From NCBI GenBank assembly GCA_001004885.1, contig LCRX01000006.1, positions 35,079 through 99,078 on the forward strand: a DNA stretch of 64,000 nucleotides, in the 5' to 3' direction. Numbering within the stretch: position 1 is the first letter of the stretch; each line of letters starts with the position of its first letter. This stretch comes from Candidatus Magasanikbacteria bacterium GW2011_GWA2_56_11. GTDB lineage: Bacteria; Patescibacteriota; Patescibacteriia; Magasanikbacterales; UBA922. The notes below the pieces were generated by a model that was given only the letters and a program-made list of their open reading frames with translations, did not search any database and was not told the origin of the DNA. This document shows positions 1-64,000 of this stretch, piece by piece. Both the position numbers and the translations under genes were made by a program.

Positions 1-13
1 ATAGCTGTACGCT

Positions 14-775
14 ATGCAGGACTTTTTACACACCACCATCCGCGCGGCCGGGGCGATCGCCCGCGATTATTTCGTCCGCGGCGTTACGCACTCCGAGAAA
101 ACCAGCGTGGCCGATCTTTTGACCGAGGCCGACGTGGCCGTGAGCGACTATTTGATCGCCCAAATCCAGGCCAACTACCCCGACCACCAGATCCACTCCG
201 AAGAGCGCGCCGCGGATATCAACCCGGGCGCCCGGTACGAGTGGGTCATTGACCCGATCGACGGCACGCGTAATTTCGCTCTGGGCATTCCGTTTTGGGC
301 GCCGCTGGTCGCCGTGATCAAGGACGGCAAGCCGTTTTTGGCCGCTATTTTCAATCCCATGAGCGACCAGCTGTTTTCGGCTGCCCAAGGTGGAGGAGCC
401 TATCTCAACGGCCAGCGAATTCAGGTAAACGGCGTCGACACTCTTGAGCATGGCTTTGGGGTAATTTACCGCCGGTCGGGGTTTCCCCGGGTAGAGAGGT
501 ATATCCGCGCCATGGACGAGCTCAACCGCGCCTCCACGACTTGGCTTCATAATTACGGGAGCATGGTGGCGGCCGCCCATCTTGCCTCGGGCGGAATTGA
601 CTTCTATTTGTCGAACTCCGGTTTTGACCATGACTTACTGGCTCCGGCTCTTATCTGTTCCGAGGCCGGCGCCGTTGTTACCGACGCGGATGGCAATCCC
701 TGGACGCGCGAGCACCACGATATCGTCATTGCCAATCCGAGGCTGCATCCCAAAGTACTAGCTTTGCTCAAATAA
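14..775 (+). CDS. inositol monophosphatase family protein (SuhB/IMPase-like)
   Basis: 253-aa ORF with an ATG start; it has the WVIDPIDGT metal-binding motif and the overall pattern of the IMPase/FBPase fold. Confidence 0.8.
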   Translation: MQDFLHTTIRAAGAIARDYFVRGVTHSEKTSVADLLTEADVAVSDYLIAQIQANYPDHQIHSEERAADINPGARYEWVIDPIDGTRNFALGIPFWAPLVAVIKDGKPFLAAIFNPMSDQLFSAAQGGGAYLNGQRIQVNGVDTLEHGFGVIYRRSGFPRVERYIRAMDELNRASTTWLHNYGSMVAAAHLASGGIDFYLSNSGFDHDLLAPALICSEAGAVVTDADGNPWTREHHDIVIANPRLHPKVLALLK

Positions 776-789
776 GTTTTCTTTCGGGT

Positions 790-3699
790 ATGGAGAAATA
801 CAATCCGCAAGCGATAGAAAAGAAGTGGCAGGAGTACTGGGACCGTTGCCAGACTTTTGCCGTTTCCGAAGATCAGGCCAAGGAAAAATTTTACGGTCTG
901 ATTGAGTTTCCCTACCCCAGCGGCGCCGGGTTGCACGTCGGCCACCCGCGTTCCTACACCGCCATGGACGTGATTTGCCGCCAAAAGCGGATGCAAGGGA
1001 AAAACGTGCTTTACCCGATCGGCTTCGATTCTTTTGGCCTGCCGACGGAAAATTTCGCGATCAAGACCGGCCGGCCGCCGGCCGAGATCACGGCCGAAAA
1101 CATCGCCACTTTCACGCGTCAGCTTAAGAGTCTCGGTTTCAGTTTCGATTGGTCGCGCGCGGTAACCACGAGCGAACCGGAATATTACCGGTGGACGCAA
1201 TGGATTTTTTTGCAGCTCTACAAGCACGGCCTGGCCTACAAAACCAACCAGCCGATCAATTGGTGTCCGAAGGACAAGATCGGTCTGGCCAACGAAGAGG
1301 TCGTGGACGGCAAGTGCGAGCGCTGCGGCGCCGTGGTGGAAAAGCGCAACAAAGAACAGTGGATGCTCGCCATCACCAAGTACGCGGACCAACTTCTGGA
1401 GGGGCTAAAAGAAGTCGACTACATTGAACGGGCCAAAATTCAGCAGGAGAACTGGATCGGACGAAGCGAGGGCGCGCTTATTACCTTTACGATTCCCTGT
1501 TTTTGCTGCCCGGACCGGCCGCGAACGCCGGGCGCGGTCGGCTGCGCCGAAGATCGCACGCTCACGGTGTTTTCCACCCGGCCGGATACCCTGTTTGGCG
1601 CGACCTACGCGGTCGTGTCGCCGGAGCATCCCGTCATCGCGCCACTACAGGCGAAAATTGAAAATTGGGACGAGGTAAAAGCCTACATCGAAGCCGCCAA
1701 GCGCAAGACCGATATCGAACGGACCGAGCTGCAGAAAGAAAAAACTGGCCTGGAACTGAAAGGCATTAAGGCTATCAATCCGGCGAACGGCGAGGCGATC
1801 CCGGTCTGGGTCGCGGACTACGTGCTCGGCCATTACGGCACTGGCGCCATTATGGCCGTGCCCGCGCACGACGAGCGCGACTTTGAGTTCGCGAGGAAGT
1901 TCGGTTTGCCCGTTAAATACGTGGTCGCCCCTTTCTTTTTGACCGCCGAGGGCCGCGACGCTGTTCGCAGCGACAAGCCGACGGTACGCCGGACAACGGT
2001 ATATGCTTTCGTAAAACACTGGAGCGAAGACAAGTACCTGTGCCTGGACTGGACGAAATTTGGCTGGCACTCCGGGATAATCGGCGGGATCGAGGACGGC
2101 GAGGATCCGGAAACGGCGGCCCGGCGCGAGATTCGCGAGGAAACCGGCTACCAAAACGTCCGCCTGGTACGCCGGGTCGACGAGGAAGTCCATAACCATT
2201 ATTTTGCCGCCCACAAAGACGAAAATCGCTATGCTGTCGGCCGCGGTCTGCTCTTTGTTTTAGAGAACGATGAGCGTGAACCGACCAAGGCGGACGAGAC
2301 ACAGAATCACGAAGCGGTGTGGGTGGAGGGGCGGGAGATGGAAAAATTCCTCAATTTGAATGTCTACGAGTATTTGTGGAAAAGGCTCCAGGCGCCTCCG
2401 TCGGCCTTTGCCGGCGAGGGGATCGCCACCAACTCCGATTTTCTTGACGGTTTGTCCACGGCCGCGGCCAAAGAAAAAATCACGCGCTGGCTTGAAGAGA
2501 GGGGAGTCGGGCAGCGCCAGGTCAACTACAAGCTCCGCGACTGGGTCTTTTCGCGCCAGCGCTACTGGGGCGAGCCGATTCCGCTCGTACATTGCGCCAA
2601 TTGCGGCGGCTGGGTGCCGCTTCCGGAGGACCAGCTGCCCCTCACTCTTCCCACGGTCGAAAAGTATCAGCCGACCGATACCGGGGAATCGCCGCTCGCC
2701 GCGATGACCGACTGGGTGAACACCACCTGTCCAAAGTGCGGTGGCGCGGCGCGGCGCGAGACCGACACGATGCCGAACTGGGCCGGCTCGAGCTGGTACT
2801 TTTTGCGCTACTGCGATCCCAATAACGGCCGCTCTCTTGCCGACCCGGATAAGCTAAGATACTGGCTGCCGGTAGACTGGTACAACGGCGGCATGGAACA
2901 CACCGTGCTCCATCTGCTCTACTCGCGCTTTTGGCACCAGTTTTTGTACGACATCGGCGTCGTGCCGACGCGCGAGCCGTACGCCAAGCGCACCAGCCAC
3001 GGCATGATTCTCGCCAAAGGCGGCGAGAAGATGAGCAAATCCAGGGGCAATGTGGTCAACCCGGACGAAATGGTGGCCGAGTTCGGCGCGGACGCGCTCA
3101 GAACTTACATCATGTTCATGGGTCCGTTCGACCAGGCGGTGGAGTGGGACACGAACGGCCTCGTTGGCGTGCGGCGTTTTCTCGACAAAGTCTGGGGTTT
3201 GCAGTACCGGGTCGCTGACGACGCTCCGGATGATCGCGCCGACGAACGGCTGACGCATGTTACGGTTCGCCAGATCACGAACGATATCGATCAGATGCGT
3301 TTCAACACGTGCGTGTCCCAGCTCATGATTTTTACCAACCAGCTCGCTTCCGGCGAGCGGACCATAAAGCGTGAGTACTTTGAAAAGTTGGTTTTATTGG
3401 TCTCGACTTTTGCGCCGCATCTGGGCGAAGAGTTGTGGTCGCGGCTGGGCCACACGAGCTCGGTGGCGCTCGCGCCCTGGCCGACATACGATGAGGCGCT
3501 CGCGGCGGCCGACGAGGTGACGATCGTGGTGCAGGTCAACGGCAAGGTGCGCGACGAATTTACGGTACCCGCGGAAACGCCCGAGGCCGAGGTGAAAGAG
3601 CGCGCGCTTACGAGTGAGCGGGTAGAGAAGTGGCTGGCCGGGAAAGAGCCCAAGAAGGTGATTTACGTGAAAGGGAAGTTGGTGTCGATCGTGCTGTAG
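790..3699 (+). CDS. leuS: leucyl-tRNA synthetase carrying an inserted NUDIX hydrolase domain
   Basis: 969-aa ORF with the class I HVGH motif (PSGAGLHVGHPRSY) and a KMSKS motif (KMSKSRGN). The editing-domain motifs (AVPAHDERDFEFA) are followed by an extra ~165 aa that contains a perfect NUDIX box, GGIEDGEDPETAARREIREETGY. Confidence 0.9.
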   Translation: MEKYNPQAIEKKWQEYWDRCQTFAVSEDQAKEKFYGLIEFPYPSGAGLHVGHPRSYTAMDVICRQKRMQGKNVLYPIGFDSFGLPTENFAIKTGRPPAEITAENIATFTRQLKSLGFSFDWSRAVTTSEPEYYRWTQWIFLQLYKHGLAYKTNQPINWCPKDKIGLANEEVVDGKCERCGAVVEKRNKEQWMLAITKYADQLLEGLKEVDYIERAKIQQENWIGRSEGALITFTIPCFCCPDRPRTPGAVGCAEDRTLTVFSTRPDTLFGATYAVVSPEHPVIAPLQAKIENWDEVKAYIEAAKRKTDIERTELQKEKTGLELKGIKAINPANGEAIPVWVADYVLGHYGTGAIMAVPAHDERDFEFARKFGLPVKYVVAPFFLTAEGRDAVRSDKPTVRRTTVYAFVKHWSEDKYLCLDWTKFGWHSGIIGGIEDGEDPETAARREIREETGYQNVRLVRRVDEEVHNHYFAAHKDENRYAVGRGLLFVLENDEREPTKADETQNHEAVWVEGREMEKFLNLNVYEYLWKRLQAPPSAFAGEGIATNSDFLDGLSTAAAKEKITRWLEERGVGQRQVNYKLRDWVFSRQRYWGEPIPLVHCANCGGWVPLPEDQLPLTLPTVEKYQPTDTGESPLAAMTDWVNTTCPKCGGAARRETDTMPNWAGSSWYFLRYCDPNNGRSLADPDKLRYWLPVDWYNGGMEHTVLHLLYSRFWHQFLYDIGVVPTREPYAKRTSHGMILAKGGEKMSKSRGNVVNPDEMVAEFGADALRTYIMFMGPFDQAVEWDTNGLVGVRRFLDKVWGLQYRVADDAPDDRADERLTHVTVRQITNDIDQMRFNTCVSQLMIFTNQLASGERTIKREYFEKLVLLVSTFAPHLGEELWSRLGHTSSVALAPWPTYDEALAAADEVTIVVQVNGKVRDEFTVPAETPEAEVKERALTSERVEKWLAGKEPKKVIYVKGKLVSIVL

Positions 3700-3857
3700 G
3701 TGAGTAAGTTTTGTCTATCTATTTCCGTAAAGCCAAACGACGTGGTGGTTATCGCACCCAAAGTTGAGTATGCCTATGAGGGGAGGATGAAACTTTTCGA
3801 GGCGAATTATCCGGCGACCGATGACGATGATGAAGCAGAGATAAAGTAATATTTGTT

Positions 3858-5303
3858 ATGAAAAATTTTTTCGGCAATAAAATTCAGTGGGTGTGGACAA
3901 TGCGTAAGTTAAATACGCCACTCTCCGTCTCGTCATACCTGCCTGGCGTCAAGATGGGACAAAAATATTTCGGATACCCGACGCATTTGAGCGCGACATG
4001 GTACGACCATGGTGACATTTATTTTGATAAAGAAGAAATCAAGGCCATCGCAGAATTTCTCAGATACAAAACGCGTGGCGACTCCGATTATCCAGACAAA
4101 ATCGCAAAACATATTTTTTCTTTCGCCAAAGAAATTGATCGCCAAACGCCTCCAAACACAAAAGGTAAGTCTTTACCGCAGCTTATCACGCTTTTCAAGA
4201 AAGAGCAGAAACTATTTTTGCAAATGATCGGTTTCATGAGCTACCGCGGTTCAGTGCAAATGGGCGATATTTTGCGGGAGCAGCTTGAAACTATTTTGAC
4301 GTACCGCCTCGGAGAAAAGCACAAACTAAACCAATTTGGGCAATATATCGAAACGCTCTCATATCCGTACCACGAAAGCATTATTGCCGAAGAGAAAAAA
4401 AATATTCTGCGCCTGGCAAGCGGTTTCAAGAATTTGACGAAAGTAAAACAGGAACAAGCGGTTCATGTCTACTGGAAGAAATATGAATGGTTGGCTTACC
4501 ATTGGTTTGTGGGGGCGCCACCGAACGAAAAACAGCTGAAAGACCGGATTGAAAAACTTGCGCCAACTGCCAAAAAAGAACTGGTCGCTCTGGCGGAGCT
4601 CCAAAAAGAGAACGAAGAAAAGGTTAGAACCGCCGTTCACGACCTCGATCTGAATGACAAGGAGAAAAAAGTTGTGAGGCAATACCGCGCGTGGTTATTT
4701 CTAAGAACATTCGTAAAAGACAATATTAATAAGGCGAGCTATAAACTTTTGCCTATCCTGAACGCGATGGGGGAATCTTTCGGCATAGAATCCAAACTAA
4801 TGCCCTATTTATCGCTAGACGAAATTCACGCGCTCGCCCAATTATCGCGCCAAGAAGTAAAAAAACTCATTACTGAACGGCGCGGAGGGTTTAGCGCGGG
4901 TATTGTGGACAACAAATTTGCTTTTCAGGGATTTGACAAAAAAGTTTCCTCGGAGCGGAAAGGCGACGAACAACACGTCAAAGGTTCAATCGCATTTCGG
5001 GGCAAAATTTCCGGCGTCGCCAAAGTTTTGCTTTCGCCACAAGAACAACATGATTTGAAAAAGGGAGAAATTCTAGTGACCCCAATGACCACGCCCGACT
5101 TACTGCCGGCAATGGAACGAGCCGCGGCGTTCGTAACCGACGAGGGCGGCATTACTTGCCACGCGGCTATTGTCGCGCGTGAGATGAAAAAGCCCTGCAT
5201 TATCGGAACAAGAACGGCCACCAAACAAATCCATAGCGGAGACACAATAGAGGTTGACGCGGAAAATGGGGTAGTCAATATTCTCGATAGAGCCAATTTT
5301 TAA
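3858..5303 (+). CDS. PEP-utilizing enzyme mobile (phosphohistidine) domain protein; N-terminal ~380 aa of unknown function
   Basis: The C-terminus has the GGITCHAAIVAREMKKPCIIG phosphohistidine-domain signature. The gene is AT-rich compared with its flanks. Confidence 0.55.
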   Translation: MKNFFGNKIQWVWTMRKLNTPLSVSSYLPGVKMGQKYFGYPTHLSATWYDHGDIYFDKEEIKAIAEFLRYKTRGDSDYPDKIAKHIFSFAKEIDRQTPPNTKGKSLPQLITLFKKEQKLFLQMIGFMSYRGSVQMGDILREQLETILTYRLGEKHKLNQFGQYIETLSYPYHESIIAEEKKNILRLASGFKNLTKVKQEQAVHVYWKKYEWLAYHWFVGAPPNEKQLKDRIEKLAPTAKKELVALAELQKENEEKVRTAVHDLDLNDKEKKVVRQYRAWLFLRTFVKDNINKASYKLLPILNAMGESFGIESKLMPYLSLDEIHALAQLSRQEVKKLITERRGGFSAGIVDNKFAFQGFDKKVSSERKGDEQHVKGSIAFRGKISGVAKVLLSPQEQHDLKKGEILVTPMTTPDLLPAMERAAAFVTDEGGITCHAAIVAREMKKPCIIGTRTATKQIHSGDTIEVDAENGVVNILDRANF

Positions 5304-5315
5304 CATGACGGTACT

Positions 5316-5747
5316 ATGGCAGAATTACCAGATGAAAACTCAAAGCGGTTCATCGCCGTCCTTAATAAAAAAGTTGAGCCGGGTCGTGCCATGAACGCGC
5401 TTGGCCACATGGCAGCCGGTCTCGCGGGTGGCTCTGGAAAAGCGGATGAAATGTGCTTCCTGCAATACGAAGACAAAAATGGCGGCGTTCATCCAAACAT
5501 CTCGCACTATCCGTTCATTGTCCTAAAAGCGGGCAATTCAAATAAAATTCGTATAGTTAGAAGTGAGTGCCTAACCCGCGGTATTCCATTTTCAGATTTT
5601 ACAAGCACAATGACAATTGGTACGTCTCAAGAACAGCAGAACGCTACCCTCTCGACCCCGGAAGAAGAACTTGAATACTGTGGTATCGTCATGTTCGGCT
5701 CGACGCAAGAATTAAGAGAATTTACCGGCAAGTTTTCGTTGTATTAA
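5316..5747 (+). CDS. hypothetical protein, DUF2000-like
   Basis: 143-aa ORF in the low-GC island; family assignment is from memory of NALGHMAAGL-type motifs. Confidence 0.4.
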   Translation: MAELPDENSKRFIAVLNKKVEPGRAMNALGHMAAGLAGGSGKADEMCFLQYEDKNGGVHPNISHYPFIVLKAGNSNKIRIVRSECLTRGIPFSDFTSTMTIGTSQEQQNATLSTPEEELEYCGIVMFGSTQELREFTGKFSLY

Positions 5748-5748
5748 T

Positions 5749-6375
5749 ATGGAACATTTAGCTCTTATTGGTACAGTCACAGTCATTCATTTATTGGCCG
5801 TCATCAGTCCGGGGCCCGATTTTATTATGGCGTGCAGGAATTCGTTGACCTATTCACGCAAAACTGGTATCTGGACAGCAATCGGTTTTGGCCTCGGAAT
5901 TGCAACTCACATTTTTTATTCCCTGGCCGGCCTCGCTTTGATTATTTCCAGGTCTATTCTGCTGTTCAGCGTCATCAAATTTTTAGGGGCCGGATATTTG
6001 ATTTACATCGGTCTTAAATCTGTTTTATCGAAATCCTCAAAAATTGAACTCGGCGAAGAGCGAAAGAAGGAAGATATTACTCGCTTTGCGGCAGTCAGGA
6101 TTGGATTTTTAACAAATATGCTTAACCCAAAAGTGACTTTATTTTTTTTAAGTCTATTTACGTTCGTCATATCTCCAAAGACGCCGCTGCTGATCATGGG
6201 AATAGTAAGCGCAATTATGATAATCGACACAATGCTCTGGTTTTCGCTTGTCGCTGTATTTCTTACCCAGAAAAGAACCCGCTCAATTTTTGAAAGATTT
6301 CAGGGTGTCTTCAATAAAACATTAGGCGGACTGCTCATTGCTTTGGGCGTCAGGGTTGCCTTGCCTGAAAAATAA
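5749..6375 (+). CDS. LysE/RhtB family amino-acid exporter
   Basis: 208 aa with six hydrophobic segments. The N-terminal HLLAVISPGPDF motif is typical of the LysE/RhtB family. Confidence 0.75.
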   Translation: MEHLALIGTVTVIHLLAVISPGPDFIMACRNSLTYSRKTGIWTAIGFGLGIATHIFYSLAGLALIISRSILLFSVIKFLGAGYLIYIGLKSVLSKSSKIELGEERKKEDITRFAAVRIGFLTNMLNPKVTLFFLSLFTFVISPKTPLLIMGIVSAIMIIDTMLWFSLVAVFLTQKRTRSIFERFQGVFNKTLGGLLIALGVRVALPEK

Positions 6376-6446
6376 AATTGCGAATATTTTTAAAGCCGAT
6401 CAAAACACCGCCTCACGTGGTATTCGTCATTTAATAAAATGACAGA

Positions 6447-7073
6447 ATGGAGAGCCTCGTATTAATCAGCACAATTCTGGCCGTACACGTCTTTGCTTGG
6501 TTTACTCCCGGTCCACTTTTTGTATTAATCATCAGAAATTCGTTGGTGTATTCGCGCCAGTCTGGAATCTGGACAGCGGTCGGAATAGCAATCGGCAACT
6601 TTATCCATATTACATACTCTGTGGCTGGAATGGCGTTTATCATTTCCGCGTCGCCAGTTACTTTCAGTGTCATCAAGTTTTTGGGCGTCGGTTATCTGGC
6701 GTACCTCGGAATCAAAACTTTCCTAATTAAAGCGGAAACACAAAAGGGGGCACCATGTTCTGGCGCACACAAAGATTTTTCTCCTTTCCAGACGGCAAAA
6801 ATTGGCTTCTTAGCAAACATTCTTAGTCCTAAAGCATCGCTTTTTTTTGCAAGCATATTCGCGACAGTAATAGCGTCCGGCTCTCCGTTTTGGGTTGTTA
6901 TATTTTTGTGGATCGCAATGCCACTCAATTCCTTTATCATGGCTTCCATACTTTCCATTTTTTTCACACAAAATAAAGTCAGAAGTTTTTACGCCAACTA
7001 TCAACACATGGTGAACCAACTACTCGGCGTGCTATTGCTTGCGCTGGCAATAATGATCGCGATCCACAAATAG
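6447..7073 (+). CDS. LysE/RhtB family amino-acid exporter (tandem paralog)
   Basis: 208 aa and colinear with the preceding gene (HVFAWFTPGPLF motif), which indicates a tandem duplication. Confidence 0.75.
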   Translation: MESLVLISTILAVHVFAWFTPGPLFVLIIRNSLVYSRQSGIWTAVGIAIGNFIHITYSVAGMAFIISASPVTFSVIKFLGVGYLAYLGIKTFLIKAETQKGAPCSGAHKDFSPFQTAKIGFLANILSPKASLFFASIFATVIASGSPFWVVIFLWIAMPLNSFIMASILSIFFTQNKVRSFYANYQHMVNQLLGVLLLALAIMIAIHK

Positions 7074-7149
7074 AAAATTAGGGTTTAAGCGGTGGAAAAA
7101 CCCGCAATGGAAGGAAGTGGCAACGTATTAACTATTCCTCCCATGAATG

Positions 7150-7178
7150 AAAACAAAAAACACTTTTGGTAAAGTGTT
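7150..7178 (-). terminator. rho-independent terminator for the minus-strand gene 7254-7517
   Basis: Hairpin AACACTTT-ACCA-AAAGTGTT on the minus strand, followed by a U-tract (an A-run at 7151-7160 on the + strand). Confidence 0.55.
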
Positions 7179-7253
7179 GTGCCGCCCCTCACCGTGAACC
7201 ACGTTGGTCCAGATGAGGGGCGATGCGGGACCGTTGGCGCCGGCGTGGTCGCG

Positions 7254-7517
7254 CTAGTCGATGATGGCGTGTATGACCCCGACGCCGTACTGCAGCAGAG
7301 CCTCGAGGCCGATCCGCAGGTGGTCGGGGTCGCTCATCACAACCTCGTGGAACTCGCGCGCGAGTTCGTGGTCCTGCATGATGCCCTCGACCGCGCTGCC
7401 GGATAAGACGCCGTTGGACGACTGCTGCTCGGCACGTGCGAGGATCCCCACAGCCAGATTTCCCAGCCGATCCTTGTTGTCCTCCACGAACTTCCTGACG
7501 TTCGCCAGTGCGTACAT
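7254..7517 (-). CDS. hypothetical small protein (87 aa)
   Basis: AAGGAGGTG Shine-Dalgarno 7 nt upstream of the ATG, a terminator downstream, and a TTGACG -35-like box upstream. Confidence 0.55.
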   Translation of the reverse strand: MYALANVRKFVEDNKDRLGNLAVGILARAEQQSSNGVLSGSAVEGIMQDHELAREFHEVVMSDPDHLRIGLEALLQYGVGVIHAIID

Positions 7518-7811
7518 AGCACACCTCCTTAGGTCGGGTTTCTGTCATCCTTTTATCACATCAATCGATGGCCGTCAAGGGGCGGAACTTCTGCTATACG
7601 CGAAGATTAAGCGAAATTTTAAAATCCCATCTCATAAATATGAATTATGAATGCGGGCTTTTCATTTCCCTTCCTCCCGGCTCTGACCCGGAGGGAGTTT
7701 TTTATTTGCCGGAAATGTTATGAAAATTTTATCTCCGGCCTGCTAGACTAGTTTGGGGCCGGGGCGAGCAGCGGGCGGCTGGCCAGATAAATCGGGCTTT
7801 GACCGCGGCAT

Positions 7812-9299
7812 ATGAAAGATCGTCTTCTCCGGATAGCCAACTCGAAAAGCCGCGTTTTTTTCGCTCTCTGTTTATGCTTTCTGGCCGGGGTTTTCGCGGC
7901 CTCGCTTGGCAGCGGCAACGCCGCCCTTCGGGGGCCCTGTCTCACCCTATTGTTCTGTCTCGCCGCCCTGCTTTTTGTCGGTTGGCGTTACGTTCTGCCC
8001 CGTTTGGCCATCATCGGCGTCATCGCCTTCATCGCCGGCAGTCTGCGCTACGCGCAGGCTTACCCGGACGAGCACGCCTACGGAGTACGCAATTTAGCCG
8101 GCCAAACCGTCACGCTCGCGGGCTTTGTAGCCGCGGAGCCCGACATCCGCCTAAGCGATCAGCGGCTTATCGTGAACGTATCGGATCCGCCCGGACGGGT
8201 TTACCTGAAAATTCCTCTCTATCCCCGCTATGCTTACGGGGACAGAGTAAAGATAACCTGCCGGCTAAGACGCCCCGAAGCGATGGCCACTGATAACGGC
8301 CGGGTTTTTCGCTACGATATGTACCTGGCCCGCCTGGGCGTGTTTGCCCTCTGTGAAAATCCGGTAATAGCCAAAATCGGCGGCGGGGAGGGCAGCCGGG
8401 CGCGGGCCGAGATTCTGCGCGCCAAGGCGCTAGTCGCGGGGAAAGTCGAACTTTTGTGGAGCGAGCCGCACGCGAGCTTTATGGCCGGGCTTTTGTACGG
8501 CTATCGCGGCGGTCTGGGCAGCCTGCAGGAGCAGTTTAACCTAACCGGCGTTACGCACATCGTGGCCGTATCTGGCTACAACATTACCATCATAGCGACG
8601 ATTCTCATTTCCCTGTGCACTTATCTCTATATTCCGCGGCAGAGGGCTTTCTGGTTCGTAGTCGCCGGTATTGTCCTGTTTGTCGCTTTCACCGGCGCCT
8701 CGGCCTCGGTGGTCCGGGCGGGAATAATGGGGATAATCGCGCTGCTCGGCAGGCAACTGGGCCGGCCGTCGCGCAGCGGCAATGTGCTTGTTCTGGCGGC
8801 CGCCGTTATGGTCGCGCACAACCCGTTCGTTTTGCTCTCTGATGCCGGGTTCCAACTGTCTTTTCTTTCGACGCTGGGTCTGGTTTACATCAATCCGCTG
8901 ATTAAAAACCGGTTTCTGGCGGTACCGGGGATGTCGGGCCTGAATGAAACTCTCACGAGTACCTTGTCGGCTATTATCGCTACCTGCCCCCTCATTCTCT
9001 ACCAGTTTGGCCGTCTGTCATTGGTGGCTCCGGTGGTAAATATACTTATTCTTTGGCTTATACCCTGGCTCATGCTTCTCGGAGCGGCGGCCGTGGCGGT
9101 AAGTTTTTTTTCCGGTTTTTTGGGCCAGATCGCGGCCGGCATCGCCTGGGTCGGACTCGAGTACATTATTGTCGTGGTGCGCTGGTTTGCCGCCTGGCCG
9201 TGGGCGTCCATATCCGTCGGGTTGCCCTGGTGGGGGATGGCGGCAATGTATTGTGGTATGCTATACCTAGCCGGTAAATATTTCGGTAAGGGACGATAA
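7812..9299 (+). CDS. comEC: ComEC/Rec2 competence protein, membrane core only (DUF4131 plus competence domain)
   Basis: 495-aa polytopic membrane protein with the typical ComEC channel region; it lacks the C-terminal MBL domain. Confidence 0.75.
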   Translation: MKDRLLRIANSKSRVFFALCLCFLAGVFAASLGSGNAALRGPCLTLLFCLAALLFVGWRYVLPRLAIIGVIAFIAGSLRYAQAYPDEHAYGVRNLAGQTVTLAGFVAAEPDIRLSDQRLIVNVSDPPGRVYLKIPLYPRYAYGDRVKITCRLRRPEAMATDNGRVFRYDMYLARLGVFALCENPVIAKIGGGEGSRARAEILRAKALVAGKVELLWSEPHASFMAGLLYGYRGGLGSLQEQFNLTGVTHIVAVSGYNITIIATILISLCTYLYIPRQRAFWFVVAGIVLFVAFTGASASVVRAGIMGIIALLGRQLGRPSRSGNVLVLAAAVMVAHNPFVLLSDAGFQLSFLSTLGLVYINPLIKNRFLAVPGMSGLNETLTSTLSAIIATCPLILYQFGRLSLVAPVVNILILWLIPWLMLLGAAAVAVSFFSGFLGQIAAGIAWVGLEYIIVVVRWFAAWPWASISVGLPWWGMAAMYCGMLYLAGKYFGKGR

Positions 9300-9318
9300 C
9301 ACTTTTTGATAAAGGCTT

Positions 9319-9933
9319 ATGCCAAAAAGACACCGCTCACATAATTCCGCCTCTGGCTATGATCTGGCCAGCAGCGTATACGATAAGAAAGAGGGTTATC
9401 TAAACAGTTTCGAGCAGGGAAAGGCGATACCGCTCCTGGGCCACGTTGCCGGCCGAGAAATTCTGGATGTCGGCGCCGGCACCGGGCGGCTCGCGCTGCC
9501 GCTCGCCTTGTCCGGGGCTCGGGTAACGGCGCTCGATATATCCGCGGGCATGCTCTCGGTGCTCGCGCGCAAAGACCGCGGTAAGCATGTGCGGACAGTG
9601 CTCGGCGAGGCGGAGGCGCTGCCGTTTGCCGGCGAGACGTTTGACGCCGTTACCGCGGCCTTTGTCATCGTGCATCTCAAGGATCCGCGCCGTTTTTTCG
9701 ACGAAGCGTACCGCGTGCTCAAAAACGGCGGATTGTTTTTAATTACCAATATTAACCAAAAAGATCCGCCGGAGATAAACACTCCCGAAGGAAATATAGT
9801 TATCGAATCTTATTACCATCGTCCGGAACGGGTCCGGGAGGTTCTGGCCAAATTGGCGTTTTCAATCGAGCGGGAGGAGACGATACGCGAAAATGGCGTG
9901 TGGATAAACCAGATCATACTGGCTAGAAAATAG
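9319..9933 (+). CDS. class I SAM-dependent methyltransferase
   Basis: Motif I ILDVGAGTGRLALPLA, followed by an acidic motif II. Confidence 0.75.
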   Translation: MPKRHRSHNSASGYDLASSVYDKKEGYLNSFEQGKAIPLLGHVAGREILDVGAGTGRLALPLALSGARVTALDISAGMLSVLARKDRGKHVRTVLGEAEALPFAGETFDAVTAAFVIVHLKDPRRFFDEAYRVLKNGGLFLITNINQKDPPEINTPEGNIVIESYYHRPERVREVLAKLAFSIEREETIRENGVWINQIILARK

Positions 9934-9993
9934 GTTAAAAGTTGCTTTGGCCGCGCGGCTTAGCCGTCGAAACAATGCCCGGCGGGGGAGAAT

Positions 9994-10995
9994 ATGAAAA
10001 AACTTTTGTTCGGTTTTGTTTTCCTGATATTCATCGTCCTGTTCCTGTGGCTCGTCAGCGAGCACGTTGCCCTCTACCTCAGGGCGCGTGTCGCCAAAGA
10101 CCCGGCAGTGGCCGCGGCTTTCCTCGACGTCGGCCAGGGGGACGCCACTTTTATTGAGTTTCCGGATAAGCGGCAGATGCTCGTGGACTGCGGCCGCGAC
10201 GCCCGGGTGCTTGAAGCTCTCGGACGAGTGATGCGGTTTTACGACCGCACGATAGACTACCTGGTAGTTACGCATCCGGACAGTGATCATTACGCCGGCT
10301 GCATTGATGTCCTGCGCCGTTTCAATATCCGGACCATAGTGTACAACGGCGCGCCTAAAAGTTATGACGAATTATGGAATGTTTTCCGCGAGAGTCTAGA
10401 CCAGGAAGTGAAGGCCGGCGCTTTATACGAAGAAATCACCTCTGCCCGGACGGTCGAGATAGGCGGGGCGACTATCCGGTATTTGTATCCGGACCATCCT
10501 CTGTCCGCGGACCCGGCCATTCCGGGGACTAACGAGCGCGCCGACAACAATGGCTCGATCGTGTTCCGGCTTACCTACGGCGTCGGGAATATTCTTATGA
10601 CCGGGGATATGGAAGAGCCGTTGGAAAATTATTTGGTCAGGTTATCCGGAGAGTCGCTTGACTCCGAGGTCCTTAAGGCCGGCCACCACGGCAGCGGTTC
10701 TTCTTCCAGTGAAGTTTTGGTGTCGGCAGTTGCTCCCCGGATGGCGGTCGTTTCCGCCGGCAAAGACAATCCGTACGGACATCCGTCGCCGCGCGTGGTG
10801 AAGCGCCTTGAACGCGCCGGGGCCCGTGTTTTGAGGACGGACCGCGATCATGATATACTACTCGCGTTAACACGCGATTCAGTCTATGTCATCCGGCCCA
10901 AATCACCGCCAGCCGGCGCTAAGGCATTTAGCCGTTTTTTTAGTTTTCCTGGTCTCGGTATTTGGCGGGCCATCGGCCGCCTGGACCGCCTTTAA
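9994..10995 (+). CDS. membrane-anchored metallo-beta-lactamase fold protein (ComEC C-terminal-domain-like)
   Basis: N-terminal TM helix, then HPDSDH and GHHGS metal-binding motifs typical of the ComEC MBL domain. A GGGGAG Shine-Dalgarno lies upstream. Confidence 0.7.
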
Positions 10996-12214
10996 CTTTG
11001 TCGCCAACCAGGGCATTTGGCTCTCCGACGCCAAAGCCTTTGCCGGCGACAAGGTTAAATTGTACACCGTGGTCGTTAACAACGACTTCGCGGCGCTTTC
11101 GGCCAGTGTAAATTTTTATAATAATGACCAACTCATCGGCAGCGCCCAGGCCAATGATATCCAGTTCGAGCAGGCCCGCCAAGTCTGGGTAGAGTACCAG
11201 CTGCCGGCCGGCACGAGCCGGATTACCGCCAGCCTAAGCGACATAATCGTCAAAAAAAATAATGGGGAGCGCTCGCAAATCCCCAACGAAGAGGCAGCTG
11301 GTTCTTTGGCGGTTAAGGAGTTTCAGATAGACCTCGACACCGACGGCGACGAGGTCGGCAATATTCAAGACAGCGACGACGACAACGACGGCCTGGAGGA
11401 TGTCCGCGAACAGGAACTCGGCACGGATCCTCTCAAGATAGACACCGACGCCGACGGTCTGGCCGACGGCGACGAAGTTAGGCTGGCGTTGGATCCCAGG
11501 AAATCCGACACCGACGGCGACGGACGCACCGACAAAGAGGACTTGTTTCCGGCGGACAAAGACGAGTGGGCCGATGCCGACCAAGACGCTCAGGGCGACA
11601 ATGCCGACCCGGACGACGATAACGATAAGCTGCCGGACGCGGACGAAGCCGCGCTGGGCAGCGATCCCCATCAGGCAGATACCGACGGCGACGGTCTGGC
11701 CGACGGCGAGGAAAAAGAGAAGGGGAGCGACCCCACTAAATCAGACTCGGACGGCGACGGTATTAGTGACCCCGATGAAATCAAGGCCGGCACCAAGCCG
11801 GATCAGGCAGATACCGACGGCGACGGTCTCACGGATTTGGAGGAGAAGGAAGGCCGCACCAATCCCAATCAGCCCGATACCGACCTTGACGGCGTGTCCG
11901 ACGGCGACGAGGTCAAGCGCGGAACCGATCCTACCAACACTGACACCGACGGCGACGGAGTCGACGACCTTTCTGATCAGTTTCCGCTCGATCAACGCGA
12001 GGCGCGCGATACCGATCGGGACGGCAGCGGAGACAACGCCGATCCGGACGATGACAACGACAAGGTGAGTGACCAGGATGAAGAGTCGAGCGGCAGCGAC
12101 CCGGCCAAAATTGACACCGACGGCGACCAGTACCTTTATGTCGGCGCCAGTTTGTCTTTTTTGGCGTTTTTGGCCGTTGCCGCCCTGTATGCCAAGGGGC
12201 GCGGCCGGCAATAG
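10886..12214 (+). CDS. secreted/anchored thrombospondin type 3 repeat (Ca-binding DxDxDG) protein
   Basis: Signal-peptide-like N-terminus, at least 12 DTDGDGxxDxxE repeats, and a C-terminal hydrophobic anchor. The DNA also carries internal direct repeats. The start is uncertain because it overlaps the preceding gene by ~110 nt. Confidence 0.65.
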
Positions 12215-12320
12215 ATGTATAAAGGATCGGCGATGTGGTATACTTTACGTTATTCGAAGTGAACTCCATTTCGGCACACCCCGGCCTTCGTTTGCGGCCG
12301 GTCGCATGACGATTTAAGTT

Positions 12321-13457
12321 ATGGGTATTTTCGGCCACAAGATAGAGTCCTACATTGGCGTCGATATCGGAGCCCACGGCGTCAAGCTGGTGGAGTTGAG
12401 AAAAAACAAAGGCCGGCCGCAGCTGTGGACCTATGGTTTGGTGGACAAGAATTTGGATATACACCTTTCCGCCGTCGGCGAGAGAGGCATACCGGAATTA
12501 CGCGCCGAGCAGACTGGGGGCGGGCGGTCAACTCCGGCCGAAGTTTTGCCGTCCACCCTCGAGACCGATGAGAGACGGATAGCCGAGTACGCTGAACTGC
12601 TCAAGGTAATAGTCAAAAAAGCCCGCGTAGAGGGCCGCCGGGCAGTCTCCAGCATTCCTGTATCTTCGGTTTTTCACACCGTAATCAACCTGCCGAAAGT
12701 GGAGCCCAAGGAGGTCGACGCCCTGGTGCGGGCCGAAGTGGCCAAGGTGTTGCCGCGGCCTCTCGAAGAGATGCAAGTGGTCCACCAGCCGGTACCGCTC
12801 GACAAAGAGGCCGAAAAAAAATATTTGCGGCTGCTCGTAACGGCAGCGCCAAAGAATTTCGTCGCTTTTTACACCTCTGTGTTCCGTCGCGCCGGCCTGG
12901 AACTTAGCGAACTCGAGACCGAAGCTTTCGCCCTCGCCCGGTCGCTAGTCGGCCGCGACCAGTCGGTTTCCATGCTTATTGACATCGGTGCCGAGAGGAC
13001 CAATTTTTCCATTATCGACCAGGGACTGCCCATGACCCAGCGCAGTCTCCAGATCGGCGGCAACAACATTGACGCTGTTTTGGCCGAGATACTGGGGTTG
13101 CCGATCGAGCCGGTGGGCAAGCTGGTGCACGACCTGTCCTATCTCCCTCCAGAGACTTTGCGCGCCGAACCGTTTGTGCGGCTCTTGGAGCCTATCGTCA
13201 AAGAGATACAGTATCATTTCGATCTCTACCTTCACCAAAGCGGCAATGAGGGCAAACGGCCCGAAAAAATTATTTTGACCGGCGGCGTGGCGCTTTTCCC
13301 GCCGGTTATGAGCTATATTAAACGATTTTTTCCCTTGCGCGTTTTCATCGGCGATCCTTGGGCCCGGGTGATTTACCAAGATAAACTAAAGACCATTATC
13401 GGCGAGCTCGGACCCAGAATGGCAGTGAGTATCGGGTTGGCGTTGCGTAATTTTTGA
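12321..13457 (+). CDS. pilM: type IV pilus assembly protein PilM (actin-like ATPase fold)
   Basis: 378 aa with an N-terminal IGVDIGAHGVKLVEL motif (the PilM/FtsA-like fold); it lies next to the pilin and PilD genes. Confidence 0.75.
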   Translation: MGIFGHKIESYIGVDIGAHGVKLVELRKNKGRPQLWTYGLVDKNLDIHLSAVGERGIPELRAEQTGGGRSTPAEVLPSTLETDERRIAEYAELLKVIVKKARVEGRRAVSSIPVSSVFHTVINLPKVEPKEVDALVRAEVAKVLPRPLEEMQVVHQPVPLDKEAEKKYLRLLVTAAPKNFVAFYTSVFRRAGLELSELETEAFALARSLVGRDQSVSMLIDIGAERTNFSIIDQGLPMTQRSLQIGGNNIDAVLAEILGLPIEPVGKLVHDLSYLPPETLRAEPFVRLLEPIVKEIQYHFDLYLHQSGNEGKRPEKIILTGGVALFPPVMSYIKRFFPLRVFIGDPWARVIYQDKLKTIIGELGPRMAVSIGLALRNF

Positions 13458-13585
13458 GGGTCCGGGCGCGGCGGCATCTTGGCGGCCGACCGATCGTGGG
13501 CAAAGCGGGGTATTGAGTCTATCCACATCCAGAGTTAACATCCAGGAGGAATTTGAGTATACTAGAGGAAATTGTTTTTTATTCT

Positions 13586-13969
13586 ATGGCTGATAGCAAA
13601 CAAGTCCACGTGATGCTGGTTGAGGACGACATTTTTTTGGCTAACATATACAAGACTAAGTTCGAGATGGAAGGTTTCAAAGTAAGCACCGCGGACAACG
13701 GCGAGACAGGATTGGAAGAGGTCAAGAAAAAACGCCCGGACGTAGTGCTTTTAGACATCCTTTTGCCCAAAATGGACGGTTTCGCGGTCTTGAGCGCTCT
13801 TAAATCCGACCCGGAGTTAAAGGGCATCCCGGTTATCCTGCTTACGAATCTGGGACAGAAGGATGACGTCGACAAGGGCATCGAGCTCGGCGCGGTAGAC
13901 TATCTGATCAAGGCCCATTTCAAACCCTCGGAAACCGTAGAAAAAGTTAAACAGGCGCTTAAGCGGTAA
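13586..13969 (+). CDS. stand-alone response regulator receiver (CheY-like)
   Basis: Reading MLVEDD ... VVLLDILLP ... DYLIKA places the conserved Asp and Lys positions, and there is no output domain. An alternative TTG start lies at 13553. Confidence 0.75.
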   Translation: MADSKQVHVMLVEDDIFLANIYKTKFEMEGFKVSTADNGETGLEEVKKKRPDVVLLDILLPKMDGFAVLSALKSDPELKGIPVILLTNLGQKDDVDKGIELGAVDYLIKAHFKPSETVEKVKQALKR

Positions 13970-14028
13970 CTCTGGGTTTTCCCAAGCACACAGCCGGAAT
14001 AATCCTTACCCTGAAGGGAGGTGATAAG

Positions 14029-14466
14029 ATGAACAAGAAAGGTTTTACATTGATCGAGCTTTTGGTGGTCATTGCCATTATCGCCCTGTTATCCACGCTG
14101 GCGGTGGTAGCGTTGGGTTCGGCGCGTAAAAAGGCTAATGATGCGAAACGGTTGTCGGACGTAAAACAAATGCAGACCGCTCTCGAGTTGTTTTATACGG
14201 ACAAGAATACCTACCCGACGACGACCGCTTCGGGAATTACACTTGGTGCGGGTAGCGCTGCTTGTCTCAACGGCGGCGGTTTTGCAGCCACAGGTTGTGC
14301 CAACGCCTATATGGGACAGGTGCCGGAAGATCCGGGGAGCACCGATTACACCTATACCTCCACTGACGGTACTAGTTACACGATTACCGCGACCCTCGAG
14401 TCCGGTGCCGGCAATTTGAGTGCCGGAGGCGTCGAAGCGAGCCCGTCGGGCATCAAGAACCAGTAA
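14029..14466 (+). CDS. type IV pilin / pseudopilin
   Basis: N-terminal KGFTLIELLVVIAIIALL prepilin cleavage and methylation motif, with a GGGAGGTGA Shine-Dalgarno 7 nt upstream. Confidence 0.85.
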   Translation: MNKKGFTLIELLVVIAIIALLSTLAVVALGSARKKANDAKRLSDVKQMQTALELFYTDKNTYPTTTASGITLGAGSAACLNGGGFAATGCANAYMGQVPEDPGSTDYTYTSTDGTSYTITATLESGAGNLSAGGVEASPSGIKNQ

Positions 14467-14475
14467 CGCGATTCT

Positions 14476-14504
14476 AAAAAATGTCCCGATCGGGGCATTT
14501 TTTA
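14476..14504 (+). terminator. rho-independent terminator after the pilin gene
   Basis: Hairpin ATGTCCCGATCGGGGCAT flanked by AAAAAA and TTTTTT, which suggests it may work in both directions. Confidence 0.55.
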
Positions 14505-14538
14505 GTGGCGCCAATTGTGCTATACTTAGAACCTGCTT

Positions 14539-14688
14539 GAACTCGCAGCGAGCCCCCTTCGCCTCAAACAGAGACTGGTTTTCACGGCCCCAAAACTCGC
14601 TCTTACAGGCTCAGACATTGGTGCCGCGAAAATCAGTCTATGTTTCGGCTCGACTTAGGAGAGAATTGCTAATAACTTAGTATCAGTT
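14539..14688 (+). repeat. ~150-bp intergenic repeat element, copy A (second copy at 18240-18391)
   Basis: About 90% identical to the 18240-18391 copy. It contains an internal inverted repeat, which is imperfect in this copy. Confidence 0.8.
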
Positions 14689-14808
14689 CCTTCCAAAAAA
14701 GAGACGGAAGTCATTTTTTAAAAGCAGGTTCTGGTTAGATTTGGGAATTTATCGCCAAATATCCGCCAAATTGCCCTGGAATTTTTTTGGCAGACGTTCT
14801 AAATATAT

Positions 14809-15582
14809 ATGGCAGTTATGCCGGTTATAATTTTTTTTCTTGGCCTGGCTTTTGGCAGTTTTTTGAACGCGCTCGAGTGGCGGCTGGCGCATGGCTGGTC
14901 CGTTTTTCAGGGCCGTTCGCAATGCACCCGGTGCGCCCGGCGGCTCGCCTGGTGGGAGAACATGCCGGTGGTGAGTTTTTTGCTGCTTCGGGGCAGGTGC
15001 CGGAGTTGCCGGCAGCCCATTTCCCTCCAGTATCCTCTGGTGGAATTGATTGTGGCCGCTCTCTGGGTGTTTTCATGGTATCGGGCCGGAGAGCCGGCCG
15101 TGGCCTCTTTGGAGTTTGTCGGGGCGGCGCGGGCGGCAGTAATCGTCTGGCTGTCCGTATTTCTCTTTGTTTACGATTTAAAACACCAGGAGGTGCCTGA
15201 CGGTCCGGTATTAGGCGGGGCGCTGGTCATTTTTTTGCTGGCCCTGGTTACCGGCGAGCCTTCTTGGGGGGTCATGCTGATTGGCGCCGCTGCCGGCGCC
15301 GGCTTTTTTCTTTGGCAATATCTGCTGTCCCGAGGCCGCTGGATTGGCGGCGGCGATGTCCGTATCGGACTTTTTATCGGTCTGGCCGTCGGCTGGCCCA
15401 TGGTAGTCTTTGCCCTCATGGCCGCCTATATTATCGGCGCGGTCGTCAGTGTGGTCCTCGTCTCCTGGCGTCTCCAGTCGTTCTCCGGCCGCACTCCTTT
15501 CGGTACTTACTTGTCATTAGCCTTGCTTTTGGCCCTTTGGTTTGGCCCCGGCATTGTCGGCTGGTACCTCTCCCTTTTTTAG
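14809..15582 (+). CDS. pilD: prepilin peptidase PilD (A24 family)
   Basis: N-terminal CTRCARR...CRSCRQ tetra-Cys zinc motif, then a polytopic membrane domain with conserved Asp-containing loops. Confidence 0.8.
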   Translation: MAVMPVIIFFLGLAFGSFLNALEWRLAHGWSVFQGRSQCTRCARRLAWWENMPVVSFLLLRGRCRSCRQPISLQYPLVELIVAALWVFSWYRAGEPAVASLEFVGAARAAVIVWLSVFLFVYDLKHQEVPDGPVLGGALVIFLLALVTGEPSWGVMLIGAAAGAGFFLWQYLLSRGRWIGGGDVRIGLFIGLAVGWPMVVFALMAAYIIGAVVSVVLVSWRLQSFSGRTPFGTYLSLALLLALWFGPGIVGWYLSLF

Positions 15583-15643
15583 GGGCCGGCATCGGGCGGC
15601 TATTTGGCCACCCGGTTTTGTGCACATCAATTATTAAAAATCC

Positions 15644-15672
15644 TTGACGCTCAAGACAAAATCCGGTATTAT
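15644..15672 (+). promoter_or_regulatory. sigma70-like promoter upstream of the ATP synthase operon
   Basis: TTGACG, a 17-bp spacer, then TATTAT. Confidence 0.5.
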
Positions 15673-15705
15673 ACTGGCGTTTTATATCTTTCTTTACAGC
15701 CTCGT

Positions 15706-15984
15706 ATGCCGCTCCTCACCAGCCCGAAAGACCGACGTTTTGCGCTTTTGGGGCTGCGCATAACCGGGGATTTCGGCGCCACGATCGCTGTACCGATAGT
15801 TGGTTTCGTTCTGGCCGGACAGTGGCTCGACAAGCGGTACGCGGCCGGACCGTGGTTCACGATTGCTGCTTTTCTGCTTTCGGCACTTCTTTCCGGTCGG
15901 ATGATTTACCGCAAGGCGAAAGCTTACGGCCGGGAATACCAGGCGCTTCTTAACGAGAAGGACGATCAAAAACCGCTGCGTTGA
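15706..15984 (+). CDS. AtpZ/AtpI-like small membrane protein (first gene of the F1Fo operon)
   Basis: Two TM helices with GDFGATIAVPIVGFVLAGQWLDKRY-type spacing. It sits directly upstream of atpB. The ATG at 15706 was chosen because the ORF-track start lies upstream of the promoter. Confidence 0.5.
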   Translation: MPLLTSPKDRRFALLGLRITGDFGATIAVPIVGFVLAGQWLDKRYAAGPWFTIAAFLLSALLSGRMIYRKAKAYGREYQALLNEKDDQKPLR

Positions 15985-16012
15985 ACGAAGGTATCATTGA
16001 AACAGATAAATT

Positions 16013-16798
16013 ATGGCCGAGATTCACATTCCGACTCTGGCTCCCGAAGTGCTGGCGCATGTGGGGCCAGTGGCTATCACCAACACCATGGTCAATACCT
16101 GGCTGGCGTTGGTGATATTCGCGGTGCTCGGCGTCATAATTACGCGGCAGGCCAGCTTGCGGCCCGGCAAGCTTCAAAACGGGGCGGAATACATTTTGGA
16201 ACAGCTCCTGGGTTATTTTGACCAGGTAACCGGCGACCCGGCCAAGACGCGGCGGTTTCTTCCCCTCGTCGGTTCGATTTTCTTTTTTATCCTGCTCTCA
16301 AATTGGCTGGGACTCTTGCCGGGAACCGGCAGCCTTTCGTACGGACACAGTTTTGTCCTGCGGCCGGCCAATACCGATCTTAATTTGACGCTGGCCATGG
16401 CCTTGACTTCGGTGGCCGCTTCGCATCTGTTCGGCTTTATCACCGTCGGATTTTTTAGCCACGCCGGTAAATTTTTTCAAATCAAAGGCATCTTCCGGAG
16501 TTTGACCAAAGGGCCGGTCGCTATCTTTACCGCTGTCATTGAGTTTATGGTCGGACTGATCGAAATTGTGAGCGAAGCCGCCAAAGTCTTGTCGCTGTCC
16601 CTGCGGTTGTTCGGCAACATTTTTGCCGGCGAGGTGCTTATTTCCGTCATCAGCGCCTTGGTAACGGCTTTGGTTCCGACGCCGTTTATGCTTTTGGAAC
16701 TGCTGGTTGGCCTGATTCAGGCTTCGGTTTTCGCCATGTTGACACTGGTGTATCTGACTGTCGCGAGCGAGGCGCCGCACGGGTCGGAGGAGCATTAG
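16013..16798 (+). CDS. atpB: F0F1 ATP synthase subunit a
   Basis: 261 aa and polytopic, with the conserved Arg-containing LSLSLRLFGNIFAGE helix. Confidence 0.9.
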   Translation: MAEIHIPTLAPEVLAHVGPVAITNTMVNTWLALVIFAVLGVIITRQASLRPGKLQNGAEYILEQLLGYFDQVTGDPAKTRRFLPLVGSIFFFILLSNWLGLLPGTGSLSYGHSFVLRPANTDLNLTLAMALTSVAASHLFGFITVGFFSHAGKFFQIKGIFRSLTKGPVAIFTAVIEFMVGLIEIVSEAAKVLSLSLRLFGNIFAGEVLISVISALVTALVPTPFMLLELLVGLIQASVFAMLTLVYLTVASEAPHGSEEH

Positions 16799-16904
16799 AC
16801 CGAGTTCTACTTAACGGTTCAGGGACAACAGCCGGCCAAGCCCGGACGCTGTCCCTGAACGGTTGGGCAGAATAAATTATTAATTGATACCGCCGCGAGG
16901 CTAA

Positions 16905-17180
<276 letters not shown>

Positions 17181-17254
17181 ACCGACTCTGTCCCGTAGCC
17201 GTGCTAGGGGACAGGTCTCGGATAATTTCACTTTTTGCCTTTTACTAACATTCT

Positions 17255-17824
17255 ATGAGTGCCGTTACTGAAATCGCCGTGACCGAATCGGCTCCGGTGG
17301 CCGAGCTATCCGAAACCACCGCGGCCGAGGGCGGAGTGGCCGCTTCGCTCGGGCTTAACGCCCAGCTGTTTGGCTGGCAATTATTGAATTTTGCCGTGGT
17401 CGCGCTAATCGTGTGGTTCCTCATCCTCAAGCCGCTGGCCAAAAAAATGGAAGAGCGCCGGAAGATAATCGACGACAGTCTGGATCAGGCGCGCGAGATC
17501 GAAACCCGGCACGCCCTAAGTCGGGAGCAGTACCAGACAGCGGTGGCCGAGGCCAAGGCCGAGGCCAACCGGATAGTCGCCTCGGCGCACGACGAAGCGG
17601 CGGCGCTTGCCGGCCAGATGAAAGGCGAGACTAAGAAAGAGATCGACGTTCTGGTATCCCAGGCCAAGAAAAATATCGAGCTTGACCGCCAGAATATGCA
17701 GCAGGAAGTAAAAAAAGAGATAGTGGACGTGGTGATCGCGGCCGTGGAAAAAATTCTCGAAGAGAAGCTCGACGAGAAAGAAGACCGTAAACTCGTCGAA
17801 GGGGCCCTTAAAAGCATCAAATAA
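17255..17824 (+). CDS. atpF: F0F1 ATP synthase subunit b
   Basis: Single N-terminal TM helix followed by a long charged helix. Confidence 0.8.
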   Translation: MSAVTEIAVTESAPVAELSETTAAEGGVAASLGLNAQLFGWQLLNFAVVALIVWFLILKPLAKKMEERRKIIDDSLDQAREIETRHALSREQYQTAVAEAKAEANRIVASAHDEAAALAGQMKGETKKEIDVLVSQAKKNIELDRQNMQQEVKKEIVDVVIAAVEKILEEKLDEKEDRKLVEGALKSIK

Positions 17825-17832
17825 CCATTGCT

Positions 17833-18225
17833 ATGCGCAAATTATTGCCGCGCCATTTCGGGAAAATGCTCTACCAGCTTACGCGGGATCTTCCGGAAAA
17901 AGAACTGGACCAGGCGGTGGCAGAGTTCGTGAAATTTATGGCGCGGCACCGGGCTTTTCGCCGCCTGGATCGCATTATCGCGGCTTACGAGGTCTACGCT
18001 CGGGAGCAGGACGGTGCCGAGGATATTACCCTCGTGAGCGCCCGCCCCTTACCCGAGGCGCTGGCCGCGAAAGTAGTCAGCCATTTTGGCCGCGGGGGCA
18101 AGATTGAAACGATTGTGGACGAAACCCTTATCGGCGGACTGATAGTCAAAACCCGCCGCCGCGTTCTCGACGCCAGCGTCAAAACGCAGTTGCGCGGTCT
18201 TAAAAACGACATGTTGGCGGATTGA
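17833..18225 (+). CDS. atpH: F0F1 ATP synthase subunit delta (short, 130 aa)
   Basis: The C-terminal LIGGLIVKTRRRVLDASVKTQL matches the OSCP/delta C-terminal domain; the N-terminal domain is much shorter than usual. Confidence 0.7.
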   Translation: MRKLLPRHFGKMLYQLTRDLPEKELDQAVAEFVKFMARHRAFRRLDRIIAAYEVYAREQDGAEDITLVSARPLPEALAAKVVSHFGRGGKIETIVDETLIGGLIVKTRRRVLDASVKTQLRGLKNDMLAD

Positions 18226-18239
18226 CCCGCTGTTTTACA

Positions 18240-18391
18240 GAACTCACAGCGAGCCCCCTTCGCCGAAACATAGACTGATTTTCGCGGCGCCAAAACTCGC
18301 TCTTGTGGGCTCAGACATTGGTGCCGCGAAAATCAGTCTATGTTTCGGCTCAACTTAGAGAAGAGAATTGCTAATAACTCACTATCAGTTT
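18240..18391 (+). repeat. ~150-bp intergenic repeat element, copy B, with a 27-bp perfect stem
   Basis: GCCGAAACATAGACTGATTTTCGCGGC (18273-18299) is the exact reverse complement of GCCGCGAAAATCAGTCTATGTTTCGGC (18332-18358), with a ~32-nt loop between them. The element lies between atpH and atpA. Confidence 0.85.
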
Positions 18392-18423
18392 ACACTTAAT
18401 TCAGGCAAGTTTGTTCACCGCGT

Positions 18424-19917
18424 ATGTCTTACACTGATCAGGTTATCACTTCTCTCAAAAAAAACGTGGCTTCGTTCGAGAAGCGCGTGGATGTCTCCGA
18501 GGTTGGCACCGTTATTGAAGTCGGCGACGGCATCGCCCGCATGGACGGCCTGGATAAATGCCAGGCGCTCGAGATGCTTGAATTCCCCGGCGGAATTTTC
18601 GGTATTGCCCTCAACCTGGAAGAGGAAACCGTCGGCGCGATTATTTTGGGCGACTTCAAAAAAATTAAAGAAGGCGACAGCGTTAAGCGCACCGGCCGCA
18701 TTATGTCCATCCCGGTAGGCGAGGCGATGATCGGACGCGTGGTCAATTCTCTCGGCGAAGCGGTTGACGGCCGGGGAAAAATCAAGACAGAAACTCTCTA
18801 TCCGCTTGAACGCGTGGCGCCGGGCGTGATTACCCGCGAGCCGGTGAACCGGCCGCTGCAGACCGGCATCAAGGCCATAGACGCCCTCATACCCATCGGC
18901 CGCGGCCAGCGCGAGCTTATTATCGGCGACCGCCAGACCGGGAAAACCGCCGTGGCCATAGACGCTATTATCAACCAAAAAGGCCAAAACGTGATCTGCG
19001 TCTATGTGGCTGTCGGGCAGAAAGAATCAAAGGTGGCCCGCGTGGTGGCCAAGCTCAAAGAGGCCGGCGCCATGGAGTACACGACGGTCTTTATCGCCGG
19101 CGCCTCCGAACCGGCCCCGATGTCTTATCTGGCCCCGTACGCCGGTGTCTCTCTCGCCGAGTACTTTGCCGACAAGGGCAAGGACGTACTCATAATTTAC
19201 GATGATTTGACCAAGCAGGCCTGGGCCTACCGCGAGATGTCCCTTTTGCTCCGCCGGCCGCCGGGACGCGAGGCTTATCCGGGCGATGTTTTCTATCTCC
19301 ACTCCCGTCTTTTGGAGCGCGCCTGCAATCTGAACAAAGAGCATGGTGGCGGCTCCATCACCGCGCTGCCCATTATCGAGACGCAGGCCGGAGATATCAG
19401 CGCCTATATTCCGACCAACGTTATCTCGATCACCGACGGCCAGATTTTTCTGGAAACTGAATTGTTTTACCGCGGCATCCGCCCGGCCTTGAACGTCGGT
19501 TTGTCCGTCTCGCGCGTCGGCGGTTCTGCCCAAATTAAACCCATGAAAAAAGTGGCCGGTAGCATGAAGCTCGCGCTGGCCCAATTCCGCGAACTGGAAG
19601 CGTTCGCGCAATTTTCTAGTGATCTTGATCCAGAAACCAAAAAGCAAATTGAGCGTGGTCGTCGTATTACCGAACTCCTCAAACAGCCGCAATATTCACC
19701 CATGCCGGTGGCGTCGCAGGTAATGATTATTTACGCCGTGAACAATGGTTTCTTTGATAGTACCGAAATCAGCGCTATTACCGAAAAGCAAAACGCGTTT
19801 GTGGAATTTATGAGTTCGGCGAAGAGCGCGCTATTAGATAAAATTAGTGCCGGTGAATGGAATGAAGAAACGGAAAAAACGATCGCATCATCTTGCGAAG
19901 AATTTTTTACTAAATAA
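18424..19917 (+). CDS. atpA: F0F1 ATP synthase subunit alpha
   Basis: Walker A motif GDRQTGKT. The last ~100 codons are markedly lower in GC. Confidence 0.95.
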
Positions 19918-19926
19918 TTAAATTAT

Positions 19927-20550
19927 ATGGGAGAATTTGAAAGAACTCCACGCTCCCTAGAACAAGTATTAAGTGAACGAGGTTTGACCATTGACCCTAT
20001 CGCGGCAGTTCCTGACCATATAACTATCAGACCCCTTGCTAAGGAACTACAAGTGAAAGCTAAAATTGATGTCCTCGGAATTGCTACTGTTGTTTTCTTT
20101 GAAAATCCAGAAGAGGCGGGAAAATTTATGGCAGTCTGGTGCTTCAATGGAGAAGAAACAACGAGAAAATATGGCAATAGGATTGACGTAGAAGCAGAAG
20201 TGGCGGAGTCAATTGAACTTAATTTGCGCAGTGAAAAAGAAAAAAACGAAGCTGTTGTCGAATTATATTCATTAGTTAATAGATACGGCGGCTCTATAAA
20301 GGAAATTCGTGAATTCCCCGCAGATTTAGATGGCACGGGTTCATTTTATATGAAACCTTCAGATTTTGGTCCCGAAGGCCGTACTGTTTTAAGGATGGAT
20401 TTTCCACACGGGATAACGATTTTGTCCTTGCCAGTTTCTGGTCGCGAATTGTATGTCGGTCTTTTTAAGAACGGAAAGTATCAGGGCGGAAATGGAGATT
20501 TTTCGGTTCACGAAATAGAGTCTAATATCAGAATTCTAAACGAAGGATAA
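19927..20550 (+). CDS. hypothetical protein inserted between atpA and atpG (low GC)
   Basis: 207-aa ORF with no recognisable motif. Its composition is far more AT-rich than the surrounding operon. Confidence 0.6.
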   Translation: MGEFERTPRSLEQVLSERGLTIDPIAAVPDHITIRPLAKELQVKAKIDVLGIATVVFFENPEEAGKFMAVWCFNGEETTRKYGNRIDVEAEVAESIELNLRSEKEKNEAVVELYSLVNRYGGSIKEIREFPADLDGTGSFYMKPSDFGPEGRTVLRMDFPHGITILSLPVSGRELYVGLFKNGKYQGGNGDFSVHEIESNIRILNEG

Positions 20551-20558
20551 ATGGTTAT

Positions 20559-21503
20559 ATGGCCGTCAATTCCAAAGCAATTAAACAACGCATCAAGTCG
20601 GTTAAGAACACCAAAAAAATGACCAAGGCCATGGAAATGGTCTCGGCCGCGAAGATGCGCAAAGCCGTCCAGGGTACGCTCGCCACCAGAAGCTACGCGG
20701 TCATGGCGCGCGAGCTCATGGAGGCGCTTTCGGCCGGCATCGAGGTCCAGTCTCCGCTTCTCGAGTACCGCCCGGTGGCGCGGCTTTTGGTGGTGCTTAT
20801 CAGCTCCAATCGCGGACTTTGCGGCAGCTTTAACGCGAATATCTTCAAAAAGGCCAGGCAAATTTTACGGGAGAAACAAAGCCTCGGCCGCCACCGCACG
20901 GCCCGCGGCGAAACGATCGAGCCGGCGGCCGAGATCGCCATTGACATTCTTGGCGTCGGCAAGAAGAGCGCCTGGTTCGCGCGCCAGTCCGGCTATCCGC
21001 TCGTGGCCGCGTTTGACGAGCTTTCCGAGCGGCCCACATTCGAAGAAATCATTCCGATCACGCGCTTCGTGATGGACGCTTTCAGCCAGAAAACTTATGA
21101 CAAGGTCGCCGTTTTGTTCACCGATTACAAGTCGAGTTTGGCCCAGGAAGTGAAGGTCAGACAGCTATTGCCCATTTCGGCTCACGACCTGGAAAAAATG
21201 CTTCGAGACTCGGTTGGGGATGCCGGCGATCCGCGCGGCATCGACTCCGAACATTACGTATTTGAGCCTAGCCCGTCGTTGATCGTACAGACCGTTTTAC
21301 CGCGGCTGGCGGAGGTACAGCTGTATCAGGGAATTTTGGAATCAGCGGCCAGCGAGCACAGCGCCCGCATGGTGGCGATGAAGAGCGCCACCGAAGCGGC
21401 GGGCGAGATGATTGATATGCTGACATTAGAATTCAATAAGGCGCGGCAGGCTTCCATTACTCAAGAAATCGCCGAGATTGCCGGGGGCGCGGCCGCTCTG
21501 TAA
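20559..21503 (+). CDS. atpG: F0F1 ATP synthase subunit gamma
   Basis: N-terminal MAVNSKAIKQRIKSVKNTKKMTKAMEMVSAAKMRKA is the gamma-subunit signature. Confidence 0.9.
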   Translation: MAVNSKAIKQRIKSVKNTKKMTKAMEMVSAAKMRKAVQGTLATRSYAVMARELMEALSAGIEVQSPLLEYRPVARLLVVLISSNRGLCGSFNANIFKKARQILREKQSLGRHRTARGETIEPAAEIAIDILGVGKKSAWFARQSGYPLVAAFDELSERPTFEEIIPITRFVMDAFSQKTYDKVAVLFTDYKSSLAQEVKVRQLLPISAHDLEKMLRDSVGDAGDPRGIDSEHYVFEPSPSLIVQTVLPRLAEVQLYQGILESAASEHSARMVAMKSATEAAGEMIDMLTLEFNKARQASITQEIAEIAGGAAAL

Positions 21504-21527
21504 TAATACACTTAGACACTAGAATAA

Positions 21528-22922
<1,395 letters not shown>

Positions 22923-22930
22923 TCTTTCCT

Positions 22931-23269
22931 ATGAGTAGAGACCGAGAATCGAGGCCAATAAGCCTGATGAGAGAAATGTTGCGTCAGGATTACGCCCAGG
23001 GGGTTCGTATTCTGGCGCGCGACGTCCTGGCGGTGCAGAAAGAACCGGATTGGTCCGGCTATGTCGCCGAGGTGATTGAACATGCCCGGACTGGCGAAAC
23101 ACGCAATCCGGAAGTAGACGCCATTTTGGCGCGGATACTCATGAAAAAACATTATTTAACTCTCGAAGAGATAGTAGCGATATCCGATGACGTCGCCCGA
23201 GAGTGCCTTGTTCTCCTCGGGGGAGATATAGCCGATCATTATGCAGAGTCCGGACAAGCTACAATTTAA
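22931..23269 (+). CDS. hypothetical protein (112 aa) between atpD and atpC
   Basis: Its only support is that it fills a 318-bp gap inside the operon; there is no Shine-Dalgarno and no recognisable motif. Confidence 0.3.
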   Translation: MSRDRESRPISLMREMLRQDYAQGVRILARDVLAVQKEPDWSGYVAEVIEHARTGETRNPEVDAILARILMKKHYLTLEEIVAISDDVARECLVLLGGDIADHYAESGQATI

Positions 23270-23669
23270 GCTCGTTACTCCCGATGGCATCGTCTACGAC
23301 GACGCCATCGACCAGGTCAGCATCCCGACAGCCGCGGGCGAGATTACGGTTTTGCCGCGTCATATTCCGCTCGTTTCGATTATCAGCGCGGGAGAACTAA
23401 GGCTAAAAAAGGATGGCGCCGAGATACCGCTCGTAGTCTCCGGCGGTGTTCTGGAGATTCGTCCGGGCAGCCAACTTTACGTTCTGGCCGATACCGCGGA
23501 GAGAGCCGAGCATATCGACATGGAACGCGCGGAAGCGGCCCGGGCGCGCGCCGAAGAGCTTATGAAACAGAAGGAACAGATGGCCGATGTCGACTTTGCC
23601 CGCTTGCAGGCCAAAATGGAAAAAGAACTGGCCCGCCTGCGCGTCGGCAGAAAGTACCGGAAAATTTAG
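23241..23669 (+). CDS. atpC: F0F1 ATP synthase subunit epsilon
   Basis: N-terminal beta-sandwich (LVTPDGIVYDDAIDQVSIPTAAGEITVLP) plus a C-terminal helical hairpin. Confidence 0.85.
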   Translation: MQSPDKLQFKLVTPDGIVYDDAIDQVSIPTAAGEITVLPRHIPLVSIISAGELRLKKDGAEIPLVVSGGVLEIRPGSQLYVLADTAERAEHIDMERAEAARARAEELMKQKEQMADVDFARLQAKMEKELARLRVGRKYRKI

Positions 23670-23765
23670 CCGGCGGCAGCCAGGATTCTCTCTCCCCGAC
23701 GCGCCCGGCTTGGTGCCGCCTTTGGCTCGGGCGCGGATGTCCTCCAGACCGGACTCTCTGCCCCC

Positions 23766-23794
23766 TTGACATCAGACCGGGTTTCGGATATATT
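23766..23794 (+). promoter_or_regulatory. near-consensus sigma70 promoter
   Basis: TTGACA, a 17-bp spacer, then TATATT. Confidence 0.6.
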
Positions 23795-23838
23795 GTTTTG
23801 TACGTTTATCCTTATTCATCTATCTATCCTAATCGTAT

Positions 23839-23958
23839 ATGAAGTGCTCACAGTGCGCGACCATGATCGAGGGGGACATGCAGTGCCCTGATTGCGGGGT
23901 GTGCGAGCTGTGCTGCAATTGCAGCACCATGTCGTACGACAGCTCGGCCGAGGAATAG
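23839..23958 (+). CDS. 39-aa cysteine-rich peptide (8 Cys; CxxC-x9-CxxC-xx-CxxCC-x-C)
   Basis: ATG...TAG, translating to MKCSQCATMIEGDMQCPDCGVCELCCNCSTMSYDSSAEE. It sits between a consensus promoter and a clean terminator. It is not in the ORF track because it is shorter than 60 aa. Confidence 0.5.
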   Translation: MKCSQCATMIEGDMQCPDCGVCELCCNCSTMSYDSSAEE

Positions 23959-23983
23959 CTCTCGGTTTGGCATTTTATTGAAT

Positions 23984-24012
23984 CCCGCAGAGAGCTGCGG
24001 GTTTTTATTTTG
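23984..24012 (+). terminator. rho-independent terminator
   Basis: CCCGCAG-AGAG-CTGCGGG followed by TTTTTATTTT. Confidence 0.65.
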
Positions 24013-24072
24013 GGGCGCGGGGTAGAAAAAATTATCCCGTTTATCTATACTAGCAATAGCGCCGACCGGCTT

Positions 24073-25830
24073 ATGAATTACCACACGGGTTTAACGCTTA
24101 GGATTTACCTGCGGCACATCCTCCAGTACAAGTGGAGTTTTTTTGGGCTGCTCTTGTTTGTAGTGGTTGGCTCTGCCGTGGGCGTCATCATTCCTCTTTA
24201 CTATAAACAATTTTTTGATACCCTTTCCGACCCGAGCATCGCCGCCGTCCGCGAGCGTCTGGTAACTGTTCTCTTTGCCATCGCGGCTCTGCACACAGCC
24301 GAAGTAATATTGTGGCGCGGCGCCGGTTTTGTCAACAATTATTTTGAGCCGTACGTTACCGCCGCCATAGGCAATTACTGCTTCGGCTACCTGCACCGGC
24401 ATTCTTTCAGTTTTTTCAGCGGTCATTTTGTCGGCGCGCTGGTCCGGCGCGTCAACAAGTTTACGGGTTCGTTCGAACGGATTTTGGACCGATGCGTTTG
24501 GAACATCCTCCAACTGGTCGTAAACGTGGCCGTGATTTTATTCGTGCTTTCCTCACGCGACCGGCGCCTCATGGTTATTGTCCTTGTTTGGACCATTTTA
24601 TTTTCTCTTATCAACTGGTTTATCACCGGGTACAAGATGAAATACGACGTGCGCCGCAGCGAGGCCGAGACCCGGGCCAACGGCATTCTGGCGGACACGA
24701 TTACCAACAATGTCAACGTCAAGCTGTTCAACGGATACGCGCGCGAGCGCTCCCTCTACGCGCAAGCCCTCTTTGTGGTCCGGCGCTTGCGCAAGTTCAC
24801 CTGGGACCTGGACGTGATGTTTGAAACGGTCCAGGCGACGCTCATGGTGGCGCTCGAGATCGGCATTTTTTACTTCGCCATTGGCTTGTGGGAGAACGGA
24901 ACCCTCACGGTCGGCGATTTTGTGCTTATCCAGTCGTATCTTCTGACCATCTTCCTGCGGGTCTGGGATTTTGGCAAGATTATCCGCGACATTTTCACCG
25001 ATCTGGCCGATGCCGAAGATATGGCCGTTGTTTTGGATACGCCGCACGAAATCCAGGACATACCGCATGCCCGGCCGCTCGCGGTTAAAGGCGGCAACAT
25101 CCTCTTCAAGGACGTCAGCTTTTACTACCACAGCACGCGGCCGATTATCACCCATTTTAATCTGCATATCCGGCCGCACGAGCGGCTGGCGCTGGTGGGG
25201 CCCTCCGGCGCGGGCAAGTCAACACTCGTTAAACTCCTCATGCGCATGCACGATATCACGGACGGCAAAGTTTTCATTGACGAACAGGAAATCCGCAAGG
25301 TAACGCAGGAAAGCCTCTGGCAGGGTATTAGCTTTGTTCCGCAAGAGCCGATTCTGTTTCACCGGACGCTGATGGAAAACATCCGCTACGGCGCTCCGGA
25401 GGCGACCGACGACCAGGTAATGGCAGCCGCCCAAAAAGCCCACTGCCACGAGTTCATCAGGGATTTTCCCGAGGGCTACCAGACTTTTGTCGGCGAACGC
25501 GGCGTCAAACTCTCGGGCGGCGAGCGCCAACGGGTGGCGATCGCGCGCGCCATCCTGCGCAACGCCCCGATTTTGATCCTCGACGAGGCCACGTCGAGCC
25601 TCGATTCCGAGTCCGAACGCCTGATACAGGCTGCGCTCGACATGCTCATGAAGAAAAAGACGGTCATTGTCATCGCGCACCGCCTGTCGACCATCATGAA
25701 GATGGACCGCATCGTGGTCATAGACCGGGGGCAGATAACGGAAGAGGGGACCCACGCGGAGCTTATTCGCAAGCGCAGCGGCCTTTACCACAAGCTCTGG
25801 AGCTTGCAGGCCGGCGGGTTTTTGCAGTAA
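24073..25830 (+). CDS. ABC transporter, fused permease and ATPase (exporter type)
   Basis: Six N-terminal TM segments, then Walker A GPSGAGKST, the LSGGERQRVAIARA signature and Walker B ILILDEATS. The ATG at 24073 is preferred over the TTG at 24010. Confidence 0.85.
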   Translation: MNYHTGLTLRIYLRHILQYKWSFFGLLLFVVVGSAVGVIIPLYYKQFFDTLSDPSIAAVRERLVTVLFAIAALHTAEVILWRGAGFVNNYFEPYVTAAIGNYCFGYLHRHSFSFFSGHFVGALVRRVNKFTGSFERILDRCVWNILQLVVNVAVILFVLSSRDRRLMVIVLVWTILFSLINWFITGYKMKYDVRRSEAETRANGILADTITNNVNVKLFNGYARERSLYAQALFVVRRLRKFTWDLDVMFETVQATLMVALEIGIFYFAIGLWENGTLTVGDFVLIQSYLLTIFLRVWDFGKIIRDIFTDLADAEDMAVVLDTPHEIQDIPHARPLAVKGGNILFKDVSFYYHSTRPIITHFNLHIRPHERLALVGPSGAGKSTLVKLLMRMHDITDGKVFIDEQEIRKVTQESLWQGISFVPQEPILFHRTLMENIRYGAPEATDDQVMAAAQKAHCHEFIRDFPEGYQTFVGERGVKLSGGERQRVAIARAILRNAPILILDEATSSLDSESERLIQAALDMLMKKKTVIVIAHRLSTIMKMDRIVVIDRGQITEEGTHAELIRKRSGLYHKLWSLQAGGFLQ

Positions 25831-25857
25831 ACTAGGCTTATATAACGGATAATTTTT

Positions 25858-26502
25858 ATGCGCATCACCAAGTTTGGTCATTCTTGTCTGCTCGTCGAAG
25901 AAGACGAGGCCCGCATACTTATTGACCCGGGGAGCTGGACTAGCGCCCAGAATGGGCTCAAGAATCTTGACGTTATTCTGATTACCCATGAACATAATGA
26001 CCATTGCGATCTGGCTTCTATCCAGGCTTTGCTCGCGGGCAATCCCGGCGTAGTTATACTTACCAATAGCGGCGTCAAGAAAAAACTCGCGGCCGCCGGA
26101 ATCGCGGGCCAGATTCTCGAAGACGGTGCCAGCACCCAAGTGAAAGGCGTCAAGATTCTAGCCTGCGGCCGGGATCATGCCGTGATCTACGAAACTATTC
26201 CGCCGGTCGCGAATACTGGTTATCTTATTGCCGAGCGTTTTTTCGCGCCCGGAGATACGGTAACCGCAATCCCGCCGCAACCGGTGGAAATTTTGGCGCT
26301 TCCTGTCGTGGCTCCCTGGACCAAGCTGGCGGAATGTCTCGATTACGCCCGGAAAATCAAGCCCCAGGTTTGTTTTCCGGTTCACGACGGTATGGCCAAA
26401 GAGGGCGCGTTCGACAAACATCCCCAGAACATCCTGCCCGGCTTTGGCATCGAGGTAGTCATACCGCAGCCGGGAGTGCCTATGGACTTTCAGCCATTTT
26501 AG
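25858..26502 (+). CDS. MBL-fold metallo-hydrolase
   Basis: HEHNDHCD metal-binding motif. Confidence 0.7.
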   Translation: MRITKFGHSCLLVEEDEARILIDPGSWTSAQNGLKNLDVILITHEHNDHCDLASIQALLAGNPGVVILTNSGVKKKLAAAGIAGQILEDGASTQVKGVKILACGRDHAVIYETIPPVANTGYLIAERFFAPGDTVTAIPPQPVEILALPVVAPWTKLAECLDYARKIKPQVCFPVHDGMAKEGAFDKHPQNILPGFGIEVVIPQPGVPMDFQPF

Positions 26503-26552
26503 GATTATGCTTTGTCTAGCTAATTTTCATTTTTGGCCTTAACTCAAATCCT

Positions 26553-27743
26553 ATGGTTCAAGGTGAAACTCGACCCCAAGATATAACCAGGGAGACAGTC
26601 GAAACAGGAGAGAGGTTGCACCCGGTCGTGGCGGATGTATTCGCCGACCTGGAAGGAGAAAACGGAAGAAATTATGAAGGCGATAATTTGGAGACGATTA
26701 GACGCCGAACTCGGGAAACAAACGGGCGTAAGCCCTTTGACGAAGAAAAAGTATTGGTCCAAGAATTAACCAGCCAGTTATGGCCCGTGGATAAGCTAGA
26801 TCCCCATGTGGTCAAGCGGGCCAGAACGATCCTCAGCGAAAAAGCCAACAATCATCTTGACGATCGGGTGGGCCGGGCAGAGTTTAAAATTGAACGAGAT
26901 ATCTCGGATGAAGAAGCTATCGAAATGGCCCGCGCGATGCAGATGCGGTTTTTTGCCGAGCGGGCCGTGAAGGGCGCTACCTACCCGGGTTATGCTGCCA
27001 GGGCGCTGGAGCCGCTTGCCGGCTGCAGGGTGACGGAGATGGATGGCGATCGAAAAATGATCGATACCCGCAAACCTGATGAACCTACCCCCCACCGGAT
27101 CGTCGCCGGGCCGGAGCAATTTCGAGTCGCCGACGAACAAGTGGTCGACGCCTACAATACTTTTAGGGCTTTTTTGGATCTCAAAGGAACTAAATTAACC
27201 CTGGACCAGGCGGACGCGGCTGAATTCAAAAGGCGTTTTCCGAATTTGAGGCTAAACAGCGAAGGCCTGGCTTATCTTGCCGGCGGCAACGATCAGCAAC
27301 GCCGCGATAATCTGCAAACGGCCGAGCGGGATTACCTGATGGTAAGAGAAAAACTGGCTGAACGCCTGCAGAGTGAACTTGGCGGCAGCGAGCCCTTGAC
27401 GGAAAATCAGCTGCGCAGACGCCTCAAAGAGGTGGAAGCTGAAAACAGGCAGCTGCATGGAGATTTAGAGTTAGAACAGGACAACAGGCGGTCGGCCGAA
27501 CAGCGCGCCGAAGCAGCCGAGCGTAATGTCGGAATTGCTGAAGTGGAAGAAAAAGGATTGCGGCTCGCGGCCACGGAGGCCAAGAAGAAGGGCGAGGCTA
27601 ATGTTGAGGCCTTGAAAAGGGATGTAAACGCCAAGCTGGCGGAGATACAAGCGCTCCTAGCCGGGGCCAGGTTCGGCAATAAGGGTGAGGTGATAGAAGG
27701 AGCCCAGGGGGCCATAACTGAATTGTTAAAGTCCCTTAAGTAA
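26553..27743 (+). CDS. hypothetical charged protein with a C-terminal coiled coil
   Basis: 396 aa with no TM segment. The last ~120 aa are heptad-like and rich in E, R, K, A and L. Confidence 0.5.
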   Translation: MVQGETRPQDITRETVETGERLHPVVADVFADLEGENGRNYEGDNLETIRRRTRETNGRKPFDEEKVLVQELTSQLWPVDKLDPHVVKRARTILSEKANNHLDDRVGRAEFKIERDISDEEAIEMARAMQMRFFAERAVKGATYPGYAARALEPLAGCRVTEMDGDRKMIDTRKPDEPTPHRIVAGPEQFRVADEQVVDAYNTFRAFLDLKGTKLTLDQADAAEFKRRFPNLRLNSEGLAYLAGGNDQQRRDNLQTAERDYLMVREKLAERLQSELGGSEPLTENQLRRRLKEVEAENRQLHGDLELEQDNRRSAEQRAEAAERNVGIAEVEEKGLRLAATEAKKKGEANVEALKRDVNAKLAEIQALLAGARFGNKGEVIEGAQGAITELLKSLK

Positions 27744-27840
27744 AAGAGATTTTCGTGTCTGCCTTTGGCCATATATTTTTTTCGGGGCATGAGATAGCTG
27801 CCGCGAAGTATGTCTCCTGTTTTGGGGATATGACGTATAA

Positions 27841-27869
27841 TTGACAGTCGGTGAACTGCTGAGTATTAT
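27841..27869 (+). promoter_or_regulatory. near-consensus sigma70 promoter for the complex-I-like operon
   Basis: TTGACA, a 17-bp spacer, then TATTAT, 44 nt upstream of the first ATG. Confidence 0.6.
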
Positions 27870-27912
27870 ATAGCCAACGGGATTATATTTTTGCCGCCGC
27901 CGGCGCGGATAT

Positions 27913-28434
27913 ATGCTTAAGCTGTACGCCAAGATATTCGCCACTCCCCAGACAGCGATCGGCCTGCCGGAACTCAAGGACGGGGAGGTCGAAATCGTTG
28001 GAAAAAAAATCGCGGCCAAAGTGGCCAAGCTGTTTCGCGGCTCGCTCGCTATCCGCGAGGTGGACGCCGGCTCGACCAACGCCTGCGAGCAGGAGCTGAC
28101 CGCGCTCGGGAATTCTTATTACGACGTCGAGAGATTCGGCATTCATTTCGTCGCCTCGCCCCGGCACGCCGACATGCTTATGGTTACCGGACCCGTGTCG
28201 AGAAACATGAAAGAGGCGCTCATCCGGACGTATGAGGCCACGCCAGACCCGAAAATCGTGGTGGCGGTCGGCGACGACGCCATAGACGGCGGGATTTTTA
28301 AGGGCTCCTATGCCGTCCTCGACGGGGTCCACAACGTCATTCCGGTTGATTTCCGGATTCCCGGCGATCCGCCGTCGCCCAAAACGATTTTGATCCATTT
28401 GCTTAAAATTCTCGAGATCATCGATTCCCGCTAA
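27913..28434 (+). CDS. NuoB / hydrogenase small-subunit-like protein lacking the Fe-S cluster cysteines
   Basis: The NuoB fold motifs are present but the ligands are replaced. GSTNACEQE stands in for CCxxE, VAVGDDAIDGG for GxCAxxGG, and IPGDPPSP for GCPPRP. The whole protein has a single Cys. Confidence 0.75.
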   Translation: MLKLYAKIFATPQTAIGLPELKDGEVEIVGKKIAAKVAKLFRGSLAIREVDAGSTNACEQELTALGNSYYDVERFGIHFVASPRHADMLMVTGPVSRNMKEALIRTYEATPDPKIVVAVGDDAIDGGIFKGSYAVLDGVHNVIPVDFRIPGDPPSPKTILIHLLKILEIIDSR

Positions 28435-28459
28435 GCTGTCCGGCCGGCAGCCTTCATTT

Positions 28460-30505
28460 ATGTTTACCGCGGTCAGCGCCCAATCAAGTTTTTTCCTCGC
28501 CCTCCTGTTTTTGGGGCTGGGATCGCTGGGTTCTGCTTGCCTGTGGAAAAAAGACGCGGCCGCCAATTGGTGGGGCAACCTCTGCGCGATAACGGCGTCT
28601 GTGTTTGGGCTGCTGTCGGCCATCCGCGTTCTTCTTGGCGGGGCCGCGTTTTCTTTGGCGGCCGATTCCCCGCTGGGGGCGCTGTCATTTTCCTTTACGG
28701 TTGATAAACTGTCCGCTTTTTTCATTTTTGTTATCTCGCTCATCGCCCTGCCGGCCTCCATTTATGGCCTGGGTTACGTGAAGCATTACTACGGCAGATA
28801 TTCTCCCGGCGTCCTCGGTTTTTTCTACAATCTTTTTCTGGCCGGCCTGTTTTTGGTCGTGAGCGCCGATAATGCCCTTTTTTTCCTGACAGTTTGGGAA
28901 ATCATGTCCCTGGCTTCGTACTTTTTGGTCATTTTCGAACACCGCGAGCCGGATAATATCAGCGCCGGCACGCGTTACTTTATCATGACCCACGCCGGGA
29001 CCGCTTGTATCATACTGGCGTTTCTTGTCTTGTATCGTTTTACGGGATCGTTTGAGTTTGACGTCATCAGGGAAAATTTCGCCGCTGTTCCGGCCTACGC
29101 AAAGAATATTGTTTTTTTGCTCACGCTCGCCGGTTTTGGCACCAAGGCCGGCATTATACCGCTGCACATTTGGCTGCCAAGCGCGCACCCGGCGGCGCCG
29201 ACGCACGTGTCCGCGCTCATGTCCGGGGTCATGATAAAAACCGGCATTTACATGTTTATCCGGATTTTGATTGATTTCTCGCCTGGCGCGCCGTTGTGGT
29301 GGGGGATAGCGGTTCTCCTGATTGGAGCGGCGTCATCGCTTTTCGGCGTTTTGTACGCCCTCACGGAGCATGACATTAAGAAACTGTTGGCTTATCACAG
29401 TATCGAGAATATCGGCATCATTCTTTTGGGCCTGGGCAGCGCGCTTGTTTTTTGGGCTGCCGGAGCGGAATCACTCGCCATGCTCGGTCTCATCGCGGCC
29501 TTGTTCCACACCCTCAATCACGCCGTTTTCAAGGCGCTGCTGTTTTTGGGCGCCGGCTCGGTTATCTCCCAGACGCGCACCCGCAACATGGAGGAGTACG
29601 GCGGCCTGATACGGACTATGCCTTATACCGCGGCTTTGTTTCTGACCGGTTCTCTGGCCATATCGGCTTTGCCGCCTTTCAATGGTTTTGCGAGCGAATG
29701 GCTGACTTTTCAGTCGCTTTTTAGCGGGTTCGGGTCATTCGGCCGTTCGGTGGCCGGGGTATTCGCGCTCTCGGCCGGAGCGCTGGCCTTTACTGGCGGC
29801 CTGGCCGCGGCCTGTTTTGTCAAAGCATTCGGCGCGACCTTCTTGGCGCGGCCGCGCAGTGTCGAAGCCGCGCGCTCCAGAGAGTCGGCGCCCTCCATGG
29901 TGCTGGGCATGGGCGTGCTTGCCCTGCTAACGCTCGTCATTGGAATTTTTTCCGGAGTCGTTTCCCGCGTGCTCTCGGTCGTGGTCGCCGACCGGCCGGG
30001 ATTCTCTACGGTGCCGGTTCCTGTTTCCGTCCCGGCCGCGAGCCTGAGCCTGGGCAGCGGTTTCGCCGCGATGTCTTTGCCGCTCGTCTTTGTGTCCCTG
30101 GCCGCCGTGAGCGCGCTGGTGGCTTTTTTGACGTATCTCGCGACGGCCGGCCGGCGCGTAAAAATTGGCCGCACCTGGGATTGCGGTACCGACCTCACCC
30201 CCCGCATGGAGATAACCGCGACCGGGTTTTCCCGTTCTCTCATTTCGATATTTCGGGGAATATTAAAGCCGAGCAAACAGACTACCATCGAGTATCGCGA
30301 CGCGGATAGCCGGTTTTTCCCCCAGACCAGATCGGTTAAACTGGAGATTAAAGATGTTTACAGCGCTTATTTTTACCGTCCGGTCGAGCGCCTGACAATG
30401 GCTCTGGCGGCGCAGATAAAAAAAATCCAGTGCGGCAATGTAAACGCCTATATCGTTTACTTGTTTGCCGCCCTGATAGCGCTTTTAGTCTGGGCTGTGA
30501 TCTAA
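28460..30505 (+). CDS. HyfB / NuoL / MrpA-like antiporter-type membrane subunit
   Basis: 681 aa and polytopic, with FLTVWEIMSLASYFLV and WLPSAHPAAPTHVSAL motifs. Confidence 0.8.
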   Translation: MFTAVSAQSSFFLALLFLGLGSLGSACLWKKDAAANWWGNLCAITASVFGLLSAIRVLLGGAAFSLAADSPLGALSFSFTVDKLSAFFIFVISLIALPASIYGLGYVKHYYGRYSPGVLGFFYNLFLAGLFLVVSADNALFFLTVWEIMSLASYFLVIFEHREPDNISAGTRYFIMTHAGTACIILAFLVLYRFTGSFEFDVIRENFAAVPAYAKNIVFLLTLAGFGTKAGIIPLHIWLPSAHPAAPTHVSALMSGVMIKTGIYMFIRILIDFSPGAPLWWGIAVLLIGAASSLFGVLYALTEHDIKKLLAYHSIENIGIILLGLGSALVFWAAGAESLAMLGLIAALFHTLNHAVFKALLFLGAGSVISQTRTRNMEEYGGLIRTMPYTAALFLTGSLAISALPPFNGFASEWLTFQSLFSGFGSFGRSVAGVFALSAGALAFTGGLAAACFVKAFGATFLARPRSVEAARSRESAPSMVLGMGVLALLTLVIGIFSGVVSRVLSVVVADRPGFSTVPVPVSVPAASLSLGSGFAAMSLPLVFVSLAAVSALVAFLTYLATAGRRVKIGRTWDCGTDLTPRMEITATGFSRSLISIFRGILKPSKQTTIEYRDADSRFFPQTRSVKLEIKDVYSAYFYRPVERLTMALAAQIKKIQCGNVNAYIVYLFAALIALLVWAVI

Positions 30506-30509
30506 TTTT

Positions 30510-31439
30510 ATGTCATTGTTCGGTTTGTGGTTTTTGCAACTCCTCCTTGTGCCGGCCTTGTCGCCGCTGTTTATCGGCATTGTCCGCCGGGTTAAGGCCA
30601 GGCTGCAGAATCGGGTGGGCGCGAGGGTAACCCAGCCGTACCGCGATATTCTGAAACTTTTTCGCAAGGACGAGGTCGTAAGCGCCGATGCTTCCTGGAT
30701 CTTTAGCAGCGCGCCGTATCTTATTTTTGCCGTCTCCATTCTTTTGGGAGCCAGTATCCCGCTTCTATCCGCGCACCTCACGGCTACCGTGCTCGGCGAT
30801 CTTCTGACGGTCGTCTACGTTATTGCCCTCAGCACGTTCTTTTTGGCTTTAGCCGGCATGGATACCGGCAACGCTTTCGGCGGATTCGGATCAAGTCGCG
30901 AAATGACCGTGGCCGCTTTGACCGAGGGCGGGCTTATTTTTTCGCTCCTGGCCCTGGCGTTCACGGCCCATTCGAGCAATCTGTTTGTCATCGCCGGGGC
31001 TATTTCCAGCTTGTCGCTTCTCGCTTTTACCCCGATTATTTTGGCTTTTGTGGCGTTTGTTATCGCGCTTCTCGCCGAAACCGGCCGGTTTCCCTTTGAC
31101 AATCCGGCCACCCATCTCGAGCTGACCATGATCCACGAAGCCATGATCCTCGAATATTCCGGCAAGAAACTGGCGCTCATGGAGTGGGCGGCGGCCAACA
31201 AGTTCATGCTGTTTCTCGCGCTCGGAGCGAACCTGTTTTTTCCGTGGGGGCTCGCCGCTTCGGCTTCGCCCCCGGCGCTTATTTTGGCCCTGGGAGCCTT
31301 AGTTTTCAAGCTGTTAGTCTTTTGCGTTTTGGTCGCCCTCCTGGAGTCGAGCCTGGCCAAATTTCGGTTTTTCCGCCTGCCTGATCTTTTGTTCATGTCG
31401 TTCATATTAAGCCTGATCGCGCTTTCGCTCATCGTGTAG
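30510..31439 (+). CDS. HyfC / HycD / NuoH-like membrane subunit
   Basis: 309 aa with eight TM segments and a NuoH-like loop pattern. Confidence 0.7.
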   Translation: MSLFGLWFLQLLLVPALSPLFIGIVRRVKARLQNRVGARVTQPYRDILKLFRKDEVVSADASWIFSSAPYLIFAVSILLGASIPLLSAHLTATVLGDLLTVVYVIALSTFFLALAGMDTGNAFGGFGSSREMTVAALTEGGLIFSLLALAFTAHSSNLFVIAGAISSLSLLAFTPIILAFVAFVIALLAETGRFPFDNPATHLELTMIHEAMILEYSGKKLALMEWAAANKFMLFLALGANLFFPWGLAASASPPALILALGALVFKLLVFCVLVALLESSLAKFRFFRLPDLLFMSFILSLIALSLIV

Positions 31440-31443
31440 GACT

Positions 31444-32103
31444 ATGGATTTTTTTAGCGCCCAATTTCTCTTTTTCGTCCAGACGCTGCTGTTTGCCTCG
31501 GTTATTTTCATGCACCTGTCCAAAAAAAGCGCCTCCGTTATTTTTCTTTATCAGGTTCAATCGCTTATAGTCGCCTGCCTGCTTCTCGGTTCGGCCTTAG
31601 CCGAGTCAGCGATTTTTCCGCTTTTCGTGGCCGTCGTGGTGTGCGCGGTAAAAGTAGTCATCGCGCCGCATTTCTTTCGGCGGCTCACCCGGGAGCTGCA
31701 GCTCAAATTTTCCGCCAGCACCTATTTGAGCGGTCCCTTGACGCTTATCATTCTCGCGGCCTTGACGGCGTTTACCTACTCGCACTTTTTTGCCCCTCTT
31801 TCCACTCTCAACGCGTCAAACGCCCGCGCTCTTCTTCTCGCCGCGGCGATGATGCTGGCCGCCTTGTTTTTGATCGTCAACCGCAAGGGCGCCCTCTCCC
31901 AAATGATCGGCATTTTGTCCTTGGAAAACGCCATTGTCGCTTTTGCTTTTCTTTCCGGGCTCGAACAATCGCCGGCTCTGGAGCTCGGCGTCCTGTTCGA
32001 CATTTTAATGTGGATAATCATCGCCACGGTGTTCGCGTCCATGGTTTACCGGCAATTCGGTTCTCTCGACGTGACGGCGATGAACTCTCTCAAAGAAGAA
32101 TAA
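31444..32103 (+). CDS. HyfE / NuoK-like membrane subunit
   Basis: 219 aa with a LSLENAIVAFAFL motif. Confidence 0.65.
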   Translation: MDFFSAQFLFFVQTLLFASVIFMHLSKKSASVIFLYQVQSLIVACLLLGSALAESAIFPLFVAVVVCAVKVVIAPHFFRRLTRELQLKFSASTYLSGPLTLIILAALTAFTYSHFFAPLSTLNASNARALLLAAAMMLAALFLIVNRKGALSQMIGILSLENAIVAFAFLSGLEQSPALELGVLFDILMWIIIATVFASMVYRQFGSLDVTAMNSLKEE

Positions 32104-32107
32104 ATCT

Positions 32108-33544
32108 ATGCTGCTCATCATTCTTCTCTGCGTTCCGTTCGCCGCTTCCGTCCTGTCTTGGCTGGTCAAAAAAAGGACTCTCGTTTTGGAATCTTTGGCG
32201 GCGGGCGCCTCGACAATCGAACTGGCCGCGGCGCTCTCTTTGGCGGGTTCGGTGGCGAAAAGCGGGCCGTATTCCCTGACCGATAGTTTTTCGGTTGACC
32301 CGCTGGGAGCGGTCGTCATCTTGATTTTGGCCATTATTGGCGTGGTGGCGGCGTGGTATTCGGCCGGCTACCTGCGGGCCGAAGTGGAGAAGAGCATCAT
32401 CGGTTTTCACCGGGTGCGGCAATATTTTGTTCTGCTGCATCTTTTTATTTTTGCCATGTTCTTTGCCGTCGCCACGACCAGCCCCACCCTCATGTGGATC
32501 GCCATCGAAGCCACGACGCTCTCCACCGCCTTTCTTATCAGTTTTTACAATAATGCCTCGGCCACGGAAGCGGCCTGGAAATATTTGCTTGTCAACTCGG
32601 TCGGATTACTTCTCGGATTTTTTGGCACGCTTTTGTTTTTGTCCCCGGCCGAATCAGCCGGACTCACTGATTGGAATTCGCTCTTTGCCGCCGCGGCGGG
32701 CTTTGATCCGTTTATCGCGAAGATAGCCTTCGTTTTTGTATTCATCGGATACGGCACCAAGGTCGGATGGGTGCCTATGCACACCTGGCGGCCGGACGCC
32801 TACAGCAAGGCGCCGATTCCGGTGGTGGCGCTGTTTTCGGGCTCGCTCCTGAGCGTGGCTTTTTTGGCCGTGCTCCGTTTCAAGCTGATCGCGGACGCCA
32901 GCCTGGGCGGAGATTTTTCCGCCAACATGCTCATTGGCTTCGGACTCTCTTCCATCGTCGTGGCCGCTTTCAGTATGCTCGGACAAAAAAATTATAAGCG
33001 GTTGCTCGCCTATTCGAGCATCAAGCACGCGGGTATAATCGCCCTGGGATTTGGTTTCGGGGGCGCCGCGGCCGGAGCCGCTCTCCTGCATCTTATCTAT
33101 CACGCCCTGGCCAAGTCAGCTCTGTTTTTGTCGGCGGGAAATATTTTTTTGAAATACAGTTCGACCAAGGTGGAGAACGTGCGCGGGGTGTTGTCGGCTC
33201 TGCCGGTTACCGGCGTCCTGTTTCTCGCCGGATTTGTGGCCATAATCGGCCTGCCGCCGTTCGGTTTGTTTTTTACCGAATTATCCATTCTAGCGGCCGG
33301 AATTCAGTATCATCCGGCGGTATCCGTGATTGTCCTCTTGGCGCTCGCCTTGGGGTTCATCGGCTTTCTGCGCCATGCGGTTGCCATGATGTTTGGCGAA
33401 CGCGAAAAAAGGATAGCGCCGGGCGAAGCCGGAGTTTGGACCATCGTTCCCATTATTATTCTTTTGGCCATTCTAGCGGCCGCGAGTTGGTATCTGCCGG
33501 TGTCGTTTCGGTCGTTATTGGAATCTGCCGTCTTAGCCTATTAA
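32108..33544 (+). CDS. HyfF / NuoM / NuoN-like antiporter-type membrane subunit
   Basis: 478 aa with the proton-conducting-membrane-transporter pattern (WVPMHTWRPDAYSKAP). Confidence 0.75.
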   Translation: MLLIILLCVPFAASVLSWLVKKRTLVLESLAAGASTIELAAALSLAGSVAKSGPYSLTDSFSVDPLGAVVILILAIIGVVAAWYSAGYLRAEVEKSIIGFHRVRQYFVLLHLFIFAMFFAVATTSPTLMWIAIEATTLSTAFLISFYNNASATEAAWKYLLVNSVGLLLGFFGTLLFLSPAESAGLTDWNSLFAAAAGFDPFIAKIAFVFVFIGYGTKVGWVPMHTWRPDAYSKAPIPVVALFSGSLLSVAFLAVLRFKLIADASLGGDFSANMLIGFGLSSIVVAAFSMLGQKNYKRLLAYSSIKHAGIIALGFGFGGAAAGAALLHLIYHALAKSALFLSAGNIFLKYSSTKVENVRGVLSALPVTGVLFLAGFVAIIGLPPFGLFFTELSILAAGIQYHPAVSVIVLLALALGFIGFLRHAVAMMFGEREKRIAPGEAGVWTIVPIIILLAILAAASWYLPVSFRSLLESAVLAY

Positions 33545-33548
33545 GTCT

Positions 33549-35120
33549 ATGCTTTCCAGCTCCTCTTTTGCCGCCTATATTCCTCCTGGGTTTAAGCCCA
33601 AATTCGAAGGTAACCTGGCCACCGGCGCGGTTTCTGTTTCCGAGATCGCCGGGGTGTGCCACGACCTGTACTTTACGCGTGGGCTCGAATTAAAAACTAT
33701 CACGGCTACCGACGAGCGGAACAGGGGCGGAGGTTTTAGAATTTTCTACGTATTCGGCGTGCCCAAACAAAATTTGTTTATCATCCCGTACATCGTTCTG
33801 GCCGACACCGCGGAATTTCCTTCTCTGACCAAAGATATCCACGAAGCTTCGAGCTACGAACGGCGGATTATGACGTTTTTCGGCCTCAGCCCGGCCGGCC
33901 ACCCGCATCCGCGGCCGCTTATCCTCCATGAAAATTGGCCGGCGGACGTTTTTCCGCTGCGCCAGGATTTTAATTGGCAAGAGCGTCCGGCCGCCGCGCG
34001 CGGCAATTACGAATTTTACCGGGTGGAAGGGGAGGGGATTTACGAAATTCCGGTGGGTCCGGTGCACGCGGGCATTATCGAGCCTGGCCACTTTCGTTTT
34101 AGCGTCGCCGGAGAGGAAATTATGCTGCTTGAGGCCAAACTTGGTTACAAACACAAGGGAATTGAAAAACTTTTCGAGAACCTACCGCTCGCGAGCACAT
34201 TGCGTCTGGCCGAGAGGATTTCCGGGGACACGTCGTTTACCCACGCTCTGGCTTTTTGTCAGGCGATTGAACAGCTGACTGAATTGCCGGTTCCCAGGCG
34301 CGCCGCCTACCTCCGCGTCATTTTTTCCGAGCTGGAACGGCTTGCCAACCATGCCAACGACATCGGTTTTATCATGCTCGATACGGGTTATAGTTTTGGC
34401 GGCAGCCAAGGGGCGCGGCTGCGTGAAGTTATCATGCGGTGGAACGAACGCCTAACCGGCAGCCGCTTCCTTCGCGGCGTTAATGTTTTCGGCGGCGTGG
34501 CCAAGGATATTACTCCGGAAGCGGGTAACGAACTCGAGGCCGCGCTCCAGGCGTGGCAGCGCGACTTTGACCAGGTGATCGCCATTGCCGAGGATAGCCA
34601 CTCTTTGCTCAATCGTCTCGAGGACACCGGCAAACTGGATTATCAGCTAGCCGTTGATCACGGCATTGTAGGCGTGGCCGGGCGCGCCGTTGGACTCAAG
34701 AAGGACGCGCGGCTCGATTATCCCTACGCGGCTTACGCTGAGCTTCCCCTAGAGATCGCGGTCGAGAAAGACGGCGACGTCCGGTCGAGATTTTATGTCC
34801 GCGTCAAAGAAGCGCGCTCTTCGGTCGCGCTCATTTTGGCGGCCTTGAAGAACCTGCCTAGGGGTGAGTGTTCGGTCGGGGAACAACGCGTTAAATTAGC
34901 CAGGAACCGCTGCGCTGTCGGCCTGGCCGAAGGCTGGCGAGGCGAGATTGTCTATTTTGTTATGACCGGGGATACAGGCGATCTCGCGAGAGTTGACGTT
35001 CGCGATCCGTCATTCGTCAACTGGGCCGTGCTCGGCCATGCCGGCAGAGGCAATGTCGTGCCGGATTTTCCCCTGATCAACAAGAGTTTCAATTTGTCCT
35101 ACTCGGGTAACGACTTGTAG
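33549..35120 (+). CDS. fused NuoC-NuoD / HycE-like large subunit lacking the [NiFe] cysteine ligands
   Basis: NuoC-like N-terminus (ERRIMTFFGLSPAGHPHPRPL), then NuoD-like GPVHAGIIEPGHFRF in place of RxCGxCxxxH, and C-terminal DPSFVNWAVLGH in place of DPCxxCxxH. Confidence 0.75.
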   Translation: MLSSSSFAAYIPPGFKPKFEGNLATGAVSVSEIAGVCHDLYFTRGLELKTITATDERNRGGGFRIFYVFGVPKQNLFIIPYIVLADTAEFPSLTKDIHEASSYERRIMTFFGLSPAGHPHPRPLILHENWPADVFPLRQDFNWQERPAAARGNYEFYRVEGEGIYEIPVGPVHAGIIEPGHFRFSVAGEEIMLLEAKLGYKHKGIEKLFENLPLASTLRLAERISGDTSFTHALAFCQAIEQLTELPVPRRAAYLRVIFSELERLANHANDIGFIMLDTGYSFGGSQGARLREVIMRWNERLTGSRFLRGVNVFGGVAKDITPEAGNELEAALQAWQRDFDQVIAIAEDSHSLLNRLEDTGKLDYQLAVDHGIVGVAGRAVGLKKDARLDYPYAAYAELPLEIAVEKDGDVRSRFYVRVKEARSSVALILAALKNLPRGECSVGEQRVKLARNRCAVGLAEGWRGEIVYFVMTGDTGDLARVDVRDPSFVNWAVLGHAGRGNVVPDFPLINKSFNLSYSGNDL

Positions 35121-35161
35121 CACTGGTTGTCTGTCCGACCCGGCAATCCAGGCCCGAAGCC

Positions 35162-35190
35162 TTGACTAAACTCAAAAATTCCTTTATACT
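35162..35190 (+). promoter_or_regulatory. near-consensus promoter upstream of typA, followed by a hairpin and T-tract leader
   Basis: TTGACT, a 17-bp spacer, then TATACT. A CCGAGT-TCTCAA-ACTCGG plus TTTT hairpin follows at 35192-35216. Confidence 0.5.
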
Positions 35191-35276
35191 AGCCGAGTTC
35201 TCAAACTCGGTTTTAAGATCACAAGTTCGTCTTTCCTGTCCGGTTGAAGCTCCGGCGGGCTAGCCGCCCAGATTAT

Positions 35277-37070
35277 ATGGAAATTAGAAATATAGCCATT
35301 ATCGCCCACGTTGACCACGGCAAGACCACCTTGACCGATGCTTTGATGCGCCAAACCGGCATGGTTACGCAGGAGGGCGTCAGCATGGATTCGAATGCTC
35401 TCGAGAGGGAGCGGGGCATTACGATTTACTCCAAAAACGCTTCGCTTTTCTACAAAGACACCAAGATCAATATCGTCGACACCCCGGGCCACGCCGATTT
35501 CGGCTCCGAGGTGGAGCGCGTGCTGCGTTCTATAGACTCGGTGCTCCTCATAGTTGACGCCCAGGAAGGACCGATGCCGCAGACCAAGTTTGTCCTGAAA
35601 AAGTCGCTGGAGCTGGGCCTCAAGCCGATTGTGGTGCTCAATAAAATCGACAAACCCGGAGCCAATCCGCAGCTTGCGCATGACCAGGTGCTCGAACTCT
35701 TTATGGACCTGGGCGCGAGCGACGACCAGCTGGATTTTACCACCGTCTACGCCATCGGGCGCCAGGGGGTGGCCAAACTGCGCCTGGAGGAAGAGGCAGC
35801 GGATTTGACGCCGCTTTTGGACACCATCCTCAAGCTGGTTCCGCCGGCTCCGCATGACATCGAGGCCATGTTCCGCATGCAGCCGTTCAACCTTGGTTAT
35901 GACAATTACGTCGGCCGCCTGGCTATCGGCCGCATCTACGAAGGCAAGATCAGAGTGGGAGACAAGGTAGTCGTGAAAAAACCGACCGGCGAAACGCGGC
36001 CGGGCGTGATTACGAAACTTTTTGCCTTCAAGGGCATGGAACGCATTGAAGCCCCGGAGGTGTTCGCCGGCGACATTGCCATGATCGCCGGGGTGCCAGA
36101 TATCGACATCGGAGAAACAATCTGTGTCGACGGCTCCCAGGAGCCGCTGCCGGCGATCAAAGTAGACGAGCCGACGATTTCTCTTAACTTCATGGTCAAC
36201 AATTCTCCCTTTGCCGGGCGCGAAGGCAAGTTCGTGACCAACCGCCAGCTGAAGGAGCGCCTCGATCGCGAGCTGGAGGTAAACGTAGGCTTGAAAATAG
36301 ACTTCTCCGCGTCAGACCACTACAAGGTCTTCGGCCGCGGCGAGCTGCACGTGGCCATTCTCCTTGAGAATATGCGCCGCGAGGGGTATGAGGTCCAGGT
36401 TTCTCAGCCCCAGGTGATCATCAAAGAGGAAAACGGCGGAAAGCTGGAGCCTTTTGAAGAAGTTATTGTAGATTTGCCGGAGAATCTGGCCGGTACTGTC
36501 ATCGAAAAACTGGGGAAACGCAAAGGTCTCATGATGGACATGAAACAAAAAGACGGGCAAAGCCGGCTGATATTTGAAATACCAACCCGAGGACTCCTCG
36601 GTTACCGCGGCCAGTTTATCATGGACACCAGGGGCGAGGGGATTATGACCAGCCGTGTTATCGGTTTTCGCGCCTACGTGGGGGAAATTGAGAAGCGGGA
36701 TGTCGGTTCCATGGTTTCCATGGAGGCCGGCAAGGCCCTAGGCTATTCCCTTTTCAACCTTCAGGATCGAGGGACCCTCTATATCGGCCCCACGACTGAA
36801 GTTTACGAGGGTATGGTTATCGGCAACGTCTCCAAGGGGCAGGACATGACCGTTAATCCCATTAAAGGCAAGAAATTGACCAATATGCGCGCCTCCGGTT
36901 CGGACGACGCCATTCTTCTGACGCCTCCCATGGAGATCACTCTCGAGCGCGGTCTCGAGGTGATGGCCGAGGACGAGTATTTGGAGATTACCCCCAAGAG
37001 CATCCGCTTGCGAAAGCAATTTCTGAACGAGTCGGACCGGGTACGGGCGGCGCGAAAAGCCGCGCAATAA
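35277..37070 (+). CDS. typA: translational GTPase TypA/BipA
   Basis: N-terminal [18 protein letters not shown]1 motif, DTPGH, NKIDK, and an EF-G-like domain order. Confidence 0.9.
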
Positions 37071-37111
37071 CCAAGGGGAGCTTGGCAGACTGGCGCCTAC
37101 TTGGCTTAGAT

Positions 37112-37146
37112 AAAAGCATTTGTTACAATACGAATGCTTTTTTTGT
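37112..37146 (+). terminator. rho-independent terminator after typA
   Basis: AAAGCATT, a 12-nt loop, AATGCTTT, then TTTT. Confidence 0.6.
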
Positions 37147-37164
37147 CAGCCGCGTCCTCGATAT

Positions 37165-37563
37165 ATGAATAATAGGCCTGGCCCGGGCGAAAAGATTATT
37201 GAGATTGGCGAGCCCAGCGCCGAGACCAAGCTTTCTTTGCGTTACTGGCCGCTCATGGCCGCCGCTATTAGAGCCTACTACCACGGTCTAAAACCGCGTC
37301 CGCCGGCCTCGCAGATATATGAGCGGCTCGACAGCCTGCTCGAACGTTTGCGCCGGGGAGAAAAATACGATGCCGTTTTTTTGAGCGAAATTCTGGCGCA
37401 AAAGGATTTGGGGCGCGATGTCCGTTTTCTTTATACCGAGTATGCCGGCGTGCTGCACCAGATTGACGCGTCCGAACGGGAACGGCAACGCGAACGCGCA
37501 GACCATGCCGACGAGGCGCACGGTATCGTGCCGTTCCCGCCGGAGGGGGCTAAACGGCGTTAA
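37165..37563 (+). CDS. hypothetical protein
   Basis: 132-aa ORF from the first ATG downstream of the terminator. The ORF-track start at 37120 is a TTG inside the terminator. Confidence 0.4.
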   Translation: MNNRPGPGEKIIEIGEPSAETKLSLRYWPLMAAAIRAYYHGLKPRPPASQIYERLDSLLERLRRGEKYDAVFLSEILAQKDLGRDVRFLYTEYAGVLHQIDASERERQRERADHADEAHGIVPFPPEGAKRR

Positions 37564-37566
37564 ATT

Positions 37567-40524
37567 ATGACGTCCAAAAACCTCAACCAATCACAGCGCG
37601 CGGCCGTCGAGTACGTCGACGGTCCGCTTTTGATCGTGGCCGGCGCCGGCACCGGCAAGACGACCGTCATCACCGAAAAAATAGTCAGGCTTATAAGCAG
37701 CGGGCGCTCGGCGCCGGAAAATATTCTGGCTTTGACTTTCACGGACAAGGCCGCGGCCGAGATGCAAGAGCGCGTAGACAGCCGCCTGGATACCGGTTAC
37801 GTGGATTTATCGATCTCGACGTTTCATGCTTTTTGCGAACGCCTGCTCGAGAGCTACGGCCTGGCCGTGGGTCTTCCGACGCGGTTTAAAATTTTGAGCG
37901 CTACCGAGGCCTGGATCCTTGTCCATGATCATTTGTACGACTTTAACCTCGACTACTATCGGCCCCTCGGCAATCCGACTAAACATATCCACGAGCTTAT
38001 CAGGCATTTTTCCAAATGCAAAGACGAACTGGTCAATCCCGAGGATTATCTGCGCCATGCCGAGGCGGCCGCGCATGACTCGGGAGACGCCAATGTCGAG
38101 GAAGGGACCCGCCTGAAAGAAATCGCTAACGCCTACCATACTTATAACCGCCTGCTTTTGGAATCCGGCGCGCTCGATTTCGGCGACCTCATTTACTATG
38201 CCGTCAGGTTGCTCTCTACGCGGCCCCAAATTAAAGCCGAACTGCAGCGGCGCTACCGGTACATACTTGTCGACGAATTCCAGGACGTCAACTGGGCCCA
38301 GTACGAGCTGGTACGGCTGCTCTCCGAGGCCGGCCAGCTGACGGTCGTGGGCGATGACGACCAATCTATTTATGCTTTTCGCGGGGCGAGCGTGGCCAAT
38401 ATCCTGCGTTTTAAAGACGACTACCCACAGGCGCGCGAGGTAGTATTGAACGAAAATTACCGGTCGGGGCAGGAAATACTCGACGTGGCCTACGCGTCCA
38501 TTCAGCACAATAATCCGGACCGGTTGGAGGTGAAACTTGGGGTAGACAAAAAGCTCCAGTCAACGACCGGCGGCGGGAAAGCCAAGGTCGTCCACGCTCA
38601 TAAAAGTTCGCTTGACGACGAAGTGGCTTTCGTCGTGAACGAAATAGTCAAATTGAAAGCGGCGGATGGGGGCGCCTCTTGGAATGACTTCGCTATTTTG
38701 GCTCGAGCCAACAATCATCTCGAACCGTTCATCCAGGCGCTCGAGCGCGCGCACATACCCTATGAATGGCTCTCGGCCTCCGGGCTTTTCCGTCAGCCGA
38801 TCGTGCTCGACGTTTTCAATTTTTTCAAAGCAGTCGACCACTACCACGAATCGGCCGCGGTCTACCGTCTCCTCGGCCTGCCATGCCTGGATTTGAGCGA
38901 AAATGACCGGCAGAAGTTTACCGCCGCGGCTAAGAAAAAGAGCGTCAGCTATTATGAGGGTCTGAAATTGGCCGCGGAGTGGGGATTGTCGGCGCCGGGT
39001 ACGGCCGCAGTGGGCAAAATACTCGAGCTCATACACGCGGGCATGCGGGCGGCCAGAACCGAGAAACCATCGGTGATACTTTATCGCTTTCTCGAAGGCA
39101 GCGGCTATCTGGGCTACTTGTCGCGGCAGGAAGGAGAGGGGAACAGCAGCGTTATTCGGCAAATTTACCAATTGAAACAATTTTTTGAATTTTTGAGCCG
39201 CTACGAGGATTCGGTGCCGGACCACTCTATCGGCCACTTTGTCGCTTACCTTTCGACAGTCATCGAATCCGGAGACGAAGGCCGGCTCTACCAGCCGGCA
39301 GACACGCCAGATTCCGTGAACCTTATGAGCGTGCACGGCGCCAAAGGTCTCGAGTTCCGTTACGTTTTTATCGTCAATCTGGTCGAAGACCGTTTTCCCG
39401 CGCGCAATCGCGGCGAAGGAATCGAGCTGCCGCTCGCGCTGATAAACGAACGCCTGCCAGAAGGGGATTACCTGGTGGCCGAGGAACGCCGCCTGTTTTA
39501 CGTGGCGCTTACGCGCGCCCGGGAACGCGCCTATCTTACCGGCGCGGATTCGTACGGCGGCGTGCGTAAAAAGAAAATCTCGCGGTTTGTCGCCGAACTT
39601 GGCGGCATCCTAGGAAATACGGACGAGACGCCCGGCGCCGACGCCGGGCTAGGGAGAGCGGCGGCGATATTGCCTCGCGGCCGCGAGGCGGACGAAGCGC
39701 AGAAGACGGCGCCCCAATACCGGCTGCCGGACGCTTTTTCTTTTTCTCAGATCAAGGCTTATGAAACCTGTCCGTACCAGTACAAATTAGCGCATATTCT
39801 AAAAATTCCGACCAAGGGCAGCGCTAGTTTTAGCTTCGGCCAAACTATGCACGCGGCGCTGCAGCGCTTCTACGAGCGGGTGCGCGAGCTCAATTCGGCG
39901 ACGCAGGGTTCGTTGTTTGCGGCTCCGGCCGCGGCGTCTTTGTCCGGCGCGGTCAAGGCGCCGTCTTTGGCGGAACTTTTGCAATATTATGAGGAAGCGT
40001 GGATCCCAGATTGGTACCGCAGCCAGCGCCAGCGCGAGGAATACTACGCGCAGGGCAAAGACATTTTGAAGAGGTTCTACGCGGCCGAAGACGGGAACTG
40101 GACGGTGCCGGTAGCCCTGGAGAGTTGGTTTAAAATCAAGGTCGGGAACTACCTTGTGCACGGACGCATTGACCGGGTGGACCAATTAGCGGACGGGACG
40201 CTGCAAATTATCGACTACAAGACCGGTAAAAGCAAGGAGAAACTCGCGGCCGACGACAAGGCGCAGCTCCTTGTTTACCAGATGGCGGCCGAAACTTTGT
40301 CCGAGTACCGGCATATGGGGGCTACGAGCAAGCTGACTTTTTATTATCTCAATGATATCATTCAGACGTCGTTCGTCGGCCGGAGCGAGGAGCTTGAGCG
40401 CGTCCGGAACAAGATCACGGCCGCCATTGACCAGATATCCGCCGGCCAGTTTGGCGCCACGCCCGGTCCGCACGTCTGCCAGCATTGCGATTTTCGCGAT
40501 ATTTGCGAGTTTAGGGTTTTGTAA
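37567..40524 (+). CDS. UvrD/PcrA-type helicase fused to a C-terminal PD-(D/E)XK Cas4/AddB-like Fe-S nuclease domain
   Basis: Walker A GAGTGKT and the UvrD helicase motifs are present. The C-terminal domain has ETCPYQY ... GRIDRVD ... IIDYKTGK ... CQHCDFRDIC, the four-Cys plus D/ExK pattern of that nuclease family. Confidence 0.8.
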   Translation: MTSKNLNQSQRAAVEYVDGPLLIVAGAGTGKTTVITEKIVRLISSGRSAPENILALTFTDKAAAEMQERVDSRLDTGYVDLSISTFHAFCERLLESYGLAVGLPTRFKILSATEAWILVHDHLYDFNLDYYRPLGNPTKHIHELIRHFSKCKDELVNPEDYLRHAEAAAHDSGDANVEEGTRLKEIANAYHTYNRLLLESGALDFGDLIYYAVRLLSTRPQIKAELQRRYRYILVDEFQDVNWAQYELVRLLSEAGQLTVVGDDDQSIYAFRGASVANILRFKDDYPQAREVVLNENYRSGQEILDVAYASIQHNNPDRLEVKLGVDKKLQSTTGGGKAKVVHAHKSSLDDEVAFVVNEIVKLKAADGGASWNDFAILARANNHLEPFIQALERAHIPYEWLSASGLFRQPIVLDVFNFFKAVDHYHESAAVYRLLGLPCLDLSENDRQKFTAAAKKKSVSYYEGLKLAAEWGLSAPGTAAVGKILELIHAGMRAARTEKPSVILYRFLEGSGYLGYLSRQEGEGNSSVIRQIYQLKQFFEFLSRYEDSVPDHSIGHFVAYLSTVIESGDEGRLYQPADTPDSVNLMSVHGAKGLEFRYVFIVNLVEDRFPARNRGEGIELPLALINERLPEGDYLVAEERRLFYVALTRARERAYLTGADSYGGVRKKKISRFVAELGGILGNTDETPGADAGLGRAAAILPRGREADEAQKTAPQYRLPDAFSFSQIKAYETCPYQYKLAHILKIPTKGSASFSFGQTMHAALQRFYERVRELNSATQGSLFAAPAAASLSGAVKAPSLAELLQYYEEAWIPDWYRSQRQREEYYAQGKDILKRFYAAEDGNWTVPVALESWFKIKVGNYLVHGRIDRVDQLADGTLQIIDYKTGKSKEKLAADDKAQLLVYQMAAETLSEYRHMGATSKLTFYYLNDIIQTSFVGRSEELERVRNKITAAIDQISAGQFGATPGPHVCQHCDFRDICEFRVL

Positions 40525-40526
40525 TT

Positions 40527-41066
40527 ATGCCCGATTTTTTTCTGCCCGGCGTTCTGACTCTCGTGGTTTTGGGTCTTTTGGCTTTTTTCGGGTATATGGT
40601 TTACGCCGCTGTTTCGGGGGCCCCTTTTTGGCCGCTCGCGCCCGACGCTGTCGGCAAACTGATAGCCAGCGCGGGCCTTGACCCCCGCGATACGCTGGTG
40701 GATTTAGGATCGGGAGACGGCCGCATTCTTGAGGCGGCCGCACCCTATGTGCGCTCTGCCGTCGGTTTTGAGATCAACCCTTTTTTGTGCTGGTGGAGCC
40801 GATTCCGGCTGCGGCATTATCCCCACGTGCGGGTGTTGCGCCGTAGTTTTTGGGGCGAAAATTTGTCCGGGGCAACGGTGGTAACATTATTTTTCATCCC
40901 CGGCAAAATGGATAAGCTCGCCCATAAATTGCTGGCGGAACTGGCCCCGGGCACAAGGATCGTTTCGGCCGGCTTTCAATTTCCCGGGTGGCACTACGAA
41001 AAAAAAGATGGTACAGTATACCTATATCTCGTACCTCCGGCGCCGGAGGCGGCTCCCCCAAATTAA
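40527..41066 (+). CDS. small membrane-anchored SAM-dependent methyltransferase-like protein
   Basis: N-terminal TM segment, then VDLGSGDGRIL motif I. Confidence 0.5.
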   Translation: MPDFFLPGVLTLVVLGLLAFFGYMVYAAVSGAPFWPLAPDAVGKLIASAGLDPRDTLVDLGSGDGRILEAAAPYVRSAVGFEINPFLCWWSRFRLRHYPHVRVLRRSFWGENLSGATVVTLFFIPGKMDKLAHKLLAELAPGTRIVSAGFQFPGWHYEKKDGTVYLYLVPPAPEAAPPN

Positions 41067-41106
41067 GGCCCTTAAAAGCGTCAATCAAGAATGAAGTGCC
41101 TATTCT

Positions 41107-41406
41107 ATGTCTTTCACCCCGCTCGGCGATGCTCTGCGCCACAAAATGAACCAAAGCTCGTCTCTCGGCAAACAAGTCGAATCGGCCGAGGTAGTCGCGG
41201 CGGCCGAATCTGTTTTAACCGAAGTTTTTGGCAGCGATGTCGGGCAGACGGCCAAGCCTTTGTTTATTAAAAACCGGACTTTGACCGTCAGCTGCGGCAG
41301 CTCGGCCGTGGCCCAGGAAATTAGGCTAAATCAAGCCAAAATTGTAGAAAAAATAAACGATAAATTAGGCAAAAGCGAAGTGGACAGGATCCGTTATCTG
41401 GCCTAG
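41107..41406 (+). CDS. DUF721 / DciA-like protein
   Basis: KNRTLTVSCGSSAVAQEIRLNQAKIVEKIN matches the GTLTV..SSAWAxEL pattern of DUF721. Confidence 0.55.
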   Translation: MSFTPLGDALRHKMNQSSSLGKQVESAEVVAAAESVLTEVFGSDVGQTAKPLFIKNRTLTVSCGSSAVAQEIRLNQAKIVEKINDKLGKSEVDRIRYLA

Positions 41407-41504
41407 ACGCGTTCGCTTGCCAGCAGCCGGCAAAAGCAGTACAATAAGGCCGTACCGCTCTCGCCTCCTCGACGGGCGCCGAGCTTTCGAGTGTCTACCC
41501 CGAT

Positions 41505-41906
41505 ATGACCCTGCGCCAGTACCTCGCGACCATGATTTTTGCCACCCTGCTGTGTTATACAGCATGGTTTTTTGTAATTGATAACGTGGATCCCTTTGCC
41601 GCCTCGGCGGCCGGACTGGGTTTTTTTTATCTCAGTTTTTTCCTGTCGCTTCTCGGCACCTGTTCCTTGATTTTTTTCTGCCTGTATCGCTTTTTTGGCA
41701 CCTCTGATCTGCCTTTGTTCCGCTACGTGCAGAAGAGCTTCCGCGAATCGCTGGCTATTTCGGCTTATCTCGCGCTTATGCTCCTGCTCCAGGGGGCGTC
41801 TTACCTTACTTTTTGGATCGGATCCCTGGTTACCGGATTGTTCATTTTAGTCATTTCCTTTATGGTTTCGCTGCGTTCCCATCCGGCCGAACCAGAATCC
41901 ATCTAG
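41505..41906 (+). CDS. hypothetical membrane protein (4 TM)
   Basis: Four hydrophobic segments. Confidence 0.45.
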   Translation: MTLRQYLATMIFATLLCYTAWFFVIDNVDPFAASAAGLGFFYLSFFLSLLGTCSLIFFCLYRFFGTSDLPLFRYVQKSFRESLAISAYLALMLLLQGASYLTFWIGSLVTGLFILVISFMVSLRSHPAEPESI

Positions 41907-41912
41907 CCGTCT

Positions 41913-43172
41913 ATGCGCCAGTCCCAACTTTTTACCAGAACCAGCAAAGAAATGCCCAAAGACGAGGTGAGCGTCAACGCTTCGCTGCTTATGCGCGCCG
42001 GTTTTGTGGACAAATTATTTGCCGGAGTCTACACTTTGCTGCCGTTGGGACTCAGGGTCATGACAAAAATAGAAAACATAGTCCGCGCGCAAATGAACGC
42101 GGCTCTCGGCCAGGAGGTGCTTATGCCGGCGCTTCACCCGCGCGACAATTGGGACGCGACCGCGCGCTGGGACGCCATGGATGTTCTGTTCAAGCTTAAA
42201 GACAGCGCGGACAAGGAATACGCGCTCGGCGCTACGCACGAAGAAATAATCACGCCGCTGGCGCAGAAATTTTTGATTTCCTACCAGGATTTGCCGCGTT
42301 CGATTTATCAGATCCAGACTAAATTTCGCAATGAGCCGCGGGCTAAGTCCGGACTATTGCGCGGGCGCGAGTTTCGCATGAAGGACTTGTACTCGTTTCA
42401 TGCCGACGAAGCCGACCTAGACCAGTACTACGAAACCATGAAAGGAGTTTATTTTCAGGTGTTTAAACAAGTTGGTTTGGGCGGTATTACCCACATTACT
42501 TTCGCTTCGGGCGGCGCCTTCTCCAAATATTCCCACGAGTTTCAGACCATTACGTCCGCCGGTGAGGACACGATTTATGTCTGCGCCGCCTGCCAAGTGG
42601 CGGTGAACCGGGAAATCATCTCGGAATTAAAGTCTGTGTGTCCGGAGTGCGGCGGCACCGAGCTTCTCGAACACCGCGCCATTGAAGTAGGCAATATCTT
42701 TAAACTCGGCACCCGGTTTAGCGGCGCTTTTGATTTTCGCTATACGGATGAACGCGGGGCGCTCCGGCCGGTGGTTATGGGCTGCTACGGCATCGGCATC
42801 ACCCGGCTTTTGGGCGCCATTGTCGAGGTGCATCATGACGGGCGGGGGATTGTTTGGCCGGCGGCGGTGGCGCCTATGTCCGTTCATCTAGTTTCGCTCG
42901 CGCGCGAGGCGGCCGATGTTCGGCAGGCGGACGAGATCTACGGGGCGCTCGCCCGCGCCGGAATAGAGGTGTTGTACGACGACCGCCAAGCCGTCCGGGC
43001 CGGAGAGAAATTCGCCGACAGCGACCTTTTTGGCCTGCCGCTTAGAGTGGTCGTGAGCGCCAAGACTTTGGAAAGCCAAAGCGTCGAGCTTAAGCGGCGC
43101 GGCCGCGAGGAGGCGATTTTGGCGCCCATTGGTAATTTACTTACCGCCGTAACCCAGGAACTGGCCGGTTAA
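41913..43172 (+). CDS. proS: prolyl-tRNA synthetase (compact, no editing insertion)
   Basis: Class II motifs (FRNEPRAKSGLLRGREFRMKD; GCYGIGITRL), a zinc-binding CxxC...CxxC, and a C-terminal anticodon-binding domain. Confidence 0.85.
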   Translation: MRQSQLFTRTSKEMPKDEVSVNASLLMRAGFVDKLFAGVYTLLPLGLRVMTKIENIVRAQMNAALGQEVLMPALHPRDNWDATARWDAMDVLFKLKDSADKEYALGATHEEIITPLAQKFLISYQDLPRSIYQIQTKFRNEPRAKSGLLRGREFRMKDLYSFHADEADLDQYYETMKGVYFQVFKQVGLGGITHITFASGGAFSKYSHEFQTITSAGEDTIYVCAACQVAVNREIISELKSVCPECGGTELLEHRAIEVGNIFKLGTRFSGAFDFRYTDERGALRPVVMGCYGIGITRLLGAIVEVHHDGRGIVWPAAVAPMSVHLVSLAREAADVRQADEIYGALARAGIEVLYDDRQAVRAGEKFADSDLFGLPLRVVVSAKTLESQSVELKRRGREEAILAPIGNLLTAVTQELAG

Positions 43173-43229
43173 TCTCTCAGGCGCGGAACCATTGAAAAGC
43201 GATCTGAAAATTATTTTTGAGATAGGTTC

Positions 43230-44279
43230 ATGTTAAATTTTCTTTCCAAAAAATTGAGCCAGGATATAGGCATAGATTTAGGTACGGCCAACACGCTTGT
43301 TTACACCAAAGACAGGGGAATAGTCATTGACGAACCGTCGGTCGTGGCCGTTAATCTAAAGACCGAACAGATTTTGGCCGTGGGCAACGAAGCCAAACAG
43401 ATGCTCGGCAAGACGCCGTCGCATATCGTCGTGACGCGGCCGTTGACGAGCGGCATTATTTCCGATTACGAGGTAACGGAAAAGATGCTGCGGTATTTTA
43501 TTGACAAGGTTTATGAAGGCCGTTTCTCCCTTATGTCCCGGCCCCGGGTGATCATCGGCGTGCCGTTGGATGTTACCGAGGTAGAGGTTAAAGCGGTGGA
43601 AGACGCCGCGCTCTCCGCCGGAGCGCGCGAGGTTTCTATCGTGCAGGAACCCATGCTGGCGGCCATCGGTTCGCGTCTGCCGATTGAGGATCCGGTCGGC
43701 AATATGATAGTAGATATTGGGGGCGGCAAAACCGAAGTAGCGGTCATCTCTCTTTCCGGCGTGGTAACGTGGAAGTCTACCCCGATAGCCGGCGATGAGT
43801 TCAATCGCAATATCGTGCAATACGCGCGTGAGGTGTTCAATCTGATGATCGGCGAGGCTCACGCCGAACAGATCAAGATCAAGGCCGGCTCCGTTATCGA
43901 CGCCGGCGAACGTTTGGAGTTTCCCATGCGCGGGCGGGACGTGGTCAGCGGCTTGCCCAAAGAAATTATCGTCAACGACACGCATATCCGCGAAGCCCTG
44001 GAACGATCCACGCGGACCGTGGTTGACTATATCAAGATGACTCTCGAAGTAACTCCGCCGGAGTTGACTGCCGATATTCATGAACGGGGCATGCTCCTTT
44101 CCGGCGGCGGCGCCTATTTGCGCGGACTTGACCGTATTATAGCCGAGGCGACCGCGATTCCGGTGCGCATCGTAGACGATCCTCTCACAGCGGTGGTGCG
44201 CGGTACCGGAGTGCTTCTGGAACAGGAAGAGCTGCTGCAACAGGTAAAATTGCCTTCGGCCCGTAATCTGGCCAAATAA
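43230..44279 (+). CDS. mreB: rod shape-determining protein MreB
   Basis: N-terminal IGIDLGTANTLVY actin-fold phosphate-1 motif, and a DIGGGTTE-like motif. Confidence 0.9.
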   Translation: MLNFLSKKLSQDIGIDLGTANTLVYTKDRGIVIDEPSVVAVNLKTEQILAVGNEAKQMLGKTPSHIVVTRPLTSGIISDYEVTEKMLRYFIDKVYEGRFSLMSRPRVIIGVPLDVTEVEVKAVEDAALSAGAREVSIVQEPMLAAIGSRLPIEDPVGNMIVDIGGGKTEVAVISLSGVVTWKSTPIAGDEFNRNIVQYAREVFNLMIGEAHAEQIKIKAGSVIDAGERLEFPMRGRDVVSGLPKEIIVNDTHIREALERSTRTVVDYIKMTLEVTPPELTADIHERGMLLSGGGAYLRGLDRIIAEATAIPVRIVDDPLTAVVRGTGVLLEQEELLQQVKLPSARNLAK

Positions 44280-44286
44280 GACCGCT

Positions 44287-44796
44287 ATGCGAGCGCAGCG
44301 CACGGTGCTAGTCCGGATTGCCATTGTTATTTTGGCTGTCATCGGCCTGCACGCGGTCGGTTGGCTTCGTCCCGTGGAAAGCGGTTTGCGTTCAGTGCTC
44401 AATCTCGGACTGGCCGGCGCCTACCGCGCCGCCAGTTTTGTCGCCGGCGGCCGGGAAACAGCGACCGGCCCTTCAAACGAGGAAAACGGCCAGAACCGCG
44501 AGGCCGAGCGAGTGGAGCTCGATCTGCTGCGCGCAGAAAATGTTGAACTGCGGGCCCTGCTTTCTTTTTCTTCTTCAACGCATTACGCGCTGATCGGCGC
44601 CGACGTCATTGGCCGGGGTGTTGACCCCTTGGGAACCACGATAATCATCAACCAGGGCCGGCGCTCCGGCCTAAGACTCAACAATCCGGTAGTGGCCGGG
44701 CAGGGCCGGCTGATAGGCACTGTCGCGCGGGTTGAAGAAACGGCAGCCGTTGTCCGTCTCATAAATGACAGCCGCAGTGGTAACCTCCGGCCTTGA
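44287..44796 (+). CDS. mreC: rod shape-determining protein MreC, N-terminal 169 aa; the reading frame breaks near 44780
   Basis: N-terminal TM segment, a coiled coil (LDLLRAENVELRALL) and a beta-domain. It terminates at SGNLRP*, while the expected MreC C-terminus continues in the +1 frame. Confidence 0.7.
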   Translation: MRAQRTVLVRIAIVILAVIGLHAVGWLRPVESGLRSVLNLGLAGAYRAASFVAGGRETATGPSNEENGQNREAERVELDLLRAENVELRALLSFSSSTHYALIGADVIGRGVDPLGTTIIINQGRRSGLRLNNPVVAGQGRLIGTVARVEETAAVVRLINDSRSGNLRP

Positions 44797-44941
44797 GGGC
44801 ACGATACCCCGCGGTCTCTTGATAGGCACAGTCGAGGTGGTAGAAAAAAAACCGCAAGAGCCGTTTCAGGAGGCCGTTTTGAAGACTGCCTTTGATTTAC
44901 ATAACCTGTCGGTGGTGTCTGTTTTATTGTACGAGCCTTGA
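44765..44941 (+). CDS. mreC: MreC C-terminal fragment in a shifted frame
   Basis: Translates to VVTSGLEGTIPRGLLIGTVEVV..., which matches the conserved MreC VVTSGLGGxFPxGLPIG motif. Confidence 0.45.
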   Translation: MTAAVVTSGLEGTIPRGLLIGTVEVVEKKPQEPFQEAVLKTAFDLHNLSVVSVLLYEP

Positions 44942-45492
44942 CCTTTATGCGCCGCCTCCTGGCATTTTCCGGATGCGTCCTGGCCGCCTTTGCCGCGGTG
45001 GCGCTGCAGATCGGCGCGGTGCCGGTTTTGCCTTTTCCCTGGTCAGCGGCTAATTTGGTGCTCCTGTTTTTGATCTTGCTCATTATGATTACCGACTCCG
45101 GGGCAGCGGTGTGGTGGGCGTTTTTCATGCACTTCGCGCTCGAGCTTTACGCCACCACGCCTTTTGGCGTGCTGCTCTTTAGCGGCACCATGACGGCCGC
45201 GTTGCTGTACGTGTTATACCGGACGTTAGTTACGAACCGCACTGCCCTGTCAGCTCTGGCTCTGGCCGCTTGCGGACTGATATTTTACCGCTGCGTCTAT
45301 ATTATCCTGGTGGCGGTATTCGGTGAAACTTTGGTCTGGCCGGGAGAGCGTCTCGGCTGGCTGATTTCGGCCTATTTTATTGAGCTTGCCATCACTGCCG
45401 CTCTGACAATAGTTTCGTTCGCGTTTCTTAAGCTAATTTTGTCCCGATTCAGCCTCACGACTGTTTCGGCCAAACATTATGAACGACGTTGA
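44938..45492 (+). CDS. mreD: MreD-like polytopic membrane protein
   Basis: 184 aa with five hydrophobic segments, in the canonical position between mreC and PBP2. Confidence 0.45.
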   Translation: MTFMRRLLAFSGCVLAAFAAVALQIGAVPVLPFPWSAANLVLLFLILLIMITDSGAAVWWAFFMHFALELYATTPFGVLLFSGTMTAALLYVLYRTLVTNRTALSALALAACGLIFYRCVYIILVAVFGETLVWPGERLGWLISAYFIELAITAALTIVSFAFLKLILSRFSLTTVSAKHYERR

Positions 45493-47503
45493 CCCGGTAG
45501 AAATTTTTCCGCTGGGCGCCAACCGCAAGAAATCCTGGCGGAAAATTACCGGCGCGTACAAGACGCGCTGGGTCGAGGGTACTCTGCCGGCCGGTCAATC
45601 GGCGCCGGCCGACCGGCTTATCGCCCGGGGCACGTCGCACATCGGGACGAGTTTTTCGTCCCGGCGGGCCCGACTGATGTTCGCCGTAATGCTCGGCGGT
45701 TGTTTGATACTTTTGGGCCGTCTGCTCGCGGTGCAGCTGGTTTTTGGCCAAAAGTACCGCGAACTGGCCGAAAACAACAGCGAGCGGATCGTGCCGGTGC
45801 CGGCGGAGCGCGGGCTTATTTATGACCGCCGCGGCCGTCTGCTCACCAAAAATGTTCCGAATTTTTCCGTTCTTATCACGCCCCGCGATTTGCCCCGCGG
45901 TCTGGACGAACGCGCCTTGGTGCTGCGGCGCTTGGCCGAGCTGGCAGAAGAAACGCCGGAGAGAATCGACAAGCTTTTGCGCGAATATTCCCGCTACAAA
46001 AGCGCCTCGGTAATCGTTCGCGAAGATATAGACTACGAAACTGCCCTGCGCATTTATATCGCGAGCGCCGACTTGCCAGGGGTGCAGATAGAACGCGGGA
46101 GTAAGCGTCTTTATGTCCGCTACCGCCCGGATCCGTCTTCGCCCTATCAGCTTTTGGCGGATGAGACGTCGAGCTCGAGCCCCCATGCCCTGGCCGCCGT
46201 TTTGGGTTACTTGGGCAAGCTAGATCCGGACGAATTGGAAACGCTTTACGGCTCCGGCTATCTGCCCTCCGATTCTATCGGTAAAACAGGGATAGAAAAA
46301 ACCTACGAATTTGCTTTGCGCGGCGTCTACGGCCGGCGGCGGATCGAGGTTAATGCCCTGGGCCGGGAACAGACCGTGCTCGCCGAGTACGCGCCCCAGC
46401 CCGGGGCGCATTTGGAGCTTTCGCTTGACGTTCTCATGCAGGCATCTCTTGAACAAATCATGCGGCGCGTAATGAAAAGCTCCGGCACAGAGCGCGGCGC
46501 CGGCGTCGTGCTCGAGCCCAAAACAGGACGTATCTTGGCTTTGGTGAGTATTCCGGCTTACGACAATAATGACTTCTCCGGCGGCATTGGCCAGGAAGCG
46601 TACGGGGCTTATCTCGCCGATCCCGACCGGCCGCTTTTTAACCGGGCGGTCTCCGGCGTATATCCGTCCGGTTCTACGATCAAGCCGGTTATAGCCGCGG
46701 CGGCGCTGGCGGAAAAAATTATTACGCCGCAAACGACGGTGGCGAGCACCGGGGGCATCCGGGTCGGACAGTGGTTTTTTCCCGACTGGCAGCCTTCCGG
46801 ACACGGCCAGACTAACGTCGCTCGCTCCATTGCCTGGTCCGTAAATACGTTCTATTACTATATTGGGGGCGGCTACGCGGGTTTCCGCGGCTTAGGCGTA
46901 GAAAAAATTGCCGACTACCTCAGGATTTTCGGTTTTGGAACCAAACTGGGCGTGGATCTTACCGGCGAAGAGCCGGGGTTTGTTCCTTCCAAGGAATGGA
47001 AAGAACAGACCAAGGGCGAGCCATGGTATATCGGAGACACGTATAATCTATCCATTGGCCAAGGGGATTTGCTGGTTACACCTTTGCAGATTGCCGCTGC
47101 CACCGCCGCCATCGCCAACGGTGGCACTCTGTACCAGCCGCAAGTCGGCAATGCTACCTCCACTCCGGACGGCTCCGTGCGGACAGAATTGCCGCCGCGC
47201 GTAATAAAAGATCAGGTGGCGCCGCGCGAGTATGTAACTGTGGTACGCCAAGGCATGCGCGATTGCGTGGTTTACGGTTCCTGCCGCCAGCTTAGCTCGC
47301 TGCCGCTAGCCGCGGCTGGCAAAACCGGCACTGCCCAGTGGAATGCCGATCGCCCTAACCACGCCTGGTTTACTTCCTTTGCCCCTTATGATAACCCCGA
47401 AATCGCTGTTACGGTCATTATTGAAGAAGGCGTGGAAGGCAGCCGGGTGGCCGTCCCGGTAGTCCACGAGTTCCTACGCTGGTGGGCCGGGTATCGAAAA
47501 TAG
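45479..47503 (+). CDS. mrdA: penicillin-binding protein 2 (elongasome transpeptidase)
   Basis: N-terminal TM segment and dimerisation domain, then the transpeptidase motifs STIKP, SxN and KTGTA. Confidence 0.85.
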   Translation: MNDVDPVEIFPLGANRKKSWRKITGAYKTRWVEGTLPAGQSAPADRLIARGTSHIGTSFSSRRARLMFAVMLGGCLILLGRLLAVQLVFGQKYRELAENNSERIVPVPAERGLIYDRRGRLLTKNVPNFSVLITPRDLPRGLDERALVLRRLAELAEETPERIDKLLREYSRYKSASVIVREDIDYETALRIYIASADLPGVQIERGSKRLYVRYRPDPSSPYQLLADETSSSSPHALAAVLGYLGKLDPDELETLYGSGYLPSDSIGKTGIEKTYEFALRGVYGRRRIEVNALGREQTVLAEYAPQPGAHLELSLDVLMQASLEQIMRRVMKSSGTERGAGVVLEPKTGRILALVSIPAYDNNDFSGGIGQEAYGAYLADPDRPLFNRAVSGVYPSGSTIKPVIAAAALAEKIITPQTTVASTGGIRVGQWFFPDWQPSGHGQTNVARSIAWSVNTFYYYIGGGYAGFRGLGVEKIADYLRIFGFGTKLGVDLTGEEPGFVPSKEWKEQTKGEPWYIGDTYNLSIGQGDLLVTPLQIAAATAAIANGGTLYQPQVGNATSTPDGSVRTELPPRVIKDQVAPREYVTVVRQGMRDCVVYGSCRQLSSLPLAAAGKTGTAQWNADRPNHAWFTSFAPYDNPEIAVTVIIEEGVEGSRVAVPVVHEFLRWWAGYRK

Positions 47504-47506
47504 GGC

Positions 47507-47534
47507 TTGACCGGCGGCAACTATTTGCTATACT
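47507..47534 (+). promoter_or_regulatory. promoter-like element
   Basis: TTGACC, a 16-bp spacer, then TATACT. Confidence 0.4.
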
Positions 47535-47597
47535 AGCTCTATCCGTGGCGTATCGCCCGGATATCTTTTTTAAAGCTCAGAGTTCGCGGTCTGCCAT

Positions 47598-47626
47598 TTG
47601 CCTGCGCTCAGTACTCTGGGTATAAT
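47598..47626 (+). promoter_or_regulatory. promoter-like element upstream of greA
   Basis: TTGCCT, a 17-bp spacer, then TATAAT; the ATG follows 10 nt downstream. Confidence 0.45.
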
Positions 47627-47636
47627 CGGCCTATTT

Positions 47637-48101
47637 ATGAGCGACAGCACCCAATATCTCAGTCAGGACAAATACCAAGCGCTGCGATCCGAACTCCGGG
47701 AGTTACGCTCTGTCCAGATTCCTTCTATCGCCAAGCGTATTGACGAGGCCAGGCAAATGGGCGACTTGTCGGAGAACGCCGAGTACCACGCGGCCCGCGA
47801 GGAAATGAGCTGGGCGCAGTCGCGAGCCAAGGAAATCGAGCATATTCTCGACAATGCCGAAATGATTGCCCATGACGGCAACCAGCAGACGGTCGGCATC
47901 GGCTCATCCGTCGTTGTCAAAGCCGGCAAAACCGACCGTGAGTTCACGATCGTCGGCGCTCAAGAGGCCGATCCCATCGCCGGCAAAATCTCCAATGAGT
48001 CCCCCCTGGGCCAGGCTTTTTTGGGCAAGAAAAAAGGCGATCGGGTGGAGGTGCGCGTGCCGGCCGGCACGCAGGTTTACGAAATTTTGGAAATCAAATA
48101 A
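47637..48101 (+). CDS. greA: transcription elongation factor GreA
   Basis: N-terminal coiled coil and C-terminal FKBP-like domain, with DLSENAEYHAAREE acidic-tip residues. Confidence 0.85.
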   Translation: MSDSTQYLSQDKYQALRSELRELRSVQIPSIAKRIDEARQMGDLSENAEYHAAREEMSWAQSRAKEIEHILDNAEMIAHDGNQQTVGIGSSVVVKAGKTDREFTIVGAQEADPIAGKISNESPLGQAFLGKKKGDRVEVRVPAGTQVYEILEIK

Positions 48102-48110
48102 TTTTGGTTT

Positions 48111-49616
48111 ATGCCCGCCGTCACCGCCGTAAATATCAATGACGAGTTTGCCATCCGCATCCGCAAATTGGCCGAGCTGCGCCAGGAGGGGATAGAGCCT
48201 TATCCGGCCCGCGCCGCCCGCCGGCAGATGATCGGCGAAGCCCTTAATTTGGCGCCGGGCGAATCGGTAGCCGTCGCCGGCCGCGTGCTCACCAAGCGGG
48301 AAATGGGCAAGCTCACTTTTTGCCACCTGCAGGACGAGAGCGGGCGGATGCAGATTGTCCTGAAGAAAGACGAAATGGATGCCGAATCTTATAATCGTTT
48401 CGTCAAAAAAATCGATCCGGCCGATATTGTTGACGTCGCCGGCGTCCGTTTTGTTACCCAGAAGGGGGAGGAGTCCATACTCGTCAAAGACTGGGGGCTA
48501 CTCACCAAGGCGCTTCTGCCGTTGCCGGAGAAATGGCATGGCCTGACTGATGTCGAGGCCCGCTACCGTAAGCGTTATCTCGATCTTTTGGCCAATCCGG
48601 GGTCTATGCGGATCGCGATCCTGCGCAGCAATCTTGTCCGGGCTCTCCGCCACTACTTTGATGTCCGCGGATTCTACGAAGTGGAGACTCCGGTTTTACA
48701 GACGCTTTACGGCGGCGCGCTCGCCAAACCGTTCGTTACTCATCACAACGCGCTCGACATCCCGCTTTATCTGCGCATTGCCCCGGAATTATACCTTAAG
48801 CGGCTGATCGTCGGCGGCTTTGAAAAAGTGTACGAAGTGGCCAAATGTTTTCGCAATGAAGGCATAGACAATAATCATAATCCGGAATTCACGCAAATAG
48901 AGTTCTATTGGGCCTATGCCGATTATCGCCAGCTCATGGACCTAATGGAAGATCTTTTGCCGCACCTTATTTCCGCCGTCGGCCTGCCTCTCCGGTTCAC
49001 GACCAACGGCCAGGAGGTGGATTTTACGCCGCCGTATCCGCGCGTCGCGATGCGCGATTTGATCAAAGAGTACGCCGGGCTCGACATTGAGGATTTTCCG
49101 GATCAGGCGTCCTTGTACCGCAAAGCCAAAGAGCTCAAAGTGGAGGATATCGACCCGGCCGCCGGCCGGGGCAAACTGATCGACGAGATATACAAAAAAT
49201 ACGCCCGGCCGCGCATCGTCAATCCGCTTTTCATGATTGACCACCCAGTGGAGCTTTCGCCGCTCGCCAAGCGCCGGCCGGATAACCCCAATTACGTGGA
49301 GCGGTTTCAGCTCTTGTGCGTGGGCGGCAATGAATTGTGCAATGCTTTCTCCGAGCTCAATGACCCGCTCGACCAGGAGGCGCGTTTCGAGGAGCAGGCG
49401 GAATTGAAAGAAGGCGGAGACGAAGAGAGCATGCCTTACGACGAGGATTTCGTTACGGCTTTGAAACACGGCATGCCGCCCACGGCCGGACTGGGCATGG
49501 GCATTGACCGCTTGGTCAAACTGCTCGTAGACGCCTCGAACCTCAAAGAGGTAATCTTGTTTCCCACCCTGAGACCGGAACAGGATCCTGGCGGACGCGA
49601 GACGCGGGCCAGCTAA
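48111..49616 (+). CDS. lysS: lysyl-tRNA synthetase, class II
   Basis: N-terminal OB domain and class II motifs (FRNEGIDNNHNPEFT; GLGMGIDRL). Confidence 0.9.
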   Translation: MPAVTAVNINDEFAIRIRKLAELRQEGIEPYPARAARRQMIGEALNLAPGESVAVAGRVLTKREMGKLTFCHLQDESGRMQIVLKKDEMDAESYNRFVKKIDPADIVDVAGVRFVTQKGEESILVKDWGLLTKALLPLPEKWHGLTDVEARYRKRYLDLLANPGSMRIAILRSNLVRALRHYFDVRGFYEVETPVLQTLYGGALAKPFVTHHNALDIPLYLRIAPELYLKRLIVGGFEKVYEVAKCFRNEGIDNNHNPEFTQIEFYWAYADYRQLMDLMEDLLPHLISAVGLPLRFTTNGQEVDFTPPYPRVAMRDLIKEYAGLDIEDFPDQASLYRKAKELKVEDIDPAAGRGKLIDEIYKKYARPRIVNPLFMIDHPVELSPLAKRRPDNPNYVERFQLLCVGGNELCNAFSELNDPLDQEARFEEQAELKEGGDEESMPYDEDFVTALKHGMPPTAGLGMGIDRLVKLLVDASNLKEVILFPTLRPEQDPGGRETRAS

Positions 49617-49626
49617 GCGCTAGAAT

Positions 49627-50046
49627 ATGAAAAGTGTCATGATTTTCGGGACCTTTGACATCCTTCATCCCGGACACATCGCGCTTTTCAAACAAGCTAG
49701 GGGCTATGGCGACCATCTCACAGTCGTTCTCGCCCGCGACGTTACGGTCCGAAAAGTAAAAGGCAGTTTGCCGTTGCATGATGAAAAACAGCGCCGCGAA
49801 ATCCTCGCTCATATTGATCTGATCGACCGCGTCGTGATGGGGGACACGGATAATGCTTACCGCATTATCAAGCGCGTCCGGCCCCGTGTAATCGCCCTGG
49901 GCTATGACCAGACAGCCTTTGTCGACCGGCTCGAAGAGCAGCTCAAAGAGTTCAAACTGCCGGCCAAAATCGTCCGGCTCAAACCGCATCGCGAGAATAA
50001 GCATAAGACTCATAAAATTAAACGTCTCCTCGCGCAGCAACTATGA
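49627..50046 (+). CDS. cytidylyltransferase-like nucleotidyltransferase (RibL/TagD family)
   Basis: FGTFDILHPGH matches the (H/T)xGH motif. Confidence 0.6.
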   Translation: MKSVMIFGTFDILHPGHIALFKQARGYGDHLTVVLARDVTVRKVKGSLPLHDEKQRREILAHIDLIDRVVMGDTDNAYRIIKRVRPRVIALGYDQTAFVDRLEEQLKEFKLPAKIVRLKPHRENKHKTHKIKRLLAQQL

Positions 50047-51080
50047 AACGCAAGTTCCTGATCGCCACCTCTAACCCGGGAAAATTCAGCGAAATGCAGG
50101 CTTTTTTGGCCAGCCTACCCTTTGATTTCGTGGGTCTGCCAGATTTGCCGGCAGCTCCGCCCCCTCCCGAGGAAATCGGGCCGACGCTTGAGGACAATGC
50201 CCTGGTTAAGGCGCGCTATTATGCCCAAAAAACCGGATTAACGGCGATCGCGGATGACGCCGGTCTGTTCGTTGAGGCTCTTGGCGGCTGGCCCGGAGTT
50301 AAAAGCGCGCGTTTTGCGCCGACCAACGAGGAGCGCCTGGAGATTATGAGGCAGAAAGCTGCCGCCCTAATAGAAAGCGAACGTTCCGCATTATTCCGCG
50401 CGGCCGTCGCTGTGGTAGACCCGGCAACGGGTACGTCGTTCGTGGCGTCCGGGGAAACTCAGGGCACGATTATTCCCGAAGGGCGGGGAACGCCCCGGTT
50501 CGGTTACGAATCGGTTTTTGAAGTGGCGGCGCTCCGCAAAACTTACGCCGAACTTTCGCTGGCGGAGAAAAACGGTGTCAGCCACCGCGGCCGGGCCTTG
50601 ATCAAGATTAAATATCATCTTTCAAATACCTACGGCTCAAAACATATTGTCGTGCCGTACGCCCTTATAGTAAAGGACGGCCAGGTGCTGATGAATCGCC
50701 GGAATGAGCCGCACCGCCAGGAGTTTCACGGCAAGTGGGAGTTTCCCGGCGGTAAGGTGGAGTTTGGAGAGACCATGCACGGCAATTTGAAGCGCGAAGT
50801 ATTCGAGGAAGTCGGCTACCAGGTGGAGATCGTAAAGGCGCTCCAGCACATTGCCGTCGAAAGCCAAGCCTATCCTACTTTCAGTTATCAAGTTTTTCTC
50901 GTGCCGTATGTCTGCCGCGTGGTCGGGGGAGAGGTCAAGCTAAGCGACAGCGAGGTGCTCGAGACCGGCTGGTTTGATCCGGATCGGGCGCTCGACTACG
51001 AGATGATCGGCAAAAATGACAGTATGTACCGGCAGATACTGCCCGAATTTAAGGAAATTATCGCCGCCTATAATCTTTAG
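50043..51080 (+). CDS. rdgB: RdgB/HAM1 non-canonical NTP pyrophosphatase fused to a C-terminal NUDIX hydrolase
   Basis: Ham1 fold (LIATSNPGKFSEM ... DDAGL ... GFGYESVF), followed by the NUDIX box GKVEFGETMHGNLKREVFEEVGY. Confidence 0.8.
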   Translation: MKRKFLIATSNPGKFSEMQAFLASLPFDFVGLPDLPAAPPPPEEIGPTLEDNALVKARYYAQKTGLTAIADDAGLFVEALGGWPGVKSARFAPTNEERLEIMRQKAAALIESERSALFRAAVAVVDPATGTSFVASGETQGTIIPEGRGTPRFGYESVFEVAALRKTYAELSLAEKNGVSHRGRALIKIKYHLSNTYGSKHIVVPYALIVKDGQVLMNRRNEPHRQEFHGKWEFPGGKVEFGETMHGNLKREVFEEVGYQVEIVKALQHIAVESQAYPTFSYQVFLVPYVCRVVGGEVKLSDSEVLETGWFDPDRALDYEMIGKNDSMYRQILPEFKEIIAAYNL

Positions 51081-51088
51081 GAACGTGT

Positions 51089-52330
51089 ATGCTCGACATA
51101 AAATATATCCGCGGCCACGCCGCCGAGATCAAGGAAAATTGCGCCCGGCGTCGCGTCCAGGCGGACATTGACCGTCTTCTCGAGCTTGATGAAAAGCGGC
51201 GCGGCGAACTTCAGGATATCGAAAAGCTGCGCGCCGAGCGCAATCAGGGCTCCAAGGGCAAGCCGGACCCGGACGAAATCTCCCGCCTGCGCGAAATCGG
51301 AGAACAGATCAAGGACCTCGAAGCCGGCTTGGTTCCGGTTGAAGCGGAGTTTACGGAATTGATGGCCCAGATTCCGAATTTGACCCACCCCGAATCGCCC
51401 GTGGGCGGCGAGGATGATTACCGCGTTGTGGCCACTGCCGGCGAGCCGCCCCAGTTCGGTTTCGCGCCCCAGGACCACGAAACTCTCCTGACCGCGCTTG
51501 ACCTGGTGGATTTCGAGCGCGGAGCCAAAGTGGCCGCGGCAAAGTTTTATTTTTACAAAAATGACATGGTCCGCCTCAACCAGGCGCTCCTGAACTACGG
51601 CATAGATATAGTTACGGCTCACGGCTTTACCCTCATGGAGACTCCGGACGTCGCCAAGAACCAGGTACTCTCGGGGATCGGCTTCAACCCGCGCGGGCAG
51701 GAAACACAGGTATACTCCATCGAAAATACCGACTTGAGTCTCATCGGCACGGCCGAGATTACCGTCGGCGGCTATCATGCCGACGAAATTCTGGATTTAA
51801 GCGCCGGGCCGAAGAAATACGTCGCCCTATCACACTGCTTCCGCACCGAGGCCGGCGCCTACGGCCGCGAGAGCAAGGGTTTGTACCGTGTCCATCAGTT
51901 TACCAAACTCGAGATGTTTATCTATTGCCGACCGGAGGAGAGCGAGGCGCGGCATCAGGAATTATTGGCGATTGAGCGGGAGATCTGCGATCGCCTGGAG
52001 CTGCCGTACCGCGTGATTGACATCGCCGCCGGCGATCTCGGCGGCCCGGCCTACCGCAAGTTCGACATTGAGGCCTGGATGACCATGAAAAACGATTACG
52101 GCGAGATTACGAGCGCCAGCAACTGCACCGACTACCAGGCGCGGCGGCTGAATATCCGCTATCGCACCGCTGCCGGAGAAACTGAATTCGTGCATACCCT
52201 GAACGGCACCGCCGTGGTGCTGAGCCGTTTCCCGATCGCCATTGTCGAAAATTACCAGCAGGCCGACGGCACGATCCGGGTGCCGGAGGTGCTGGTCAAA
52301 TACCTGGGTAAAAAAGTGATCGGAGTTTAA
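51089..52330 (+). CDS. serS: seryl-tRNA synthetase
   Basis: N-terminal coiled-coil arm and class II motifs (FRTEAGAYGRESKGLYRVHQF; GTAVVLSRFPIA). Confidence 0.9.
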   Translation: MLDIKYIRGHAAEIKENCARRRVQADIDRLLELDEKRRGELQDIEKLRAERNQGSKGKPDPDEISRLREIGEQIKDLEAGLVPVEAEFTELMAQIPNLTHPESPVGGEDDYRVVATAGEPPQFGFAPQDHETLLTALDLVDFERGAKVAAAKFYFYKNDMVRLNQALLNYGIDIVTAHGFTLMETPDVAKNQVLSGIGFNPRGQETQVYSIENTDLSLIGTAEITVGGYHADEILDLSAGPKKYVALSHCFRTEAGAYGRESKGLYRVHQFTKLEMFIYCRPEESEARHQELLAIEREICDRLELPYRVIDIAAGDLGGPAYRKFDIEAWMTMKNDYGEITSASNCTDYQARRLNIRYRTAAGETEFVHTLNGTAVVLSRFPIAIVENYQQADGTIRVPEVLVKYLGKKVIGV

Positions 52331-52331
52331 T

Positions 52332-52628
52332 ATGATGGTCGATTGGCTAGGGTACTTTGCCGGTTCCTTGGTCGTTCTCTCTTTAATTCCGCAGATTGTC
52401 AAAAGCTGGAAAACAAAATCGGCCGGCGATTTGTCATTGCCACGCTACGTTATGTACATGATTGGCGTGGCTTTATGGGTCACCTATGGGTTTTTGGTAG
52501 ACAATGGTCCGATCGCGTACATGAACGGAGTCGCCTTTGTTTTGGCGCTTTGCGTGGTCTACCTAAAGATCAAGTATGGGCTATCAGCCAGTAGGTCTGT
52601 TCCCCCTAATAGGGAAGAGCGGCGCTGA
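52332..52628 (+). CDS. SemiSWEET / PQ-loop sugar transporter (3-TM)
   Basis: LSLIPQIVKSWKTKSAGDLSL PQ-loop motif and three TM helices; about 90 aa of core. Confidence 0.65.
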   Translation: MMVDWLGYFAGSLVVLSLIPQIVKSWKTKSAGDLSLPRYVMYMIGVALWVTYGFLVDNGPIAYMNGVAFVLALCVVYLKIKYGLSASRSVPPNREERR

Positions 52629-52686
52629 TTTCTTTCAGGAAATGCTATTTTTTTAAAGCGTGGCGGTTTTTTAGGACTCGACGACT

Positions 52687-53403
52687 ATGCTTACCAGGCC
52701 GACCTTAATTATCCTCCCCGGCTGGGGCGGTACCAAAGAAAGCTGGCAGAAGTTCATTGATCTTGCCCGGAGCAACTACGAGGTGGTTTGTCTGGAGCTG
52801 CCGTGTTTTGGCGGCGAGCCCTGCCCGCCGCAAGTCTGGGGGGTAGAGGAGTACGCCAACTTTGTTAAAAACAAACTTTCTGGATTTTCGCCGCCAAATA
52901 CCGTCATTCTCGGTCATTCCTTCGGGGGACAGGTGGCGGCCTGCCTGATTGGCGCGAACCCGCATCTTTGTGCTAAACTAATACTGTCGGGTGCCGCTGT
53001 TTACCGTCGCCAAATAAGCCTTAAACAGCTTATTTTTTGGCCCTTGGCCAAGGTCGGCGGGCGGCTGTTTTGCCTGCCGGGCCTCAGACGACTGTCTTCC
53101 GCGGCCCGCCGGGTATTGTATCTGGCGGCCGACTCCCCGGATTACAGCAAAACCAGCGGCATAGAGCGGGAAATTTTTAAACGTATTACGAAGCAAGATG
53201 TGTCCGGTTATCTTCCGGGGATCACGGTTCCGACCCTTGTGGTTTGGGGACAGAAGGACGCTTACGTTCCTCTGTCGGCCGGCAGGCGGATCGCGCGTTG
53301 CATTCCCGGAGCCAGGCTGGAAGTAGTCCCTGGTGGCCGGCACGGCCTGCATATCCAAAAGCCCCAGGAATTACTTGAAATAATCAAAAGTTTCACCCCT
53401 TAA
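52687..53403 (+). CDS. alpha/beta hydrolase
   Basis: GHSFGG nucleophile elbow, with a C-terminal D...H pair. Confidence 0.7.
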   Translation: MLTRPTLIILPGWGGTKESWQKFIDLARSNYEVVCLELPCFGGEPCPPQVWGVEEYANFVKNKLSGFSPPNTVILGHSFGGQVAACLIGANPHLCAKLILSGAAVYRRQISLKQLIFWPLAKVGGRLFCLPGLRRLSSAARRVLYLAADSPDYSKTSGIEREIFKRITKQDVSGYLPGITVPTLVVWGQKDAYVPLSAGRRIARCIPGARLEVVPGGRHGLHIQKPQELLEIIKSFTP

Positions 53404-53425
53404 TAACTGCCTTTACCCGGGTGCC

Positions 53426-55027
53426 ATGTTCACCGCCTTAAATTTAGCCATCGTTTCTCTGTGGTTTTTGAGCGCTGCCGTGGACTACGCCGAGTTTTGT
53501 TATCTCTGGCAACTCAAAGAATACCGCCTCGACCGTCTGCGGGATTTTTTTTCCACCAAGCAGGGGCAGCGATACTGGCTGCGATACCAGTTGTTGTGGC
53601 GCTCGCTGGCCGTGCTGGTGATCTTTTTTTGGCCTTTCAACCAGGTGATCACCCTCAAGTATATCTTGCTTTTGGGTTTTTTGGCCGAATTAATCTATAA
53701 CGCCTGGCGTTTATACCGCGGACGCATCCGTTACCCCCGGCCGACCGCGAAGGCGTTCGGCATCGTGGCCGCCGCTTTGCTGCTTGAGGCTCTACTCGCG
53801 GTGAACGATCGCGACTGGGCGCAGACGCTGGTTTTGGTGATCGTTCGGTTTCCGTTGCTGTCGTTTACAGTCATTGTGTTCAACAAAGTTACCGGCCGGG
53901 TAAAAGACTGGTACATCGCCCGCGCCGCCAAAAAAATTCGTTCCTACCCGCACCTTATTGTCATCGGCGTAACCGGCAGTTACGGCAAGTCCACGGTTAA
54001 GGAGTTTTTGAGCCAGATCCTGGCCCAGAAATACAGCCTCGTAAAAACGCCGCGCAACACCAACACCGACATTGGCATTGCCCAGTTTATCCTGCGCACT
54101 TCGTTTTCCGGAGTACAGGTATTCGTGGTTGAGATGGGGGCTTACCGCGTCGGAGAAATCAAAAAAATTTGCGACATGGTCCGTCCGAAAGTCGGTATTT
54201 TAACGGCGATAATCGAACAGCACCTGTCGCTGTTTGGCTCGATACAAAATATCCAGACAGCCAAGTACGAGCTTTTGCGCTCGCTGCCCGCGGACGGCCT
54301 GGCGGTCGTGTACGCCGATAACCCTTTTTGCACTGAATTTTTAGGCGATCTCACCTGCCGGCGCGTCGAGACTTACGGACTCGATCCGGATAACAAGCCG
54401 AGCTTATTGATCACAAATATAAAGTCGGGTTTGGACGGTTTGCGCTGCTCGGGCGTTTATCTGGGTTTTGAAGGAGAGATGCAGGCGCCGGTCTTGGGGG
54501 CGCACCAGGCGCTAAATATCGCGCCGGCCACCATGGTGGCGGTTTACTTAGGCCTGACGCGCGAGCAGGTTTACGCCGGTTACCGCACGCTCAAAGCCGG
54601 AGAGAACAGCCTGAAGATTTATCGCTACGGCAGCGCCGACGTCATTGACGATTCTTACAATTCAAACCCGGTCGGCTTTAAGGCCGCGCTCGACATTATG
54701 GCCAAATTTCCTTCGGAGCGCGAGCGGGTGGTCGTCACTCGCGGCATGCTTGAGTTGGGAGAAAAGACCGAAGAATACCACGAAGTCATGGCGGAAGAAA
54801 TCGCCTTTACCGCCGATAAACTGGTGCTCATCACGCCGGATTTCACCGCCGCCATCCGGCGGGGCATCGAGAAGATAAACGGCAAGTACCGTCTGGAAAT
54901 AATCGAAAAGTACGATTCGCGGGAACTCTGCGATTACCTCAAGCAATATAAAAACAAACCGGCGGTGATACTGCTCGAAAATCGGGTTCCCAAATTGGCG
55001 CGGTCGGAATTAAAGAGCGGACTCTAG
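53426..55027 (+). CDS. murF: MurF-type Mur ligase with an N-terminal ~170-aa membrane domain
   Basis: GVTGSYGKSTVKE P-loop and the DDSYNSNP MurF C-terminal motif. The first ~170 aa form 4-5 TM helices. Confidence 0.7.
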   Translation: MFTALNLAIVSLWFLSAAVDYAEFCYLWQLKEYRLDRLRDFFSTKQGQRYWLRYQLLWRSLAVLVIFFWPFNQVITLKYILLLGFLAELIYNAWRLYRGRIRYPRPTAKAFGIVAAALLLEALLAVNDRDWAQTLVLVIVRFPLLSFTVIVFNKVTGRVKDWYIARAAKKIRSYPHLIVIGVTGSYGKSTVKEFLSQILAQKYSLVKTPRNTNTDIGIAQFILRTSFSGVQVFVVEMGAYRVGEIKKICDMVRPKVGILTAIIEQHLSLFGSIQNIQTAKYELLRSLPADGLAVVYADNPFCTEFLGDLTCRRVETYGLDPDNKPSLLITNIKSGLDGLRCSGVYLGFEGEMQAPVLGAHQALNIAPATMVAVYLGLTREQVYAGYRTLKAGENSLKIYRYGSADVIDDSYNSNPVGFKAALDIMAKFPSERERVVVTRGMLELGEKTEEYHEVMAEEIAFTADKLVLITPDFTAAIRRGIEKINGKYRLEIIEKYDSRELCDYLKQYKNKPAVILLENRVPKLARSELKSGL

Positions 55028-55028
55028 T

Positions 55029-56270
55029 ATGCGCCAGGTGATTTTTACCGGCTTTTCCCCCAATTTGACCTGGCGCGACGTAAAAACCGCCGGTGTTTTT
55101 TTGCTCCACCCGCTGCGCTGGAAAAATTTGAATCGCGGGGTCGCCGTGGAAGCGGCCGAGAACAAACTTAGCGCTTATTTCGGATTTCCGGTGGTTACTT
55201 TTGACAGCGGCCGCTCTGCCCTGTACTTCGCCTTGCGGGCGCTGGGGGTGGGGGATGGAGACGAGGTGCTGGTCCAGGCCTACACGTGCGTGGTGGTAAT
55301 AAACGCTATTCGGTTTGCCGGCGCGCGTCCGGTGTACGTGGACATTAAAGACGATTTCACCATGGACCCGGATGACGCTCGGCGCAAGCTTACCGGCCGC
55401 GCCCGGGCGCTAATTATCCAGCATACGTTCGGACAGGGCGCCGATCTGACCGCTCTGCTGGCACTCGCCCGCGCACAGGGACTGGGCGTGGTGGAGGATG
55501 CGGCCCACTCGTTTGGGGCGCGCTACCAGGGAAAGCTCGCCGGGACCTGGGGGGACATTGGCATGCTTAGCTTTGGATCAGACAAGGTGTTGTCGTCGGT
55601 TAGGGGCGGGGCGCTGGTAGTAGTAAATGCCAAACTGCTTGACCGGGTGCGCGGCTGGCAAGAAAAATTGCCGGCTATGCCGATAGCTGTAGTTCTGCAG
55701 CATCTGCTGCATTTGCCGTTTTTTTGGTGGGGCAAAAGGTGGTATGGGTACGGTATCGGGAAGTGGTTTTTGTATGCCGCCAAAAAGCTCAATCTAACCA
55801 ATAAAATAATTTATCCGGCGGAGAAACGGGGAGAAGCCGTATCTTTTTTCCCCTCACGGCTGCCCAATGCGCTGGCCTGTCTGCTTTTGCCCCAGATCAA
55901 TGATGCGGCCGCGGTCAATGAACACCGGCGGGGGATAGCGGCCATCTATCGTCGGCAGATAACTAATCCGCTCGCGATTCACCCGCCCGAAGATGAGTCT
56001 TCGGTGTATTTGCGCTATACGATACGCTTGCCTGCCGGCGCCGACCCTCTGGTCCGGTTCGCCAAAGAGCGGGGGATACTCCTTGGCGACTGGTACACGG
56101 CTGTCATCGCCCCCGCCGACAGCGACCAGGCAGCGGCTGGTTACGCCGAGGGCAGCTGTCCGGCAGCGGAGCGATTGGCGCCACAGTCAGTCAACCTGCC
56201 GACCGACCGGCTTATCACCGAGTCGGCGGCGAGCTTTATTTCGGCTATTGTCAACTCTTATGGAGCTTGA
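55029..56270 (+). CDS. DegT/DnrJ/EryC1/StrS PLP-dependent aminotransferase
   Basis: GDEVLVQAYTCVV ... FGSDKVLSS, which contains the PLP-binding lysine. Confidence 0.75.
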   Translation: MRQVIFTGFSPNLTWRDVKTAGVFLLHPLRWKNLNRGVAVEAAENKLSAYFGFPVVTFDSGRSALYFALRALGVGDGDEVLVQAYTCVVVINAIRFAGARPVYVDIKDDFTMDPDDARRKLTGRARALIIQHTFGQGADLTALLALARAQGLGVVEDAAHSFGARYQGKLAGTWGDIGMLSFGSDKVLSSVRGGALVVVNAKLLDRVRGWQEKLPAMPIAVVLQHLLHLPFFWWGKRWYGYGIGKWFLYAAKKLNLTNKIIYPAEKRGEAVSFFPSRLPNALACLLLPQINDAAAVNEHRRGIAAIYRRQITNPLAIHPPEDESSVYLRYTIRLPAGADPLVRFAKERGILLGDWYTAVIAPADSDQAAAGYAEGSCPAAERLAPQSVNLPTDRLITESAASFISAIVNSYGA

Positions 56271-57303
56271 AGTCAGAGAGATAAAAGACCGCTCTGTTTG
56301 GGAGGCATTCGTTCGCCAGCGGGCGCACACATTATTTGTTCAATCATGGAGTTACGGCGAATTTTACCGTTCCCTGGGGGAGAACTTTTGGGTTTACGGC
56401 GTTTATAGCGGCGAAGACCTGCTCGGCGGTTCCCTGGTCGTAAGCGTCCATGCGCGGCGCGGCAGCTTTCTCTATCTGCCCTACGGACCCCTCCTGGCCG
56501 GGGATGCTGGCAACCCCGAGAGCGCGGCAATCTTTCGGGCGCTGTTCGACTATCTGGCAGACTGGGCGCGCTTTCATTCATACAGCTTTATCCGGGTGAG
56601 TCCTTTTTTTGATGATACCCCGGCCCTGCGGTCGGTTTTTGGAAAACTGGGATTCCACAACGCGCCCATGCACATTCTGGCCGAGCACACTTGGCTCCTA
56701 AATTTGGAACCTGCCGAGGAAGACCTCCTGGCCCGGATGGATAAAACGCACCGCCAGCTTATACGCCGCTGTGAGAACGAAGGGGTGAGAGCGGTTATGG
56801 AAACCGGCGCGGGGGCTGTTGGTGATTTTAACCGTCTCCATGACCAAACTGCCCGGCGGCACAATTTTCACCGCTTCTCTGACGGTTATGTGCTGAAGGA
56901 ATTTGGCGCTTTCGCTCCGCAGAACGAGGCGCTTGTCATCCACGGTTATTTGCCCGACGGATCGCTCGACGCTTCCGGAGTATTCATGTATTACGGCTCG
57001 ATGGCTGCCTACCGTCACGGGGCTTCTCTCATGGCCAACAAACGGCTGCCGAGCTCATATCTGGTGCAATGGGAGGCCATCCGCGAGGCTAAACGGCGCG
57101 GGTTTAAATGGTACAATTTTTGGGGCGTTGCCCCTGACGCCGCGCCGAAGAGCCATCCGTTCAAAGGCATAACACACTTTAAAAAGGGCTTCGGCGGCAG
57201 CGGCAAAGATCTGCTGCCCTGCCAGGATTTACCGGTGTCCTGGCGTTATTGGATAAACTGGACAGTCGAGAAAGTCCGCCGCGTGAAGCGGGGATTCGCC
57301 TGA
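56260..57303 (+). CDS. FemAB-family peptidyltransferase (peptidoglycan cross-bridge or lipid II aminoacyl transferase)
   Basis: 347 aa from the internal ATG. It shows the two tandem GNAT-like halves typical of FemAB/FemX. The ORF-track start at 55993 overlaps the preceding gene. Confidence 0.6.
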   Translation: MELEVREIKDRSVWEAFVRQRAHTLFVQSWSYGEFYRSLGENFWVYGVYSGEDLLGGSLVVSVHARRGSFLYLPYGPLLAGDAGNPESAAIFRALFDYLADWARFHSYSFIRVSPFFDDTPALRSVFGKLGFHNAPMHILAEHTWLLNLEPAEEDLLARMDKTHRQLIRRCENEGVRAVMETGAGAVGDFNRLHDQTARRHNFHRFSDGYVLKEFGAFAPQNEALVIHGYLPDGSLDASGVFMYYGSMAAYRHGASLMANKRLPSSYLVQWEAIREAKRRGFKWYNFWGVAPDAAPKSHPFKGITHFKKGFGGSGKDLLPCQDLPVSWRYWINWTVEKVRRVKRGFA

Positions 57304-57364
57304 CCTGCCGCGGCCGGCCGTGGGTCTCTCAGGGCCAAGCGCAGGGGTTTCGTTTTCACTCCGT

Positions 57365-58387
57365 ATGGGTCCGATCAATCGCTACCGAATGAAGCGTGCC
57401 TGGGGGCGCCGGTTCGAACGCGCGACGCATAACGTCCGCTCCTTTTCATTTACCGGGAGCCGCCGCGCGGTGCGCGGCCGTGATTTTTCCTGGCAAGGCA
57501 GGCGGCCGAATCCTTATGCGCGGCGCTCCACTGACTGGAAATTTCGCCTGAAAATTTCGCTCTTGTCCGCGTTGCTTTTTAGCTTCGCGGCTCTGGTGAT
57601 TTACCATCCGCGGTTTCAGGTTTCGACTGTCGAGCTTAGCGGCCTTAAGCGCGCCAAGGAAGAAGAAATGCGCCCGATCGTAACGGGCATTATCCGCCAT
57701 AAAGCGTGGTTTATTTTTCCCGGCGAAAGTTATCTCTTTGTCGATTTGGCGGAAATTGAAGACATTTTGACGGATCGTTTCCCTGTGCGATCAGTTTCCG
57801 TTACCAAGCATTTTCCGGATAAAATCTCGATTGCCGTCGAGGAAAAATTGCCCGCGATGATTTTTGATAACGGACAACACTATAGCTACTTGGATGCCGA
57901 GGGTAAACTCATAGAGACAGTCCGCGCCGTGGCCGACTATGAGTGGAAAATCACCACCAGAACGGTTACCAGCACCGCCAGCGACGGCCGGGAGACGAGC
58001 CAGGAAGAAGTGGTCGAGCGTTCGCACCGCCCCGACGCCAAGCTGATAGCGTCCGAGCTGGGATCCTGGCCGCTGGTTTACGACGCGCAGGGAAAGGACC
58101 TGGCCGTTAACGGTCCGGTCCTTGATCCTCAACTTGTGAGTTATATTGCCGATTGGCAGGCGTTTTTGACGCGTTCAACCGACATTTTGCCGTCTTATTT
58201 CATTATGGATTCGGAGTTCTCGGATATTATCATCAAAACCGTGGAGGGCTGGGAAATCAAGGCTAGGCGCCGCCCGGAGGGCAGAGGTGAATTCAACGAA
58301 CTTTTAACTGCGCTGCGGGATACAATTGACCGTCGGAATCTGAGCTACATTGACGTGCGCTACCAGGGGAGAGTGTACTGGCAATAA
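57365..58387 (+). CDS. ftsQ: FtsQ/DivIB-like cell division protein (TM plus POTRA)
   Basis: Single TM helix (ISLLSALLFSFAALVIY), then a POTRA-like VSTVELSGL...FPVRSVSVTKHFPDKISIAVEEK. The start is uncertain. Confidence 0.6.
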   Translation: MGPINRYRMKRAWGRRFERATHNVRSFSFTGSRRAVRGRDFSWQGRRPNPYARRSTDWKFRLKISLLSALLFSFAALVIYHPRFQVSTVELSGLKRAKEEEMRPIVTGIIRHKAWFIFPGESYLFVDLAEIEDILTDRFPVRSVSVTKHFPDKISIAVEEKLPAMIFDNGQHYSYLDAEGKLIETVRAVADYEWKITTRTVTSTASDGRETSQEEVVERSHRPDAKLIASELGSWPLVYDAQGKDLAVNGPVLDPQLVSYIADWQAFLTRSTDILPSYFIMDSEFSDIIIKTVEGWEIKARRRPEGRGEFNELLTALRDTIDRRNLSYIDVRYQGRVYWQ

Positions 58388-58459
58388 CGCCGCTGGTATC
58401 GGTAATTCTTTGGCGACAAAAGTAACTCTGTGCCGGCCTCTCTTTTTGTAAAAGCACTT

Positions 58460-58485
58460 CTGCCCTCGGGCAGATTTTGTTTATT
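58460..58485 (+). terminator. terminator-like hairpin after ftsQ
   Basis: CTGCCCTCGGGCAG followed by ATTTTGTTTATT. Confidence 0.4.
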
Positions 58486-58934
58486 CCCGGAAGGGGGGAG
58501 GGCGTTTTTGGATGTTGGGAGGGGCGTGGGGCGCTGTTAATTGTGAGTCGCACAATGTATCTTATACGACATTAACGCAAGGTGAAAAGAAGACAAACTG
58601 CCGGCCTTGGCTACGGTTTGTTAGCTTTTAGCCGCGAGCTAAATACGGCGGACCCGCGTAAACTATTCGTATTAGGTTTATCTTCCTTACTAGACGCCAA
58701 TCTTACCGCTCCGGTGTTTTACTGTACTCATCGGGACGCTACCCTCGCCTCGTTGGCCACGCCCGTAGCTCCGGATATTTTGCGACACTACAAAAAAGCC
58801 GGGCGCGCAAGCTGGTGTTACTTAATGTCGTTTTTCCTTCGGTTTTTTAGTCCGGGATATGTTTTTTGTTATTCTTTAGCCCCGGCGCTTATGCCTTCTG
58901 GCGCGGGTTGCGCCTTGAGGGCAAAATTTAGCCT

Positions 58935-58961
58935 GGCAGGCGCGCCTGCCAAGGTTTTTTT
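58935..58961 (+). terminator. rho-independent terminator (palindromic; may serve both strands)
   Basis: GGCAGGCGCGCCTGCC followed by AAGGTTTTTTT. Confidence 0.55.
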
Positions 58962-59023
58962 AACTCCAGGCGGCCCTACCCCCCCCTCGCAGGCTGTTCT
59001 TCCCCGGACTTTAACCGGCGGTT

Positions 59024-59845
59024 TTATTCATTTTGCGACGCAATATCTAGCTGGATGGCGTATTCTACCGGTTTGTTCTCCCACTCGTCCAGCAGATATT
59101 TTACCGAATGCGCGCCGATGGCAAAACGGCCCTGGCCTGGCTCCCAGACGGAGTACGACAGGAGCGCTTGATATTTACTCGCTTGTTCTCTGGCGGATAG
59201 AAAAGACGGCGCGGCCGGTTTCTCCTTGTCGGTATAGAAACGTTTATCGGTAATACCGGATAAATGGCGCAAGGCTTCGCCCAGGGCCAAGTGGTCTGGA
59301 TTAAGGTGCTGGCTCTCCCCTTTTCTCGACCCAAGCGTGATGTAAGTGCCGTCGCCGAACAGTCGGTAAAATCGCCCGATTATCTCGGCGCTCAATTCGG
59401 CCGTGAGCCGACCGTCACGGTAGCGCGGATAATCGCTGCCCGCGGCGCCGCCCGGATTGGCAAAGTGAATATTCTGCGGAAGCACGCCGAGTTTGAGCAT
59501 GGAATCTTTGAATTCCCGGTTTCTGGCGGCGCTAAATTCGCGCCCGTCCAAAGGGGCGTACCCTTCGCGTTCCGGCGAATGAAAGCGTCCGTGATAGAGA
59601 CAGAAGGCGGGTTGGCCGCGTTCATCCCGGCCGTTTAACATCGCCCGCACACTCGAGGCGCCGCCGTCGCTTGCCATCACCGCGTGGACCACCCGTCCTT
59701 CTTGTATAAATCGGCTGATGCTGCCGGCCAAGAACATTTCATCGTCCTGGTGGGGCAGGAAAAAGATCACGGGCGTCTCCGGAGGCATTTTTTTGAGCGC
59801 CGGCGCGGTTTCATCCCCCGGCAGTTTTGGCCAGCCAAAAAACAC
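59024..59845 (-). CDS. PIG-L/LmbE family N-acetylglucosaminyl deacetylase, probably secreted or a lipoprotein
   Basis: FFLPHQDDEMFLAG matches the HxDDE zinc motif. The frame stays open upstream and encodes an LKRSLLFLILLAAAAGC signal/lipobox-like segment, so the true start is unresolved. Confidence 0.65.
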   Translation of the reverse strand: MFFGWPKLPGDETAPALKKMPPETPVIFFLPHQDDEMFLAGSISRFIQEGRVVHAVMASDGGASSVRAMLNGRDERGQPAFCLYHGRFHSPEREGYAPLDGREFSAARNREFKDSMLKLGVLPQNIHFANPGGAAGSDYPRYRDGRLTAELSAEIIGRFYRLFGDGTYITLGSRKGESQHLNPDHLALGEALRHLSGITDKRFYTDKEKPAAPSFLSAREQASKYQALLSYSVWEPGQGRFAIGAHSVKYLLDEWENKPVEYAIQLDIASQNE

Positions 59846-60083
59846 TGCCAGAAGGGCGCACCCGGCCGCCGCGGCGAGGAGGATAAGAAAGAGTAAGCTA
59901 CGTTTCAGACAAGTATTCTATATTAGAACCCACTCTCAAAAAAAATTGCGAGGCAATTTTGAGCTGTTTCGAGCGAAAATCTTTTGGCTTGAGCACACTA
60001 GCGGTGCTATGGCGACGCCAGCCGGACAATTGGCAGCGGTACAGGCACAAAATTGAGCCGTAAGTTTTTTTGGGCGGGGGTTT

Positions 60084-60920
60084 TTAGGAATAACGGTAAA
60101 CCAAGGTGTCAATAATGGCTTTTAGCTTTCGTTCAAAGGGATTGGGATACCGGGTGAAGGCTCGCAAAAGCACGTAGCGGTCAAAGACGTCCCACGGCAT
60201 TTCGCGGTTGGCGCCGTAGCCTTCCCAAAAAGCGTCGTAGCACAGAGAGTATTTGCGCTGTTCGGTACTGTCCGGATCGAGATACCGGCCGTACGGCAGC
60301 TCCAGGGCCACGACTGCCAGGTCATAGAGCGGATCCCCAAAAAATATCTGCGATGCTTTGTCAAAGATTAGTACCTCGTTATTTTTTATCAGCGCATTAT
60401 TGGGGTGCAGATCGCCGTGGATGAGCGCGTATGCGCGCGGGCGGTAGTCTTGCGTCAAAAACTCCAGGACGCGACAGATAGAGTCGCGCTCCGCGCGGCA
60501 GATATCCGAGCGCCGTTCTGTTACCCGCATGATTCCGTAGGCGATTTCTGACTGGATAAAATCCGGCCAGGATTCATTTTCCCACTCTCCGTCCGGAGCC
60601 AGGCGTCTGGCCCCGCTGTCTTCGATGGCGTGCATGCGCCTGGCTGTCCGGCCCCAATGCCGGTAGGCGTCTGGGGACAGGTGTTTGCCCACGGTTGGCG
60701 AATCGGGAATATAAGGAAACATGAGCTCGTTGGCGGCGAGCAGCGGGTGGTCAATAAAAGGCAGCGTCGGCACGCCATGCTCGCGCATGATCTCTACGAA
60801 GCGGCGCTCGTTTAGGATATCGTGCACAGAGGCGGTTTTGCGCACGTAATAGGCGCCGCCGACCTCTACCACATCGACCACCGAAGAGTGGGCGCCGTCA
60901 AGGTGCCGAATGAGCCGCAT
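60084..60920 (-). CDS. aminoglycoside phosphotransferase (APH)/choline-kinase-fold kinase
   Basis: Brenner motif HGDLHPNNALI and a DKASQIFFGDPLYD DFG-like motif. Confidence 0.7.
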   Translation of the reverse strand: MRLIRHLDGAHSSVVDVVEVGGAYYVRKTASVHDILNERRFVEIMREHGVPTLPFIDHPLLAANELMFPYIPDSPTVGKHLSPDAYRHWGRTARRMHAIEDSGARRLAPDGEWENESWPDFIQSEIAYGIMRVTERRSDICRAERDSICRVLEFLTQDYRPRAYALIHGDLHPNNALIKNNEVLIFDKASQIFFGDPLYDLAVVALELPYGRYLDPDSTEQRKYSLCYDAFWEGYGANREMPWDVFDRYVLLRAFTRYPNPFERKLKAIIDTLVYRYS

Positions 60921-60947
60921 AAATCGGAATTATTTTTGGGATGGGTT

Positions 60948-61478
60948 CTATTTGCCGATCCTGTCGAGGCGTTCGTAAAAACGGCGATACACCTCCCGCA
61001 GGAGTCGGGCATCGTCCAGGGCATTATGCTCGCGGTAACTGGTTTTATCAAGCTCAAGCTCCTGAAAAAAACTGTGTTTGCCCAGACTGTTGGGCGAATA
61101 CCCGCAGCCAAACAGGATAGAGGCAAAATCAATCGGAATCCAGTAGGCCGGATGTTCCTGGGCCGAGCCGAAGAGCTCGTACCAGTAGATCGCGTCGAAC
61201 TGGTTAACATAAGAAACCAGGTACGGCTTTTCATCGCCGATAAATTCCCGGATTAGTCGCCGCGCCTCTGTCCGGGTTGTTTTTTCGCCGGTCAGATGCG
61301 GCAGGACTTTTTGTTGCACCCATGGATGCGCCGGACCCGTGTGCTCGAGTTCCAGGTATAATTCTTCGCCAGTGTTTTTTACCAGGCCGACCGAAAGCAA
61401 CTCCCCCACCCTGGGGTTGAGGTCGGTAAACTCCGTATCATAAAAAATAATATTTTTGGAGTAAGGTGAGATTTCCAT
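60948..61478 (-). CDS. DEDDh 3'-5' exonuclease (oligoribonuclease / DnaQ-like)
   Basis: Exo I motif FYDTEFTDL, Exo II motif YVNQFDAIYW, and Exo III motif HNALDDARLL. Confidence 0.7.
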   Translation of the reverse strand: MEISPYSKNIIFYDTEFTDLNPRVGELLSVGLVKNTGEELYLELEHTGPAHPWVQQKVLPHLTGEKTTRTEARRLIREFIGDEKPYLVSYVNQFDAIYWYELFGSAQEHPAYWIPIDFASILFGCGYSPNSLGKHSFFQELELDKTSYREHNALDDARLLREVYRRFYERLDRIGK

Positions 61479-61843
61479 AGAATTCAGGCTTGGCTTGATG
61501 GTAGCAGCCGCTGCCGGTAGCTGTCAACCTTGACTCGGGTGCCAGCCGGTTTTGTCGGTCCTTACACCAGGGAGGCGATGTTATCCACATCGTTGACGAG
61601 TTTTCGAGAGTGTCGTTATGATAAATATGGAACGAGGCGGCATGGGTGCTGTCAAAACCTGCTATTATCCTCCACGTGTGTTATCTCCTTCCTTTTTCGC
61701 AATGTTACGGGCAAATACCGGCGCTGCGATCCCTTGCCGCGCCAGTTTTTGTCCCCTGCCCGTCGCCGCCTCGTTCCACCTTCCTATCGCTGTCTCTAGG
61801 AATCCATTTCAGACTTTTTTTATATAAATGCCGTTCGCATGGC

Positions 61844-62272
61844 CTAAAAAGGCGGTTCGCCGGTCCGTTTTACCGGTCCGGGCGCTCCGGGCCGCGGCGG
61901 CAGGTTTTGTCCTGCCAGCCGGGCTTTTTGGATCTCATCCGCGCTCGCCACGCTTTCGATTACGCCTATCCCCATCATGGCCAACGCCCGCCCCACAGCG
62001 CTGGTTTCGGCATTTTCTAAAGCGGCGGTGCGGTTGATGTAGCCCTCGCCAATAAGGGCCTGGCTGTAGCCGGTGAAGGCCCGTTCAGGGCGAGTGGCGT
62101 CTGGTATTACCGTCGCCTTGACAATTATCCGTTCCTCTTTGGGGTCGGAAATAAGCTCGGTCCGGATGGAGCCGTTCGGAAAATTTTCGTTGAAGTAAAT
62201 TACGCGGTCCGCCACCAGCACATACTTTTTGCCTTGGATGCGCACTGCCTTTTTCTCCAGGTCTTTCTCCAT
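61844..62272 (-). CDS. hypothetical protein
   Basis: 142 aa with a conserved-looking ETSAVGRALAMMGIG segment; the family is not recognised. Confidence 0.45.
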   Translation of the reverse strand: MEKDLEKKAVRIQGKKYVLVADRVIYFNENFPNGSIRTELISDPKEERIIVKATVIPDATRPERAFTGYSQALIGEGYINRTAALENAETSAVGRALAMMGIGVIESVASADEIQKARLAGQNLPPRPGAPGPVKRTGEPPF

Positions 62273-62289
62273 AAATTTGAGAAATAAAA

Positions 62290-62324
62290 AACCGCCTCTA
62301 TAATATAGAGACGGCTGGTTTGCC
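62290..62324 (-). terminator. rho-independent terminator on the minus strand
   Basis: On the minus strand, CCGUCUCUAUA-UU-AUAGAGGCGG with a G-U pair, followed by UUUUUUAUUUC. Confidence 0.5.
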
Positions 62325-62460
62325 GGCAGCTTACCGGCCCGGACCAGAGCTTCGACAAATGTGTTTACCCGGGCTTACCGGCCTTTGTTGAGCATAAAGA
62401 GCTTTTAAGTATGATTTCAGCGTAGAGTGTTTCTGTCCGTGAGGCAATCCCCCGCCAATA

Positions 62461-63711
62461 TTAGTTCAGAGTCAGCAGGCCAAGGCGGGTGTGGCCCGAT
62501 TTGAGCCGGCTTAATTCCCTAGTCCCGGTTCGCGCCGGCAGGCTTGACCCGAGATGCACTGTCGGACGGCCGAATTTGGCGGTGAGCGCGTCTATGGCCC
62601 GGTAAATGGTTTTGTAACGGCATAGCCGGAGGGGTAGCTCAAACAGGGAGCCCTGGATATGGTCCGCCTCGTGGAGCCCGGCCAGTACGACCCCGGTCGT
62701 TCTGTAATCCACTCCGGGCAAGTAGAGCCGCTCGAATAGTGGTTTTATTACCCTGATAATGTCTTCCGGATATCCGGACGCGCGGTTAAGCTCAGCTTCG
62801 AGCGCCGTGATTTTGAAGGCCTGGGTTTTTATAAATATGGTTACCCGTCTGGCCGCCAGGTTGTACGCTCTGGCCTTGCGGCAGGCGTTTTCGATATTTT
62901 TTACGAGTTCGGCGTAGATCGTTTCCCGCTCGTTTGTCGGGGTAAACGTGCCCGTTTTGGAGATGGAGGCGTACTCGGTTTTCGCCTCGGCAATAACCGG
63001 ATAGACACTGGCGCCGTTGAGTTCCCGCCAGATCTCTTGGTGTGGTTTGGCAAAATGTTCCTGGACAAAGGCGGCCGAACGCACCGCCAAATCATAGGCG
63101 GTAAATATTGAGAGCCCCCGCATATATTCGGCGGTATTGTGCCCTATACCCCAGACAGCTTCCACCGGAAAGTCGCGCAAATACTCCGGCAGGTCCTGGC
63201 GGCTGATCCAAGAGAGCCCGTCGGGCTTATTCCAGCTCGAAGCCAGTTTGGCCAGTACTTTGGTGGGCGCGAGTCCGACGGAAACCGTAATGTTGAGTTC
63301 GCGTTCGACAGTGTGTTTTATGGTTTCGGCAATCTTTTCGTATTTCATGCCCCCAGGGCCGGTCGCGCCGGTGATATCCATAAAGCCTTCGTCTATGCTG
63401 TATTCTTCCACCTCGGAGCTAAAACGGCGCATGATGGCGAATATCCGTTTGGAAAATAGAGAGTAGGACTCATAGTCTCCGGGCAAGATAATCGTTTCTG
63501 GGGCTACGCGCTTAATTTCTCCGATTGTCATCCCCCGCTTTACGCCGCGCCGTTTAGCCGGGTAGGAGAATGAAGTGGCGATGCCGCGATCGGCGCCGAC
63601 GACCACTGGTTTGCCTTTATACTCCGGGTGTAAGGCCTGTTCACAGCTGGCGAAAAAAGCGTCGGCGTCGAGATGGAGAATTGCCCGCGGGAAAAGTGTG
63701 GCTGAAGACAT
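62461..63711 (-). CDS. umuC: Y-family translesion DNA polymerase (UmuC/DinB-like)
   Basis: N-terminal ILHLDADAFFASCE catalytic motif and an SIDEGFMD motif. The gene is paired with the upstream UmuD-like gene. Confidence 0.85.
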   Translation of the reverse strand: MSSATLFPRAILHLDADAFFASCEQALHPEYKGKPVVVGADRGIATSFSYPAKRRGVKRGMTIGEIKRVAPETIILPGDYESYSLFSKRIFAIMRRFSSEVEEYSIDEGFMDITGATGPGGMKYEKIAETIKHTVERELNITVSVGLAPTKVLAKLASSWNKPDGLSWISRQDLPEYLRDFPVEAVWGIGHNTAEYMRGLSIFTAYDLAVRSAAFVQEHFAKPHQEIWRELNGASVYPVIAEAKTEYASISKTGTFTPTNERETIYAELVKNIENACRKARAYNLAARRVTIFIKTQAFKITALEAELNRASGYPEDIIRVIKPLFERLYLPGVDYRTTGVVLAGLHEADHIQGSLFELPLRLCRYKTIYRAIDALTAKFGRPTVHLGSSLPARTGTRELSRLKSGHTRLGLLTLN

Positions 63712-63743
63712 ATAGATCGCTTTTCCCTCCTTGTGAGTAGGTG

Positions 63744-64000
63744 TTAGTATTTCCGGATGACGCTTGTAACCACGCCGGCCACTTTGAGTTCGGTTTGCGG
63801 ATGGATATCCGGGTAGCGCTTGTTGGCCGGCCGGAGCAGTATCCTCCCTCCGCGTTCGATGTAATATTTCATCGTCCAGTCGCCGTCCACTTCGGCCACT
63901 ACGATGTCGCCGGTGCGCGGTTTTTTGGAGCGGTCAACTATGACCATGTCTCCCTCCACTATACCGGCGTCCGTCATCGAGTCGCCGGATACCGAGAGCA
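63744..64000 (-). CDS. umuD: LexA/UmuD-like S24 peptidase, partial (continues beyond the window edge)
   Basis: The frame is open to the window end and reads ...SVSGDSMTDAGIVEGDMVIVDRSKKPRTGDIVVAEV. This holds the GDSM Ser nucleophile and a downstream Lys, and the gene sits 33 nt upstream of umuC. Confidence 0.7.
   Translation of the reverse strand, partial: LSVSGDSMTDAGIVEGDMVIVDRSKKPRTGDIVVAEVDGDWTMKYYIERGGRILLRPANKRYPDIHPQTELKVAGVVTSVIRKY

What the first reader, a model, noticed from the sequence alone, without database searches (positions are those of the whole stretch)
33549..35120. Hydrogenase large-subunit homolog with DP-S-xx-N in place of DPCxxC, and a NuoD-like N-terminal motif
The L1 motif position (RxCGxCxxxH) reads VGPVHAGIIEPGHF, which is NuoD-like. 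The L2 position reads DPSFVNWAVLGH, so both Cys are replaced (C to S and C to N) while the flanking D-P and H remain. An N-terminal NuoC-like domain is fused, as in HycE. This is the signature of a post-hydrogenase complex that still sits with Hyf-type membrane subunits.
Basis: seen in the sequence. Interest (0 to 1): 0.55.

Follow-up and report, generated by a model that had tools for sequence, protein, structure and literature searches.

The report
Cofactor-free hydrogenase-like membrane complex (Ehr)
This gene encodes the large subunit of a known "ex-hydrogenase" membrane complex (Ehr) in a tiny CPR bacterium; in this branch its partner subunit has also lost its iron-sulfur site, so the complex probably moves ions without any redox chemistry.

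Summary
ORF 33549-35120 is real. It encodes a 523-aa HycE-type fusion of a NuoC-like and a NuoD-like domain. It is the last gene of a six-gene operon (27913-35120): NuoB-like small subunit, HyfB, HyfC, HyfE, HyfF, large subunit.

VGPVHAGIIEPGHF is the conserved N-terminal hairpin and is closer to HycE than to NuoD. DPSFVNW is the conserved R-x-P-S-F-x-N motif. The true L1 is RISGDTSFTH and the true L2 is the C-terminal FNLSYSGNDL. Neither has a ligand Cys, so the conclusion that this is not a hydrogenase holds.

This is the known Ehr family. Jaffe et al. 2020 already reported a Cys-less Ehr clade in CPR bacteria, and the window matches a Candidatus Magasanikbacteria genome.

The papers I could read do not mention the following. 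In this clade the small subunit has also lost three of four [4Fe-4S] ligands (T-C-D-D in 108 of 121 homologues). It has no fused ferredoxin domain, and there is no HycF/NuoI gene. Even so, the small subunit is the most conserved subunit, and the charged residues of the membrane ion channels are intact. In 5 of 18 places the cassette lies beside ATP-synthase genes.

Best reading: a redox-free ion translocator of the antiporter type. The function is untested.

The parts
27841..27869 (+). Promoter-like site, TTGACA-17-TATTAT, 44 nt upstream of the first gene of the operon
   Evidence: 11 of 12 consensus matches, the best + strand site in 26400-35500. A second site at 35162-35190 precedes the next gene (BipA). 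This is a consensus match only.
27913..28434 (+). Small subunit (NuoB/HycG-like, 173 aa). Former [4Fe-4S] ligand positions read T55, C58, D122, D152. There is one Cys in the whole protein and no ferredoxin domain.
   Evidence: Pfam Oxidored_q6, E=2.2e-25. HycG 7z0s_G E=5e-30 and MbhJ E=7e-29, with ligand columns aligned. Ligand pattern TCDD in 108 of 121 homologues, the rest SCDD, DCDD or TEDD. Single Cys.
28069..28095 (+). Small-subunit site GSTNACEQE, replacing the GSCNGCE (CxxC) ligand motif
28267..28293 (+). Small-subunit site VGDDAIDGG, replacing G-x-C-x-x-x-GG (third ligand, C to D)
   Evidence: D122 is invariant in alignment A2
28357..28380 (+). Small-subunit site IPGDPPSP, replacing GCPP (fourth ligand, C to D)
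   Evidence: D152 is invariant in alignment A2
28460..30505 (+). HyfB-like (NuoL/MrpA-type) antiporter-like subunit, 681 aa, with the conserved charged residues: WE147, K229, HSIE316, K358, E413
   Evidence: NCBIfam NF005086 'hydrogenase 4 subunit B', 677 bits against a cutoff of 667. Pfam Proton_antipo_M, E=7.7e-60. Residue conservation across the clade.
30510..31439 (+). HyfC/HycD-like (NuoH-type) subunit, 309 aa, with a conserved acidic loop PFDNPATHLELTMIHEAMILEYSG (aa 195-218)
   Evidence: HycD 7z0s_D, E=1.9e-46. Pfam NADHdh, E=1.3e-44. The loop is nearly invariant in the clade.
31444..32103 (+). HyfE-like membrane subunit, 219 aa; the C-terminal part resembles NuoK
   Evidence: NCBIfam NF008556 'hydrogenase 4 membrane subunit', E=7.8e-15, below cutoff. 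Pfam Oxidored_q2, E=1.9e-4, below cutoff. Conserved LSLEN motif.
32108..33544 (+). HyfF-like (NuoM/N/MrpD-type) antiporter-like subunit, 478 aa, with E134, K218, K336 and E391 conserved
   Evidence: NCBIfam HyfF models, E=2.9e-118. MbsH, NdhF and MbhH alignments. Conservation across the clade.
33549..35120 (+). Large subunit (the finding): a 523-aa HycE-type fusion of NuoC-like and NuoD-like domains with no Ni-Fe ligands
   Evidence: HycE 7z0s_E, E=6.6e-78 over aa 25-522; Nqo4 1e-42; MbhL 4e-40. AF2 model pLDDT 80; best fold match 7z0s_E, TM 0.83. 100% identical to a Candidatus Magasanikbacteria protein.
33687..33986 (+). NuoC-like domain (aa 47-146) of the large subunit
   Evidence: Pfam Complex1_30kDa, E=4.4e-15
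34053..34094 (+). E178 matches the conserved Glu of the HycE and MbhL hairpin.
   Evidence: alignments. HAGIIEPGHF is invariant across Ehr and sister hydrogenases.
34215..34244 (+). True L1 position: RISGDTSFTH (C to S225, C to T228; D227 is new and invariant)
35004..35039 (+).
   Evidence: Nqo4 VRAPSFVNL, HycE CRAATYANW
35088..35117 (+). True L2 position: FNLSYSGNDL at the C-terminus (C to S517, C to G520). There is no C-terminal maturation extension.
   Evidence: N515, L516, S517, Y518, G520 and D522 are invariant in alignment A1

Best explanation
Genes 27913-35120 encode a six-subunit Ehr-type complex. It descends from Hyf/group-4f-like membrane-bound hydrogenases and has lost every recognisable redox site:
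- the Ni-Fe ligands of the large subunit;
- three of the four [4Fe-4S] ligands of the NuoB-like small subunit;
- any HycF/NuoI-type ferredoxin subunit or domain.
It also lacks the quinone ligands of NuoD. All of this is shown by the sequence.

The membrane arm consists of HyfC (NuoH-like), HyfE, HyfF and HyfB. It keeps the Lys and Glu residues that carry ions in complex I, MBH and Mrp. That the complex still moves ions is an inference from this.

The most likely mode is redox-independent ion translocation, as a secondary Mrp-like cation/proton exchanger or gradient converter. In a fermentative CPR cell it would work together with the H+-type F1Fo ATPase. This step is inferred.

The strongly conserved, cofactor-less peripheral arm probably serves as a cytoplasmic cap or gate on the HyfC cavity. 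The acidic residues that replaced the cysteines (small subunit D122 and D152, large subunit D227), together with E178 and H232, could form a proton- or cation-binding site. This last step is speculative.
For: Identity and ligand loss:
- Searches cover the large subunit.
- Searches cover the small subunit, which has a single Cys in total. The pattern TCDD, SCDD, DCDD or TEDD occurs in 121 of 121 homologues.
- No ferredoxin gene or domain is present, whereas other Ehr small subunits carry an N-terminal 2x[4Fe-4S] domain.
- The quinone ligands are absent: I177 and G226.

Evidence that it is not decaying:
- The window large subunit is 59-72% identical to each of its 119 nearest cluster representatives.
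- The small subunit is the most conserved subunit of the clade: 67% mean pairwise identity against 50-64% for the others. Cluster-bearing Ehr groups show the same tendency.
- The ex-active-site residues are invariant.
- The six-gene order is conserved in every locus.
- A good promoter-like site lies upstream.

Ion machinery:
- HyfB, HyfF and HyfC charged residues are conserved as in cluster-bearing relatives and true hydrogenases.

Link to the ion gradient:
- atpG-atpD-atpC lie directly upstream on the same strand in L001, L013 and L054.
- In L004 the cassette sits between atpD and atpC.
- In the window the atp operon (15604-23669) ends 4.2 kb upstream.
- That is 5 of 18 cluster-less places, against 0 of 66 other loci.

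No redox partner gene recurs beside the cassette.
Against: - No experiment exists for any Ehr complex. The papers I read call the function unknown (PMC10432482, PMC10284858).
- Mrp antiporters work without a peripheral arm, so an antiporter model does not explain why the arm is the best conserved part.
- ATP-synthase adjacency is absent in 13 of 18 places, and several of the positive cases are related CPR lineages.
- The invariant pocket (S225, D227, H232, N515, S517, D522) also occurs in Ehr complexes that keep their Fe-S cluster. This hints at a specific ligand or reaction that I could not identify.
- Ion specificity is unknown.
- A non-Cys-ligated cofactor cannot be excluded from sequence alone.
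Confidence: 0.45

Rival explanations
1. Ion flow is coupled to a non-redox reaction or to ligand binding at the former Ni-Fe pocket. Examples would be CO2/bicarbonate interconversion or another proton-consuming reaction, by analogy with CupA on cyanobacterial NDH-1MS or with DabA/DabB. The peripheral arm would be a catalytic head rather than a cap.
For: - The ex-active-site residues are invariant across the whole Ehr family, with or without the small-subunit cluster: SGD...H, NLSYSGND and E178.
- The peripheral subunits are at least as conserved as the membrane subunits.
- Loss of the cluster, possibly on two separate occasions (clades A and B each have 100% bootstrap, but their union only 37%), suggests that the family's conserved function never needed electron transfer.
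Against: - No candidate substrate emerges.
- No carbonic-anhydrase-like or other catalytic motif was recognised by Pfam or NCBIfam.
- No metabolic gene is consistently linked to the cassette.
Confidence: 0.2
2. It is still a redox enzyme. Electrons would come from a docking partner (for example the FDH-Ehr idea of Matheus Carnevali et al. 2019, or ferredoxin) and pass through non-canonical ligands to an acceptor.
For: - An FDH-Ehr complex has been proposed for other Ehr complexes (PMC6349859).
- Geobacter Ehr subunits are more abundant on formate (PMC7894505).
- One Cys (C58) and two Asp remain at the old cluster site.
Against: - Only one Cys exists in the whole small subunit.
- Clade B has no Cys at any ligand column.
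- There is no ferredoxin domain or HycF/NuoI gene.
- No Ni-Fe or quinone ligands remain.
- No fdh, nuoEF or other redox gene lies beside the cassette in any of 18 places.
Confidence: 0.07
3. It is a sensor, regulator or scaffold, for example a device that responds to proton-motive force or pH, or a partner of the ATP synthase, rather than a bulk transporter.
For: - Recurrent adjacency to atp genes.
- The conserved peripheral arm has no catalytic cofactor.
Against: - Two complete antiporter-like subunits with all channel residues intact are an expensive way to build a sensor.
- No signalling domain is present.
Confidence: 0.1
4. It is a decaying relic of a hydrogenase operon with no function.
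For: All cofactor sites have been lost.
Against: - All six ORFs are intact in every locus with enough sequence.
- Large subunits are 59-72% identical and small subunits 73-93% identical to the window protein across more than 100 clusters from many lineages.
- The replacement residues themselves are invariant.
Confidence: 0.03

Closest known systems
[quoted passage not shown] Defined by Marreiros et al. 2013 (as cited in PMC6349859 and PMC7304191); examples are Geobacter EhrA-S, comammox Nitrospira and AOA. The CPR Ehr clade is described by Jaffe et al. 2020 (PMC7304191).
   Same: - Large subunit of group 4 type without the L1 and L2 cysteines.
- The same SGD...H and NLSYSGNDL replacements.
- The same set of HyfB, HyfC, HyfE and HyfF membrane subunits plus a NuoB-like subunit.
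- The window's clade corresponds to the monophyletic Cys-less CPR clade already reported.
   Different: - All 62 other Ehr or sister-hydrogenase loci where a small subunit was scored keep at least 3 of the 4 Cys of its [4Fe-4S] site; 61 keep all four, and L034 reads PCCC.
- Many of them fuse a 2x[4Fe-4S] ferredoxin domain to the small subunit.
- The window's clade has T-C-D-D at the ligand positions and no such domain.
- The clade is not restricted to CPR. One member lies on a 3.08 Mb contig, and others are labelled Firestonebacteria, Fibrobacteria, Endomicrobiales and so on.
E. coli formate hydrogenlyase and hydrogenase-4 (HycE/HyfG, HycG/HyfI, HycD/HyfC, HycC/HyfB, HyfE, HyfF; PDB 7Z0S)
   Same: - Best sequence and fold match for the large subunit (E=6.6e-78, TM 0.83), the small subunit (5e-30) and the NuoH-like subunit (1.9e-46).
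- The same NuoC fusion.
- HyfB passes the NCBIfam equivalog cutoff.
   Different: - No Ni-Fe ligands and no small-subunit cluster.
- No HycF or HycB ferredoxins and no FdhF.
- No C-terminal maturation peptide.
Group 4f-type [NiFe]-hydrogenases. These are the nearest true hydrogenases found here (Thermincola, Desulfotomaculum and Ectobacillus loci L023, L060 and L073). Ehr is said to be close to group 4f in PMC10284858.
   Same: - 39-47% identity.
- The same operon content.
- The shared HAGIIEPGHF and PDFPLINKSF motifs.
   Different: They keep CGxC and ELCYSC in the large subunit and all four Cys in the small subunit.
Mrp-type multisubunit cation/proton antiporters
   Same: - Redox-independent.
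- Built around MrpA/MrpD-type subunits with the same conserved Glu and Lys pattern.
- This is the best functional analogy.
   Different: - Mrp has no NuoB, NuoCD or NuoH-like module, and it has MrpB, E, F and G.
- The window complex has a full, conserved peripheral arm and a NuoH-like subunit.
Respiratory complex I (NuoB, NuoCD, NuoH, NuoK, NuoL/M/N)
   Same: Homologous core subunits and the same fold.
   Different: - No N2 cluster ligands.
- No quinone ligands: H38 aligns with I177 and Y87 with G226.
- No NuoI, NuoA, NuoJ or NuoEFG genes in the operon.

Membership tests
Ehr complexes | Large subunit homologous to the large subunits of group 4 membrane-bound [NiFe]-hydrogenases | tested here: met
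   HycE 7z0s_E, E=6.6e-78 over the full length. Foldseek best hit 7z0s_E, TM 0.83.
Ehr complexes | The Ni-Fe-binding cysteines of L1 and L2 are absent | tested here: met
   Positions read S225, T228, S517 and G520 in correctly aligned columns.
Ehr complexes | Encoded together with NuoB-like, NuoH-like and Mrp/NuoL-M-N-like antiporter subunits | tested here: met
   The six-gene order is conserved in related loci.
Ehr complexes | Groups with Cys-less Ehr large subunits rather than inside true hydrogenases | tested here: met
   NJ tree: the window's clade has 100% bootstrap among Ehr sequences. Of the 133 nearest 50%-identity representatives with all four ligand columns aligned, 101 have no ligand Cys and 22 have all four. 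This is neighbour-joining only; no ML tree with curated group 4a-4i references was possible.
Ehr complexes | Small subunit keeps the four Cys of the proximal [4Fe-4S] cluster. This is typical of the family, though I could not confirm that it is a formal criterion. | tested here: not met
   The ligand positions read T55, C58, D122 and D152. 121 of 121 homologues lack at least three of the ligands.
Group 4 [NiFe]-hydrogenase (FHL/Hyf/4f) | L1 RxCGxCxxxH and L2 (D/E)xCxxCxx(H/R) cysteines in the large subunit | tested here: not met
Group 4 [NiFe]-hydrogenase (FHL/Hyf/4f) | Small subunit with four Cys ligands for the proximal [4Fe-4S] cluster | tested here: not met
Group 4 [NiFe]-hydrogenase (FHL/Hyf/4f) | A HycF/NuoI-type 2x[4Fe-4S] subunit or domain that relays electrons | tested here: not met
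   None is present in the operon. The small subunit has no N-terminal ferredoxin domain, unlike those of other Ehr complexes.
Group 4 [NiFe]-hydrogenase (FHL/Hyf/4f) | A C-terminal extension of the large subunit that is removed during maturation | tested here: not met
   The protein ends one residue after the column aligned with HycE residue 548. The HycE chain continues to 581.
Group 4 [NiFe]-hydrogenase (FHL/Hyf/4f) | hyp maturation genes present in the genome | not tested
   Only 64 kb is available. None was seen among the roughly 35 ORFs scanned.
Respiratory complex I | Quinone head-group ligands of NuoD (T. thermophilus Nqo4 H38 and Y87) | tested here: not met
   They align with I177 and G226 in an ungapped stretch.
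Respiratory complex I | Ligands of cluster N2 in NuoB, and the NuoI, NuoA and NuoJ subunits | tested here: not met
Mrp-type antiporter | MrpA/MrpD-type subunits with the conserved TM5 Glu, TM7 Lys and TM12 Lys/Glu | tested here: met
   HyfB E147, K229 and E413; HyfF E134, K218 and E391. All are conserved across the clade.
Mrp-type antiporter | Small subunits MrpB, C, E, F and G, and no peripheral arm | tested here: not met
   There is only a weak NuoK/MrpC-like stretch in HyfE (E=1.9e-4, below cutoff), and a full NuoB plus NuoCD arm is present.
Mrp-type antiporter | Cation/proton exchange activity | not testable with these tools
   Needs proteoliposome assays or complementation assays.

The most novel reading that the evidence does not exclude
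This clade would be the first complex-I/hydrogenase-type machine in which the whole 'Q-module' (NuoB, NuoCD and NuoH homologues) is kept under strong selection with no redox cofactor at all. If so, the conformational or electrostatic coupling device of the complex I superfamily can be driven, or gated, by something other than electron transfer. Candidates are proton or cation binding at acidic sites that replaced the Fe-S and Ni-Fe ligands, or an unknown non-redox ligand. It would also be a main ion-gradient device of CPR bacteria, working alongside their ATP synthase.
Probability: 0.4. Interest if true: 0.7.

Novelty: new variant of a known kind. Interest (0 to 1): 0.45.

Why it matters
- **Annotation.** Public sources name these genes 'Ni,Fe-hydrogenase III large/small subunit', 'NADH-quinone oxidoreductase subunit C' or 'subunit B family'. 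NCBIfam passes HyfB as 'hydrogenase 4 subunit B'. Metabolic reconstructions of CPR bacteria could therefore wrongly credit them with H2 metabolism or a complex I.
- **CPR bioenergetics.** CPR bacteria have an ATP synthase but no respiratory chain. A complex without cofactors cannot be a primary redox pump. This narrows the possible ways these cells build or use ion gradients.
- **Ehr function.** The Ehr family is large: 101 of the 133 nearest full-length representatives, and at least 591 hits in one-genome-per-species contigs. It includes nitrifiers and Acidobacteria, and its function is unknown. A natural variant that dispenses with the last Fe-S cluster while keeping the large-subunit pocket argues that the conserved job is not electron transfer. 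It also offers a simple six-subunit target for biochemistry and cryo-EM.

Tried and rejected
Done by alignment to Nqo4; both ligands are absent. The complex I-like reading is rejected.
- **Search for a conserved partner gene** (fdh, nuoEF, ferredoxin, carbonic anhydrase) beside the cassette in 18 places. None recurs apart from ATP-synthase genes in 5 places.
- **AlphaFold model of the small subunit.** It came out at pLDDT 43.6 from a shallow alignment. It is unusable and was not fold-searched.
- **AlphaFold model of the large subunit.** It is good overall (pLDDT 80). It is below 50 exactly at aa 157-203 and aa 504-523, the hairpin and the former L2, so it says nothing about the pocket.
- **First tree attempt.** It timed out. 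No ML software was available, so only NJ with bootstrap was run.
- **Literature.** Marreiros et al. 2013 could not be read. Searches for papers describing a cluster-less Ehr small subunit or an Ehr structure found nothing. One query was swamped by 'electronic health records'.
- **tRNA scan of the window.** Empty.
- **Decaying pseudogene cluster.** Considered and rejected on conservation.
Full report
**1. What is at the coordinates**

ORF 33549-35120 (+) is a clean 523-aa reading frame. Pfam finds a NuoC-like domain (Complex1_30kDa, aa 47-146, E=4.4e-15) followed by a NuoD-like domain (Complex1_49kDa, E=7.2e-42).

Among solved structures the best match is E. coli formate hydrogenlyase subunit HycE (7z0s_E, E=6.6e-78, aligned over aa 25-522). 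It is well ahead of T. thermophilus Nqo4 (1e-42), P. furiosus MbhL (4e-40) and MbsL (2e-27). An AlphaFold2 model (pLDDT 80, pTM 0.84) also finds 7z0s_E as the closest fold (TM 0.83, 32% identity), followed by E. coli NuoCD.

The protein is 100% identical to a protein of a Candidatus Magasanikbacteria genome, that is, CPR/Patescibacteria.

**2.

In the HycE alignment:
- VGPVHAGIIEPGHF (aa 169-182) pairs with HycE IGPLHVTSDEPGHF. This is the conserved N-terminal hairpin, and it is more HycE-like than NuoD-like.
- The real L1 (HycE RVCGICGFAH) pairs with RISGDTSFTH (aa 223-232).
- DPSFVNW (aa 486-492) pairs with HycE RAATYANW and Nqo4 RAPSFVNL, a motif common to hydrogenases and NuoD.
- The real L2 (HycE LDPCYSCTD) pairs with the extreme C-terminus FNLSYSGND (aa 514-522).

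Closely related true hydrogenases recovered from genomes give the same columns without gaps: ERICGACSLSH and FELCYSCFDR.

All four ligand cysteines are therefore gone (S, T, S, G), and there is no C-terminal maturation extension. The quinone ligands of NuoD (Nqo4 H38 and Y87) correspond to I177 and G226, so a complex I-like quinone site is not present either.

**3. The operon**

The gene is the last of six tightly packed genes (gaps of 4-25 nt):
- a NuoB/HycG-like small subunit (27913-28434);
- HyfB (28460-30505), which passes the NCBIfam equivalog cutoff;
- HyfC/HycD (30510-31439; HycD E=1.9e-46);
- HyfE (31444-32103);
- HyfF (32108-33544);
- the large subunit.

A strong promoter-like site (TTGACA-17-TATTAT, 27841-27869) precedes the first gene. 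Another precedes the next gene, BipA. There is no HycF/NuoI, HycB, FdhF or NuoEFG gene.

**4. It belongs to a known family**

Cys-less relatives of group 4 hydrogenases encoded with antiporter-like subunits are the Ehr complexes. This definition is attributed to Marreiros et al. 2013 in PMC6349859.

Jaffe et al. 2020 (PMC7304191, text and Fig. S6b) already reported that CPR bacteria carry a monophyletic Ehr clade lacking the L1 and L2 cysteines, and that it 'likely cannot interact with H2'. Reviews and genome papers still call the function of Ehr unknown.

The family is large:
- A pattern scan of one genome per species found at least 591 relatives.
- Of the 133 nearest 50%-identity representatives with all four ligand columns aligned, 101 have no ligand Cys, 22 have all four and 10 are intermediate.

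As flagged, the finding is therefore a correct recognition of something already described.

**5.

I extracted the operons from 86 related loci.

In all 62 other Ehr and sister-hydrogenase loci where a small subunit was scored, it keeps at least three of the four [4Fe-4S] ligands (GSCNGCE, G-x-C-A, GCPP). The one deviation is L034, which reads PCCC. In Firmicutes, Acidobacteria, Verrucomicrobia and Thaumarchaeota the small subunit also carries an N-terminal 2x[4Fe-4S] ferredoxin-like domain, for example CNRCGKCMPRCP...CIFCLLCQEICP.

In the window the ligand positions read T55, C58, D122 and D152 (GSTNACEQE, VGDDAIDGG, IPGDPPSP). The alignments to HycG and MbhJ confirm this. The whole 173-aa protein contains a single cysteine, and there is no ferredoxin domain.

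Among 121 database homologues (73-93% identical to the window protein) the pattern is TCDD in 108, SCDD in 8, DCDD in 3 and TEDD in 2.

In an NJ tree of large subunits:
- The cluster-less loci form clade A, which contains the window (100/100 bootstraps).
- A second cluster-less clade B (L054, L057, L080; pattern S/T/N-E-G-D) also has 100/100 support.
- Their union has only 37/100 support, so the cluster may have been lost twice.

Clade A is not purely CPR. One member sits on a 3.08 Mb contig, and others are labelled Firestonebacteria, Fibrobacteria, Endomicrobiales, Thermoleophilia or Bdellovibrionales. MAG labels can be wrong, but a 3 Mb contig cannot be a CPR genome.

**6. It is not decaying**

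- Within clade A the small subunit is the most conserved subunit, at 67% mean pairwise identity. The others are HyfC 64%, large subunit 59%, HyfB 58%, HyfF 54% and HyfE 50%. Cluster-bearing Ehr groups show much the same tendency.
- The replacement residues are themselves invariant: D122 and D152 in the small subunit; S225, G226, D227, S229, F230, H232, N515, L516, S517, Y518, G520 and D522 in the large subunit.
- The charged residues that define ion pathways in complex I, MBH and Mrp are conserved as in cluster-bearing relatives and true hydrogenases:
  - HyfB: E147, K229, HSIE, K358, E413.
  - HyfF: E134, K218, K336, E391.
  - HyfC: the acidic loop PFDNPATHLELTMIHEAMILEYSG.
- E178 in the hairpin, matching the conserved Glu of the HycE and MbhL hairpin, is invariant.

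**7. Genomic context**

The six-gene cassette stands alone among changing housekeeping neighbours. No redox partner gene recurs.

The one recurrent neighbour is the F1Fo ATP synthase:
- In the window a complete atp operon (15604-23669) ends 4.2 kb upstream.
- atpG-atpD-atpC lie directly upstream on the same strand in L001, L013 and L054.
- In L004 the cassette lies between atpD and atpC.

That is 5 of 18 cluster-less places, in at least three lineages, against 0 of 66 other loci. The c subunit (16950-17180) has an A-E-A ion site without the Gln/Ser-Thr Na+ signature. From my own knowledge of c-ring motifs this suggests H+ coupling.

**8. Mechanism**

*Shown:* there is no Ni-Fe site, no Fe-S site, no quinone site and no electron-input module. 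The ion-channel residues are intact, and the peripheral arm is under strong constraint.

*Inferred:* the complex translocates ions without redox chemistry. The closest functional analogy is an Mrp-type cation/proton antiporter or gradient converter. In a fermentative CPR cell this would work with an ATP-driven H+ F1Fo.

*Speculative:* the peripheral arm acts as a gate or cation- or proton-binding cap on the HyfC cavity, through the acidic residues that replaced the cysteines.

*Main rival:* the invariant former Ni-Fe pocket, which is shared with cluster-bearing Ehr complexes, binds or converts an unknown non-redox ligand whose turnover is coupled to ion flow, in the manner of CupA or DAB.

A cryptic redox role, a sensor role and a relic are less likely. 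Evidence for and against each is listed under the rival explanations.

**9. Verdict**

- The interpretation as a post-hydrogenase Ehr complex is right but already published, including for CPR bacteria.
- The added observation is a clade whose small subunit has also lost its Fe-S ligands and ferredoxin domain, yet is the most conserved subunit, and which recurs beside atp genes. It makes this a new variant of a known kind. I found no paper that mentions it, but the founding Ehr paper could not be read.
- Interest is moderate. It bears on the unknown function of a very widespread family and on how CPR bacteria handle ion gradients. Nothing here is experimentally tested.

Noticed in passing
window 15604-23669: A complete F1Fo ATP synthase operon (atpI, B, E, F, H, A, G, D, C). 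Two ORFs without any Pfam match are inserted in it: 19927-20550 (207 aa, between alpha and gamma) and 22931-23269 (112 aa, between beta and epsilon, overlapping the start of atpC).
   Followed up: partly
window 16950-17180: The ATP synthase c subunit has the ion-binding helix ...[12 protein letters not shown]. It lacks the Gln and Ser/Thr residues typical of Na+-binding c rings, so it is probably H+-coupled. This judgement rests on my own knowledge of the motif and was not tested.
   Followed up: no
window 26553-27743: A 396-aa Glu/Arg/Ala-rich protein, probably coiled-coil, with no Pfam or NCBIfam match. It lies directly upstream of the Ehr operon and is not conserved beside the cassette in other loci.
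   Followed up: partly
window 790-3699: The leucyl-tRNA synthetase (969 aa) appears to carry an inserted NUDIX domain (aa 426-517, E=7.5e-11) after the editing domain. This is an unusual architecture.
   Followed up: no
window 1-55027: All of the roughly 52 long ORFs from 14 to 55027 are on the + strand. The strand switches only after about 55.5 kb. No tRNA gene was found in the 64 kb. GC content is 55%.
   Followed up: no
L004 2941-20723 (Candidatus Daviesbacteria, 1.1 Mb contig): The atp operon is split. atpA, atpG and atpD (16274-20723, - strand) are separated from atpC (2941-3369, - strand) by about 13 kb, and this stretch contains the whole Ehr cassette on the opposite strand.
   Followed up: partly
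L046 and L065 (Nitrospirota), L026 (Methanomassiliicoccus), L007 (Fibrobacteria): Some genomes carry two hydrogenase-like or Ehr-like clusters side by side. L046 and L065 have tandem Ehr cassettes. L026 has an Ehr cassette next to an Fpo/Nuo-like cluster. L007 has a second HyfBCEF set about 5 kb downstream.
   Followed up: no
L031 small subunit (Terracidiphilus) compared with L020 (Desulfitobacteriia): The N-terminal ferredoxin-like domain fused to Ehr small subunits seems partly degenerate in Acidobacteria: only one CxxCxxC-type motif remains (CIYCGECAEA). In Firmicutes both motifs are complete. This hints at stepwise loss of Fe-S sites across the Ehr family.
   Followed up: no
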